Shown piece after piece: positions 1 through 62,580 of a stretch of 62,580 nt of DNA. The position numbers and the translations under genes were made by a program. The notes beneath the pieces are model-generated. The model worked only from the letters and a program-made list of their open reading frames with translations, did no database searches and had not been told where the DNA came from. The stretch comes from Nemertoderma westbladi. Its lineage: Eukaryota; Animalia; Xenacoelomorpha. Every line of letters begins with the position of its first letter. Positions within the stretch are counted from its first letter, which is position 1. Where the stretch lies: assembly GCA_032718475.1 (NCBI GenBank), contig JAUCBJ010008493.1, positions 1 to 62,580 on the forward strand. Direction: 5' to 3'.

Positions 1-1484
1 TTATTATCTCAGACTCCCACCCCACACCATGTGCTTCTTATATAATACTTGAATTAATATTAAATAGAATATATAGTAAATGTCGGTGCTTTTTCCTTGC
101 TTATAACAGCTCACTATTGGGTATTTTATACTTTGACCAAAGCTGATGCCCAATGCAATCCAACCTTATACACAATATCGATGGTTATGGTTCCTTTTAA
201 CCTATTAGTCTTTGCAATCCAATTCTGTTGTTGGATCTATTTTGCAGCTTTTGTTTAATGGTTAACTAACATGTATTATTATTATTATATATATTTGTAT
301 ATTATATGGTATTATATGTTTATTTAGCTCTGAGGCATTGGTTGGACTGCAGCACCATATTTGGGATTCCCAACAAAAGAAAATTCCAGAACGCTGGAAT
401 TTATAGATTCAATGTTGTTTAGTACGGAAGCCCAGAAGAGCCCTGTCACACTTTCTCGCATGTTATTAATTTCAATACAATTGTATACAATTCCTTGAAA
501 TGTATACAAAAAATGTAGTAATTGTATACAAAAAATAAAAAAACACATCCTTGACAGTAAAGTGATTGTATCTTTTATATAACTACTCCACAACTTCGGC
601 TAAACGCCATTATACCGGTACAGTTTTTGTTACAACTGTCTCTCTAGTAGTTGACTACCTGTACTGTAATAACATAGGCACAGTTTAGGCCTGCTATTAC
701 ACTCATTGTGTTAATGAAATTTAAAATTCCCTCCCATTCATTAAACCTTTTACCAATGTATACAATTTTTGGTATACAATTAATTATATTCCATTTCCAG
801 AGCGACCATGTCACCCTGTTTGCTATGAGCTTTCAGTGTGCGCGCGTTCATTGTAGCAATCTTTTGTGTTTACATTTACAACCGGTTGGTTCTTCTTTCT
901 TATGTTTTTTTTTCAAAAATATGGCAGAGATTGGGATTCGAACTCGATACTTACGCCTAACAGTCATAGCAATTGAGCTACTGGTACATGTCACATTTGT
1001 TTTAAAGACCAAACAAATAAGGCAAACTACAGTTTGTTGCAAACTTTACAAACAATCATTGTTTGGTGTTTTTTGTTTTTTAACCGAAAATCAGGCTATA
1101 AAACACCAACATTTTCCCCAATAAGTAATATTTGCTCCGATAAACCTTGAGAGTTTATGTTCAGGGATTCTAAACTCCACCCACAGCAAATATTTTGTGT
1201 TCATATATAAACATTTTGAAATATTATTGCGGAGGAAGGGGGAACCTTATTTCCCCACTGTTTCCTTTTAGCCTGATAGACAATAACTGCAGTAATGTAA
1301 TTCAAAGTTATTAGGAAATGGAAACAATGTTTTCAATTACAAAGACGTTTTTTTAAAATCTAAATGATAAAAAAAATAGAGAAAATTTGCAGTTTTGCCG
1401 TGGTGACTTCATACAAGCACCCTACCCCATTCAATATAAGAGACAGACAGGGGGAAACTGAACACCAAGGCGAATTAATATCTT

Positions 1485-1645
1485 GCCTCAATGTTCAAGG
1501 AGCAGGTTACAGTGGCACGTTGTTCTAACCAAAACAATAAACGAAACACAATAGACCAGGTTAAAGTTTTATTTTTGAGAGTTTATCAGCTGTTATTTGC
1601 ATCGAATTTACCCTGGAGAGGAATGAATTTGATTGCAATCAAAAT
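1485..1645 (+). repeat. Dispersed repeat family copy (other copies ~5004-5175 +, ~9193-9282 -, ~33778-33840 -, short piece ~4488-4512 +)
   Basis: Shared blocks aggagcaggttacagtggcacgtt, ggtta(a/c)agttttatttttgagag and gaatgaatt recur in both orientations; family not identified. Confidence 0.7.
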
Positions 1646-1682
1646 CAATCAAAATTCTGTCGACACCCCATGGGGAGCACCT

Positions 1683-1724
<42 letters not shown>

Positions 1725-2006
1725 ATTTCGCTTAATTTCGTTTAGAATTGTAGGAGAAGATACATATCGTACATTCCTACAAACTGTGTTTTTTTAGCAT
1801 ATACAATAATTGTACAGTCGGTAGTCGGTACATGGCCCCAATGTTTCGTTTTTCTTTAATAGGTTAATACATAGGCGAGTAACTTATTACAACAATAGTG
1901 ATAACAATGGATCCGTCCATTATTGCCAGCTCGCGGCTGGCAAGCTTGTCCGATTATTTATAATCTACTTATTAATATTCTAGAACCAGAATTCAATATA
2001 ACCCAC

Positions 2007-2187
2007 CTATTAGCATCATCAGTAACTCCCTCGGGTGCGCATTTTTCTGGGCTTCCTCCATCCACTGCCCAACATCATCGAAGCTCTTCCTGTTGGTTAT
2101 ATCGTAGACTAGGATACAGGCCACTGACTGTCTATAATAGGAGCGAGTTATAGCTCGGAACTTCTCTTGACCAGCAGTGTCCCAAAT
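2007..2187 (-). CDS. RAB39: Rab39-like small GTPase, exon 2 (remaining exon(s) not found in window)
   Basis: Manual translation [61 protein letters not shown] contains G3 WDTAGQE and RabF motifs. tag| acceptor and G|gtgggt donor; in phase with exon 1. Not in the ORF track. Confidence 0.9.
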
Positions 2188-2640
2188 CTACAAAGTTAAA
2201 CTATTACGATAAACGTCGATGGATATTGTCGGGTCGAGGTTTAAATATTTGTGACTCCGAAAAATACAGTATGGAACAAGAAACCTAAAACTGGTGCAAA
2301 TGCAAGTCTGTGGGATAAATATTATATATTTGTGGGAAATATATTTGTCCATATTTATTTGGCGATGTGAAAAGATACGGCTGTATCCTGTAAGGTTAGG
2401 GTACAAACAAGCTAACAAGCATACAACCAACATCCAATGAAACAAGGCAGCGACGCCAAGGGTAGGACATCTATCTTACCTAGTACCGGTAATCTATCTG
2501 TTCCCCTATTCATATTCGTTAATTAATAATTCACCAGACAAAATAGCAAACCAATAGCTGAATAGGGAGTTGCATGAATCTGTGAATACAGGAATGCAGG
2601 ATATCCCCTACCGGTACAAATAAATTTCCCGAAACATAAC

Positions 2641-2847
2641 CTGGAGTTTAATCCTGTGTTCCGGCTCCAGTTCCAACAATCTGGCGGAGAAGTCGACCCC
2701 GACCGTCGGTTCGGTTGCATCGTACCGCCCATCGGTAAAACTTCGTACCAAGCAGGTTTTACCAACCTCGGGATTACCGATAACTATAATCCGGAACTGG
2801 TACTCCCAGATTGGCCCTCGACACTCTGAAGGCGATAATAACGCCAT
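2641..2847 (-). CDS. RAB39: Rab39-like small GTPase, exon 1
   Basis: Translates MALLSPSECRGPIWEYQFRIIVIGNPEVGKT...PTVGVDFSARLLELEPEHRIKLQ. This resembles the Rab39 N-terminus (IWxYQFRxIVIG, PTVGVDF, LLE.EP..RIKLQ). Ends at CAG|gttatg donor, phase 0. Confidence 0.85.
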
Positions 2848-3535
2848 CCTTTCTTATACACGCCCAGACGTACCGGTACCGTACACCAGACGTACAGCAG
2901 ACTCAGGCAGTCAGGGGACTGGGGTAATCTGGCAGCGCAGGGGTAACGGATGAAACGCCAGAAGAACGGAGTTTTGGTCTGGTGTTGTCGACAGTTTAAT
3001 CAACGTCGAATCTGGTGCGACTGACCACTGACCTGTTGACCACACGAGTCATGTATGCTGTAGCTGTAGCCTACTGCCAACTTCAGAACTTCTGTACTGA
3101 ACAAGCTCAGAAGCTGGAAGATTAGCAGATTCTTAACTGGAAGTGGCTGCGTGTGGCGTGTGGCTGTGGGTGGCACTGGCGTGGTGGCAGTTACAGAGTT
3201 ATCTAAACAATGTAGATTATTCAGTTATTTCTGTATTTCCAAACTGTAAACAGCGACAAGCTGACAAGTTTTCGTCATACAGATACAATATGCAATACCG
3301 AAACACTGAAACAGCGGAACCGGAACACTGAACAGCTGGAAATGGCAGACAAGTTTAAAATTATAAACTGTTGTTGTTTGAATCAAGGACTTCTGGACTT
3401 GGTTTGAATTTATGATGACATAATGCAGTAATGAATAATGATTACAGATTATCTACTGATCTATGATTACAGCTACAGGGTACATACAGTACTTATAATA
3501 CTGCAGTACTGCTGTACTGTAATATCAAGCAAAAG

Positions 3536-3575
3536 CAAGGACTACTGAAGCAGTCTTAAGCTTCAGTAGTCCTTG
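3536..3575. mobile_element. 40-bp P-superfamily-like transposon remnant / excision footprint
   Basis: Perfect 16-bp inverted repeat CAAGGACTACTGAAGC / GCTTCAGTAGTCCTTG around an 8-nt spacer, flanked by AGCAAAAG / GGCAAAAG (7 of 8 match). Confidence 0.55.
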
Positions 3576-4712
3576 GGCAAAAGGGCTGAAGCAGTGAAGA
3601 GGATTGCCGGATTGCCTACACAATCTTCAGATCTTCGTTCAGTCTATAGCAGTTTGTTCAGTTGTTTATAAAGGGCTGCCTGAAGGGTATAACCTCGGCA
3701 ATAAAGGCAGATTACACTAAGCTAAGCTTGTAAGGCACCATGGTACCGGTATAATGTGTAAGCAAAGCGAGGGAAGTAAACTATACGATTGTTTACGATC
3801 ATATTATTGTCAATTGTTGTTTTATGTAGGCAAAGCCAGCCATGCCAAACCTCCCGGCCTAATATGCCAACGCTCCTCATCCTCACCCATTGGGAGGTTT
3901 GTCATGTTTCAATATCAATAATGGTTGGGTCTGGACTGTTTATTGTTCATTACGTGCGCGTTGAGCATAATTCATTGTACAGTATATTGCTATAGTATTT
4001 TCTTCAATTGTTTATATAATATTTCAGTGCAGGCTTTTATTATAGATATACGAGAACTGAAATCGTAGCATTTAAATTTAAAACTGAAATTCGTAATTTC
4101 AATGGAAATGTAGAATTTTGAAGAAGTAATCATCATCAATTTGATGACAGACTCCTATAGATCTCAAAAAATATTTTAACTGAAACCTGAAATACATTAT
4201 ATTCGGGCTGTTTGCATGCTATATCTGAATTGCACCACCTGCCTACCTTAGAAAAAATGGAATAAATTATGGTCGTCTGTCGGTGTTAGATAATTTTTAA
4301 TATTTGACCTACTGCTGCGTACTGACGGAATGTTATATAATGTTCGTTAATTAATATTGAAATTGGTGAACACGAACACGAAGACAGTAATCCAACAAAT
4401 ATTATTAATAATAATACTGTGGGTGTTGTGCTATAATCATGCATCATCAAATCCAATCTCGGCGAGTTAACAATGTTTAAATATTAATTAAGGGAAAGGA
4501 GCAGGTTTCAGTTGTATGCTGTATGTATGTTTATGTTGTATGTTAATCACAGTGACACAACCCCCCCCCCCCCCCCCCCCCATCCTCCACACCTACAGTA
4601 TTTCACCCTACATAGAACGTCGCCAAAATCCAAAAATGTATAGATTACCAAACCGGTTTGGAGCGGTTATGGATATATCCAATTTTAAGTTGATTTACCT
4701 TGAACTTTACAG

Positions 4713-4886
4713 AGAATTAGACAATATAACGAAGGAAGTTGCCTCCAGCGATGCTCAGTTACATGTCCTGAACAAACAGATTCGAAGATCGGAGAAAGCG
4801 TTCAGTCGACTACGTAAGGATGAGAAACGGTTAAATCGGAAGCTGGACGAAGAAAGAGACGCTAATCAGACTCTGCGCCAGAAAGG
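4713..4886 (+). CDS. Coiled-coil protein (tentatively CCDC175-like), first clearly visible exon (internal, phase 2)
   Basis: ttacag| acceptor; ELDNITKEVASSDAQLHVLNKQIRR...LRQKG is heptad-rich; GG|gtaagg donor. Confidence 0.8.
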
Positions 4887-5272
4887 GTAAGGAAAATTGC
4901 CACTCTGACTATTAGTAGGCAATATAGTCCGGTGTAGTGTAATTGTTCGAGGCAGGGGGGTGGGGGACTCGACGCAAATCCCGCCTTGGCGAATTAATAT
5001 CCCGCCTCAATGTTAAATTATCAATTTAGGGAAAGGAGCAGGTTACAGTGGCACGTTATTTTAACCAAACTTAATAAACTAATCACCATAGAACAGGTTA
5101 CAGTTTTATTTTTGAGAGTAACCAGCTGTTATTTGCGTCGAATTTCCGCTGGAGGAGGATGAATTGTTATTGCGTCCAGTTTCCCCCCATATCCGAATTG
5201 TTCTAGCTCCAAAGCAGTGTTTTAAGTCATAAGATATCTTTCAGTAAGTTTACCGTTATTTTTGATATTTAG

Positions 5273-5427
5273 ATTAGAGATTCAGAGGAACGATTTGAGA
5301 GCTCAATTGCGTTTTGCAGAGGAAAAGGTAAAGTTGGAAGAAGAGCTCGACCAAGTGGGTAAGGAATACGATGCTGCCAAAGATGAGAATAAAGTTCTGG
5401 AGAAAAAAAAGAAAAAGCTAACTAGAA
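5273..5427 (+). CDS. Coiled-coil protein exon
   Basis: tttag| acceptor, LEIQRNDLRAQLRFAEEKVKLEEEL..., A|gtaaga donor; phases match both neighbours. Confidence 0.85.
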
Positions 5428-6254
5428 GTAAGAACTTTGGGTGAACAATACTGTAGTAAGGCCTAGCCTATTATAATGTGTAGGTCTACATTTTCGTTAT
5501 ACAGAATAAAAACTGCAAGAAATGTTTTTATTCTTAAATTGTTACTTTTTCTCGTCTCGAACAAATACAATAAACACCAAAATCGGGAGAAAAACGAGTA
5601 CCATTTTTACCTTGTGAAAAAAGTTACCCATAGGATAATATTGATTTTACTTTTTACTAAATTAAAACATTTTTGGTTAATTTCTTCAATTTTATTACAT
5701 ATTGATTTGAAAGGTCATCGAAGTAGAAAATTTTTGTTAAATAATTTGAGAAAAATCCATTCAAACACTCGAAAGTTATTGCAACTTTAGTGTCTGGGCG
5801 GCGTACTCCGAAACAGGAACTCAATATCCAATATTGGTTTATGTAGAGGCCTACTGTAGTTAAGCGGTTGAATTATTTAACATTGAATAAGGCAGCATCA
5901 GGAGTTGAAGAGTTAAATAATATGAATCGCAGTAACTATGGAAGCAATATAGAAAAATTCCACAGTTCAATTTATTTTATTACACTACGGTATATCGCTC
6001 AATCTTTTATTTTAATAATTAAGCAACATAAAAGTACCAATTTAAAAATGAAATTGCGTATTACATTGAAAAATTGAAAAAAAAAAGCAATAACATGTTT
6101 TTTTCAACATTATCTTAACCCTTTATTAACCTCGCTGGCGCTCGGGAAATAAAATGCCTCGAGTGTAGTGAAAAAATATGTACTTTATTTCCCATGTAAT
6201 AAATTATTATAGTAGGCCTAAGTGGCCTATATAAGTCTTGTAATTCTGTAAATT

Positions 6255-7085
6255 TAATAATAATAATAATAATGTATATTTCTATAGCGCCTCTCTAGGC
6301 TTATTTCGAGGCGCTTGACAAACAAAGTCTAACCATCAACAAATAACAAATACTGTAGCAATATCTATACGTAAAATAAGTTATGGTAGTTTTTAAAAAC
6401 TAGTATAAAAACGAGTTAAAATTTATTAATCGTACTCCATATGAAATAAAAATGTTTTAAGACCAGATTTAAAAGCGCCAAGCGATTAGGAGTTTCGAAG
6501 GTCTAGTGGGAGGGAATTCCATATTTTGGGTGCGGCGACGGAAAATGCGAGCTTGCCGTAATTTTCTAGGTTGTATCTGGGGATTTCTGTATCTGGGGAT
6601 TCCAGAGTTACCAGATTACAGTAACCGCTGTGGCTCATATCGCGTTAGTACAGTAGGTTCCGTAGGTAATCGGGTGTCTGATTGGTCATGGTCATGCATT
6701 TATATGTCAACATTGCGATCTTGTATTCTATTCGACGGTGTACTGGGAGCCAATGTAGCCTTTTTAAAACTGGGCTAATGTGGTCGTGGTCCCTTTTCTT
6801 TACTCCCCCTACTAGTCGAGCCGCCGAATTCTGTACGTATTGTAATTTTGTTAAGTATTTTGTAGGCAATCCATAATACAGCGCATTATTATAATCTAAT
6901 TTGCTTGTAATAAATGTGTGAACCAACGTTTCGAGATCATCTTTTGACAGGTACCGCTTTATCTTTGATAATTTACGCAGATGAAAGAAAGCACCAGGTA
7001 CAGTATTAGCTATCTGTTTACTGAATGTTAAATGGGAGTCAATAATAAATCCAATATTGCGAGCTTTGTCAGTGAATCCCACCAA
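6255..7085 (-). mobile_element. 5'-truncated L2-type (CR1/L2 group) LINE fragment
   Basis: ORF 6645-7085 has post-RT motifs (NIGFIIDSHLTF, SKLDYNNALYYGLP, LQYVQNSAARLV, HISPVLKRLHWLPV). The 3' end has an agcgcc...ggcgct stem-loop followed by an (ATT)n tail at 6255-6273. Confidence 0.9.
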
Positions 7086-7216
7086 GAAATATACTTTCTG
7101 ATCTTTTGAGGAATTTATCAGTGTGGTTTATTATAATTACATTTTAATTTTACTTGAAAATGTATCTGCACCAATACTTTATTTACTTTATCTACTTTAT
7201 TTACATCCATTACCAG

Positions 7217-7391
7217 AGTTGGATGCTGCTTCTGATATCCGATCTGACGACGCCAGTAAAGTGAAAGCGATGCAATCTTCTCTGAAGTTGAAGAGGGACG
7301 AGTTGAACCGTCTCGCGGAGGAGGCGGCTGAGATGATGAAAGACACGATGAGAATGGAGGAAGATATGGTTCTTATGAAAGACGACCACGA
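7217..7391 (+). CDS. Coiled-coil protein exon (precedes ~41-kb intron)
   Basis: ccag| acceptor, LDAASDIRSDDASKVKAMQSSLKLKRDELNRL...KDDH, GA|gtaagt donor (phase 2). Confidence 0.85.
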
Positions 7392-7984
7392 GTAAGTACA
7401 GTACGTCAGTAACGGAACTGAGGGTACATAACGACCTCCAGGTCAGTGTAATACTGCGGTATAATAGTTAGTTGTAGGGAACCGTTCATTAGTCCAATTT
7501 TTATTCATAATGTAATATTTCTCAGCTCCGTTAGTTGTGAATGTAATCCGTGGCCTAACGGCCGAAGAAAACTTTACTGTACTAATTTTTTTTACCGGCG
7601 ACCCGGACAGTTGCGACCCGGACTATTGCGACCCATAATTTTATTAAATTTGCTGGGTCGATATTGTACGGGTAGCTAGCCACATTGAAATTACTGTAGC
7701 TACATTTTAAAATAGTGACTACATTATTCGCAATGTTATATTCTGGAATGTTTTTTATATTAATTTTACTAATTGTATTATAATTACTGTCTGCATTTAA
7801 TTACAATAGCTACATTTGAACAAAAGGGAGCGTTTGGCCTTACATTATATGCAATTAGATATTCTGGAATGCTTAGAATTAAAATTAATTGTTTTGGCAT
7901 AACCTACGTATATTGTTAACACTGTTCATGCATTATTTTATCTAGCTATTGATATAATATATTTGAAATCTTTATAATGTTGTA

Positions 7985-8410
7985 CTAGAAAGCCAGCAAG
8001 CTGGCTTTAAACGAATCTGGCCCTCAAACCAGTATCCTGAGTGAGCGAAAATGAAAACACGAAAATTGCCATCAACTCAACGATAGAAACACCAGCTGCT
8101 GGTACTCCTGAGGGCCTAAAATAAGCTACTATTTATTGAATGGATAGGCCCAAACTGCAGAGAAGTATATTACTTGCTAAATTTATTACTCTCTCACTCT
8201 ATCCTAGACAGTAATCAAACATCAACTGTTAGTATGTATAACCGCCAGCTGAAATAGCTCTTCCCAGTGAATCCTATGGGAATATCATTGTAAGCACTGG
8301 GCCGTTCAAATGTTTTATAGGTTGATGATAATGAATGAGGGGGGACTCAACTAACACTACGTCTGTCTATATGGACGGTGGCCTTACAGCCAGCTGGCTG
8401 GCTTTTCTAG
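7985..8410. mobile_element. MITE-like element with ~26-bp imperfect terminal inverted repeats
   Basis: Left end ctagaaagccagcaagctggctttaa versus reverse complement of right end ctagaaaagccagccagctggctgtaa; no coding capacity. Confidence 0.55.
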
Positions 8411-9759
8411 CTGAATCATATTATTCTGCAACCAATAATTTACTCTTTTAGACGAATTAGTGCGTTTTTTTTGCCGGAATAAGAAATTCGAGATTGGCGA
8501 TATTTGAAAAGATTCTGAGGCTCAAATATGTTGCTCAGATGACTGAATATCTCAAATAAAAAAGTTGGTGCATACTCGATGAGTTGAAATCGGTGAAATT
8601 CGACTTCAAATTTTCAAAACCGCTATTTTTCAGTGACCCCTTGATCGAAACGCCACAAAAAATATACAGTCTTGTGCGCAACCAAAATTTATGTAGAGTT
8701 TGTTATTAAAATATTTGCGTACCTGCTGGAGTTTTTGAGATATTGGAGGTTTATACATATATACACACTCACACACACAACCACATCGTGTTTTTGAACG
8801 GCTCTACTCTTGACAAGAACTACCCTGGCCTATTAATAGGCAGGTTCGTTATAACTATTTATTTATGATCGGGTTTCAATTGTCCTAACTTCAATTTGCA
8901 ACACATTTCTAAACGCCGGCGATCCACCGCCCTGAGAAACGTAGGCGGTAACGTAATAACTATATGTTGAAGTCAGAGGAAATACTGTACAGTAACAAAA
9001 TGACGAAATGTGTTATTAACAAAGTTTCATTCACAGTCTGTGTTAGGGGCCTACCGTTCAGTTATTGCTCGTTTACTGGTGGTTATCTACATTCACCTAC
9101 ATTTCTTCGGCAATGTCGTCCCTCCTTGGACTATCCACATCAGACTGACAGTATATAGAGAGGGGGGGGGGGGGGGGAGGGGGGGGATTATCGTCGCAAT
9201 CAAAATTCATTCCTTTCCACTTCCCAGGGGATAATCTACGCTTATAACTGACTGATAACTCCCAAAAATAAAACTGTAACCTTTAAGTGTTCTCAAAAAA
9301 CAATATGACTTACCTGTGTTTTAGCCAATAGTTTTTAGTTAAAAAAATGCTCCCATAACGCGGCCATTATAAGACGATCCATTAACTATTTTACCTATTA
9401 TTTGTTATTTTTATTGCTGTCAGTCGCTTCTGTATCGGCTTCACTCTTATTGTTATGTTGTGAATAAATATATAATAATAATATTGTGTGTTCTCTGTTT
9501 GCACAAGGGATGTGGGAATGGTTCATAGGCATGATAATCTAACCAATAAACCAGTCAATAGCAAAGGTTACAGTTCCACTTTTGCTCGTATTCAGCTGGA
9601 ATTTTGGGTAGATTTCCCCTGGTCCAGGAGTGATTGTGGTTATCTTTTAGGATTTTCTTAAAATTAGGTGTAAATATTTTATAATTTAATTATTTATGAA
9701 ATTAATACTTCTTATAATTAAACTTGGGGACTAATTATGCTACATTGTTTGTACATAGT

Positions 9760-10965
9760 TGTTCGCGCTTTCAGACCTTTGGCAGTTTAACCCGCCAAAT
9801 TAGGATGTCTTTTAGATAATAAATCACTTTTAGCCTCTGACAAGTATTTGATTCACTACACTAGTCGAAACCAATCGGTGCGCGATCATTCACCCGCTGG
9901 ATATACCCGGGAGATTGGGTTCGACGGCTTAATCTTATTGCTATGTAAGCCTAATGTATTATTCGACTGACAGTATTATATAATCTCTGACAATATTATT
10001 CACCTTCGGGGAATATTAACAGTTCCTTTAGGACGTGGCGCTCTATCTATAAACAGAGTTATGACTTAAACTACTCACAACGATATGGCTTAGTTACAAT
10101 TCACATATATGGCGCATTCTTTAGGAAATGCTTCGTTATCAGTCTCACTCATACACAATGCTGCACAATACTGCACACTGATCTGCCGATCTTCACTGAT
10201 TTTAGTCACATATAAAAGGAACACGGACCGAATCATGTAGGGTCTATCAAATAACATTAGATTCACTTCAAACCACTTTAACATAAGTCACAATCGTTAT
10301 ATGTAACCTTTCTCTCTTACCTTCGGTATATCAAGAATATTGGGTTTTCGGGGTTATTTATCGTTATTCCAAATATAATAATTCATCAACAAATATAATG
10401 AATAACCGACAGCAAAGCAGTAATGTTAAGTAAGATAAATGCAATGAGATAACCAGTGAGATATTAAGTCAGTGAGTTGAGTCCAGTTTGATAACGGATA
10501 TATGTCCTTATAATTAAGCCTACTAGTGTTAGGCTAAAAGCAGAAAAGCACAAAATATTGCAAAGCCGTTCTTTCCTGGCTCAGGACAAAATGTAAACAC
10601 TGCCCATAACGCATTGCGTGATTTCTAGGAAATTTCTGTACAAGAGCCATAAAAATGCTCTGATTGGCAGACTGAACTGAGAGACGCCGTAGAACAAAGA
10701 AAATCGACACGTATGAATATCAGCTGTTAACCGTCGTCATAGTAACTACTGTTCAAGAGTAGCTATCACCTTTTGCGTCACGGAATTGCCATAGAATCAT
10801 CAACTATGCCTTCCACAGTACACATACGGAGGAAATAGCTCTTAGATCCTCTAAAAAACACCGATACAGTAATAATACGGTCTCTTACACCTATTAAATC
10901 AACTACAGAGTATTTTAATGTAAAAATAATAAAAATAACGGGGCAATTCAGCAAAGGCTTTTACA
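9760..10965 (-). repeat. 3' LTR (1206 bp)
   Basis: TGTTCGCGC...TTTTACA. Differs from the other LTR by about four substitutions and one 2-bp indel seen by eye. Confidence 0.97.
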
Positions 10966-10973
10966 CCGCTCCC
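10966..10973 (-). promoter_or_regulatory. Polypurine tract
   Basis: Minus strand reads GGGAGCGG immediately before the TGT of the 3' LTR, fixing element orientation. Confidence 0.75.
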
Positions 10974-11043
10974 AGAAAATGGGATTTTCAGTCTATAAAA
11001 TATAAAAATCACAGTTTCTAAAACCTAAAGATACTCTAAACAG

Positions 11044-12267
11044 TTAGTCTTTCTTACGCGGACGGCGTTTACGCAGTTTCTTGAGGCTAGCAAGAGTCCT
11101 TTTCTCTTTGGGGCGAGCCACTTTACGAGGAGGGCTGTAGCTCCTAGGCGAAGGGTGCAATACAATTGCATCAGAAGGTGTAGGGTTACGATCGGTATAC
11201 CCGCCGGTCGAAGTGCCTGGTTGATTAATATCAACCTTGGGGGAGCGAGGTCTAACGGCCTTGAGAGTGCGTCTCAGGACAGCAGCTCCTACGGGTCCTT
11301 GCCGGGTCGTCTGGACACTAGCGGTGGGTGGACCGTGAGTGGTGAGGAACTTTCTCGGTTTAATGGTTCTCTCCAGCTCGCGTTCTCGGGTTCGATATTC
11401 ATATGGTCGCCGAGATACTTCCTGTAGTTCAGGATGTGAGTTCACAAAGATGTCGCCATACTCAGGGTCCTGACGGATAAAATTGATCAGGTGATATGTG
11501 GTTATATCATTAGGGTTAACGTTTCTAAGGTATTTTCTGACAAACTTGGTGGAAATACACTCACCAACACGCTTCATTAACTCGTAACTTGGTACGCGTG
11601 TTTTCTGTTCAATCGACGCGAATAGATAAGGATGGAACGCGTAAACTCCCTCGTAAGCTCGTCCAGGGTAATAGCGATGTCGGGATTCGCAATGTAAATC
11701 CGCGTTCGCTTCCCAAGCTCGGATGTATCGCAGGGTGATCATCTCGTCTACGCTCTCTAAATCGCGATTAAAGGGACAATTGTAACTTTCATGTCCTTTA
11801 AGTTGACAGTAGTGACATTGAGTCATAAATTGTGGGCAGACGGCAAAAATATGAGAGTTATTAAGCCTGCAATAAGCACAATATACTTCCATCATCGGTT
11901 GTTCGAGGAAATAGGAACAAGGTACGCTCGAGTCTAGAGGGGTGAAGTGGTCTCTCGATGCGCATAATCGACAACGTTTTCGAGAAACGTAGTTGGCGTG
12001 TCGATAATCGTACGCTGTGAGACGTTGTGGACCTTGATACCACTCTATGACATAATCATTGTCACTGCTCCGGGAAGCTGTAGGCTGAATCGCTTCTGAT
12101 TCCAAGCATACTGGTTCATCTTCCAGCTGTATAGACGAAGTGGGTGCGTCTGTCTCAGTAAGTGGATCCACTGTCTGTATTTCCACGACAGAATAACCTG
12201 TAGGTATTCGGGGTCTTTGTATAACAGATGAATAAGTTCTGTATACAAACGTCTTGAAAAACTGCAA
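11044..12267 (-). CDS. Accessory ORF inside the retrotransposon: three CCHC-type zinc fingers and a basic C-terminal tail (true start unknown)
   Basis: 407 open codons in element sense. Contains CRLC-x4-H-x9-C, CAYC-x5-H-x4-C and CHYC-x4-H-x4-C; ends SPRSYSPPRK...KKLRKRRPRKKD. Starts at TTG, so probably joined to upstream sequence. Confidence 0.75.
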   Translation of the reverse strand: MQFFKTFVYRTYSSVIQRPRIPTGYSVVEIQTVDPLTETDAPTSSIQLEDEPVCLESEAIQPTASRSSDNDYVIEWYQGPQRLTAYDYRHANYVSRKRCRLCASRDHFTPLDSSVPCSYFLEQPMMEVYCAYCRLNNSHIFAVCPQFMTQCHYCQLKGHESYNCPFNRDLESVDEMITLRYIRAWEANADLHCESRHRYYPGRAYEGVYAFHPYLFASIEQKTRVPSYELMKRVGECISTKFVRKYLRNVNPNDITTYHLINFIRQDPEYGDIFVNSHPELQEVSRRPYEYRTRERELERTIKPRKFLTTHGPPTASVQTTRQGPVGAAVLRRTLKAVRPRSPKVDINQPGTSTGGYTDRNPTPSDAIVLHPSPRSYSPPRKVARPKEKRTLASLKKLRKRRPRKKD

Positions 12268-12958
12268 ATCCAGCGCTACTCAGTTTCTCCGCAGCTGAGT
12301 CTCTCAGACTGAGTTTGGTCAGCGCGCGGTCCTTGAACTGACTATCGACATTACGGAACGGAGTCAGAAAGCGCCGGAAACATTCGAAACGTATGAACTT
12401 ATTGTGTTCGTCTAACTTGGCGAGTTTAGTTCCAAGTATTAATGGGTGAGCGCGTATGGTACGACTGCACACATCGGCTAGCCAACCGGCAAGTGCTGCG
12501 TTTTCAAAGATCGTGTATATAGCTAAGGAAGGGCGAAGTGGAACACTCATAAAGCTATATACGGCACCAGGCGCAGTTAATGGTCCATCAAAATATAAAC
12601 GAGAGTAATGATCTCCATATACTTGCTGGTAATTGATAGGATTTCCAACTTTGAAATTCCATCCATATTCTTGAAAGGCAAGATGTCCGATGGATGTCCG
12701 TTGTACTTTAGTAATGTCGCTGGGTGTATTGGCATACGTAGTGCGGAAGAAACCTCGGCCTTCTGCCCAAGGAGCAAAGCAATCAGCTGAGTATCAACGA
12801 AGGGGTATGGAATGTTCTCCATATTCCTGTGGTATGCCCAATATGTTTTCCGACAGTGACAGTGATGGTAGAGCAGAGGAAAAAACTATTTCGCATTCTA
12901 AAATATTCAGAAATAAGATCTCAGTAGGAGGATTGTAACATTCGAGGACTATCTCCAA
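12155..12958 (-). pseudogene. Upstream segment of the accessory coding region (interrupted or spliced)
   Basis: The frame of ORF 12155-12550 stays open upstream to 12958 apart from one TGA at 12794-12796. It follows ttcag| and overlaps the 407-aa ORF in another frame. Confidence 0.45.
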
Positions 12959-13645
12959 CTGAATTTATCCCCAGTGCGATGAGGGAACAACCAGTTCAAT
13001 GCCTCAGTTGTTCTACATAAGATTATAAGATTTATATCTCCAATCATTGAGGGAGGTGAACAACCAGATTTATGACACACAATGGTACCAGTTGTTCATA
13101 GATTGTCTACGTATCCTTTCAGTCCTTGAATCACGGTCGTGGACTTGAGGAAATTAGGAAGTGGTTGATTTTCTAATCAAATCAACAACAATGGTGAAAG
13201 TTGATATCATAAATATCAACAGAATGGTACAGGGACAGGAGGTGCGGACACCAATATTAGCATCCAGATTAACAGTAAGGGATGGGAGGTTTAGTGATCG
13301 TTTCCCGAAGCTCCGAGCGCGTTGGGAAGAGAAGGTGGGGCGAAGTATGTTGTATTTTCAATAGCGATGTATAGAGGGATAAAGGGAGTAAAGAGGAGGA
13401 AGGATATATGGTAGTATCCATAAGATACCACAATGAACGAGCTTTCCGTTACGTCATCATTCATTCTTGTCTTTTAATTGTGACACTGATCACAATAATT
13501 ACAGGAAAACGATGAAGGAAGAGAAATTTACAGCCTCCCAAAGGAGACCGCCCGCGAGCACCCGTGCCCCGGGGAAAACTATTCACATTATGGACCCTGG
13601 ACATTAACACACGTCTCTTCTCCAGTGGTTCGCCTATATTTGTCT

Positions 13646-14044
13646 TTACAAGCCTTCTTCCACGTCCTTTCTTTCGAGCTGATTTCGAATAGAGTTCTCG
13701 TGTTCTATTCTCGATTTGTCGTTTCGACTCCGCTGGGTATGATATTTAAATAAAACCATTTCCCTTTCGGTGTCAACATCGTCGGTGTCGTGTAAATCAA
13801 TAGGATGACCAGTAGTCAGGAGGTCCATATACGTACCATTACGATGCGTATAGCGAGCAGTGAATTTTCTATAGTCCAATTCACGCGTAAGTTGCTCCTG
13901 GGACATTGGCGGTTCGATATAACGACCATCGTCCTCCGTAGTAGTTGGATCAGCGTCGCCGCGTATCAAGCTATCGACAAACGCTTGTAAAGGTAGAGTA
14001 TATCTCTCCCTGATACCAAGATCATCTTCTATTAATTCAGTCAT
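13646..14044 (-). CDS. 132-aa acidic ORF inside the retrotransposon, unknown function
   Basis: ATG-initiated, element-sense, protein-like composition; preceded by tatagcag| (possible acceptor). Confidence 0.5.
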   Translation of the reverse strand: MTELIEDDLGIRERYTLPLQAFVDSLIRGDADPTTTEDDGRYIEPPMSQEQLTRELDYRKFTARYTHRNGTYMDLLTTGHPIDLHDTDDVDTEREMVLFKYHTQRSRNDKSRIEHENSIRNQLERKDVEEGL

Positions 14045-14516
14045 ATCTGCTATACGAGTTCACCAATATTATAATGAGTTTATATATTTATTAGGCGAGC
14101 GGGCGTCGCTGCCTACTTCTCCCTTGCCCCCGGACAGTGTGAGATTCTCAGCGCCGATGTACCGCTGTCGCTGTACTTTCGCCAACGACGTAGCCGTACA
14201 ACGACAACGATAACCGGCACAAGTCACTCCACTGTCCGTCCCAAAGGCTTATATGTACTTCAGGTTTTCCTTGGAGAGTTAGGTTACTTTCACGATTGCG
14301 ACTAGCTACTGTAAACACACTTTAGCAGTAACATTCACCTATAAACTCACAAATACCACACAACTGGTCACAACTACGCACATTCGGGCCATTTGTCCGT
14401 TAGTCAATGCCTTCCAGAATGTCACTATATTATTATGTATCCTTGGATACTAGCAGTGAGCTATTTATTCCCTATGCTATTCAATGGGACAAGCTTTCTA
14501 TTGTTCTTTTAACTCA

Positions 14517-15158
14517 ATTCTAATTCTAGCGTGGTTGTTGCTATGGTGACATTATGTAAAGCTAGCGGTAGAATTAGGGTAATTCCCATGCATACAGATC
14601 TGGGATGTTATTTAATAGTAATTCTTTAATAGTCAATGTCCTGTTTGATACATGACTTTATGAATTTTATCGGCTATTGACTATGTTCGGGAGACTTTTG
14701 CACACTCATACGCATAATAAGATAAATCTCCGCTCCCTTGATCTATTAATTAGTGGAATTTTGGGAATGTTATAAATTGCGTAAAATGGCAATTTATTAA
14801 ATTCATTAAAAGGCATGAATTTAAATTTATTCCCTGAAATTTTATTATTTGATAATTAAATGGACATATTTTGAGTCTAGAACATGTCTGGGGACACAAG
14901 ATCCTTAATTCTATGAAAATTGTCTTTTTAAGAATATCGGTAAATGCTACGATATCTTAATTGACTAGAATTGTTGAAGGATCTGAATTTTACAGATTTG
15001 ATTTATTAGATTTGCAAATATTAAATAATTAATATTTGAGATGGGCACCAATTTATTCCAGAACATGTCTGGGGACGTTAACCACTGATTCTAGAATTTG
15101 TCTTTCAAGTATATCGGTGGGTGCCGCGATATCTTAATCGACTAGAATTACAGATGGT
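14517..15158 (+). ncRNA. Cluster of at least four long imperfect hairpins (candidate structured RNA)
   Basis: Stems at ~14517-14580, ~14630-14687, 14899-14984 and 15081-15158. The last two lie in a ~181-bp diverged duplication with compensatory outer stems. G-U type pairs occur on the plus strand. Confidence 0.5.
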
Positions 15159-15693
15159 CAAAGGGTTTAACAGATTTATTTTGCGTTATACGCTACTGTT
15201 AAAGGGACATCACGCTACTATATGTATTATTTAATATACGGTATGAGAGCAATATCGCACGAAGCAATGTCAGTGTGAAGAGGCAAGTCGTTTCCAAGGT
15301 CTACCCAGAGCTTGGTTTAGCCGAGACACGAGGATCTGAACTTTGCATTCCTAATACTCTGCCTACCAATAATACTTGAATATAGTAGTGGCTTTATTGT
15401 ACTTTAATAAGTACGGACATTTCATCTTACTGTAGTTACGTATTTATAATATAATACGGACAGTAAGGAAAGAGAAAAATAATTATTTCTCGCCGTCGCA
15501 CTAAATATAATATAAGTAATTACGTACGCAATAAACACGAATATATTGCACTATTCTACTAAATAATCGCTAAATAATATTCTACTAAATTAAATAAAAC
15601 GATTATAATAAAATTACATAGTAATACATACATAAATATAAAAATAATAAAATAATATAAAATAATAGAGTCACACGCCCACTCCGAACAATA

Positions 15694-18600
15694 TTAAGTT
15701 GGGGAGTCCCTAGATGTGGGTTGGATTAGGGAAGTGGTCGTGGGAAGAGTTTCTTGCCTTCCATAGTTTCCGGAGAGTTCTCTGTCTCTTTCCGGTAAAC
15801 ATAAACGACCCACTGGGCGGTTGAGCTGTTGAGTCTCAAAGACTATCTCTGGTTTCTTAAAGTTACGCCGCATGACGACGAGTTCTACTGATCGCACCAA
15901 ACCATCGCTCGAGATATGAGTCTCGATGATACGTCCTGTTTGCCATCGCTTACGTGGGAGATCGGGGTCCACAATAAGCACCATGTCTCCAGAGCTGACG
16001 TTTTCCTGCTGCGCAAACCACTTAGTTCGAAGTTGTAGAGTGGGCAGGTAATGTTTCTCGAAATGGTCAGCGAAACGACGGGATAGCAACTGCATAAGTT
16101 GCCAGGTTCGACGGCAGTACTCGTCTCCGTCTGTGATCTCCGATCGTGGGAGCATGGCTACGGGTTTCTTCAGTAGAAAGTGCGCGGGTGTTAGCGCTTC
16201 CAGGGAATCAGGACTTGAAGAGACTGGCATAAGCGGTCTTTCGTTGAGATAGGCGGCGATTTCCTCCATTAACGTCCGCAATAGTTCGTCGGTGAGATAA
16301 GCGCGACAAGGTACAATAAAGTGGAACGCAGTCTTCACGCTCCTAATCAATCTCTCCCAACTTCCTCCCCACCAAGGGGCGTCGGCGGCGTTGAAGGTCC
16401 AGCTAGACGCTGTTATCTTTAGCTGATCGTCCACCTGTCTTTTGTTCCAGTCCTTTACGTAAGCTTGAATTTCGTTGTTGGCGCCAATGAAGTTCGTTCC
16501 CTTATCCGATCTCATCGTGTTACTGGTTCCGAAACGAGCGATCTGTCGTCGTAAACTCAACACGAAGCTGTTGGTGGATAGATCGTTTACCATATCGAGA
16601 TGGATAGCTCTACAAGTCATACAAACGAAGATGACACACCATCTCTTGACTATAGTCCGGGCACGATATACTTCAATAGGGCCAAATAAATCCACACTGG
16701 TATTAGTAAAGGGTGGTTCATAGAAGCTTACTCTTTCCCTAGGTAATTTGGCCTCTCGCTGTGTCAAAGGCCTACTGAATGCTTTCCTACAGGGTATGCA
16801 GTTCCTAAGGACTTGGTTCAGAGCCCTACGGGGTTTATAAAAATAGAAGCGAGTTCGAATTTCGCTCAGAACTCGTTCTCTTCCAGCATGATACAGTTTG
16901 CTATGAACATCTACGATCATCTTGATTTGTATGTCAAGATTTCTAATGAGTATGGGAAATTTAGTGTCAAAGGATAATGGGGCGTTGGTAAGCCTGCCTC
17001 CAACACGTATTAACCCATCTATCATGGTGCTAGAGAAGCGATCCCTTAAGCGCATCTGCGGATTTCTTAACAACAGGAAATACTTATCGGGATCTTCATA
17101 GCATTGTAGGAGTCTCAGCATCTGTTTGTTGGTTTCATCATGCTCCTGGTAACTGATCTTCTCCTTTAGAAACCTGTCGGATATCTTGTATTTGGGAAGA
17201 TCTTTAACAACATGGACTCGTGCAGACGTTGATGAAGCATCATCACTATTGGTCTTTGTCCCGGAGTAACGATGATGAAAACATCGTTTTAAATAGGTGA
17301 CGGCTTTACAGAGCCGATTCCAGGAACTGTAGTGACGTATCGCTCTCTGCAAGAGGGGTGAGAGTCCTTGCGCGATATCTGGTATTCCAGATTTCCAATC
17401 CTTGTCACGGATTTCCAAGACTTCTTTAGTCGTGGCGGTGGGTTTCTGATCCAAAGCATCCTCTCCGGAAGTAAATAATACAGATAGATCAACCGCAGGT
17501 TTAAACAACTTCGATTTACTCGCTCGAGTTTTGGGTTTAACTTTCTCCACTCCCTTGGCCTGTCTGATCTCTGCTGTTGTGAGATGGGGAGGCCATTCTT
17601 CTTCTTCTCTGTAGAGAAAGTCGGGTCCACCTAACCATTCGGGAGTATTTACCAATTCCTTTGGAGTCGCTCCTCGGGAAGCGAAGTCTGCTGGATTAAT
17701 CGTTCTGGGGCAATGTCTCCATTGGTCCATCGTCATGCGACTAAGTATGATGGCTACTCTGTTGGTAACGAAGACGCTGAACTGACAGACTTCATTGGTT
17801 ATATACTCTAACACGAGTAAAGCGTCGGTCCAATAGACAGTTTTCTCTAATGGATAGTCAATCTGTTCTGTTACATTCCGGCCGATGGCTGTAGCGTATA
17901 GAGCCGCTTTTAACTCCGCTCGAGGAACTTTCAACTTGTTGTTGATTAATGCCTTAGAAGTAACCAAGGCGACTTTGATTCCATCCGGAGTTTCCACTCT
18001 TAGATAGGCTACTATACCTATTCCCATATCGCTGGCGTCTCCAAACACATGGAGTTGATAGGAATACGTAGGGAGAACATGACCAAAATATGAACGGGAA
18101 ATTATAAAATCCTCGATAGCCGGCAGAGAATCTTCCCATTTCATCCACTTCTTTAATAATTCTCCCTTAAGTGGATCGTCCCATGAGTGGTTTTCAAGCC
18201 ACATTTGTTGTACCAAACTACGAGCAATCAATATAACTGGGCTAATAAATCCCAATGGATCGAAATAAGTGCTCAGTATACTTAAGCAAATCCGTTTGGT
18301 TCGAACTGGATTATCTCGCTGTTTTAGCTGGAAAAACAGGATATCTCGCTCTGTGTCCCATTTCAAGCCGAGTGTCTTGGTTTCTGGCAGATCATCTTTG
18401 ATCAAATCTAGATCTTTCGCCCCTCGATCTTTCGCAGGGATCGACTCTAGAAACTCACGGGAGTTGCTGGTGAATTTCGTTAATCGAAACCCACCTCTTT
18501 TTAAGCACTCTACCGTTCCTTTAGCGACCTCAATGGCTTCCTCAACTGATGGAAGGGACTTCAGATTGTCGTCCATGTATATGTCCCGCTTGATGTTGTC

Positions 18601-21600
18601 GATCACTTCCTTAGAGAAGGCCTCTCGGTTGTCCTCTGCAGTGGTACGCACTACCGAACAGGCGTTGGAAGGGCTTGAGATTATCCCAAAGGCCTGGATG
18701 GTCATCCAGTACTCCACCGGTTTCTGGTTGAGGTCTCCTTCGGGCCACCACAGAAATCGTAGACTATCTCGATCCCTATCTAACACCTTGACTTGTAAGA
18801 ACATGCCTTCTATATCGGAGGCGAAAGCAATCGAATATTGTCTCAATCTTAAAAGAATTCCCAACAAAGATTGAAGTAAGTTGGGTCCGGGTAACAATTC
18901 AGAGTTAAGGGATTGACCCATGTAAAGAGCGGAGCCATCAAACACTACTCTCACTTCATGTGGTTTACCGGGTTTAGGAACGTAATGGTGAGTTAAGTAA
19001 TACGTTCTTTCAGTCACAGGTGTTTCTTCCGGTACTCTCTCCGCGTATCCCTTACTAATAAATTTCTCCAGCTGTGTTTGATACATTTCTTTAGCTGAAG
19101 AATTGGCCGTAAGGCGTCGATGGAGTTGCGCGATTCTTTTTTCCGCCAAGGGTCTGTTATTGATGAACTTCGGTTCTCTCTTGCGGAAAGGTAGACCGAC
19201 TTCATACCTACCTTGATCTTTGAGGAAACGTGTAGTTGTCTCTTGGATCTGCTTGGCCCTTTCCTCTTCCACCGACAAGGCTTTATCGTAGGAATTGGGC
19301 TCTACCGCCTCTTGCGTAAAGAATCGTACGGCATGTTCATCTCGAGTCTTGGCATTACAACACTCAATGACGTCATTTAGCTCGTCGTTATAAGCTTCTC
19401 GTTCAGATGGATAAAGAAGTTGACATAAGTTCACTTGGTTTTGCCAAGCCTCGTTTTCCTTAAGGAGATCGATGGTATTCTCCTCATCAAAAAGCTGGTG
19501 AACGTCGTCGTTATCTGAGGAGTATGGAGTTCCCTCAGTTAAATCGTCTCCCTCACTAGTATCATCTTCCCATTCACTCACCTGGCAGACGAGCTCTTGC
19601 GGTAGTCTTTCTCTGAGTGTTCTACGGGAAGGGCCAGTAAAGTACCAACCTACTCTAGTTCTTACCGCATAGGTCTGTAGTGGCTGCGGTTGAGCAGGCC
19701 GTTTCTCTAATGTCTCCAGCGCCTCATGCGCGTTTTGGCCGATGAGTATTTGCACTCCAGGATAATCAGTCTGGAATCGAGGTATGTTAAGATGTTGGAT
19801 GCTCTCATCCTCGTCCCAATTATAAAGGTCTGCTTGAGTAGTAGCGAAGTTCTTTATAGCCACCATTTTCACTGACCTTATGCTATGTTCTCCTAGTTCG
19901 TCCTGGGGGGTGGACAACGCGCCTACATAATAATCCGCTGTTATTGTAGATTTCCAAACTTGCATAATGCCTGACATGTTTAGCTTAGTTCGGAACTTGG
20001 GTTGTCCAGCGAAGATGTCTTCGGCTAGTTCTTTATCAATGAATGTTCCTGTGCTGCCGGAGTCCAGGAGGGCGTTCACTATATAGCTCTTCTGAGGTCC
20101 ATGGACCCGTAACTGGACTACAGGAAATTCTCGGATTCCTACATCGGAAGTTGGTGCTTTCCATGATGGTTGTCGATCAGAAGTAGTTAGAGTGAAGTCG
20201 CTGTCTGTATCTTTTTCATATGTGAGTGCTCGATACACTGCGGTATTTATCATGTAACAGGATTCGTTTTCGTCGGAGAACTCGTCCGTATAGAATCCTT
20301 CCATCTCAGATTGATCAGTGTCGTTCACATCACTGAATTGGACATGTAGTTCGGAATCACTTACCTGATTAGGACTATTTCGATCGAATTCAGCGTGCAA
20401 CAAGATATGATGTTTCGCACCACACTTTGCACACCTTATGTCAGAGTAACAGGTTCGCCGTTGGTGTCCTTGTCTGAGGCAATTATAACATAACCGCTTA
20501 TCCCACATGACTTCGCGTCTCTCCGTTAATGACTTCTTCAGGAATTCATCACACATATTCAAACGGTGGGTCCCGTCACACAGCGCACATTTCGGTTTGA
20601 TGTTACTTACCTTATTTTGGGTGACAGTGTGCACTCTCGTTCTTTCTTCGGGCTTTCTTACCTGAATTCTCTTGGGAGACGTAGGAGGAGTTTTTCTTAC
20701 CTGTTCTCTCTTGTCATTGGATCGAGACTTAAATTTACTTCCCTGTTCGTTAGGTGTTTTATTGACATAATAAGATCTTTCAGTGTCTTTCCCGCTATCC
20801 TCCCCTTGGGAAGCTTGGCTTTCGCCGTCGTCGGTATAACACACTGGTGTTACCTTTCTTCTGGGGACGGGTTTCTCACTTACCTTGTTTTCCGATGTCT
20901 TCTCTCTGGACTGCTTTATGAGCTGTAATTTCACTTCGCCATCCAAGAATGTCATGAGATCAGTCATGGTAGGGTCTCGTTGTTGTTGTTCCATCATGTA
21001 TAACACTTTCTTGTCCCAGCGTGTACCTACTCCACCCTTCGGTAAAGTAGAGGCCACTGCTCTAATAACCATAGCACTCTGATACTCATGAGACTTACCT
21101 AGCCAATCTAATTGTCGGCAGATCTCCTGAATTTCATCGGAAAACTCTATAATCCCGTTGCTAATAAACTTTCGGGGCGCTACCAACTTTGCATACAAAT
21201 ACCCAGCTATGTTATTCCTATTACCATACCTGATGTTTAGTGTATCCCAAACTTGTCTTAATCCGTCTGGATGTCCAATAAACTTTAACGCCATTAACTT
21301 GGGAGATCCTTCCAAGCACTCGATGAGGAATCTAAGTTTCTCTCCATTAGATAGTACAGAGTTCTGTATGTTATCTTTGTAATATTCATTAAAAGGTAAC
21401 CATTTCATCTCATCTCCATTGAACTTGACGATCTCTCCCACCTTCACCGCTTGCCGGGCTTCGGTTCTAGCCATTTGACGCGTAAAACTTTCTTGGGCCA
21501 TCGTGTTATTTAATATCGAGTTATCGGTATATAAATTTCTCGGATTATGATCAGGTCTATAGGGAATGTCATTATCAACAGGTCTATAATTACCCTTAAT

Positions 21601-23820
21601 AGGGTTCACTATAGGAGTTTCTACGTCGCTAGCAGTATATATGCGTGTAGGCTCCACACCTTGCGCATGAGATACTTCAGACCTAACAGGTTGACACATT
21701 GTTACCGAGGGTGGTGGTATACCTCTTTGTGTATTTACTAATTTATCGCGTTCTAGCGCGATACTTTGCTGCACTTCTTGCAACTCTAGCCTACTTTCCC
21801 TTACTGTGCCCTTGAATTGCTGAACAGTCTCCTGCATCTGCCCGAGCAGGAGATCCATCCCCCGCCGTCTCTCGTCCACCCATTCGACCGCAGAAGCGGG
21901 AGTCGCCAACGTTGTAGCGGGCGGACGAGGGACAACGGGCGACAAATCATGAATATTTCGCTCGGGGTCCAGGACCTGAACTGTCTCATGGGCTGTTCTA
22001 CTGGGCACAGATAGCTTAGTGCTATGCAGAGGGAATTTAGAGGTAGCTTCAGGGAGCACAGGTGTGTCTATCACCGAAGGGGTGATTTCAATAACAGGCC
22101 TAATTATTTCAGGCTCATCTACTATAGTAGGGAGTCTTTCTATTTTAATTATTTGGTCTGTGGGCTCTGTACTACCTAAGTTGGTGTTATTTAGTTGCCT
22201 TCTAACAGCTGGAGGCAAATCAGGCAATTTCTGACGGTGGAATGTTCTTTTACGTCTGCTTAGACGAGATCTATTTCCTTTGCCTTCAGTATCGGTGGTA
22301 TCGCCTTCCTCAGATGATGTATATCCCTGTCTTTTGGGAGTAGATCGATTCATCATCTGCATATTACTAGCTGTTAACTGTTTATTTATGCAGTCTTGAT
22401 TCTCCTGAATGTTTTCCAATTCTAATTGGGTGGTTTCTTCAGTCGCTCTCCGTTCTGCTTCTGCCACTGCCTCTGCCGCCTTTCTTTCAGCTTCGGCCGC
22501 TTTTGCTTCTGCCGCTGCCTCTGCCGCCTTTCTTTCAGCTTCGGCCGCTTTTGCTTCTGCCGCTGCCGCTGCCGATTTTGCCTCTGCCGCTGCCTCTGCC
22601 GCTGCCACTTTTCTTTCTGCTTCTGCAGCTACCACTGCTGCTTTCTTTCTGTCTTCTATACGTTTTTTCTTTACTTGTTCTTCTTGGACTCGTGTCAGGC
22701 GGAGTTGTTCATCAAATTTAGCCTGATTCGCAGCCCTCATTTCCACATCGATGGCATCCAACACACGCTGAGTTCCTTCGCTATTAGGGCTAAGTCCATC
22801 TAACCTTCTCCTCAACTCGTCATCACCTAAAAAACGTTGATAATCTGACAGATAGATGTCAATGGCATCTCTCTTATGCGGTTTCTCTGCCGTCGCTTCA
22901 CTTTCCACTTGGGAAAAAGTAGCGTCTGTTGATTCTCCATGGGTTGAGCGCTCCTCCAGCTGAGCTTTCCACTGAGCTGTTCCTTGAACCTGGCGACTCA
23001 CCCGTTGAAACCAAGTCTTTACGGCAACTTGCAACGACGTGTCTTGTCTTCTTTTAGAAGCCTCTTCAAAGGCTGATAATATTAGCCTGATTCGCAGAAT
23101 TCTTTCTCTAACTTGATAAAGCAGTTGTCCCTGCTCTTGAGGTCCTTGAGGTTGTTGTAACAGTTGTTTTTCTATTCGCTCCATAGAGCTGAAGAATCCC
23201 TGTGCGTATCCGGCTGCGGACCTCTTCCACACAGCTGGATCGATGGTTTCCTTGGCTACTCCCATCCGGTGTATGTCTTCCCAGGCAGCTTCTGATAAAT
23301 CAAACGGGAGTCCGGGTCCGGGGAAGTTCCATTGCGACTCGACAATAGACTTCAGTTCTTCCCTCGTGTATCCCGCATAACTATCTCTAGTTGATCGCTG
23401 ACTTCTCGCCCAATCGATCTGGTGTTCTTCCACCGCAATCAATAACCTAGTGAGTACGGCTGCAGGAAGGATGAGAAGGGGATCCGAATAAACCGCATCC
23501 GTCATCCTTGCTCCGCGCTCGGGTGTCAGTTCTACAGTATCTTCACTACTGGAGCTGTCGGGCCGCTGAGAAATAATTTCTTGGCTCACGGGTTGTTGCT
23601 GTTCCGCTGCTTCTTGGTCCCGCTTGACCTGAGCTCGAGTGCCTATGATAGACCTACGATGTTGGACCAGCCTAGGTTCTGTTATTACTACGGGAGGGAT
23701 GACCTTCCTCACAGTGGGAGGTGAACTGAACTTACGACTAGACGGTTCTACGCCTCTATCTGAGTCGCAGATAGTTACATCTAATAAACTGTCTGACAGG
23801 TTCTGCTTAGTATCAGACAT
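15694..23820 (-). CDS. Bel/Pao gag-pol polyprotein (2708 aa)
   Basis: In order: DUF1759-like KFNGDEMKW, triple zinc knuckle (CALC..H..C, CYNC..H..C, CAKC..HH), protease ALLDSGS, RT VRVVFDGS/DIEGMFLQ/YMDD, RNase H HVFGDAS/PRAELKAA, integrase H..H..CIPC, DLFGP, SDKGTNF, WERLIRSVK, DUF5641-like tail. Confidence 0.97.
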   Translation of the reverse strand: MSDTKQNLSDSLLDVTICDSDRGVEPSSRKFSSPPTVRKVIPPVVITEPRLVQHRRSIIGTRAQVKRDQEAAEQQQPVSQEIISQRPDSSSSEDTVELTPERGARMTDAVYSDPLLILPAAVLTRLLIAVEEHQIDWARSQRSTRDSYAGYTREELKSIVESQWNFPGPGLPFDLSEAAWEDIHRMGVAKETIDPAVWKRSAAGYAQGFFSSMERIEKQLLQQPQGPQEQGQLLYQVRERILRIRLILSAFEEASKRRQDTSLQVAVKTWFQRVSRQVQGTAQWKAQLEERSTHGESTDATFSQVESEATAEKPHKRDAIDIYLSDYQRFLGDDELRRRLDGLSPNSEGTQRVLDAIDVEMRAANQAKFDEQLRLTRVQEEQVKKKRIEDRKKAAVVAAEAERKVAAAEAAAEAKSAAAAAEAKAAEAERKAAEAAAEAKAAEAERKAAEAVAEAERRATEETTQLELENIQENQDCINKQLTASNMQMMNRSTPKRQGYTSSEEGDTTDTEGKGNRSRLSRRKRTFHRQKLPDLPPAVRRQLNNTNLGSTEPTDQIIKIERLPTIVDEPEIIRPVIEITPSVIDTPVLPEATSKFPLHSTKLSVPSRTAHETVQVLDPERNIHDLSPVVPRPPATTLATPASAVEWVDERRRGMDLLLGQMQETVQQFKGTVRESRLELQEVQQSIALERDKLVNTQRGIPPPSVTMCQPVRSEVSHAQGVEPTRIYTASDVETPIVNPIKGNYRPVDNDIPYRPDHNPRNLYTDNSILNNTMAQESFTRQMARTEARQAVKVGEIVKFNGDEMKWLPFNEYYKDNIQNSVLSNGEKLRFLIECLEGSPKLMALKFIGHPDGLRQVWDTLNIRYGNRNNIAGYLYAKLVAPRKFISNGIIEFSDEIQEICRQLDWLGKSHEYQSAMVIRAVASTLPKGGVGTRWDKKVLYMMEQQQRDPTMTDLMTFLDGEVKLQLIKQSREKTSENKVSEKPVPRRKVTPVCYTDDGESQASQGEDSGKDTERSYYVNKTPNEQGSKFKSRSNDKREQVRKTPPTSPKRIQVRKPEERTRVHTVTQNKVSNIKPKCALCDGTHRLNMCDEFLKKSLTERREVMWDKRLCYNCLRQGHQRRTCYSDIRCAKCGAKHHILLHAEFDRNSPNQVSDSELHVQFSDVNDTDQSEMEGFYTDEFSDENESCYMINTAVYRALTYEKDTDSDFTLTTSDRQPSWKAPTSDVGIREFPVVQLRVHGPQKSYIVNALLDSGSTGTFIDKELAEDIFAGQPKFRTKLNMSGIMQVWKSTITADYYVGALSTPQDELGEHSIRSVKMVAIKNFATTQADLYNWDEDESIQHLNIPRFQTDYPGVQILIGQNAHEALETLEKRPAQPQPLQTYAVRTRVGWYFTGPSRRTLRERLPQELVCQVSEWEDDTSEGDDLTEGTPYSSDNDDVHQLFDEENTIDLLKENEAWQNQVNLCQLLYPSEREAYNDELNDVIECCNAKTRDEHAVRFFTQEAVEPNSYDKALSVEEERAKQIQETTTRFLKDQGRYEVGLPFRKREPKFINNRPLAEKRIAQLHRRLTANSSAKEMYQTQLEKFISKGYAERVPEETPVTERTYYLTHHYVPKPGKPHEVRVVFDGSALYMGQSLNSELLPGPNLLQSLLGILLRLRQYSIAFASDIEGMFLQVKVLDRDRDSLRFLWWPEGDLNQKPVEYWMTIQAFGIISSPSNACSVVRTTAEDNREAFSKEVIDNIKRDIYMDDNLKSLPSVEEAIEVAKGTVECLKRGGFRLTKFTSNSREFLESIPAKDRGAKDLDLIKDDLPETKTLGLKWDTERDILFFQLKQRDNPVRTKRICLSILSTYFDPLGFISPVILIARSLVQQMWLENHSWDDPLKGELLKKWMKWEDSLPAIEDFIISRSYFGHVLPTYSYQLHVFGDASDMGIGIVAYLRVETPDGIKVALVTSKALINNKLKVPRAELKAALYATAIGRNVTEQIDYPLEKTVYWTDALLVLEYITNEVCQFSVFVTNRVAIILSRMTMDQWRHCPRTINPADFASRGATPKELVNTPEWLGGPDFLYREEEEWPPHLTTAEIRQAKGVEKVKPKTRASKSKLFKPAVDLSVLFTSGEDALDQKPTATTKEVLEIRDKDWKSGIPDIAQGLSPLLQRAIRHYSSWNRLCKAVTYLKRCFHHRYSGTKTNSDDASSTSARVHVVKDLPKYKISDRFLKEKISYQEHDETNKQMLRLLQCYEDPDKYFLLLRNPQMRLRDRFSSTMIDGLIRVGGRLTNAPLSFDTKFPILIRNLDIQIKMIVDVHSKLYHAGRERVLSEIRTRFYFYKPRRALNQVLRNCIPCRKAFSRPLTQREAKLPRERVSFYEPPFTNTSVDLFGPIEVYRARTIVKRWCVIFVCMTCRAIHLDMVNDLSTNSFVLSLRRQIARFGTSNTMRSDKGTNFIGANNEIQAYVKDWNKRQVDDQLKITASSWTFNAADAPWWGGSWERLIRSVKTAFHFIVPCRAYLTDELLRTLMEEIAAYLNERPLMPVSSSPDSLEALTPAHFLLKKPVAMLPRSEITDGDEYCRRTWQLMQLLSRRFADHFEKHYLPTLQLRTKWFAQQENVSSGDMVLIVDPDLPRKRWQTGRIIETHISSDGLVRSVELVVMRRNFKKPEIVFETQQLNRPVGRLCLPERDRELSGNYGRQETLPTTTSLIQPTSRDSPT

Positions 23821-23949
23821 GTTTATGTGTACAGTTGAATGTCTACTGCTGTATTACAGTCTGAGCAAGTCTAGTAACTCAGTATTAACTGCTAGCCTAG
23901 TAATTAATTACCGATACTGCTACTCAGTGTAGTGCGATATATATAATAT

Positions 23950-24205
23950 ATTAGAATACCGGTATGCTTATAGTATATAACTATATAAGTATTATTACAT
24001 ACTAGGTTTATCACAGAATACCGGTATAATTTTAGCACAAATATATATAAATATATAATAGGCCTATCGGGAATACCGGTATACAGCTTACAGCTTGTAG
24101 TATATATAATTCTGGACTAGAATTAATTACAAGTACCGGTATAGTTTCAGCCTAAATTTATAGAAATAAAGATAATAGGCCTATTGTAAATACCGGTATA
24201 TCAAT
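23950..24205. repeat. Five degenerate ~55-62-bp units each containing palindromic TACCGGTA
   Basis: taccggta at about 23958, 24019, 24074, 24134 and 24191 in the element leader; related taccgg motifs again at 25835-26020. Confidence 0.7.
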
Positions 24206-25130
24206 TATTTTAAATAATTGAATTTCTAAACTTTAGGGTTACTTGGTTACTTTACTTACTTTATTACCGTTATTTGAGCAGTAATCCAACTGATATTGAG
24301 ACCTAATGGTTGTATGGTAGGCCTACTATTTATAAATCGTTAGATTTGATTTATAATATATATATACCCGTTTTAATGGGTTTTGTCGATGTTTGAAATA
24401 AATGTTATTATTTCTGGGGAGTAATCACTACACAAAGCGGTGCGCTTTCAGTGAAGTGTTACTTATAGGACACTAAAACAAATAATACTAATTTACCTAA
24501 GTTACTTAATACTACAAATTACTTACAATTCGGGTGAGATTACAATCTCTAAATAAACACAAAAATTTACAAAAAACACAAAATACGAATTTTCAGGGTA
24601 ATTTTACAAGAAGTCTACAAACCAGCCTAACAAAGGGTTAGAATCTGGTTATTACAACGGACAGGGTACTGCGGTATTTGAAAATAATACGTAGTAGTAA
24701 ATACACTGCGTTGTCCAGATAGGAAAATACCACCGCCTGACGACCTATAGCCGTATCGCTATAGGTACTACGTTATGTATCACGGAGTGTTCCTACCTAG
24801 AAGTTAATAGAGCTAATCGAACGTGCCTATCAACCACTTTACAATACAAATATAATGTCTACACTAATTACTTTCGGAAAGCACTGTACACTAAACCCTA
24901 AATTAGGTACGAGTACTTGTACAACATATAATCAGTAGTTAAATATACTTGAACAGCTAAAAGAACCACGGCATCTGCTGGAGTGACCGGTGCACAAAAT
25001 CACCAGTCTTTACCTACGCCAAGCAGCCCGTGTAGTACCGGGGTTAATTTAACTATAACGGTATGTATAACAAACACAATTATTGTAGGAACAAACTTGG
25101 GGAATGAATGTTGCGAATAATCGCATAAAC

Positions 25131-25711
25131 TCTGAATAATAAATATTACGCTACGCGTACAAACCACTCAAACAAAATGCAGACCAAATACTGACAGACT
25201 ACTATCAAGCCTAAATAAACTACAGGACATGCAGACTCCGAAATAGTTAGGTAGTATGCGTTCTAACCCAGTAGTACGACTTATTCTTTAGGTGGGGGTT
25301 TACCTTACAGCTTTGGCTGCCCCTACTTCCTAACCGTTCTTTATCGGACAGAGGCTCTACACACACTGCAATCCGTTCAGACCTAATAACAGCCAGACAA
25401 CTATCCAGCCTACAAATTATCTAAATAAATATTATACGCTACCTGTACAGACTACACAAACAAAGTACAGACTAAACGATGGCAGACTACTCTCAAGCCT
25501 AAATAAACTACAGGACATGCAGACTCCGAAATGATTAGGTAGTATGCGTTCTAATCCAGTAGAACGACTTATTCTTTAGTTGGGGGTTTACCTTACAGCT
25601 TTGGCTGCCCCTACTTCCTAACCGTTCTTTATCGGACAGGTGATCTACACACACTGCAATCCGTTCAGACTTAACAGCAATCAGACAACAGCCCAGCCTA
25701 CAGATTGTCTG
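25131..25711. repeat. Tandem duplication, ~288-bp period, in the element leader
   Basis: cagactact..caagcctaaataaactacaggacatgcagactccgaaat starts at 25195 and again at 25483, with high identity over ~225 bp. Confidence 0.9.
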
Positions 25712-26063
25712 TACAATATGATCAGGCTTACACGCCTTCTGTTCAATACTGGCCTACAAACAAATAAAACTGACAGAAATAAGTAAGCTCCAAAAGAAAC
25801 AAGGGGTGTACAGTCCCTAATCTCTTAAACAGCCTACCGGTATACAATAATCAAATCGAATAATACTAATGTACTTATACGGGAAGTACCGGTTAGGACA
25901 GTTAGGCCTACGGACCTACAGAAGTACCGGTTCTGGCAGTTGGACCTACGGACCTACGGCAGTACCGGTTCTGGCAGTTGGGCCTACTGACCTACAGATG
26001 TACCGTTCAGGTTTACCGGTTGACTGGTACTTTCAACTTTATTGCTTACTGCAATAAAGAAAC

Positions 26064-26075
26064 TATATCCGTTAT
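26064..26075 (-). promoter_or_regulatory. Primer-binding-site position; non-tRNA-like, complementary to LTR 26807-26818
   Basis: Sense sequence after the 5' LTR is ATAACGGATATA, with no TGG in the next ~70 nt. The LTR sense strand contains TATATCCGTTAT. Confidence 0.55.
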
Positions 26076-27279
26076 TGTTCGCGCTTTCAGACCTTTGGCA
26101 GTTTAACCCGCCAAATTAGGATGTCTTTTAGATAATAAATCACTTTTAGCCTCTGACAAGTATTTGATTCACTACACTAGTCGAAACCAATCGGTGCGCG
26201 ATCATTCACCCGCTGGATATACCCGGGAGATTGGGTTCGACGGCTTAATCTTATTGCTATGTAAGCCTAATGTATTATTCGACTGACAGTATTATATAAT
26301 CTCTGACAATATTATTCACCTTCGGGGAATATTAACAGTTCCTTTAGGACGTGGCGCTCTATCTATAAACAGAGTTATGACTTAAACTACTCACAACGAT
26401 ATGGCTTAGTTACAATTCACATATATGGCGCATTCTTTAGGAAATGCTTCGTTATCAGTCTCACTCATACACAATGCTGCACAATACTGCACACTGATCT
26501 GCCGATCTTCACTGATTTTAGTCACATATAAAAGGAACACGGACCGAATCATGTAGGGTCTATCAAATAACATTAGATTCACTTCAAACCACTTTAACAT
26601 AAGTCATAATCGTTATATGTAACCTTTCTCTCTTACTTTCGGTATATCAAGAATATTGGGTTTTCGGGGTTATTTATCGTTATTCCAAATATAATAATTC
26701 ATCAACAAATATAATGAATAACCGACAGCAAAGCAGTAATGTTAAGTAAGATAAATGCAATGAGATAACCAGTGAGATATTAAGTCAGTGAGTTGAGTCC
26801 AGTTTGATAACGGATATATGTCCTTATAATTAAGCCTACTAGTGTTAGGCTAAAAGCAGAAAAGCACAAAATATTGCAAAGCCGTTCTTTCCTGGCTCAG
26901 GACAAAATGTAAACACTGCCCATAACGCATTGCGTGATTTCTAGGAAATTTCTGTACAAGAGCCATAAAAATGCTCTGATTGGCTGACTGAACTAAGAGA
27001 CGCCGTAGAACAAAGAAAATCGACACATGAATATCAGCTGTTAACCGTCGTCATAGTAACTACTGTTCAAGAGTAGCTATCACCTTTTGCGTCACGGAAT
27101 TGCCATAGAATCATCAACTATGCCTTCCACAGTACACATACGGAGGAAATAGCTCTTAGATCCTCTAAAAAACACCGATACAGTAATAATACGGTCTCTT
27201 ACACCTATTAAATCAACTACAGAGTATTTTAATGTAAAAATAATAAAAATAACGGGGCAATTCAGCAAAGGCTTTTACA
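26076..27279 (-). repeat. 5' LTR (1204 bp)
   Basis: Direct repeat of 9760-10965; followed by TSD ATAGT. Confidence 0.97.
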
Positions 27280-27644
27280 ATAGTACTGATTTTACTGCTA
27301 TTAACTCCTTTTTTACTCATACAGAGTGTAAATAAAATAAAAAAAATAATTAAATTTGAGAAAATTCCATAAAAAATTATCGGTGAAATCAACGTTTTCA
27401 CACTTCTTCAACGACGAAATAAAAATAAGCTTTTTTTTCATAAGTTTTCCTGTCGTTTCACGATGCTACTTTAAAAAATAATATAGGCCTACATCATTAA
27501 TTAACAGTTGCATTAACAGCTCATCTCCAATTTATTTAATTGAAAAATAATAAAACTAGGCCTTACAAATTGTCGAAAGGTTCATTACCGTGTTCTGAAC
27601 CTGCTATTTTAATTTTCGATCACTCATGTTTTCCTTCACTCTAC

Positions 27645-30223
27645 ACCACTCCCCGATCAGACCATTCCCCGATCTGACAACACCCCGATCAGACGACACC
27701 ACGATCAGACCACACCCCGATAGGACACACACCGATCAGACAACACCCCGATCAGACAACACACCGATCAGACCACACCCAGATCAGACAACACCCAGAT
27801 CAGACCACACCCTGACCAGACCACACCCCGATCAGACAACACATCGATCAGACCACACCCAGATCAGACCACACCCAGATCAGACAACACCCAGATCAGA
27901 CCACACCCGGATCAGACCACACCCCGGTCAGACCACACCCCGGTCCGACAAAACACCGTTCAGACGACACCCAGATCAGACAACACACCGATAAGACCAC
28001 ACCCAGATCAGACCACACCCTGATCAGACCACACCCCGATCAGACCACACCCTGATCAGACCACACCCCGATCAGACCATACCCAGATAAGACAACACAC
28101 CGATCAGACCACACCCAGATCAGACCACACCCAGATCAGACAACACACCGATCAGACCAGACCCAGATCAGACCACACCCAGATCAGACCACACCCAGAT
28201 CAGACCACACCCAGATCAGACCACACCCTGATCAGACCACATCCCGATCAGACCATACCCAGATTAGACAACACACCGATCAGACCACACCCAGATCAGA
28301 CAACACACCGATCAGACCACACACAGATCAGACCACACTCAGATCAGACCACACCCTGATCAGAAAACACCCCGATCAGACCACACCCTGATTAGACCAC
28401 ACCCCGATCAGACCATACCCAGATCAGACAACACACCGATCAGACCACACCCAGATCAGACAACACACCTATCAGACCACACCCAGATCAGACAACACAC
28501 CGATCAGACCACACCCAGATCACACCACACCCTGATCAGACGACACCCCGATCAGACCACACCAAGATCAGACAACACACCGATCAGACCACACCCAGAT
28601 CAGACCACACCCAGATCAGACCACACCCTGATCAGACCACACCAAGATCAGACAACACACCGATCAGACCACACCCAGATCAGACCACACCCAGATCAGA
28701 CCACACCCTGATCAGACCACACCCCTATCAGACCACACCCCGAGCAGTCCACACCAAGATCAGACAACACACCGATTAGACCACACCCAGATCAGACCAC
28801 ACCCAGATCAGACCACACCCTGATCAGACCACACCCCTATCAGACCACACCCTGATCAGACGACACCCCGATCAGACCACACCAAGATCAGACAACACAC
28901 CGATCAGACCACACCCAGATCAGACCACACCCAGATCAGACCACACCCTGATCAGACCACACCAAGATCAGACAACACACCGATCAGACCACACCCAGAT
29001 CAGACCACACCCAGATCAGACCACACCCTGATCAGACCACACCCCTATCAGACCACACCCCGAGCAGTCCACACCAAGATCAGACCACACCCTGATCAGA
29101 CCACGCCCAGATCAGACCACACCCAGATCAGACCACACCCTGATCAGACCACACCCCTATCAGACCACACCCTGATCAGACGACACCCCGATCAGACCAC
29201 ACCAAGATCAGACAACACACCGATCAGACCACACCCAGATCAGACCACACCCAGATCAGACCACACCCTGATCAGACCACACCAAGATCAGACAACACAC
29301 CGATCAGACCACACCCAGATCAGACCACACCCTGATCAGACCACACCCCTATCAGACCACACCCTGATCAGACGACACCCCGATCAGACCACACCAAGAT
29401 CAGACAACACACCGATCAGACCACACCCTGATCAGACCACGCCCAGATCAGACCACACCCTGATCAGACCACACCCTGATCAGACCACGCCCAGATCAGA
29501 CCACACCCTGATCAGACCACGCCCAGATCAGACCACACCCTGATCAGACCACACCCTGATGAGACCACACCCCCATCAGACCACACCCTGATCAGACCAC
29601 ACCCCGATCAGACCACACCAAGATCAGACAACACACCGATCAGACCACACCCCTATCAGACCACACCCAGATCAGACCACACCCTGATCAGACCACACCC
29701 TGATCAGACCACGCCCAGATCAGACCACACCCTGATCAGACCACACCCTGATCAGACCACGCCCAGATCAGACCACACCCAGATCAGACCACACCCTGAT
29801 CAGACCACACCCAGATCAGACCACACCCTGATCAGACCACACCCCTATCAGACCACACCCTGATCAGACGACACCCCGATCAGACCACACCAAGATCAGA
29901 CAACACACCGATCAGACCACACCCTGATCAGACCACGCCCAGATCAGACCACACCCTGATCAGACCACACCCTGATCAGACCACGCCCAGATCAGACCAC
30001 ACCCTGATCAGACCACGCCCAGATCAGACCACACCCTGATCAGACCACACCCTGATGAGACCACACCCCCATCAGACCACACCCTGATCAGACCACACCC
30101 CGATCAGACCACACCAAGATCAGACAACACACCGATCAGACCACACCCCTATCAGACCACACCCAGATCAGACCACACCCTGATCAGACCACACCCTGAT
30201 CAGACCACGCCCTGATCTGCACC
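27645..30223. repeat. 16-bp tandem satellite, consensus GATCAGACCACACCC(A/T/C)
   Basis: Continuous array of roughly 160 units, with variant patterns recurring in larger blocks. Confidence 0.97.
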
Positions 30224-31147
30224 ATATAAAGCGCTTCTTTACACTGAAGTATGTACATATTGCATTATGTAGCTATTGGTAAACCAGGGTAATATATTTT
30301 GTATTTGTCTTTATAAACATTTATATTAATAATATTAAATTGACTACCAGTATATTATACATGAAGGTAGAAGTAAAGGGCTTTGTGAGTAAACAAATGA
30401 AAAATATCACAAATACCTTTAAACAATGACCTTTGAATTATTACATACAGTAAGTTAGGTCATCTAAAGTATGTCCTTTTGGTCTAAAGTCCATCTTTAG
30501 ATTGGGATATCTTGTTTATTAAAGGATAATGAAACAATTTCTTATGAATTTGTTATGCCAAGATGAATTACCAAGCATTAGTTCAGATATAATATAAGTA
30601 CAGTAAGTACCACCTACAGTAGGTTGATAGAGTTGATGTCACACATAACAAACCCAGCTAATATTGTAATGCAATTAATTATTAGTATTAATAGTTATTG
30701 TAATAAGTTGTTGGATGCCAACTATCTATTATTTTAGGTATTTTAAGTTAGAGTTTCAATATTCATATTAATTCCTATAATCTTATAAGGCTAGAATTTA
30801 AATCCGTACCAAATAAAATATGTTTCCACACTTAAAACTTTCATCAACTAACTACTCCAAAATCAAACTCCGAAGTACAGTATTAAATTTTGTGATGGAA
30901 GTATTAAATTTGGTAAGCTTATACTGTAGTAAGCTAGAGTATTATTGTAAATCTTATGCTGGCAAAATATTGTAAATTATAATTATGTTGTGGTGTGAAC
31001 GTCCAAATGAATGGTGGTGAAATTATGGTGTAATGGTGCTGCTCACCAGAAATTAAAGGTTTTGCAAAAAACTATAGTAGGAAATTAAATTAGTGTAATG
31101 CCACATATGTTAGTCATTATCCCCTGTAAACTTTCCGATGAATAATT

Positions 31148-33592
31148 ATGATAGGGGGCTACGGTGTGAGAACCGAAATGGAATTTGTGTCCGACTTCGG
31201 CGACCCTCGGGATTACTCTAAGCGCCCCCCTGCGGTCACTCGTCGCATCTACTTGTCGGATATGAAGCTGCCCTCCGCCCTGGGCATTGAGTACGTTAAA
31301 CCCAAGCCGTGGGTTGAGGCTCCCCGCTTCGATAAAGACTTCATGTTAATCGTAGAATTCTGCGAGCACGTTGGCCCCCGTCCGGTTCTCTGTCTGCCAT
31401 CGGACGCCTCTAGCGGCGACTTCGATATCAACGCCTTCTCTGTACAGGCCCTCGCCGTGGACTACCTAACCGGGGCGGCGGCCGATTGCGGCGCGCCCAT
31501 CGCCATGACGACCGAGGACACACAGCTGATTCGCTGTATACCGTCGGAACGCGCTGTCGCATATATCCACTACTTTACGCTACGCGATTTGGCCGCTAGG
31601 GGGTATGTGCGACCTTTTTGCGTTTGTTACATTTCCGGGGATTTCAGGAAGATTCTCGCCAACGTGGAAAATCTTAGGAATACTATAAACTCCGCGGTTG
31701 TCTTAATGAAAAAACAAAATAAACTGCAATTCTACAGGGAACTTGTTTCTTATATCGAAAATTTGGAATTTACAAAGAGGGTTTTGTTAATTGGTGGTCT
31801 CCGTAGAAACCCATTGATTACATCCGTGACACATTACACGTTGGAAGGATTAGAAACTGTTATAAAACAACACACCACTATTGCCGAACTTATCGCACGA
31901 CAGATTGGTCTTCATCAAGTTAATAAGACCAGAGGGCGCTGCGAAAGGAAGTATTCGATTAGCGCGGGAAATTTGAAAATTAGCGGACGCAGAAGGCGAT
32001 CCAAGTCGTGGTCAGGTAGAATCAGCGTTGATGTTGAGTCGACTGCGCCGACGCTCGTGCTGGTGCGTAAGGAGAGCGAACGTCGGTTTAACGAGCCCCT
32101 CCGGACGTTGTTTAGTCTCGGCGGGATCGGAGTGCGTCGTGGTCTCTCGTTGCTACGCTTCGCTCTCCAGTATTTCTCACGGGATGCGGCTTATATCGCT
32201 ATCGAACAGGCGGAAGTCTCCATCCTCCAGCCGAGTTGCTCTCTTCTCTCAATCGGTAGATGCCCGGTTGCTAACTTCCTACCCGAGGGCGGTCTAGTCT
32301 CTACCGACAGCGGCGTGGAATGCGGCGCTGACAGACTGTTTCGTGGTCCACCCTTCCCCCCATTATTGGATGTATCATACAGTAACACTATCTGTAGCGG
32401 TAGTTTCGATGATAGCTGGCAAGTATTGTCTCAAAAGGAACTAGACGACAGCAGCCTCGGTGTCTGCTACAACTATTCCGCACCGAGGGAACTTGTTAAC
32501 AGCTCCGAATCGCTCCCAGAGCCCCCTAGTTCGCCACGAGCGCATATCGAGCAACGCTCAATGTCTACAGATGGTAATGCCCCGTCTGTATCTATTAAAT
32601 GTACATCTAAACGCACAAACCAGTGCCAGAAGTTAGGCCTGCATAGACAACTAATCAACCCAATGGACTCGTATAAATTAAGCAGCCAATACCTCGGATT
32701 GATATCGAAATCACAGCAATTAAATCATCAGTACATATTAGGTTTACCTTTATTTTCAAATTTGCTCTCCAGTTCCGGAGATTTCGAAGAAATGCCGTGT
32801 TTTATTCAACCGATGGATTCATCCTGTAGTCTATACAGCAACCATAAAATAATTAAACTATTGGAAGCTTTTCGACCGGTTTCTTCTCAAATCTTATACG
32901 GTTTGCTATCTGGTCGACCTTTAATCGTTATCGCTTCGAAACAATACGAAACTGTGGTTAGAGATTTGGTATCCCGTTTATCCATATTCATCCCGAACGC
33001 TAATAGTTATCGGTCAAACAGCACCATATCGTGGTTAACAAGGGAACTTTCTCTAACAGATCTCACGCAATATAAATTGATCGGTTATTGTCGAAAAGGT
33101 TTCGTTTATAATAAAAGTGCTAATAGAGTTGGTATTTCCAGCTCTATTCTTCCTTATGTCTCTGTGTTGGATTTAAACGCCAGTTCTTTGTGGACCCCGC
33201 CTTATCGAGGACGGCTAATTCATCGTCTCCTCGATAAAATTTACGAACGGTCATTCGCAATGGAGCGCGTATTCAACAATCTAATGCACGAATTATTCCT
33301 GGATCTGTTTATTAAATCGATGCTGTTATTTCGTTCTATATACTGTAATCCCAACTATTTCTCGCACTGCAGCCAACCACAGGAGTTGTGTACCGCATCC
33401 GAATCAGTGGCCTCGTTCTGGGCGGAGCTTAAAGTCGCCGAGAGCGACGCCGTTATTGTTGATTATCTATGCAACGTTATTATCGATAGGATCTACAATC
33501 GGGAACATAACACGCAAGGAACTGTTCACCTCGACAATCGCTCCAATCAAGAGTTCTCATTTCTTGTGAATTTTTGTTGTAATTTGCATTGA
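31148..33592 (+). CDS. SMCR8: SMCR8 (DENN/longin subunit of the C9orf72-SMCR8-WDR41 complex), single coding exon
   Basis: PW...FDKDFMLIVEFCEHVGPRP, FDINAFS...VDY, AYIHYFTLRDLAARGYVRPFCVCYIS and ENLEFTKRVL resemble the SMCR8 N-terminal longin domain; C-terminal ILYGLLSGRPLIVI DENN region. Confidence 0.92.
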   Translation: MIGGYGVRTEMEFVSDFGDPRDYSKRPPAVTRRIYLSDMKLPSALGIEYVKPKPWVEAPRFDKDFMLIVEFCEHVGPRPVLCLPSDASSGDFDINAFSVQALAVDYLTGAAADCGAPIAMTTEDTQLIRCIPSERAVAYIHYFTLRDLAARGYVRPFCVCYISGDFRKILANVENLRNTINSAVVLMKKQNKLQFYRELVSYIENLEFTKRVLLIGGLRRNPLITSVTHYTLEGLETVIKQHTTIAELIARQIGLHQVNKTRGRCERKYSISAGNLKISGRRRRSKSWSGRISVDVESTAPTLVLVRKESERRFNEPLRTLFSLGGIGVRRGLSLLRFALQYFSRDAAYIAIEQAEVSILQPSCSLLSIGRCPVANFLPEGGLVSTDSGVECGADRLFRGPPFPPLLDVSYSNTICSGSFDDSWQVLSQKELDDSSLGVCYNYSAPRELVNSSESLPEPPSSPRAHIEQRSMSTDGNAPSVSIKCTSKRTNQCQKLGLHRQLINPMDSYKLSSQYLGLISKSQQLNHQYILGLPLFSNLLSSSGDFEEMPCFIQPMDSSCSLYSNHKIIKLLEAFRPVSSQILYGLLSGRPLIVIASKQYETVVRDLVSRLSIFIPNANSYRSNSTISWLTRELSLTDLTQYKLIGYCRKGFVYNKSANRVGISSSILPYVSVLDLNASSLWTPPYRGRLIHRLLDKIYERSFAMERVFNNLMHELFLDLFIKSMLLFRSIYCNPNYFSHCSQPQELCTASESVASFWAELKVAESDAVIVDYLCNVIIDRIYNREHNTQGTVHLDNRSNQEFSFLVNFCCNLH

Positions 33593-35967
33593 TTTCATTA
33601 TACTGTATCATATAATTTTTGTATTTTTGTCATTAATATTATTATCTAATTGCAAATTATTGTAAAAATTTAATGTTAATTTGAAAAGTAGAATAAATAC
33701 TAATTTTACAAAAGTCAGATAGTGGCGCACATTGACCGCCAATGAAAAATGTGATCTTCAGCGCAAATTGAAATAAAGTTTCGTTTATTGTTTTGGTTAG
33801 AAAACACCTACACAAACAGTAACCTGCTCCTTTCCCTTAATGTTTTTTAATTAAATTCGATTAAGTTTCTAAACCCACTAATCATATAATCGGTGTTCGC
33901 GGTCACTTTGTGCCATTAACTCCAATAAGTAGCACTGTTTGTTGTCATATCTTTTATTCCGTATTTTCGCATTTTCAAGCGTATAAATTTGCTTTTGCTA
34001 TTTGTAGGAAATATGGATTACAAAGAGGATAAAAATCAATAGTCTTCCATTTTGCATTTTAAAATCTAAAACATTCCAGAAACTGTTTAAGTTTGACTTC
34101 AGACAAGTGTTTTCAAGAATTTTTACTTTACAAAATTATTGCGAGGCGAGTCAAAACAGCGAGCCCGTTTACTGTGTAGTGTGTAGAGTGATTGGTTCGT
34201 AACTAAATACCCTCACAGTTACACAGAGAGATGCAACTTTCGATCGCCATTATCTCAGCTATTTCTCAAGGAGATTTATAGATTTTAACATTTTGGAAAT
34301 ACAATTTTAATAAGTAACAATTGTATGTAATGAGTACTACATACAAAGACAATGAGCAATATAATGTTTTTTGTAAATTTTTTTATAATTTGGGCAACCA
34401 GTTAACCACATCAATTCGTATAGTAAACGAAAAATTAAATATAAAAAATTTATTATTTTTTCTATCCCTGCTGCTGCCAGAATTAGAATGCGAAGGTGAG
34501 TTAGTAGCTTTATTTCCGTTTATAACGAACCAAAGTGAGTTAGTAGCTTTATTTCCGTTTATAACGAACCAAGTTGAGTTAGTAGCTTTATTTCCGTTTA
34601 TAACGAACCAAGGTGAGTTAGTAGCTTTATTTCCGTTTATAACGAACCAAGGTGAGTTAGCAGCTTTATTTCCGTGTATAACTCACCAAGGTGAGTTAGT
34701 AGCTTTATTACCGTTTATAACGAACCAAGTTGAGTTAGTAGCTTTATTACCGTTTATAACGAACCAAGGTGAGTTAGTAGCCTTATTTCCGTTTATAACG
34801 AACCAAGGTGAGTTAGCAGCTTTATTTCCGTGTATAACTCACCAAGGTGAGTTAGTAGCTTTATTACCGTTTATAACTCACCAAGGTGAGTTAGTAGCTT
34901 TATTACCGTTTATAACGAACCAAGTTGAGTTAGTAGCTTTATTACCGTTTATAACGAACCAAGGTGAGTTAGTAGCCTTATTTCCGTTTATAACGAACCA
35001 AGGTGAGTTAGCAGCTTTATTTCCGTTTATAACGAACCAAAGTGAGTTAGTAGCTTTATTTCCGTTTATAACGAACCAAGGTGAGTTAGCAGCTTTATTT
35101 CCGTGTATAACTCACCAAGGTGAGTTAGTAGCTTTATTACCGTTTATAACGAACCAAGTTGAGTTAGTAGCTTTATTACCGTTTATAACGAACCAAGGTG
35201 AGTTAGTAGCCTTATTTCCGTTTATAACGAACCAAGGTGAGTTAGCAGCTTTATTTCCGTGTATAACTCACCAAGGTGAGTAAGTAGCTTTATTACCGTT
35301 TATAACTCACCAAGGTGAGTTAGTAGCTTTATTACCGTTTATAACGAACCAAGTTGAGTTAGTAGCTTTATTACCGTTTATAACGAACCAAGGTGAGTTA
35401 GTAGCCTTATTTCCGTTTATAACGAACCAAGGTGAGTTAGCAGCTTTATTTCCGTTTATAACGAACCAAAGTGAGTTAGTAGCTTTATTTCCGTTTATAA
35501 CGAACCAAGGTGAGTTAGCAGCTTTATTTACGTTTATAAGGAACCAAGGTGAGTTAGTAGCTTTATTTCCGTTTATAACGAACCAAGGTGAGTTAGTAGC
35601 CTTATTTCCGTTTATAACGAACCAAGGTGAGTTAGCAGCTTTATTTCCGTTTATAACGAACCAAGGTGAGTTAGTAGCTTTATTACCGTTTATAACGAAC
35701 CAAGGTGAGTTAGTAGCTTTATTTCCGTTTATAACGAACCAAGGTGAGTGAGTAGCTTTATTTCCGTTTATAACGAACCAAGGTGAGTTAGTAGCTTTAT
35801 TTCCGTTTATAACGAACCAAGGTGAGTTAGTAGCTTTATTTCCGTTTATAACGAACCAAGGTGAGTTAGCAGCTTTATTTACGTTTATAAGGAACCAAGG
35901 TGAGTTAGTAGCTTTATTTCCGTTTATAACGAACCAAGGTGAGTGAGTAGCTTTATTTCCGTTTATA

Positions 35968-37822
35968 TATTAATTTAATTGCGCCATGGTACTGGCATTA
36001 TGGTAGATAAAAACGGTATTTAATTAAATCAAATAAATAAGTAAAAACGTTAAAGAGTTAAAAGAGTTCGGTAAATTACGTATCATTAGAGGCCCAGGAG
36101 GTTAGCGTTCGCGGGTTTTCCTTGCATGTTAGTAGGTGGTATAGTGGGGCCGGGTCTCCGCACAGCAGACATACACAGCTCTCCAGGTTGGGGGCATGAA
36201 ATGTATCTGTCGCACAGATCTTATGATGAAATCCGTGGACCGATACCCGTGTTGTTACGTGCCGACCAGATTGGTTAGGTTCTGTCCATTTTCGGTTCTG
36301 GAATGCCGGGCTGCTCCAGAACTCGACCGGAATTTCCGACTTCTTGGTTACGATATCTGCTCTATATTCCATCAAGGCAGCCGTATCGTTTAGGTGCAGA
36401 TTACAAATGATGTCCTCGACTAGAGTGTTCTCCCCACACAAAGCTATCACAAGGCGATTCAATGTGCTTTTGTGTACGCCCAATGTTTTCTTTAGGTAAT
36501 TAGTCTTTACTCTGTCAATTGTATGGAGGTTCGCGGTAGTCAGATGAGGCCAGATTAGATGTAGGTTGTACGTTATTATGGGTCGTATCTTTATGTTGAA
36601 TACTTTTATAGCGGTCGCCAGAGAAAGATAACGCGGGTTTGTAATGTTGTGGATAGACATTATAGATTTACAACAGATATTTGTAATGTGTGTCGAAAAG
36701 GATAACGTTGGCTGGAAAGTAACACCCAAATATGTGTAAGCGTTTCGGATTATAACAGGTTGCTGGTTGTAATAAAACTCATCTGCTTTACAAAGTTTAC
36801 CTCCCCGTCGAAACTTGATCACGGCAGTTTTCTTTAAATTGACTGTGAGACCATTCAGAGCCGCCCACTCTGATAGAGCATTGAGGCCGGCTTGTAGACC
36901 TTCCCTGGTGTGTGAGTAAAACAGTAGATCGTCGGCAAACAGTAATATTACTAAAATGGCAGCCCGCTTGAGCGCATCTACCAGATCCGCAATGTATAGT
37001 ATAAATAAATAAGGACTGAGTGTATCACCCTGTAATAGGCCGATCAGCTGGCTTATTGGTTTGGTTTTACGCAACCCATCGAAGACTTGTATGTAATTGG
37101 TCGATAGTAGTATTTCTATAAATCGCAGCATTCTTCCTTTGAGCCCAAATAAACGGCGCAGTTTCTCGATGAGTTTAGGTCTTGGAACGGAATCGAATGC
37201 TTTCTTGAAATCCACAAAGCATGCGTACAGGGGTCTCCTTGGTTGGTCGAGGTTACAGTTTATATCATGGAGCAATTGTTCAATGGGTTGTGCCGTAGAT
37301 CTTCCCGGTAGGAAACCAAATTGTTCTCTGGGTATTAGGTGGCTGAAGGCGGCACGTAAGCGGCGAGCTACGAGACCAGTTAAGACCTTGTACGCATTGC
37401 ACAACAACGCAATGCCTCGGTAGTTATCTGGTTCGTTACGTGGTCCTTTACCTTTGTACAACACCTTACATATACAAGATTTCCACGTAGATACAATGCG
37501 CATAGAAATGAAGCATATGTTGAATAACGTTACCCAAAAGTAGAGAGTTAGCGGGAGTGCGGCTTTCAGTAATTCGTATGGGAGGCGGTCGGGTCCCCCG
37601 GACTTCCGACTTGGTTTCTTCATAAACTCTTCCTCCACTTCCTCGGGAGTAAAAGGAGCATTATATGGAAGATCCTCTCCTTCACCGACGGTAGTGTATG
37701 GGACTGATTGCGATGGAGGTTCGGTAGGTGGGGTGGCTGTTGATAGTAGGTCACTGAAGTGTTTTTCCCATGCTGCCAGTGGGACTGGGCAAGGTGGTTC
37801 CGCTCTGCGTTGCTGCCACCAT
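35968..37822 (-). mobile_element. 5'-truncated non-LTR retrotransposon inserted in the satellite, 12-bp TSD TTTCCGTTTATA
   Basis: TSD at 35956-35967 and 37823-37834; RT frame open up to the insertion boundary. Confidence 0.93.
36076..37820 (-). CDS. LINE reverse transcriptase (N-truncated) with C-terminal Cys/His domain
   Basis: WEKHFSDLL, NYRGIALL, QFGFLPGRST, FVDFKKAFDSV, GLLQGDTLSP, LFADD, YTYLGV; tail HGFHHKIC...CVCLLC...YHLLTC. The frame extends upstream of the track start at 37638. Confidence 0.92.
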
Positions 37823-39469
37823 TTTCCGTTTATAACGAACCAAGGTGAGTTAGTAGCTTTATTTCCGTTTATAACGAACCAAGGTGAGTTAGTAGCTTTA
37901 TTTCCGTTTATAACGAACCAAGGTGAGTTAGCAGCTTTATTTACGTTTATAAGGAACCAAGGTGAGTTAGTAGCTTTATTTCCGTTTATAACGAACCAAA
38001 GTGAGTTACTAGCTTTATTTCCGTTTATAACGAACCAAGGTGAGTTAGTAGCTTTATTTCCGTTTATAACGAACCAAGGTGAGTTAGCAGCTTTATTTCC
38101 GTTTATAACGAACCAAAGTGAGTTAGTAGCTTTATTTCCGTTTATAACGAACCAAGGTGAGTTAGCAGCTTTATTTACGTTTATAAGGAACCAAGGTGAG
38201 TTAGTAGCTTTATTTCCGTTTATAACGAACCAAGGTGAGTGAGTAGCTTTATTTCCGTTTATAACGAACCAAGGTGAGTTAGTAGCTTTATTTCCGTTTA
38301 TAACGAACCAAGGTGAGTTAGTAGCTTTATTTCCGTTTATAACGAACCAAGGTGAGTTAGCAGCTTTATTTACGTTTATAACGAACCAAGGTGAGTTAGC
38401 AGCTTTATTTCCGTGTATAACGAACCAAAGTAAGTTACTAGCTTTATTTCCGTTTATAACGAACCAAGTTGAGTTAGTAGCTTTATTTCCGTTTATAACG
38501 AACCAAGGTGAGTTAGTAGCTTTATTTCCGTTTATAACGAACCAAGGTGAGTTAGCAGCTTTATTTCCGTTTATAACGAACCAAGGTGAGTTAGCAGCTT
38601 TATTTCCGTTTATAACGAACCAAGGTGAGTTAGCAGCTTTATTTCCGTGTATAACTCACCAAGGTGAGTTAGTAGCTTTATTACCGTTTATAACGAACCA
38701 AGTTGAGTTAGTAGCTTTATTTCCGTTTATAACGAACCAAAGTGAGTTACTAGCTTTATTTCCGTTTATAACGAACCAAGGTGAGTTAGCAGCTTTATTT
38801 CCGTTTATAACGAACCAAGGTGAGTTAGCAGCTTTATTTCCGTTTATAACGAACCAAAGTGAGTTACTAGCTTTATTTCCGTTTATAACGAACCAAGGTG
38901 AGTTAGCAGCTTTATTTCCGTTTATAACGAACCAAGGTGAGTTAGCAGCTTTATTTCCGTTTATAACGAACCAAGGTGAGTTAGCAGCTTTATTTCCGTG
39001 TATAACTCACCAAGGTGAGTTAGTAGATTTATTACCGTTTATAACGAACCAAGTTGAGTTAGTAGCTTTATTTCCGTTTATAACGAACCAAGGTGAGTTA
39101 GCAGCTTTATTTCCGTTTATAACGAACCAAGGTGAGTTAGTAGCTTTATTTCCGTGTATAACTCACCAAGGTGAGTTAGTAGCTTTATTACCGTTTATAA
39201 CGAACCAAGTTGAGTTAGTAGCTTTATTTCCGTTTATAACGAACCAAGGTGAGTTAGCAGCTTTATTTCCGTTTATAACGAACCAAGGTGAGTTAGTAGC
39301 TTTATTTCCGTTTATAACAAACCAAGGTGAGTTAGCAGCTTTATTTCCGTTTATAACGAACCAAGGTGAGTTAGTAGCTTTATTTACGTTTATAACGAAC
39401 CAAGGTGAGTTACTAGCTTTATTTCCGTTTATAACGAACCAAGGTGAGTTACTAGCTTTATTTCCGTTT

Positions 39470-41152
39470 CCCAGTTAAACATGAACTTATGTTTCATATG
39501 TGGTATATATATGTTGTATGGAATAGGTGTGTCTGGAAATTGGGTTTTTATGCTCATGTATGAATAATACATGTCACGCATGCGGTGATACATACACTTA
39601 GAATGTGTGTATCGCCATTTATGGTATTGATATGTTGCACATATGAATTTATCATAAATAAATGTGTGATAATGCGCATGTGAATAATATATGTCGAGCA
39701 TATGTGAAATAGCCATAGCCAAGACTCCTAGTTAAATTTAAATCCATAAACTATTCAATTCGTAATTGTGTAATCCAGTTCATGGATTTTATATGTTGCA
39801 CACATGTTTGCCTTATGGTAATACAGGCCTTTCAGTAATACATGTACAGAAAAGAATAGCGAGGGGGGATGCGGAATTTGTTGATGTCACTACTCAGCTT
39901 TTTGCATTAAGAACAAATATTCTGTTAGTGTTAGTGTTATATATAGTGTTATACTGTATTTTCAAAGTACCGGCTATTTAACCATATAATGTATAATCAA
40001 TACATACAGACATAGGCCTGCTATACGGTTTAAATGATCTGTGAAGGCTGTATGGACACTAAATTGAAGTAACCATAGTCGATCGTCCAATTGTTTTGTT
40101 TATTGCATTTGAGGGCTGGTGGTGGGACACATTCTTAAAATGATAGGCATTTCATAGTCTGATCCTGCAATCTTTCTTCTTAACCACGTCGTGTCGCTTG
40201 CAATTTAGCTAGTGAATCGCAAATTATTTTATATTTTACCCATAACAGCATAATGCGTTGCATAAGCCTACCGCTTATCATAGTCCACTCAATTGTTCAG
40301 TGATGCAGTGTGTGACTTGCCTGCTTTCTGCCTTGCACTATGCACATTGTGCTGTGCATTTGCATTGTACTGTACAGTGCTGTATTAACAGATTTAGACA
40401 AACATATGTATGGCTGTATGGTGGTTTTCACTTGTCAGGTTGTGGTTGTGCAATGTCATTTGCGCTGCTAAGTATCAGTAAGGGGTACAGACATAGACAG
40501 ATAACATACTTGCACTATACCATCCGTAAGGTAGGCAGGCCTATTGCAATATTCTTATCCCGTTAAAAAATTGAACATATGTTTCATATGTGGTATATAT
40601 ATGTTGTAGGGAAAAGATGTCTTAAAATTAGATATAAAATATCATATGAGCAATTATATGATCTTAGAATTAATTAATTTTCGAAGATTTATCAAAATGA
40701 ATAATCTATTATAGCTGGAAATTAGATAACTTAATTAAATCTAACTAATAGAATACGAATTTACGGATCATCACCAAAATCTATTAAGGATACTCTCATA
40801 TCACTATGGATTAAATATTGTCATATATACTCCGATGCTTCCTTCTCTAAATGTATAGGGTAGGTATAGGGCCGTAGGATAGGGTGTAGGATTGGATAGG
40901 ATAATGGTACTGAGGTAGGCTACCCCCCCCCCCCCCCCGCCCCACCTCTCTATAGGAAATGCAGACCCACACCAGTGTCGGTCTCAGTTTAAATTTTTAC
41001 TCTTTTTGTCACATAAAAAACATATGTGTATCACATGTGAACATTCCACATATGGATCACATTTGACAACACTGTAACATTTACATATATGTATCACATG
41101 TCGAATTATTTATGGCAACCATATATGAAACACATACTCATGTTTAACTGGG
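39470..41152. mobile_element. Non-autonomous EnSpm/CACTA (CMC)-type DNA transposon, 1683 bp
   Basis: Perfect 15-bp TIRs CCCAGTTAAACATGA / TCATGTTTAACTGGG; 2-bp TT duplication relative to the satellite unit; CATATG/CACATG-type subterminal motifs; no transposase. Confidence 0.85.
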
Positions 41153-44100
41153 TTATAACGAACCAAGTTGAGTTAGTAGCTTTATTTCCGTTTATAACGA
41201 ACCAAGGTGAGTTAGTAGCTTTATTTCCGTTTATAACGAACCAAGGTGAGTTACTAGCTTTATTTCCGTTTATAACGAACCAAGTTGAGTTAGTAGCTTT
41301 ATTTCCGTTTATAACGAACCAAGGTGAGTTAGTAGCTTTATTTCCGTTTATAACGAACCAAGGTGAGTTAGTAGCTTTATTTCCGTTTATAACGAACCAA
41401 GGTGAGTTAGTAGCTTTATTTACGTTTATAACGAACCAAGGTGAGTTACTAGCTTTATTTCCGTTTATAACGAACCAAGGTGAGTTACTAGCTTTATTTC
41501 CGTTTATAACGAACCAAGTTGAGTTAGTAGCTTTATTTCCGTTTATAACGAACCAAGGTGAGTTAGTAGCTTTATTTCCGTTTATAACGAACCAAGGTGA
41601 GTTACTAGCTTTATTTCCGTTTATAACGAACCAAGTTGAGTTAGTAGCTTTATTTCCGTTTATAACGAACCAAGGTGAGTTACTAGCTTTATTTCCGTTT
41701 ATAACGAACCAAGGTGAGTTACTAGCTTTATTTCCGTTTATAACGAACCAAGTTGAGTTAGTAGCTTTATTTCCGTTTATAACGAACCAAGGTGAGTTAG
41801 TAGCTTTATTTCCGTTTATAACGAACCAAAGTGAGTTAGTAGCTTTATTTACGTTTATAACGAACCAAGGTGAGTTAGTAGCTTTATTTCCGTTTATAAC
41901 GAACCAAGGTGAGTTAGTAGCTTTATTTCCGTTTATAACGAACCAAGGTGAGTTAGTAGCTTTATTTCCGTTTATAACGAACCAAAGTGAGTTAGTAGCT
42001 TTATTACCGTTTATAACGAACCAAAGTGAGTTAGTAGCTTTATTTACGTTTATAACGAACCAAGGTGAGTTAGTAGCTTTATTTCCGTTTATAACGAACC
42101 AAGGTGAGTTAGTAGCTTTATTTCCGTTTATAACGAACCAAGGTGAGTTAGTAGCTTTATTTCCGTTTATAACGAACCAAAGTGAGTTAGTAGCTTTATT
42201 TACGTTTATAACGAACCAAGGTGAGTTAGTAGCTTTATTTCCGTTTATAACGAACCAAGGTGAGTTAGTAGCTTTATTTCCGTTTATAACGAACCAAAGT
42301 GAGTTAGTAGCTTTATTTCCGTTTATAACGAACCAAGGTGAGTTAGCAGCTTTATTTCCGTTTATAACGAACCAAGGTGAGTTAGTAGCTTCATTTCCGT
42401 TTATAACGAACCAAGGTGAGTTAGTAGCTTTATTACCGTTTATAACGAACCAAGTTGAGTTAGTAGCTTTATTTCCGTTTATAACGAACCAAAGTGAGTT
42501 AGTAGCTTTATTTCCGTTTATAACGAACCAAGGTGAGTTAGCAGCTTTATTTCCGTTTATAACGAACCAAGGTGAGTTAGTAGCTTTATTTCCGTTTATA
42601 ACGAACCAAGGTGAGTTAGCAGCTTTATTTCCGTTTATAACGAACCAAGGTGAGTTAGTAGCTTTATTTCCGTGTATAACTCACCAAGGTGAGTTAGTAG
42701 CTTTATTTCCGTTTATAACGAACCAAAGTGAGTTAGTAGCTTTATTTCCGTTTATAACGAACCAAGGTGAGTTAGCAGCTTTATTTCCGTTTATAACGAA
42801 CCAAGGTGAGTTACTAGCTTTATTTCCGTTTATAACGAACCAAGTTGAGTTAGTAGCTTTATTTCCGTTTATAACGAACCAAGGTGAGTTACTAGCTTTA
42901 TTTCCGTTTATAACGAACCAAGGTGAGTTACTAGCTTTATTTCCGTTTATAACGAACCAAGTTGAGTTAGTAGCTTTATTTCCGTTTATAACGAACCAAG
43001 GTGAGTTAGTAGCTTTATTTCCGTTTATAACGAACCAAAGTGAGTTAGTAGCTTTATTTACGTTTATAACGAACCAAGGTGAGTTAGTAGCTTTATTTCC
43101 GTTTATAACGAACCAAGGTGAGTTAGTAGCTTTATTTCCGTTTATAACGAACCAAGGTGAGTTAGTAGCTTTATTTCCGTTTATAACGAACCAAAGTGAG
43201 TTAGTAGCTTTATTACCGTTTATAACGAACCAAAGTGAGTTAGTAGCTTTATTTACGTTTATAACGAACCAAGGTGAGTTAGTAGCTTTATTTCCGTTTA
43301 TAACGAACCAAGGTGAGTTAGTAGCTTTATTTCCGTTTATAACGAACCAAGGTGAGTTAGTAGCTTTATTTCCGTTTATAACGAACCAAAGTGAGTTAGT
43401 AGCTTTATTTACGTTTATAACGAACCAAGGTGAGTTAGTAGCTTTATTTCCGTTTATAACGAACCAAGGTGAGTTAGTAGCTTTATTTCCGTTTATAACG
43501 AACCAAAGTGAGTTAGTAGCTTTATTTCCGTTTATAACGAACCAAGGTGAGTTAGCAGCTTTATTTCCGTTTATAACGAACCAAGGTGAGTTAGTAGCTT
43601 CATTTCCGTTTATAACGAACCAAGGTGAGTTAGTAGCTTTATTACCGTTTATAACGAACCAAGTTGAGTTAGTAGCTTTATTTCCGTTTATAACGAACCA
43701 AAGTGAGTTAGTAGCTTTATTTCCGTTTATAACGAACCAAGGTGAGTTAGCAGCTTTATTTCCGTTTATAACGAACCAAGGTGAGTTAGTAGCTTTATTT
43801 CCGTTTATAACGAACCAAGGTGAGTTAGCAGCTTTATTTCCGTTTATAACGAACCAAGGTGAGTTAGTAGCTTTATTTCCGTGTATAACTCACCAAGGTG
43901 AGTTAGTAGCTTTATTTCCGTTTATAACGAACCAAAGTGAGTTAGTAGCTTTATTTCCGTTTATAACGAACCAAGGTGAGTTAGCAGCTTTATTTCCGTT
44001 TATAACGAACCAAGGTGAGTTAGTAGCTTCATTTCCGTTTATAACGAACCAAGGTGAGTTAGTAGCTTTATTTCCGTTTATAACGAACCAAGGTGAGTTA

Positions 44101-47100
44101 GCAGCTTTATTTCCGTTTATAACGAACCAAGGTGAGTTAGTAGCTTTATTTCCGTTTATAACGAACCAAGGTGAGTTAGCAGCTTTATTTCCGTTTATAA
44201 CGAACCAAGGTGAGTTAGTAGCTTTATTTCCGTGTATAACTCACCAAGGTGAGTGAGTAGCTTTATTTCCGTTTATAACGAACCAAGGTGAGTTAGTAGC
44301 TTTATTTCCGTTTATAACGAACCAAAGTGAGTTAGTAGCTTTATTACCGTTTATAACGAACCAAAGTGAGTTAGCAGCTTTATTTCCGTTTATAACGAAC
44401 CAAGGTGAGTTAGCAGCTTTATTTCCGTTTATAACGAACCAAGGTGAGTTAGCAGCTTTATTTCCGTGTATAACTCACCAAGGTGAGTTAGTAGCTTTAT
44501 TACCGTTTATAACGAACCAAGTTGAGTTAGTAGCTTTATTTCCGTTTATAACGAACCAAAGTGAGTTACTAGCTTTATTTCCGTTTATAACGAACCAAGG
44601 TGAGTTAGCAGCTTTATTTCCGTTTATAACGAACCAAGGTGAGTTAGCAGCTTTATTTCCGTTTATAACGAACCAAAGTGAGTTACTAGCTTTATTTCCG
44701 TTTATAACGAACCAAGGTGAGTTAGCAGCTTTATTTCCGTTTATAACGAACCAAGGTGAGTTAGCAGCTTTATTTCCGTTTATAACGAACCAAGGTGAGT
44801 TAGCAGCTTTATTTCCGTGTATAACTCACCAAGGTGAGTTAGTAGATTTATTACCGTTTATAACGAACCAAGTTGAGTTAGTAGCTTTATTTCCGTTTAT
44901 AACGAACCAAGGTGAGTTAGCAGCTTTATTTCCGTTTATAACGAACCAAGGTGAGTTAGTAGCTTTATTTCCGTGTATAACTCACCAAGGTGAGTTAGTA
45001 GCTTTATTACCGTTTATAACGAACCAAGTTGAGTTAGTAGCTTTATTTCCGTTTATAACGAACCAAGGTGAGTTAGCAGCTTTATTTCCGTTTATAACGA
45101 ACCAAGGTGAGTTAGTAGCTTTATTTCCGTTTATAACGAACCAAGGTGAGTTAGCAGCTTTATTTCCGTTTATAACGAACCAAGGTGAGTTAGTAGCTTT
45201 ATTTACGTTTATAACGAACCAAGGTGAGTTACTAGCTTTATTTCCGTTTATAACGAACCAAGGTGAGTTACTAGCTTTATTTCCGTTTATAACGAACCAA
45301 GTTGAGTTAGTAGCTTTATTTCCGTTTATAACGAACCAAGGTGAGTTAGTAGCTTTATTTCCGTTTATAACGAACCAAGGTGAGTTACTAGCTTTATTTC
45401 CGTTTATAACGAACCAAGTTGAGTTAGTAGCTTTATTTCCGTTTATAACGAACCAAGGTGAGTTAGTAGCTTTATTTCCGTTTATAACGAACCAAGGTGA
45501 GTTAGTAGCTTTATTTCCGTTTATAACGAACCAAGGTGAGTTAGTAGCTTTATTTACGTTTATAACGAACCAAGGTGAGTTACTAGCTTTATTTCCGTTT
45601 ATAACGAACCAAGGTGAGTTACTAGCTTTATTTCCGTTTATAACGAACCAAGTTGAGTTAGTAGCTTTATTTCCGTTTATAACGAACCAAGGTGAGTTAG
45701 TAGCTTTATTTCCGTTTATAACGAACCAAGGTGAGTTACTAGCTTTATTTCCGTTTATAACGAACCAAGTTGAGTTAGTAGCTTTATTTCCGTTTATAAC
45801 GAACCAAGGTGAGTTACTAGCTTTATTTCCGTTTATAACGAACCAAGGTGAGTTACTAGCTTTATTTCCGTTTATAACGAACCAAGTTGAGTTAGTAGCT
45901 TTATTTCCGTTTATAACGAACCAAGGTGAGTTAGTAGCTTTATTTCCGTTTATAACGAACCAAAGTGAGTTAGTAGCTTTATTTACGTTTATAACGAACC
46001 AAGGTGAGTTAGTAGCTTTATTTCCGTTTATAACGAACCAAGGTGAGTTAGTAGCTTTATTTCCGTTTATAACGAACCAAGGTGAGTTAGTAGCTTTATT
46101 TCCGTTTATAACGAACCAAAGTGAGTTAGTAGCTTTATTACCGTTTATAACGAACCAAAGTGAGTTAGTAGCTTTATTTACGTTTATAACGAACCAAGGT
46201 GAGTTAGTAGCTTTATTTCCGTTTATAACGAACCAAGGTGAGTTAGTAGCTTTATTTCCGTTTATAACGAACCAAGGTGAGTTAGTAGCTTTATTTCCGT
46301 TTATAACGAACCAAAGTGAGTTAGTAGCTTTATTTACGTTTATAACGAACCAAGGTGAGTTAGTAGCTTTATTTCCGTTTATAACGAACCAAGGTGAGTT
46401 AGTAGCTTTATTTCCGTTTATAACGAACCAAAGTGAGTTAGTAGCTTTATTTCCGTTTATAACGAACCAAGGTGAGTTAGCAGCTTTATTTCCGTTTATA
46501 ACGAACCAAGGTGAGTTAGTAGCTTCATTTCCGTTTATAACGAACCAAGGTGAGTTAGTAGCTTTATTACCGTTTATAACGAACCAAGTTGAGTTAGTAG
46601 CTTTATTTCCGTTTATAACGAACCAAAGTGAGTTAGTAGCTTTATTTCCGTTTATAACGAACCAAGGTGAGTTAGCAGCTTTATTTCCGTTTATAACGAA
46701 CCAAGGTGAGTTAGTAGCTTTATTTCCGTTTATAACGAACCAAGGTGAGTTAGCAGCTTTATTTCCGTTTATAACGAACCAAGGTGAGTTAGTAGCTTTA
46801 TTTCCGTGTATAACTCACCAAGGTGAGTTAGTAGCTTTATTTCCGTTTATAACGAACCAAAGTGAGTTAGTAGCTTTATTTCCGTTTATAACGAACCAAG
46901 GTGAGTTAGCAGCTTTATTTCCGTTTATAACGAACCAAGGTGAGTTAGTAGCTTCATTTCCGTTTATAACAAACCAAGGTGAGTTAGTAGCTTTATTTCC
47001 GTTTATAACGAACCAAGGTGAGTTAGCAGCTTTATTTCCGTTTATAACGAACCAAGGTGAGTTAGTAGCTTTATTTCCGTTTATAACGAACCAAGGTGAG

Positions 47101-48257
47101 TTAGCAGCTTTATTTCCGTTTATAACGAACCAAGGTGAGTTAGTAGCTTTATTTCCGTGTATAACTCACCAAGGTGAGTGAGTAGCTTTATTTCCGTTTA
47201 TAACGAACCAAGGTGAGTTACTAGCTTTATTTCCGTTTATAACGAACCTGTCTTTAGACTGGTAAACCGGCAAAAACACGATGGGTATATATTTATGTGT
47301 ATGTTTATTTATTTATATGTATGTGAAGGCTGATAAGGTTTTGTATATCTGGGACAGCTGTCGATTAAACTAACAAAACCAGAATCTAAACCAGGGTAAT
47401 TATTATATTATATTATAATATAATTATATTTAGGGGAACAATGATTAATAAGGGGAACAATTAATTAGTTAGTAATAATAACAAAACCCAACATGTTTGT
47501 TTCTAAGTGACACGCTTTCTGCGTACAATATAATCATAACTTACTATTAATTAGTAATTAATTGATACGTTTGTTAGTAGACCTGCTACAGTAAAAGTGT
47601 TCCGGGGTGTCCTAAACTGAAAGAACCTATCCTTCTCCACTTTTCAACATATTGCGTGTATGTTTAGTGTTGTCTTTGTTGTCCTTGGTGACACAGACCT
47701 CGATATAATCTTATATTCAATATGAATCAGGGAGACTCATATTGAACTAACCATAAACTTTCCTCTGTAGGACTATCATACATACTGGTAATTAACATTT
47801 TGTGAGGCTCCATAAATTATTATCTAAAAAAAAAGTTGGTTAATTTATACTTTTTGTATTTTAATTTTGTTTTTGTTTAAGAAGTCTAAGGGCCCTTTCT
47901 CTCAATTATTCATTATCTATCTTCATTATCTATTCTCGTTTCACAGAGATTTCAACTATGGTTTAAAATAACTTTATTTATGCCATTTAAATTTGTATTT
48001 ATTAATAAAGTATAAAATAAAAGTATAAAGTAAAGTATACATGGTATAGGGTGTAGGCCTATGTTTAGTGTTGTAGACCCACAAAATAATGGGCGTAATG
48101 TTCTTCCAATGCAATAACTGTATTATACCCTACGCTATTTCAGAAGATAATATATTACTAAATTATAACATTGGAAATGACCATTAAACACAAAATATCA
48201 TTATTTTTGCTCATTTTATCTGGGATAACTCTGATAACAACATTTTTTACTGATTAG

Positions 48258-48465
48258 CGCTGCTGTCCAAATGTTGAACAAAGATATCAGTGAGTTTAGA
48301 GAACGTCTTACAGACCAGCAGAAAGAAAGGCAACAATTCCAGGAAGAGTTGGATCACCTTTCTAAAGCTATCGAAGCGATGCGATCCAATACAGCGACCT
48401 ACATCAATAACATTACGAGTAAGATAAACGATGGGAAACGCAACCATACCATATTAGCTAAAGAA
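48258..48465 (+). CDS. Coiled-coil protein exon
   Basis: attag|C acceptor completes the phase-2 codon from 7391; AAVQMLNKDISEFRERL...ILAKE; |gtaagt donor. Confidence 0.85.
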
Positions 48466-48873
48466 GTAAGTTACTAACAGTGGTGGCGGGTGGGTGATTA
48501 CAAATCAAAGACCCAATTAAGTAAGTAACCTTGGGTCTTTAGTCTTTGCTTTGTACTCACCCGGTGGCGGGTTATAATATCATTTGTTATTAAGTAGAGG
48601 ACGAAAATTGTACCTCCCTGTCAAGAAATTTCCAATTGTCAAGAAATAAAAAAAGTTCACTAAATGTAAATTTTAATGTAGGCCTAAAGGATAATATTGC
48701 ATAATATTTGTCACTATTTTATTTTTCGGATATCAGTAGTAACTAGATACTATGCAACAACATGAAGAGATCATTAATTAACACGATTTTATTACCATTA
48801 AATAGTTAAATAAATTATTTATTTCTTATGACTCGCTTTTTTTAATTTTGATTCCATTTCATGTTTCCCTTAG

Positions 48874-49005
48874 GGTAATACTCTACAATCTCAAGTAAAG
48901 GAAATGGATATAGAAATTCGAGAACTACAAGCCATTCTGAAACAGAAGAAGAAGGATTATAATGAGATGAGAGACAATTTAGAAGGACAAATTAAGAAAT
49001 TGGAG
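48874..49005 (+). CDS. Coiled-coil protein exon
   Basis: cttag| GNTLQSQVKEMDIEIRELQAILKQKKKDYNEMRDNLEGQIKKLE |gtgggt, phase 0-0. Confidence 0.85.
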
Positions 49006-49201
49006 GTGGGTTGTTAGCCGAGATTTTAGGCGAAATGAAAGGACAAACAAAATATAAGTGAATTAAATAGGCCTACATTAGGGTTGGGTTATAAAACGAG
49101 GAAAGCTTGAAAGTAAATATGGATAATAATGTGAGTCGTTTACGTTAAATTGTTTTATATTTGTACAATCAATAATTATGTGTTGTAAATTTAAATTTTA
49201 G

Positions 49202-49340
49202 GAATCAATAAAAAAGAACAAAGATGAAATATCCGAGAGAAATGAACGAATTAGTCAAGAAACACCAACATTCAAAGCGTTGGAAGGATTCTTTGCGGAA
49301 TTTACGTCAAATTATGAACTCACAAAAAAAGAGTTTATAT
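49202..49340 (+). CDS. Coiled-coil protein exon
   Basis: tttag| ESIKKNKDEISERNERISQETPTFKALEGFFAEFTSNYELTKKEFI T|gtaagg, phase 0-1. Confidence 0.85.
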
Positions 49341-49777
49341 GTAAGGAGGATATTCCAAAGGATAATATTTCGTAGTTAGGTCTACAGTTAGAGCGTGTGT
49401 TTGTGTTGTAATCGGAGTATATAATATTAATTGTTAGTTTTAGTGGGCGCTGTAAATAGTGTATTTTTTAGTTTGTTTAATTATGACGACAACGTTATGT
49501 TTAATTTTAATTTATTTAACTTAACTCTGACAAGAATATACGGACTTCACAAAATTGAATAATTCCAAATTACATTGTTCTTATGGCAATTGAGTGCCCG
49601 CTAGAAGGCGCTAAGAAGTTTCCACATTTCGTTCTATACCTCTTTGCTTACGAAATCTTTTGAAATTTTTCACAAAATCATATGCGATTTCCCGAGTGAC
49701 ACCTACTTATTAGGCCTACATTTTGTAAATACTTATTTAATTATTTAATTAAAACTAATTTTTTAAAATATTATTAG

Positions 49778-50010
49778 CCACCAAAAATTTGAAACAAAAG
49801 TTGGACGAACACGTGTCGCAGAATAAATTTACTTTGGAGAAACTAAATAAACCAAAACGTGAAGTAATTGAGAGTCTTCGGGAAGAGCGTAACAATTATA
49901 TGGAGCAGTTGGGGGCAGAAAGGGAAGAGAGAAGCGCAAAGGAGGCGAATATTCACGATACTGGACGCCGGTTGCTGGGGAATATTAGTGAGAACGATCG
50001 GTTGAGGCAG
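49778..50010 (+). CDS. Coiled-coil protein exon
   Basis: attag| acceptor, phase 1; TKNLKQKLDEH...ENDRLRQ; CAG|gttagt donor. Confidence 0.85.
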
Positions 50011-53000
50011 GTTAGTGGTTCTATTACACAGGTTAGTGGTTCTATTGGATAGGTTAGTGGTTCTATTGGACGGGTTAGTGGTTCTATTGGACGGGTTAGT
50101 GGTTCTATTGGACGGGTTAGTGGTTCTATTGGATAGGTTAGTGGTTCTATTGGACGGGTTAGTGGTTCTATTGGACGGGTTAGTGGTTCTATTGGACGGG
50201 TTAGTGGTTCTATTTGATGGGTTAGTGGTTCTATTGGATGGGTTTGTGGTTCTATTACACAGGTTAGTGGTTCTATTGGACGGGTTAGTGGTTCTATTGG
50301 ACGGGTTAGTGGTTCTATTGGACGGGTTAGTGGTTCTATTGGATAGGTTAGTGGTTCTATTGGACGGGTTAGTGGTTCTATTGGACGGGTTAGTGGTTCT
50401 ATTGGACGGGTTAGTGGTTCTATTTGATGGGTTAGTGGTTCTATTGGATGGGTTTGTGGTTCTATTACACAGGTTAGTGGTTCTATTACACAGGTTAGTG
50501 GTTCTTTTGGACGGGTTAGTGGTTCTATTGGACTGGTTCGTGGTTCTATTACACAGGTTAGTGGTTCTATTGGACGGGTTAGTGGTTCTATTCGACGGGT
50601 TGGTGGTTCTATTGGACGAGTGCGTGGTTCTATTGGATGGGTTTGTGGTTCTATTACACAGGTTAGTGGTTCTATTACACAGGTTAGTGGTTCTTTTGGA
50701 CGGGTTAGTGGTTCTATTGGACTGGTTCGTGGTTCTATTACACAGGTTAGTGGTTCTATTGGACGGGTTAGTGGTTCTATTGGACGGGTTGGTGGTTCTA
50801 TTGGACGAGTGCGTGGTTCTATTGGATGGGTTAGTGGTTCTATTGGACGGGTTAGTGGTTCTATTGGACGAGTGCGTGGTTATATTGGATGGGTTAGTGG
50901 TTCTATTACACAGGTTAGTGGTTCTATTGGATGTGTTAGTGTTTCTATTGGACGGGTTAGTGGTTCTATTGGACGGGTTAGTGGTTCTATTGGACGGGTT
51001 AGTGGTTCTATTGGACTGGTTAGTGGTTCTATTGGACGAGTGCGTGGTTCTATTGGATGGGTTAGTGGTTCTATTACACAGGTTAGTGGTTCTATTGGAT
51101 GGGTTAGTGTTTCTATTGGACGGGTTAGTGGTTCTATTGGACGGGTTAGTGGTTCTATTGGACGGGTTAGTGGTTCTATTGGACGAGTGCGTGGTTCTAT
51201 TGGGCGGGTTAGTGGTTCTATTGGACGAATTCGCGGTTCTATTGGGCGGGTTAGTGGTTCTATTGGGTGGTTTAGGGGTTCTATTGGACGAATTCGTGTT
51301 TCTATTGGGCGGGTTAGTGGTTCTATTGGGCGGGTTAGTGGTTCTATTGGACGGGTTAGTGGTTCTATTGGACGGGTTAGTGGTTCTATTGGACGAGTGC
51401 GTGGTTCTATTGGGCGGGTTAGTGGTTCTATTGGACGAATTCGCGGTTCTATTGGGCGGGTTAGTGGTTCTGTTGGGCGGGTTAGGGGTTCTATTGGACG
51501 AATTCGTGGTTCTATTGGGCGGGTTAGTGGTTCTATTGGGCGGGTTAGTGGTTCTATTGGACGAGTTCGTGGTTCTATTGGGCGGGTAAGTGGTTCTATT
51601 GGACGTGTTGGTGGTTTTATTAGTTAGTGGTTTTATTGGACGGGTTGGTGGTTCTATTGGACGGGTTAGTGGTTCTATTAGGTGGATTAGTGGTTCTATT
51701 GGTCGGGTTAGTGGTTCTTTTGGACGAGTTGGTGGTTCTATTGGACGAGTTCGTGGTTCTATTGGCCGAGTTCGTGGTTCTATTAGGTGGATTAGTGGTT
51801 CTATTACACAGGTTAGTGGTTCTATTGGATGGGTTAGTGGTTCTATTGGACGGGTTAGTGGTTCTATTGGATGGGTTAGTGTTTCTATTGGACGGGTTAG
51901 TGGGTCTATTGGACGGGTTAGTGGTTCTATTAGGTGGATTAGTGGTTCTATTGGTCGGGTTAGTGGTTCTTTTGGACGAGTTAGTGGTTCTATTGGACGG
52001 GTTAGTGGTTCTATTGGGAGGGTTAGTGGTTCTATTGGGCGGGTTAGGGGTTCTATTGGACGAATTCGTATTCTATTGGGCGGGTAAGTGGTTCTATTGG
52101 ACGCGTGGGTGGTTTTATTAGTTAGTGGTTTTATTGGACGGGTTGGTGGTTCTATTGGACGGGTTAGTGGTTCTATTGGACGGGTTGGTGGTTCTATTGG
52201 CCGAGTTCGTGGTTCTATTAGGTGGATTAGTGGTTCTATTGGACGGGTTGGTGGTTCTATTGGACGGGTTAGTGGTTCTATTGGACGGGTTAGTGGTTCT
52301 ATTGGACGGGTTAGTGGTTCTATTGGATGGGTTAGTGTTTCTATTGGACGGGTTAGTGGTTCTATTACACAGGTTAGTGGTTCTATTGGATGGGTTAGTG
52401 TTTCTATTGGACGGGTTAGTGGTTCTATTGGACGGGTTAGTGGTTCTATTGGGCGGGTTAGTGGTTCAATTGGACGAATTCGTGGTTCTATTGGGCGGGA
52501 TAGTGGTTCCATTGGGCGGGTTAGGGGTTCTATTGGACGAATTCGTGGTTCTATTGGGCGGGTAAGTGGTTCTATTGGACGTGTTGGTGGTTTTATTAGT
52601 TAGTGGTTTTATTGGACGGGTTGGTGGTTCTATTGGACGGGTTGGTGGTTCTATTGCACGGGTTAGTGGTTCTATTGGACGGGTTGGTGGTTCTATTGGC
52701 CGAGTTCGTGGTTCTATTAGGTGGATTAGTGGTTCTATTGGACGGGTTGGTGGTTCTATTGGACGGGTTAGTGGTTCTATTGGACGGGTTAGTGGTTCTA
52801 TTGGACGGGTTGGTGGTTCTATTGGCCGAGTTCGTGGTTCTATTAGGTGGATTAGTGGTTCTATTGGACGGATTAGTGGTTCTATTGGACGGGTTAGTGG
52901 TTCTATTGGACGGGTTAGTGGTTCTATTGGGCGGGTTAGTGGTTCTATTGGACGAATTCGTGGTTCTATTGAGCGGGTTAGTGGTTCTATTGGGCGGGTT

Positions 53001-53415
53001 AGTGGTTCTATTGGACGGGTTGGTGGTTCTATTGGACGAGTGCGTGGTTCTATTGGGCGTTTAGTGGTTCTATTGGGCGGGTTAGTGGTTCTATTGGACG
53101 GGTTGGTGGTTCTATTGGACGAGTGCGTGGTTCTATTGGGCGTTTAGTGGTTCTATTGGGCGTTTAGTGGTTCTATTGGACGGGTTAGTGGTTCTATTGG
53201 ACGGGTTGGTGGTTCTATTGGCCGAGTTCGTGGTTCTATTGGGCGGGTTAGTGATTCTATTTGGCGGGTTAGTGGTTCTATTGGACGGGTTAGGGGTTCT
53301 ATTGGACGAGTGCGTGGTTCTATTGGGCGGGTTAGTGGTTCTATTGGGCGGGTTAGTGGTTCTATTGGACGTGTTAGTGGTTTTGTAGTGGTTCTATTGG
53401 TTGGTCTAGTGGTTG
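50008..53415. repeat. 21-bp tandem satellite, consensus GGTTAGTGGTTCTATTGGACG
   Basis: Roughly 160 units starting exactly at the exon donor site; block duplications marked by the ggttttattagttagtgg variant. Confidence 0.97.
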
Positions 53416-53486
53416 CTTCATATTGGACTGGTTAGATTTTCTATAAATATATCGATTTATTGAAGATTTTCTGTTACATTGGATAG

Positions 53487-53589
53487 GCGATTGCAGACGT
53501 TGAAGAATACATCATTGGTATTGATGTGGACTCTACCTCCAATAACGAAGGTATTAAAGATGTTGCAGATAATCTCGATATAATATTCG
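53487..53589 (+). CDS. Coiled-coil protein exon
   Basis: gatag| AIADVEEYIIGIDVDSTSNNEGIKDVADNLDIIF G|gtttgt; phase 0-1 fits both neighbours. Confidence 0.75.
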
Positions 53590-53849
53590 GTTTGTATTGT
53601 TTACATCATCGCCGTTAATTATTTTATTTAGTTTAACTATTTTGATATTAAAATAACTTGAAACTGACAATTCGTAGGTCCTTCGTGTGATATTTTTTAG
53701 GTTAATTAATCAGGACAAAATCTACTTAGTAAATTAATAAACGGAGTCGGTTATACAAGTAGGCCTACTGGTACATACTATATGTACCAGTAGTATGTAC
53801 CAGATGTACTATATTCGAACATATTTATTTAAACTGTTCTAAATTTATT

Positions 53850-55732
53850 AGGCATATGCAATGAGGCCAAAATTAACAGACTTCTTTAAAGATCGGTTTG
53901 GGAGGGAACGCTGTAGCGATGACGTTACTAAACTTGGTAATGATATTGCTGATCGTTGTAATACAGGATCTGCTGACATACCCACTGTATCGGAATTGGC
54001 AATCCGCAATTCGATATTATCTCTTTCCAAACGCAAATCTCCCGATAACGGGATGCTAACAGTAGAGCACCTGATACACAGTAACGAGAGTGACATCTGC
54101 AAATCATTCGCAATGATAATAAACGCATCATTTAGAATTGGAGTGGTCCCTGACCTGTTTGGCGAAACTATTCTTACATGCATCTATAAGGGAAAAGGAA
54201 AAGAGCAGACTGACCCAACCTCATATAGGCCAATCTCTAGTATATCCATATTCGCGAAGGTGTTCGAAGCGATAATACTTAAACACTACCTATCCACCAT
54301 TACTAAACATCATCCGGCGCAGCTAGCGTACCAAAAGGGAATCGGAATAGATTTAATAATTTCTGGAATTCTTGAACAGCTTGAACATAACCGCCAATCT
54401 ACCATACCCACCTTTGTCTGCCAGGTTGACATAGCCGCTGCCTTCGACTCAGTGGACCACTGTCTTTTATTTAGTCGACTCCTGGAGGTTTTAAACCCAT
54501 ACATATGCAGAGTGCTATTCAGTTACTATAGACTGGCGCTAATGTTTATATCCATTGATGGTAGCGTAGACATCAAGGGGCTTCCAGGTTAGAATAGGAG
54601 TGAAACAAGGATCCTTAATTTCGCCCTGTCTTTTTAACTTCTTCACGGAGTCTATCTATGAAGCATTATGCACAACAGTCTCACATAGCAACAGGGCAGT
54701 ATTATGGGTCATTAACTTAACTATGCTGACGATATCCTCGTGTTAGCGAATTTGGAAATTTGGAAAGAATGGTTCATATAATTTGCAATGAATTGGATAA
54801 TTTAAAGCTACAAACCGACCCCACCAAAAGTAAATCGACAGTCTTCAAATCTAGGAACACTGATCACACTCCAGCTGCACTAAATATTGGTGGAATACTT
54901 TTGCCTGACTCCAAACTTATCAGCTTTCTGGGGGTGACTCCGAGATCGCAATGCAGGCCCCTAGCTGATTCTATACGTACTCTCACCATACTATCAGAAA
55001 GATGTCATAGAAATGGTTGGACTGCGAAACACTACCCTATAGAAATAATTTCACACCTCTGGAAATCAATAGCAATTCCCTCTTACTTACACTCCCAAGG
55101 ATTTAGCATAGGCGCAATGTCCGTCGACGACCAAGGGCGACTTGACGCCCACTATATAAAGCTACTCCGTGGCCTACTCTTTGTCGGCAACTATGTATCT
55201 AACGAATGTTTATACACTCTCTTTGACACACCACAGATCACAACGCAATCTGTCAAGGCTTGTCTTGGAACCATACTCAGAGCTACTAATTTCCCTAATT
55301 TTTGTCTGCAACTTAGTCTTCGGGTGAACCTTCTATCAAACCTGCGATCAACTTCCAAGTTCATGGGACTCAGCAGCAGCATTAAATATGCAGCGTTTGA
55401 TCATGGACTCCCGTCAGTATCGTCTCTACTGAACTACCGCTACCATAGAGGACATCTAACAGAACGCCTACGACCTCTACATCCGAGTTGTAAAACTAAA
55501 GAGCAGGCTACGTTCATATAAGACTGCTATAGGCTCAAACAGAGTTTTATAACAAAACATGGGCGTTTCTGCGTTTACTCGAGTTTTTCGGACTATAATG
55601 TACTCCTATTATTGTTCAATTTTACTTCTAATTTACAGTTATACATACATGCGTTTTAATTCAATAGCCCATAAATGAATGGGAATGTGCACCTCTTTTT
55701 AAACCGATTTTTACTAATAAATAAATAAATAA
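53850..55732 (+). mobile_element. Decayed 5'-truncated LINE (frameshifted RT), clade not assigned
   Basis: SYRPISSISIFAKVFE and DIAAAFDSVDH in ORF 53861-54592; GVKQGSLISP (~54597) and YADD (~54722) lie outside that ORF; (AATA)n tail at ~55717-55732. Confidence 0.88.
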
Positions 55733-56022
55733 CGTACAGATAGTTTCATTCACGGCCGCCACATAGACGGCTGTGAAACGACACTTTGTAACTTAATAAA
55801 CATTCGTCTTGTAGAAGTTACTATTGACTTTTTAGATTATTACCTTATATTGTATAATTAACTAATTTACATAACAAATTATTAAACGAACAAACAACAT
55901 GGATGCAGCTATTATATGCACTTGTTAAAGGCTTTTTGTTTTCGAAACCCATTTTTTAAATGTTTTGTATATAAATCAATATTTTTTGTTTAGTTTCCCA
56001 CTATTTCCTTTATTCCATTCAG

Positions 56023-56223
56023 GAAACCTTCTCCGATCCTGGGTCTCCGATAGGGAGGCTACTAAACAGGCTGGTAATCGCGACTCAGAAACTCTTAATA
56101 AAGTTACCGAGTTGGAGAAGCAGACGGAACGACGTCAGAACAAAGTTCTTTCCATTACCGACTCGCTCAACAATCAGTTAATCAAGCTGCGTAACTTCCT
56201 AACGTTGCTACGTAAACCGATAG
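56023..56223 (+). CDS. Coiled-coil protein exon (penultimate; read-through gives a stop at 56228)
   Basis: ttcag| NLLRSWVSDREATKQAGNRDSETLNKVTELEKQTERRQNKVLSITDSLNNQLIKLRNFL..., G|gttagt donor. Confidence 0.8.
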
Positions 56224-56335
56224 GTTAGTAACGCATCTTGGCGATTGTTCGACTAGTTTCAGTACCTACGTAAACCCAGCGGTACACAGCGGATTCATGG
56301 GTTTCTCCCCCGGTGTTTCGTGTTACTCGTCAAAT

Positions 56336-57572
56336 TGTTCGCGCTTTTAGACCTTTAACAGTTTAACCTGCTAATTTATATGTCTATTAATACCTGACAG
56401 CCCGTACAAATGAACACAGCCGAAGCCAGTCTAGCACGGCGTATGACCCACCGGAGGTGGGAGACTGGATTCTATGGCAGAGAGAGCCGAGGGACTCTTT
56501 GTATTATTCGATTGATCTTTACTATATAATCTCCAAAACTATGTTTATTTTCGCTGCGCTTTAAATACCACGCAGAGTTATGACTTATACTAATTACAAC
56601 GGGCGGACATGAGATGACGCAAATGTTTACATCCTTTAGGGATGTATTATTAACCGTTCACACTCACACACGGACAATAGTACTGAAACACGCTAATTTG
56701 CCGACGGTCACCAATTTTACTCGCATATAAGGAGAAACTTAACTCACGTACGTTGAGGACTATGAAACAGCATTAACTCATACAAACCACTGTTATTTAA
56801 GCAGGCAATTGTGAATAATATTCCCCTTACTCCGCTTACCTCAATAAATCATGAAAACCAAGAGATCTACCGGTTATTCGTAAGTATTCTCCAACTATTA
56901 GCATTCATCAATAGGTTACAAATTACAATATATGATACAGCATAAAACAGTATAAAATGCGGTGTTGCGGCAATATCAGAAAGTCAGGATGTGTTGCAGT
57001 GAAAGCATGTAACTGTTGAAAGTATGAAAACGTAAGTTTGAAAGTTAATAGATTTGCGTTCTATGTCTCTATGGCCACTGGTGTTTCTGGGTGAAAGTCA
57101 GGAAGTGTATAAACACTCACACGTAAGGGGTGAGGTTGAGTGAAGGGGTTGCAGTAATGTCCTTGCCTGAAGTAGCCCACAAGGCATGAATCACATCGAA
57201 CACCGTAGAACCCATGGAATCCGTCCGAACTTCCAATCAGGAATCAGTAACCATGCCACCAATCCGTAACCAAGGGATCCAGTAATTCAGGCTATGGCGT
57301 GACGTTGAGGGGAAAGCATACTGATTGGACAGTAAATAACACAGAGGCATGGAGACAAAGAGAAATACGGTCCAATGGCTGGTGATTTCGTAAGCTCAGC
57401 AGCTGGGTTTCTCTAAGAGTGTACGGTATAGCTCTATACTTAGAATAAACGCTGGAGGGAGTAAGTTTATGTCAGTTCATAAAATATAAAAGTTCTTTAA
57501 GGGTTTTTAAGGTTTAGAGTAACCAGCGCATTGTGTAAAAAAGGGAACATTTTAGCCGCAAAAGCTTTAACA
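56336..57572 (-). mobile_element. Solo LTR of a related but diverged Bel/Pao family (1237 bp)
   Basis: Starts TGTTCGCGCTTTTAGACCTTTAACAGTTTAACC like the 9760 LTR; shares tgtattattcga and cagagttatgactta blocks; ends AAAAGCTTTAACA; flanks CAAAT / TAAAT. Confidence 0.88.
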
Positions 57573-57943
57573 TAAATGGTAACTTTATTTTCACAAATTG
57601 TTAATATTATTATAAAACAATGGTTGATTTATATATCTTGCGATGTAATATACATTGATTAGTTATATATTTTCCATTATTAATATGTAGGACTATAGTA
57701 AATCCATCATTAACTATGTGTGGGACTCATTTCTTGGGATAGGAGTAGCGCGGACCCCTACCATCGGTTAGCAGCTATCGAAAGAGGAGCCTTCGTGTCG
57801 CCTCCGGCTTCGGCCGACTGTTTGCTTTTTTTATGGGACTCATTACTAAAACAATTACTCTCAGGGGAACTCAGTATTAAATAAATTGAAGTAAACTCTA
57901 TTTACGAATGACAGAACAACACAACCTTATTATTTTTTTTCAG

Positions 57944-58014
57944 ATGAATTTGCTAACGCTGTTGATGGAGATGGGGTAATTATCGATGGTGACGCCGATA
58001 TTATCGAAGCTTAA
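57944..58014 (+). CDS. Probable last coding exon of the coiled-coil gene
   Basis: Strong tttttttttcag| acceptor, phase 1; DEFANAVDGDGVIIDGDADIIEA followed by a stop. Confidence 0.7.
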
Positions 58015-58392
58015 CGTACTCATCAGCATCAAGTACTCACCAGAACAAAGTCTTTCCTACTACGATCGAATGAGGTTTATCTGGACTCCATATTGATGTG
58101 ATGATGTGGACTCCTATACAACAAACTCTATGTGGGTTTAACTACAGTATGTTGGACTTTATAATGACTGTGTAGTTGGGTTAAAGCTTGACAAAGCAAG
58201 ATTTACTGTATGTTTAACCATATCCAATTCAATATACAGTAGGTGTAATATTATAACATTGTGCCTTACGGGCGTATTATTATTGTATTATTCTTATATT
58301 ATTATCCTTAAACGGTTTGTTTGAACATCTGCTCTTCTTACCTGCTACTAAAGGCTCTGAGACTACAGTATGACGTTCGCTTACAATGCTAA

Positions 58393-59249
58393 TGGTTACG
58401 CAGCGTTTCGGCAACTGTCATGTTTAGGCAACTCAAATTCGCGTTTCGGCAACTGAACAATTATGTTTCTCCAACTGCTATAGTTGCCTTTCGGCAACTC
58501 GTAGTTGCATTTCGGCAACTCGTAGTTGCATTTCGGCGAACTCAAGTCGCGTTTCGGCAACTAGATCACATTCCCTCGTACAGTATGTAATGTAACTGTG
58601 ACTACATTCGTTATGTAAGTAAATTATACATGATGACAGGTTTAAAAGTTAGTTATAGTTATTGACGGCAGAGTTGTGTTAATTGGTCATTTATATGTGT
58701 ACATAGGTGTACTGTATCTGTATGGCAGTGATAAAATATGATTTTGTGGTCTGATTGATAAAGTGCATTTCTACAATAAATGTCGCCTCTCTCCTTACCT
58801 TTATGTTATTACTGTAACTTATATTGTATTATTGGTGATTACGCTACTTCGCACCGTACGTGCAATAGCATTGTTGGTGTATTACACTGCTTCCGGGGTC
58901 TAACACACATCCTCGACAGGCCACTCGTTCGACCGACGGCAGGTTCCCTGAGCGAAACCGGAAGGCACGTGGGAAGGGAGGTAGGCATTTCTACTAGAGA
59001 GCGCCTGTGGAATCGTATAAGGGTCTTTCGAACATCTCACCCACTCGACGAAAGATATCCCTCTGGTGACCTTTGCCGGAGGAGTTCCCTTACATTCCAT
59101 TGCCGAAACGCAACTTTGTTACCATGTTGACGAAACGCGACTATGAGTTGCCGAAACGCGGCTCTAACGCAACTATCAGTTGCCGAAACGCAACTTTGTT
59201 ACCATGTTGACGAAACGCGACTATGAATTGCCGGAACGTGACAACACCA
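58393..59249. mobile_element. Non-autonomous DNA transposon with inverted subterminal repeat arrays (857 bp)
   Basis: Multiple (C/T)GTTTCGGCAACT-like motifs on the left and AGTTGCCGAAACG on the right; TGGT...ACCA ends flanked by direct repeat TGCTAA; superfamily unresolved. Confidence 0.75.
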
Positions 59250-60939
59250 TGCTAAATCACTCCATCCATGTATGCGGCAGTAAATTATTGGTATAAAGGA
59301 TACACTGCTATGTATCGCACTATTTGTCAGATTATTATGAGATTATTGCCTGATATTTGCCACACGATAGACTGACAAACTGACAGCCTAGATTCGCTAA
59401 ACACAAAATTGATATCAGAAATGAAATCTCCAAAGGAAATCCCCATAACGACAATTTTTTATGAGGTGGGCATCCTTATTTACGGTTATTTTTACATATT
59501 GACAGATTTTGTGTGGAAAGTTTTAAAAGACAACGGGACAAGGCGGTTATGGTGCAAGGCATTACTGTGCATTCTGTACAATGTGCAAACCCCCCAACAA
59601 TTATTGTACTGCTTTCTCACTTTCTATCAGTTACAAGTGCCATCCGGCATAACGATAACTACTGTAACACAGGATTCTTCCCCGAAGCAGAGAGATCGGC
59701 GAATTAAATTGGTTAAGTGAATTACAGTATTTTAATTAATGGGAAGGAACCAGGTAGACTTGTACCCAAAACAATAAACGTTAAGTATACCAAACGGATG
59801 GAGTTGTATAAGAAAAAATATATGAGAAATATGCGTTTTACAGGGCCTAGTTTTATATATCAACTCTGCCACACCACTCTCCTAGGAGAGTTGTTGTTTA
59901 TAGTAGTACTCTATTATAGTGGTACCTATAGTTGTAGTAGTACCCATATTGGTTTCTAAGTACCGGTATACTATACAGCGAGAATATTACAAGTGCGATA
60001 GATCCCGATAACCCTCCAAACAGATAGAGATACACTTCACCCCTGTGACAATATTGTGTTTAATGAATGATGTTTTATAATATTTTATTAATATATTTCA
60101 AGACTGATAGCCTAGCATGAAGGTAATAATGAATACCAGTAACAGTGCTAATTAGGCAAACTATTAATAGTATTAATAGGGTGTACTTGGTGTATGTATT
60201 GAGAGTTGAACCACTGACTGTCCTAATTGGATACTTCAATGGTAATCTGGTGCAACCCTACCAACAATCCAATTACTCACACCTCCTTCACTACCCAATC
60301 TTTTTAAAACGGCATTTGTCTACGAAAAATGCTAATCATTGAGGTCAGCATTCATGTCTCTTTATATAGACGAATAATAATTTCCACCAGGAAAGCATCA
60401 TATTTGTAGGTCGAATGTCAAATTGATCGAATGGGTCAATGGGAGGATCTGAAACAGAGCTATCAGCTATCAGTCTTAGAAAACTCGTGTCAAAAGTAAA
60501 TTTTTGTTCATATAGCAGAACGAAATATAGGCAAGTATAAGAGAGCGACAGCTACAGTATAAAACATTTTGGGTTAATTTAATTTCCTTTCTAACTACAG
60601 ACTTATGTGTAAACCATGGAAACAGGCAACACAAGCCGCCAAGCGTTCTAGCTGTTTCACACTCTCCTTGCTCAAACGCAAACCCTCCTCACTATTTCCT
60701 ACATTGCTTTACCATTGTTGCTAATAGCTTTATGAAATGTATTTCAACATTGTTCGAATTTGATAGAATAGTATTATCCTACATAAACCCGCGGCAAATT
60801 CACATTCACAACAAAGCTATACAACATCCTTATTTGGAGCTTTGTATGAAGAGCGAGGCGCGAGGGTGGGATACGATGAGGTAAAGGTAATAATATAGCA
60901 GACAGAATAGTCGCCTACTTTGGAACATTGTAAACAATA

Positions 60940-62214
60940 TTAGTTACATTCCATCTCGTAAGCTTTCATGAGGAAATCTTTAGGTAACAGTCCAGGTGGG
61001 GAGGTCTCATCATCCATATGCCTTCCTACCCACCAACCATCGATATCGTAACGTTTGCTCAACACCTCGATAACATCCCATCTGCGGAACTCGATCTCTA
61101 CCGGGTCGTCGGAAACGTTGTCCCACAGCGCTACGTAAGTGTTACGCACCTTCAACTCCTCCGCCGATATCTCGTGTCTGGTGACCGGTTGTTGCGGCAA
61201 TGGCCTATCTCCTGATAATATCGTATTACCAGAGGTTTGGCGGTCGCGAGCTGGTAATTTCGAGGCCCCTTTACCGACAGGCTCATATAACTCATCATTT
61301 TCATCAATCGATTGCTCTTCAATGTTGCCTATAACAACTTCTTTATATTCACCCTCCGAATCCTCTTCTTCTAACCCATCCACATCTTCTTCTCCAAACC
61401 CATTTACTTCGGTCTGACCGCAAATAGTCGCTAATTCCCTGACCCACAGATTAAACTCGTCCTTATTTTCGGCGCAAAATTCGAACCTTCTGTTCAATGA
61501 TTTTCGTGATGTTAAAGAGAAATGGAATTCGTTCGGTTTTTTCGATGTGTCTTTCGTGCAATCGACGAAATAGCTAGCGAGATTGAACGCGTTGCTCTGT
61601 TTAACAGCATTCTGAGTCTCGAAGTAATAGAAGACAGACTCGGTAACGATACACCATCTTTTCTGGTACCGGCATCCACCCACTAGTTTCGGTGGTGATT
61701 TCTTCATAAGAAATGTTTTAATTTTCGCGCTCGGAATTAAATCTCTCGGGTTAACATCCGGGATGGTTTCAGCAACAACAGGTACTGGAACTACTGGATC
61801 GTTTCTAGACCGCGACGAAGAACTGGCTGATTCTTCTCTATTAACGTCATCCTCCTCATCGGAGGCTAGTTCCAGAGGATCAGTATCCTTGTGGATGTCT
61901 GACGAAGGCTTAGCACCTTGATGTTCAAAGATTACGGTTGTTGTTGGTAGATTTGATTGGGCGTCGGTTTCTTTATCAACCGTGAAAACCTCATCTTCCT
62001 GTCTCTCTGGGACCGGTGAAGTGGCTTCATCGACAGGCTTTTCAATATCGATATTTAAAACTAATGCGATTCTAGTCAACAATGAGTCCTTTTCTTTTCT
62101 GAGTGGCTTCGATATAGTCGTATCTTTGAGACGATTCAAAAATCGAAAAGTTTGACGCAATAGTTGATGTAGTTCTAGAACTTCTAACGAAGGATTATCT
62201 GTCGCACCCGACAT
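60940..62214 (-). CDS. SKAP2: Src kinase-associated phosphoprotein (SKAP1/2-like), single coding exon
   Basis: N-terminal helical dimerisation-like segment; PH domain (FLMKK...YQKRWCIVTESVFYYF...WVREL); acidic linker with EYKEV and ELYEPV tyrosine motifs; C-terminal SH3 (YVALWD...IEFRRWDVIEVLSK.Y...GWWVG...GLLPK.F). Confidence 0.85.
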   Translation of the reverse strand: MSGATDNPSLEVLELHQLLRQTFRFLNRLKDTTISKPLRKEKDSLLTRIALVLNIDIEKPVDEATSPVPERQEDEVFTVDKETDAQSNLPTTTVIFEHQGAKPSSDIHKDTDPLELASDEEDDVNREESASSSSRSRNDPVVPVPVVAETIPDVNPRDLIPSAKIKTFLMKKSPPKLVGGCRYQKRWCIVTESVFYYFETQNAVKQSNAFNLASYFVDCTKDTSKKPNEFHFSLTSRKSLNRRFEFCAENKDEFNLWVRELATICGQTEVNGFGEEDVDGLEEEDSEGEYKEVVIGNIEEQSIDENDELYEPVGKGASKLPARDRQTSGNTILSGDRPLPQQPVTRHEISAEELKVRNTYVALWDNVSDDPVEIEFRRWDVIEVLSKRYDIDGWWVGRHMDDETSPPGLLPKDFLMKAYEMECN

Positions 62215-62580
62215 TCTTCCGTATTTAATTTAATTTTAAAAGTTAAGTAAACCAACTACATTATTACTTTTAACCACATAAGAATTACTTTATTTTAAAT
62301 AAATTATTGTGTAACATTAAGTTTGTATTGACAACAAATAGTAATTAACTTATATCAATTCTTAGTTAAAAGTCCATACAATTGGCATATATATATTTAC
62401 AAAAGATGAAAAACATATTCAATAATGCTGGGTGCACTATTGTTAATATTATTTACATTTGTATATTTATTCAATACTGTTTTCTCTGTAATAAGAAGTA
62501 TATACTGCATTGTAATAGATAATGGGTTGGGTTGTTGGCATAGGATAGCAACTAAACCAGGATGTAACTTAAAGATACAA

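Follow-up and report, generated by a model that had tools for sequence, protein, structure and literature searches.

A 17.5-kb Bel/Pao retrotransposon of Nemertoderma westbladi with a self-priming signature and a cluster of candidate splice donors in gag

Results

An Intact Element of the Bel/Pao Lineage

We analyzed a contig of Nemertoderma westbladi (JAUCBJ010008493.1 of assembly GCA_032718475.1; 62,580 nt, hereafter the window) that contains a Bel/Pao element of 17,520 bp on the minus strand (9760–27279). All features below lie on that strand unless stated otherwise. The 5′ LTR (26076–27279; 1,204 nt) and the 3′ LTR (9760–10965; 1,206 nt) have TG..CA ends and are 99.5% identical, differing by four substitutions and one 2-nt indel, and the element is enclosed by a perfect 5-bp target site duplication (TSD; 9755–9759 and 27280–27284). 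Between the LTRs are found a leader of 2,255 nt (23821–26075), a single open gag-pol frame of 2,708 amino acids (15694–23820; ATG at 23820, stop at 15694), and an interval of 4,728 nt that ends in an 8-nt purine tract abutting the 3′ LTR (10966–10973; seven purines). These measurements bear out an earlier sequence-only reading, which had described a 17.5-kb element with near-identical LTRs, a perfect TSD and intact gag-pol, a leader of about 2.25 kb, and a gap of about 4.7 kb between the pol stop and the LTR.

The polyprotein matches the Pfam families Peptidase_A17, DUF1759, DUF5641, and Integrase_H2C2 (PF05380 with E 9e-36; PF03564, in Gag, with E 3e-10; PF18701; and PF17921), and its order PR-RT-RH-IN is Pao-type. 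Catalytic motifs are present in the protease (DSG, aa 1253), RT (YMDD, aa 1748), and RNase H (DAS, aa 1928), and Gag carries a coiled-coil-like repeat and three Cys/His boxes at aa 1078, 1111, and 1130 (span 1078–1143). PF05380 was found in all 120 polyprotein matches listed (of 646); the hosts named among those listed were echinoderms, cnidarians, a mussel, amphioxus, a hemichordate, a pseudoscorpion, and fish, and the best identity among them was 44%, over RT-RNase H. RT-based scans of viral contigs gave no related locus. The polyprotein places the element in the Bel/Pao lineage, and we take it to be an intact retrotransposon of recent insertion that belongs to a large family.

The Cys/His boxes, domain order, PF05380/PF03564/PF18701 matches, TG..CA ends, and 5-bp TSD are shared with described Bel/Pao elements (PMC8742986, PMC3118150); the LTR length lies inside the Bel/Pao range of 0.2–1.2 kb, and a purine tract is present. 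Nevertheless, the element is a variant within the lineage and not a typical member of Belpaoviridae, whose profile gives lengths of 4.2–10 kb, gag, pol, and at most env, and an 18-nt primer binding site (PBS) for tRNA-Arg or tRNA-Gly (PMC8742986); the element measures 17.5 kb, has a 3′ cassette unrelated to env, and lacks such a PBS. The length by itself is not unique: de novo Bel/Pao calls, with a median of 7.4 kb, reach maxima of 16–23 kb, some of them perhaps nested insertions (as given in PMC3118150, supplement 9). For comparison, the window also holds a solo LTR of a diverged sister family (56336–57572; 1,237 nt), the flanks of which agree at four of five positions.

The 3′ Cassette

The interval downstream of pol contains sense-strand open reading frames of 132, 47, 57, 212, and 411 codons. 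The first, ORF-A (13646–14044), starts with an ATG. It is followed by two small, mildly hydrophobic ORFs (13291–13604) that could be chance, the stop of the 47-residue one overlapping the start of the 57-residue one. The 212-codon frame (12155–12793) has its first ATG at codon 82 or later; upstream of it is one stop and, beyond that, about 60 more open codons in the same frame. The 411-codon frame (11044–12279) encodes three Cys/His knuckles (aa 103–169), a helical region, and a basic tail with 28% Lys/Arg in the last 60 residues. It has no ATG before codon 129, the first one falling after knuckle 1. For the 132-, 212-, and 411-codon ORFs we found no Pfam or NCBIfam match at E ≤ 0.1, and in the ATG-started cassette ORFs no 19-residue hydropathy value exceeded 1.81; we saw nothing env-like and rejected an env gene, and the accessory ORFs are, as previously suggested, on the sense strand and unlike env. 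The zinc-finger/basic character proposed for the last ORF was likewise upheld, as it specifies a Cys/His-knuckle protein with a basic tail.

The 411-codon frame showed weak similarity to the protein P0002 (E 4.9e-4, 26% identity, 177 aligned positions), reaching past the knuckles and including the helical region. Two other searches found no further relatives, one of them, with a two-sequence profile, returning P0002 alone, and Atlas leads were generic CCHC clusters, all below 0.9. Another candidate relative, P0001, matched weakly and through generic knuckles only and was rejected. We take the 411-codon frame to encode a genuine triple-knuckle domain, for which a single distant relative was found. 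Downstream of the P0002 gene come a purine tract, a TG start, a TGG site, and then another ORF, an arrangement suggesting that this gene, too, occupies the 3′ position in an LTR element; P0002 itself has no Pfam match, had no match in plasmids, and was recovered in a metagenome scan from its own contig only.

The cassette belongs to the element and is shared by sibling copies: contigs covered all 30 bins in four of four runs, including contigs less than 90% alike. Nor is it a nested insertion: the 4,728-nt interval contains a 97-nt duplication and one palindrome, with no internal terminal repeat and no A-run of at least 7 nt. Summed contig depth over 11391–13778 was several-fold below that of gag-pol, and one run has contigs skipping 12072–13686; some family members may therefore be missing the central cassette or carry a diverged version of it. 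Among listed differences, two of the three in the zinc-finger frame change a residue. None of the 12 listed indels (of 370) fell in the cassette ORFs or gag-pol, a count biased by depth.

Candidate Splice Signals

Six perfect donor motifs are clustered within 735 nt of gag (20359–21101), with last exon bases at 21099 (phase 1) and at 20884, 20701, 20662, 20611, and 20365 (all phase 0), and a seventh is found further on in gag-pol at 19582. Against these seven donors in gag-pol the mean expectation is 1.25, and six donors within 750 nt occurred in none of 5,000 synonymous shuffles. The antisense strand of gag-pol has no perfect donor, and the flanks have five in 26 kb of both strands. An additional donor-like site lies at LTR nt about 642 (26631–26639); its −1 base is noncanonical in the 5′ LTR but canonical in the 3′ LTR (10315–10323), and the site is also present in the solo LTR (56840). 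Using a crude pyrimidine rule, we chose candidate acceptors in the leader (26048, 16 nt downstream of the PBS), in phase 1 for the 212-codon frame (12762 and 12522), in phase 0 for the 411-codon frame (12126), and close to the 3′ end (10992, within 10966–11010, followed by the short purine tract abutting the LTR). None of 40 listed contig differences hit a donor, yet eight listed differences lie within 20356–20419; no intron end was seen at contig joints among the 15 listed of 168.

We infer splicing from the gag donor cluster together with the large 3′ ORFs that lack a start codon ahead of their bodies, and splicing from the gag donors would likely yield Gag-only and Gag–zinc-finger products. 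An element with one continuous gag-pol frame must somehow make Gag in excess, which plant Copia elements do by splicing (PMC5580714). The 212-codon frame overlaps the 411-codon frame by 125 nt (window z −2.2), and a +1 frameshift could join the two; the in-phase acceptor is the simpler solution.

The donor at 20611 corresponds to aa 1070, eight residues before the first Gag knuckle, and is in phase with the acceptor at 12126, as would be convenient if the zinc-finger exon were a second nucleocapsid module and this splice swapped the Gag knuckles for the 3′ ones. Alternatively, the product might be an anti-silencing protein, the cassette being a degenerate P0002-like gene for an exonuclease plus knuckles acting against host small-RNA control. 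The best Atlas lead for P0002 is DNA_pol_A_exo1 + zf-CCHC (0.86, a lead only), and DEDDy ORF3s exist in rotifer LTR elements (PMC5408684). Against this, the 212-codon frame had no match in Pfam, NCBIfam, or PDB and none to P0002, with a best E of 1.2 to the N-terminal part of the latter. P0002 itself also escapes Pfam, and two structure models were unusable (pLDDT 31.8 for this frame and 34.0). An exonuclease identity of the 212-codon frame goes back to a motif impression, and we hold this pair of readings to be possible but rather doubtful.

Leader and Structured Block

The sense strand of the leader is strongly depleted in ATG (6 observed versus 44 expected; CAT 23 versus 38) and contains internal duplications of 288, 117, and 38 nt. 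The depletion starts at the PBS, the putative intronic part of the LTR being undepleted (9 versus 11.8). Downstream of pol, the AT-rich noncoding block (14045–15693) holds the 97-nt duplication and nine AATAAA (2.0 expected; four on the other strand). Its mean folding z is −1.33 over 13 nonoverlapping windows, compared with means in the flanks of −0.28 (39 windows) and −0.13 (27 windows; p 0.016). The leader, with mean z −1.07, is about equally structured, and structure is therefore not special to the 3′ block. What stands out is a long hairpin at 14131–14238 just before the 3′ ORFs (44 predicted pairs, −65.2 kcal/mol; z −7.1 sense versus −3.4 antisense), a candidate cis element. The block as a whole is modestly structured.

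A stand-alone zinc-finger/basic regulator binding the hairpin block and controlling export or stability of the genomic RNA, in the manner of Rev and RRE, would agree with the strand asymmetry of the hairpin and with the Lys/Arg-rich tail; it would also give the unspliced RNA a means to survive eight strong donors, and CERV offers a precedent (PMC10309623). Because the frame lacks a start of its own before knuckle 1, however, a fusion exon is more probable than an independent gene; the leader shows as much structure as the block, the cassette middle has lower depth, and deletion variants exist. We regard such a regulator as conceivable but not probable.

A Self-Priming Signature

We found no tRNA-type PBS, TGG being absent from the first 30 nt after the 5′ LTR. 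The putative PBS is instead a 12-nt site flush with the LTR end (26064–26075) whose exact complement lies within the LTR at nt 462–473 (26807–26818; second copy in the 3′ LTR at 10491–10502). Out of 15,099 internal 12-mers, the one at offset 0 is the only one to have a complement in the LTR, with 0.00025 expected from base composition. A published rule predicts self-priming from a complement of at least 10 nt located 0–5 nt from the LTR (PMC6317226), and here the complement is 12 nt at offset 0, with no tRNA PBS. The missing TGG and the unique complement at offset 0 are, at the level of sequence, the signature of Tf1-type self-priming, and the RNA of the element likely serves, by its 5′ end, as the primer of its reverse transcription. 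In L001 we found no self-primer, the best complement being 9 nt.

The predicted pairing depends on where the RNA starts. The pairing probability of primer and PBS is 0.83–1.0 for an RNA beginning at 26818 or 26830, 0.22–0.26 from 26860, and 0 from the LTR start, the duplex being outcompeted if the RNA begins at least 40 nt upstream; the predicted fold closed by the duplex has z −3.8 (20 shuffles). A motif 28 nt upstream of the primer (26836–26846) may be a core-promoter element, and nine of its 11 letters recur in the solo LTR, 29 nt upstream of the homologous primer site. The solo LTR, which elsewhere is similar only in patches, retains both this motif and the donor at nt 642, as would fit a start near LTR nt 462. 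There is no TATA 30 nt before the primer and no AATAAA in the LTR; a TATA-like block at LTR nt 977–1009, shared with the solo LTR, could mark a later start.

Contigs at the solo-LTR end share the first two PBS letters in excess (13 of 58 in X1, 3.8 expected; 12 of 50 in X3, 3.2 expected), X1 and X3 being one species and hence not independent. Their majority cells differ from the element at PBS positions 5–6, and by eye the solo LTR primer site bears the two matching changes. We had predicted beforehand that loose contig ends would carry a complement of at least 10 nt to the solo LTR. None of that length was found. In X3 the best complement matched nine of 11 letters, 8 of them in an unbroken run, and X1 gave a run of 6; these come from mixed cells whose agreement was 0.47–0.51.

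The complement could also serve another role, either in long-range 5′–3′ pairing, with the site in U3, or as the end of a separate small primer RNA, with priming by a tRNA fragment or other RNA. The TATA-like block and the folds starting far upstream, which disfavor the duplex, point in this direction, and there are known cases of half-tRNA priming from sites without TGG (PMC6317226, PMC10886601). Yet the complement stops precisely at the border of the LTR, the position required for the 3′ end of a primer; the conserved donor at nt 642 is easier to understand if that part of the LTR is transcribed at the 5′ end; and we found no tRNA gene or Rfam family in the element. We consider a role other than self-priming unlikely. 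A hammerhead core with stem II was not found in the element either.

It is more improbable still, to the point of being hard to credit, that the 3′ interval consists of captured DNA decaying as a passive passenger and that the donor cluster and the complement are coincidental. Decay would account for the stop splitting the frame upstream of the 212 codons, the missing starts, and the near absence of relatives, but not for 411 open codons with a conserved domain, the lack of listed indels in the cassette ORFs and gag-pol (0 of 12 listed, biased by depth), or the rarity of the cluster (0 of 5,000 shuffles) and of the complement (1 of 15,099).

Discussion

A Possible Mechanism

The reading that we favor, at slightly better than even confidence, combines self-priming by the RNA 5′ end with expression of the 3′ zinc-finger frame and a Gag-only product through splicing from the gag donors. 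Transcription would begin at 26818 or a few nucleotides before. In unspliced RNA, pairing of the first 12 nt to the PBS would close a 731-nt loop, and cleavage by RNase H behind nt 12 would then leave a free 3′-OH, as happens in Tf1. RNAs destined for translation would have the PBS removed with an intron that runs from the donor at LTR nt 642 into the leader. Phase-0 gag donors joined to the acceptor at 12126 would give the N-terminal part of Gag plus 360 aa with knuckles and basic tail, and joined to that at 10992, Gag with a short tail. In the least supported step, which we propose only tentatively, the zinc-finger product might bind unspliced RNA, perhaps at 14131–14238, and aid its escape from splicing or nuclear retention as CERV does.

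A bolder version seems to us improbable as a whole. In it, an undescribed Bel/Pao lineage evolved tRNA-free self-priming independently and coupled it to splicing: pairing at the PBS would cover the branch region that belongs to the acceptor lying 16 nt further on, thereby marking the RNA as genome, whereas unpaired RNAs would lose the PBS and splice from the six gag donors to alternative 3′ exons, one of which would supply Gag with an exchangeable second nucleocapsid or with a Rev-like module directed at the long hairpin.

Bel/Pao replication is described as both poorly understood and tRNA-primed (PMC8742986), and our literature search for self-priming in Bel/Pao found no case. If true, a self-priming Bel/Pao family would extend the mechanism to a third LTR superfamily, after Gypsy and Copia, and bear on whether hairpin or self-priming is ancestral or has arisen repeatedly, a question raised in PMC3601003. 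The element would be independent of tRNA primers and, by inference, insensitive to silencing by tRNA fragments, which could help explain the large family. The donor cluster suggests, in testable form, how single-frame Bel/Pao elements come by their excess Gag. The zinc-finger product, if real, would add an independent second example of an accessory protein made by splicing in the manner of CERV. The predictions are exact to the base.

Relation to Known Systems

Nematode Cer7-type Bel elements have accessory ORFs and an element-encoded primer RNA with tRNA-like internal sequence. The Cer7 primer is tRNA-like and internal, whereas the complement described here lies in the LTR and no tRNA-like gene was found.

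An LTR-flush PBS complementary to a site inside the LTR, with no tRNA site, is shared with Tf1/Tf2/Tj1, with Tf1-sushi elements (Gypsy), and with TAR (Copia) (PMC4600332, PMC5341516, PMC6317226). These belong to other superfamilies, and the predicted loop of the present element is 731 nt; since Tf1/sushi chromoviruses have a Gypsy-type pol and its own is Pao-type, it would work like the group without being a member. For CERV of Cer1 (Caenorhabditis elegans, Gypsy), splicing and the export function have been demonstrated (PMC10309623), whereas in the present element the candidate counterpart would be a spliced accessory protein sharing Gag exons, with a triple Cys/His knuckle as its domain.

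The sequence-only reading had drawn a parallel to complex retroviruses. The order of gag-pol, hairpin, and zinc-finger/basic ORF is indeed present, but Retroviridae have retroviral pol and env, while the element has a Pao-type pol and neither an env match nor a strong hydrophobic anchor. Non-env coding capacity downstream of pol and large size are also found in rotifer Vesta/Juno, planarian Burro, and plant Ogre (PMC5408684, PMC6431247), which differ in being Gypsy-like or rotifer-specific lineages with other domains.

Identity of the Element

The Bel/Pao element lies at 9760-27279 on the minus strand (17,520 bp). Its LTRs, 1,204 and 1,206 nt long with TG..CA termini, are separated by four substitutions and a single 2-nt indel, and a perfect 5-bp target duplication lies on either side of the element. 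Gag-pol is a single 2,708-aa frame (23820 to 15694) with DUF1759, three Cys/His boxes, DSG, YMDD, DAS and integrase, and by its sequence this polyprotein places the element in the Bel/Pao lineage. With the RT-RNase H as a query we obtained 646 matches; PF05380 was present in all 120 matches listed, and the closest relative among these was 44% identical. The leader measures 2,255 nt and the interval from the pol stop (15694) to the 3' LTR 4,728 nt. The 17.5-kb element with near-identical LTRs, perfect target duplication and intact gag-pol described in the sequence-only reading is thus borne out, as are its 2.25-kb leader and 4.7-kb 3' interval.

Priming of Reverse Transcription

Directly after the 5' LTR, no tRNA-type TGG was found. 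The 12 nt flush with its end, the primer binding site (PBS; 26064-26075), are exactly complementary to LTR nt 462-473 (26807-26818), and this is the sole one of 15,099 internal 12-mers complementary to the LTR. By the prediction rule of PMC6317226 the match counts as a self-primer, and it is quite likely that the element self-primes its reverse transcription. In folding, the probability of the primer-PBS duplex was 0.83-1.0 for RNAs starting at 26818 or 26830, ~0.26 for a start at 26860 and 0 for one at the LTR start; the self-priming model therefore needs an RNA that begins at the primer or close to it. Transcription would then begin as in Tf1, Tf2 and Tj1, whose transcripts start at the primer (PMC4600332 and PMC5341516); the likeness to Tf1 is one of priming, and the element falls outside the Tf1 group. 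Diverged contigs skip the stretch immediately 3' of the primer and realign adjacent to it at 10483-10490 and 26802. A perfect 9-bp hairpin (26030-26059, minus strand) begins ~5 nt past the PBS and includes the candidate splice acceptor 26048. Our literature search, covering titles and abstracts with few subscription journals and with Repbase entries outside its scope, found no self-priming Bel/Pao element; such families may be present among the element lists in file 1 of PMC3118150.

A solo LTR at 56336-57572 (minus strand; 1,237 nt, flanks alike at four of five bases), which belongs to a diverged sister family, allowed a comparison. Its last 55 nt are kept at 84% relative to the element LTR, and an 11-nt motif common to both (9 of 11 letters) lies 28 or 29 nt upstream of the primer site, so the register of that site is fixed between the two LTRs. 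They also have in common a splice-donor motif (nt 642 in the element, 733 in the solo LTR) and, at nt 977-1009, a TATA-like block. This block could be the sign of a later start and to that extent counts against the self-priming model. We had predicted in advance a complement of at least 10 nt to the solo LTR site, and used contigs of two runs from one species, X1 and X3, at the solo LTR's end (12 of 45 loose-end rows listed). In both runs, contigs with the first two PBS letters outnumbered the expectation (13 of 58 contigs against 3.8 in X1, 12 of 50 against 3.2 in X3; P ~7e-5 each), and the PBS start is thus common to the lineage. The majority cells of both runs lack a tRNA-type CCA ending. 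At PBS positions 5-6 they depart from this copy, and the solo LTR site carries the corresponding change there. The complement nevertheless fell short of the predicted 10 nt, X3 giving 9 of 11 with a run of 8 and X1 a run of 6, in mixed cells with an agreement of 0.47-0.51. The comparison gives weak support to self-priming.

Splice-Donor Motifs within gag

The sense strand carries eight AG/GTRAG donors and the antisense strand none, and six of the eight fall inside 735 nt of gag, five of these in phase 0. Synonymous shuffles of gag-pol had a mean of 1.25 donors, with six in 750 nt in 0 of 5,000, and the flanks contain five donors in 26 kb over both strands. By a crude rule, candidate acceptors number six in the 3' interval and nine in the leader, the first of the latter 16 nt past the PBS. 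One phase 0 candidate (12126, minus strand) lies just beyond the stop of a 212-codon frame and ahead of the first knuckle (Cys/His zinc-finger box) of a 411-codon frame, and a further candidate acceptor (10992, minus strand) is ahead of the purine tract. The predicted junctions would run from the LTR donor at 26637 to 26048, 25769 or 25753 in the leader, and from the gag donors at 21099, 20884, 20701, 20662, 20611 and 20365 to 12126, 10992 or phase 1 acceptors. ATG is depleted in the leader (6 against 44 expected; CAT, 23 against 38; P = 0.0003). LTR nt 643-1204 show no such depletion, as expected if they are spliced out of the translated RNA. Intron ends were seen in none of the 15 joints listed among 168, in runs that are DNA or presumed RNA. 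Alternatively, the gag donors could be U1-binding sites guarding against early polyadenylation, a protection known in plant Copia (PMC5580714). We regard spliced expression from the gag donors as probable. As a joint explanation, self-priming together with splicing is favored by a narrower measure, and the two are not independent because both share the putative start site. Among the titles searched, there was no paper on a comparable donor cluster in Bel/Pao.

The 3' Cassette

Contigs of four sequencing runs, one possibly the window's own sample and three with the same species label, were aligned to the element. Contigs numbered 147,843, 37,850, 1,277 and 853 per run and ranged in identity from above 99% to below 90%, which makes this a large and diverse family. 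Sibling copies have the 3' region, all 30 bins of the element being covered in all four runs. Its presence may not be uniform: summed depth over 11391-13778 is several-fold lower than over gag-pol (depth being distinct from copy number), and contigs of run X4 skip 12072-13686 and 11299-11504. Diverged contigs do lie within the cassette, with 40 differences over 215 nt at 11504-11718 and 58 over ~390 nt at 12181-12571. A nested insertion is ruled out, as neither terminal repeats nor an A-run was found in the 3' interval. From 3,824 differences 40 were listed, and we classed 33 of these by coding effect, the remaining seven being in noncoding DNA; silent differences made up 15 of 28 in gag-pol, one of three in the 411-codon frame and one of one in ORF-A, with one difference outside the four frames. 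The 12 indels listed (of 370) all lie outside gag-pol and the cassette ORFs, in a listing biased to deep positions. The element is almost certainly autonomous, with a cassette of its own.

Both the noncoding block (14045-15693; P = 0.016) and the leader (P = 0.005) fold modestly better than the flanks, and one hairpin stands out in the block (14131-14238; 44 pairs, z of -7.1 in sense and -3.4 in antisense orientation). The structured block proposed earlier is upheld in this hairpin, although the overall excess is modest and similar to that of the leader. The LTR is without AATAAA, while the block (minus strand) has nine on the sense strand against 2.0 expected, and four on the other. The gag-pol RNA might be polyadenylated inside the block.

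After the block come three ORFs that have starts (132, 47 and 57 aa), followed by the 212- and 411-codon frames, whose first ATGs are at codon 82 and, past knuckle 1, at codon 129, respectively. A family scan of the three largest and of the 47-aa ORF within its 94-codon frame gave no match to env or another family, in agreement with the claim that these ORFs are not env-like. The 47-aa ORF and the 57-aa ORF overlap by stop and start, respectively (13461-13464, minus strand), as in termination-reinitiation, which could be chance; both carry mildly hydrophobic stretches.

The Knuckle Protein and a Distant Relative

Three Cys/His knuckles and a basic tail characterize the 411-codon frame, for which a full-library search gave two weak matches. 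One protein, P0002, aligned to it at E = 4.9e-4 with 26% identity over 177 positions, reaching beyond the knuckles, and carries the knuckle-containing domain twice. Past its gene, contig L001 (region 2064-3685) shows a purine tract and a TG start (2073), then a TGG site (2963), and from ~3390 an acidic frame. Because these features follow it, the gene may, by its sequence context, be the last of an LTR element, L001 ending before any pol. Region 2064-3685 may be a collapsed LTR element whose LTR was read through. The best Atlas lead for P0002, to be taken as a lead only, is an exonuclease-plus-knuckle cluster (0.86). A comparison of the 212-codon frame with P0002 found no link. A Rev-like action of the knuckle protein is doubtful, and a second-nucleocapsid or anti-silencing role stands level with it.

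Relation to Known Elements

The ICTV description of Bel/Pao (Belpaoviridae; PMC8742986) includes a tRNA PBS and a smaller genome size; since the element departs from both, we file it as a variant of the lineage. Giant size and extra ORFs are documented in other LTR groups (PMC5408684 and PMC6431247), Bel/Pao elements called de novo extend to 16-23 kb (PMC3118150, supplement 9), the comparison also covered PMC3601003, PMC12440569, PMC554778 and PMC10886601, and the Caenorhabditis elegans Gypsy element Cer1, with its spliced accessory protein CERV, has a similar organization (PMC10309623). The earlier interpretation, a regulatory system like that of complex retroviruses, holds insofar as the cassette is part of the element and its organization CERV-like, but the CERV parallel removes much of its novelty. 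Cer7-type Bel elements, which carry accessory ORFs and encode a primer RNA, could reduce the novelty further. What makes the element significant is less its size than the likely self-priming and the donor cluster.

Other Features of the Window

The element is inserted ~360 nt from a 16-nt satellite (27645-30217), and a 21-nt satellite occupies 50010-53382, each with 161 copies and strong strand skew. Within a 39-nt satellite array (34493-47248), a non-LTR RT frame (36076-37822, minus strand; Pfam RVT_1, E = 7e-34) is without its N-terminal part and reads open into the satellite. Repeats and neighboring genes mark the host as an animal. Two uninterrupted host-like frames appear intronless: one of 816 codons (31142-33592, plus strand) with a weak Folliculin match, which we take to be SMCR8-like, and one of 429 codons (60940-62229, minus strand) with PH and SH3 domains, presumably SKAP-like. 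By eye, 53852-55521 (plus strand) and 6645-7127 (minus strand) resemble decayed non-LTR retrotransposon fragments.
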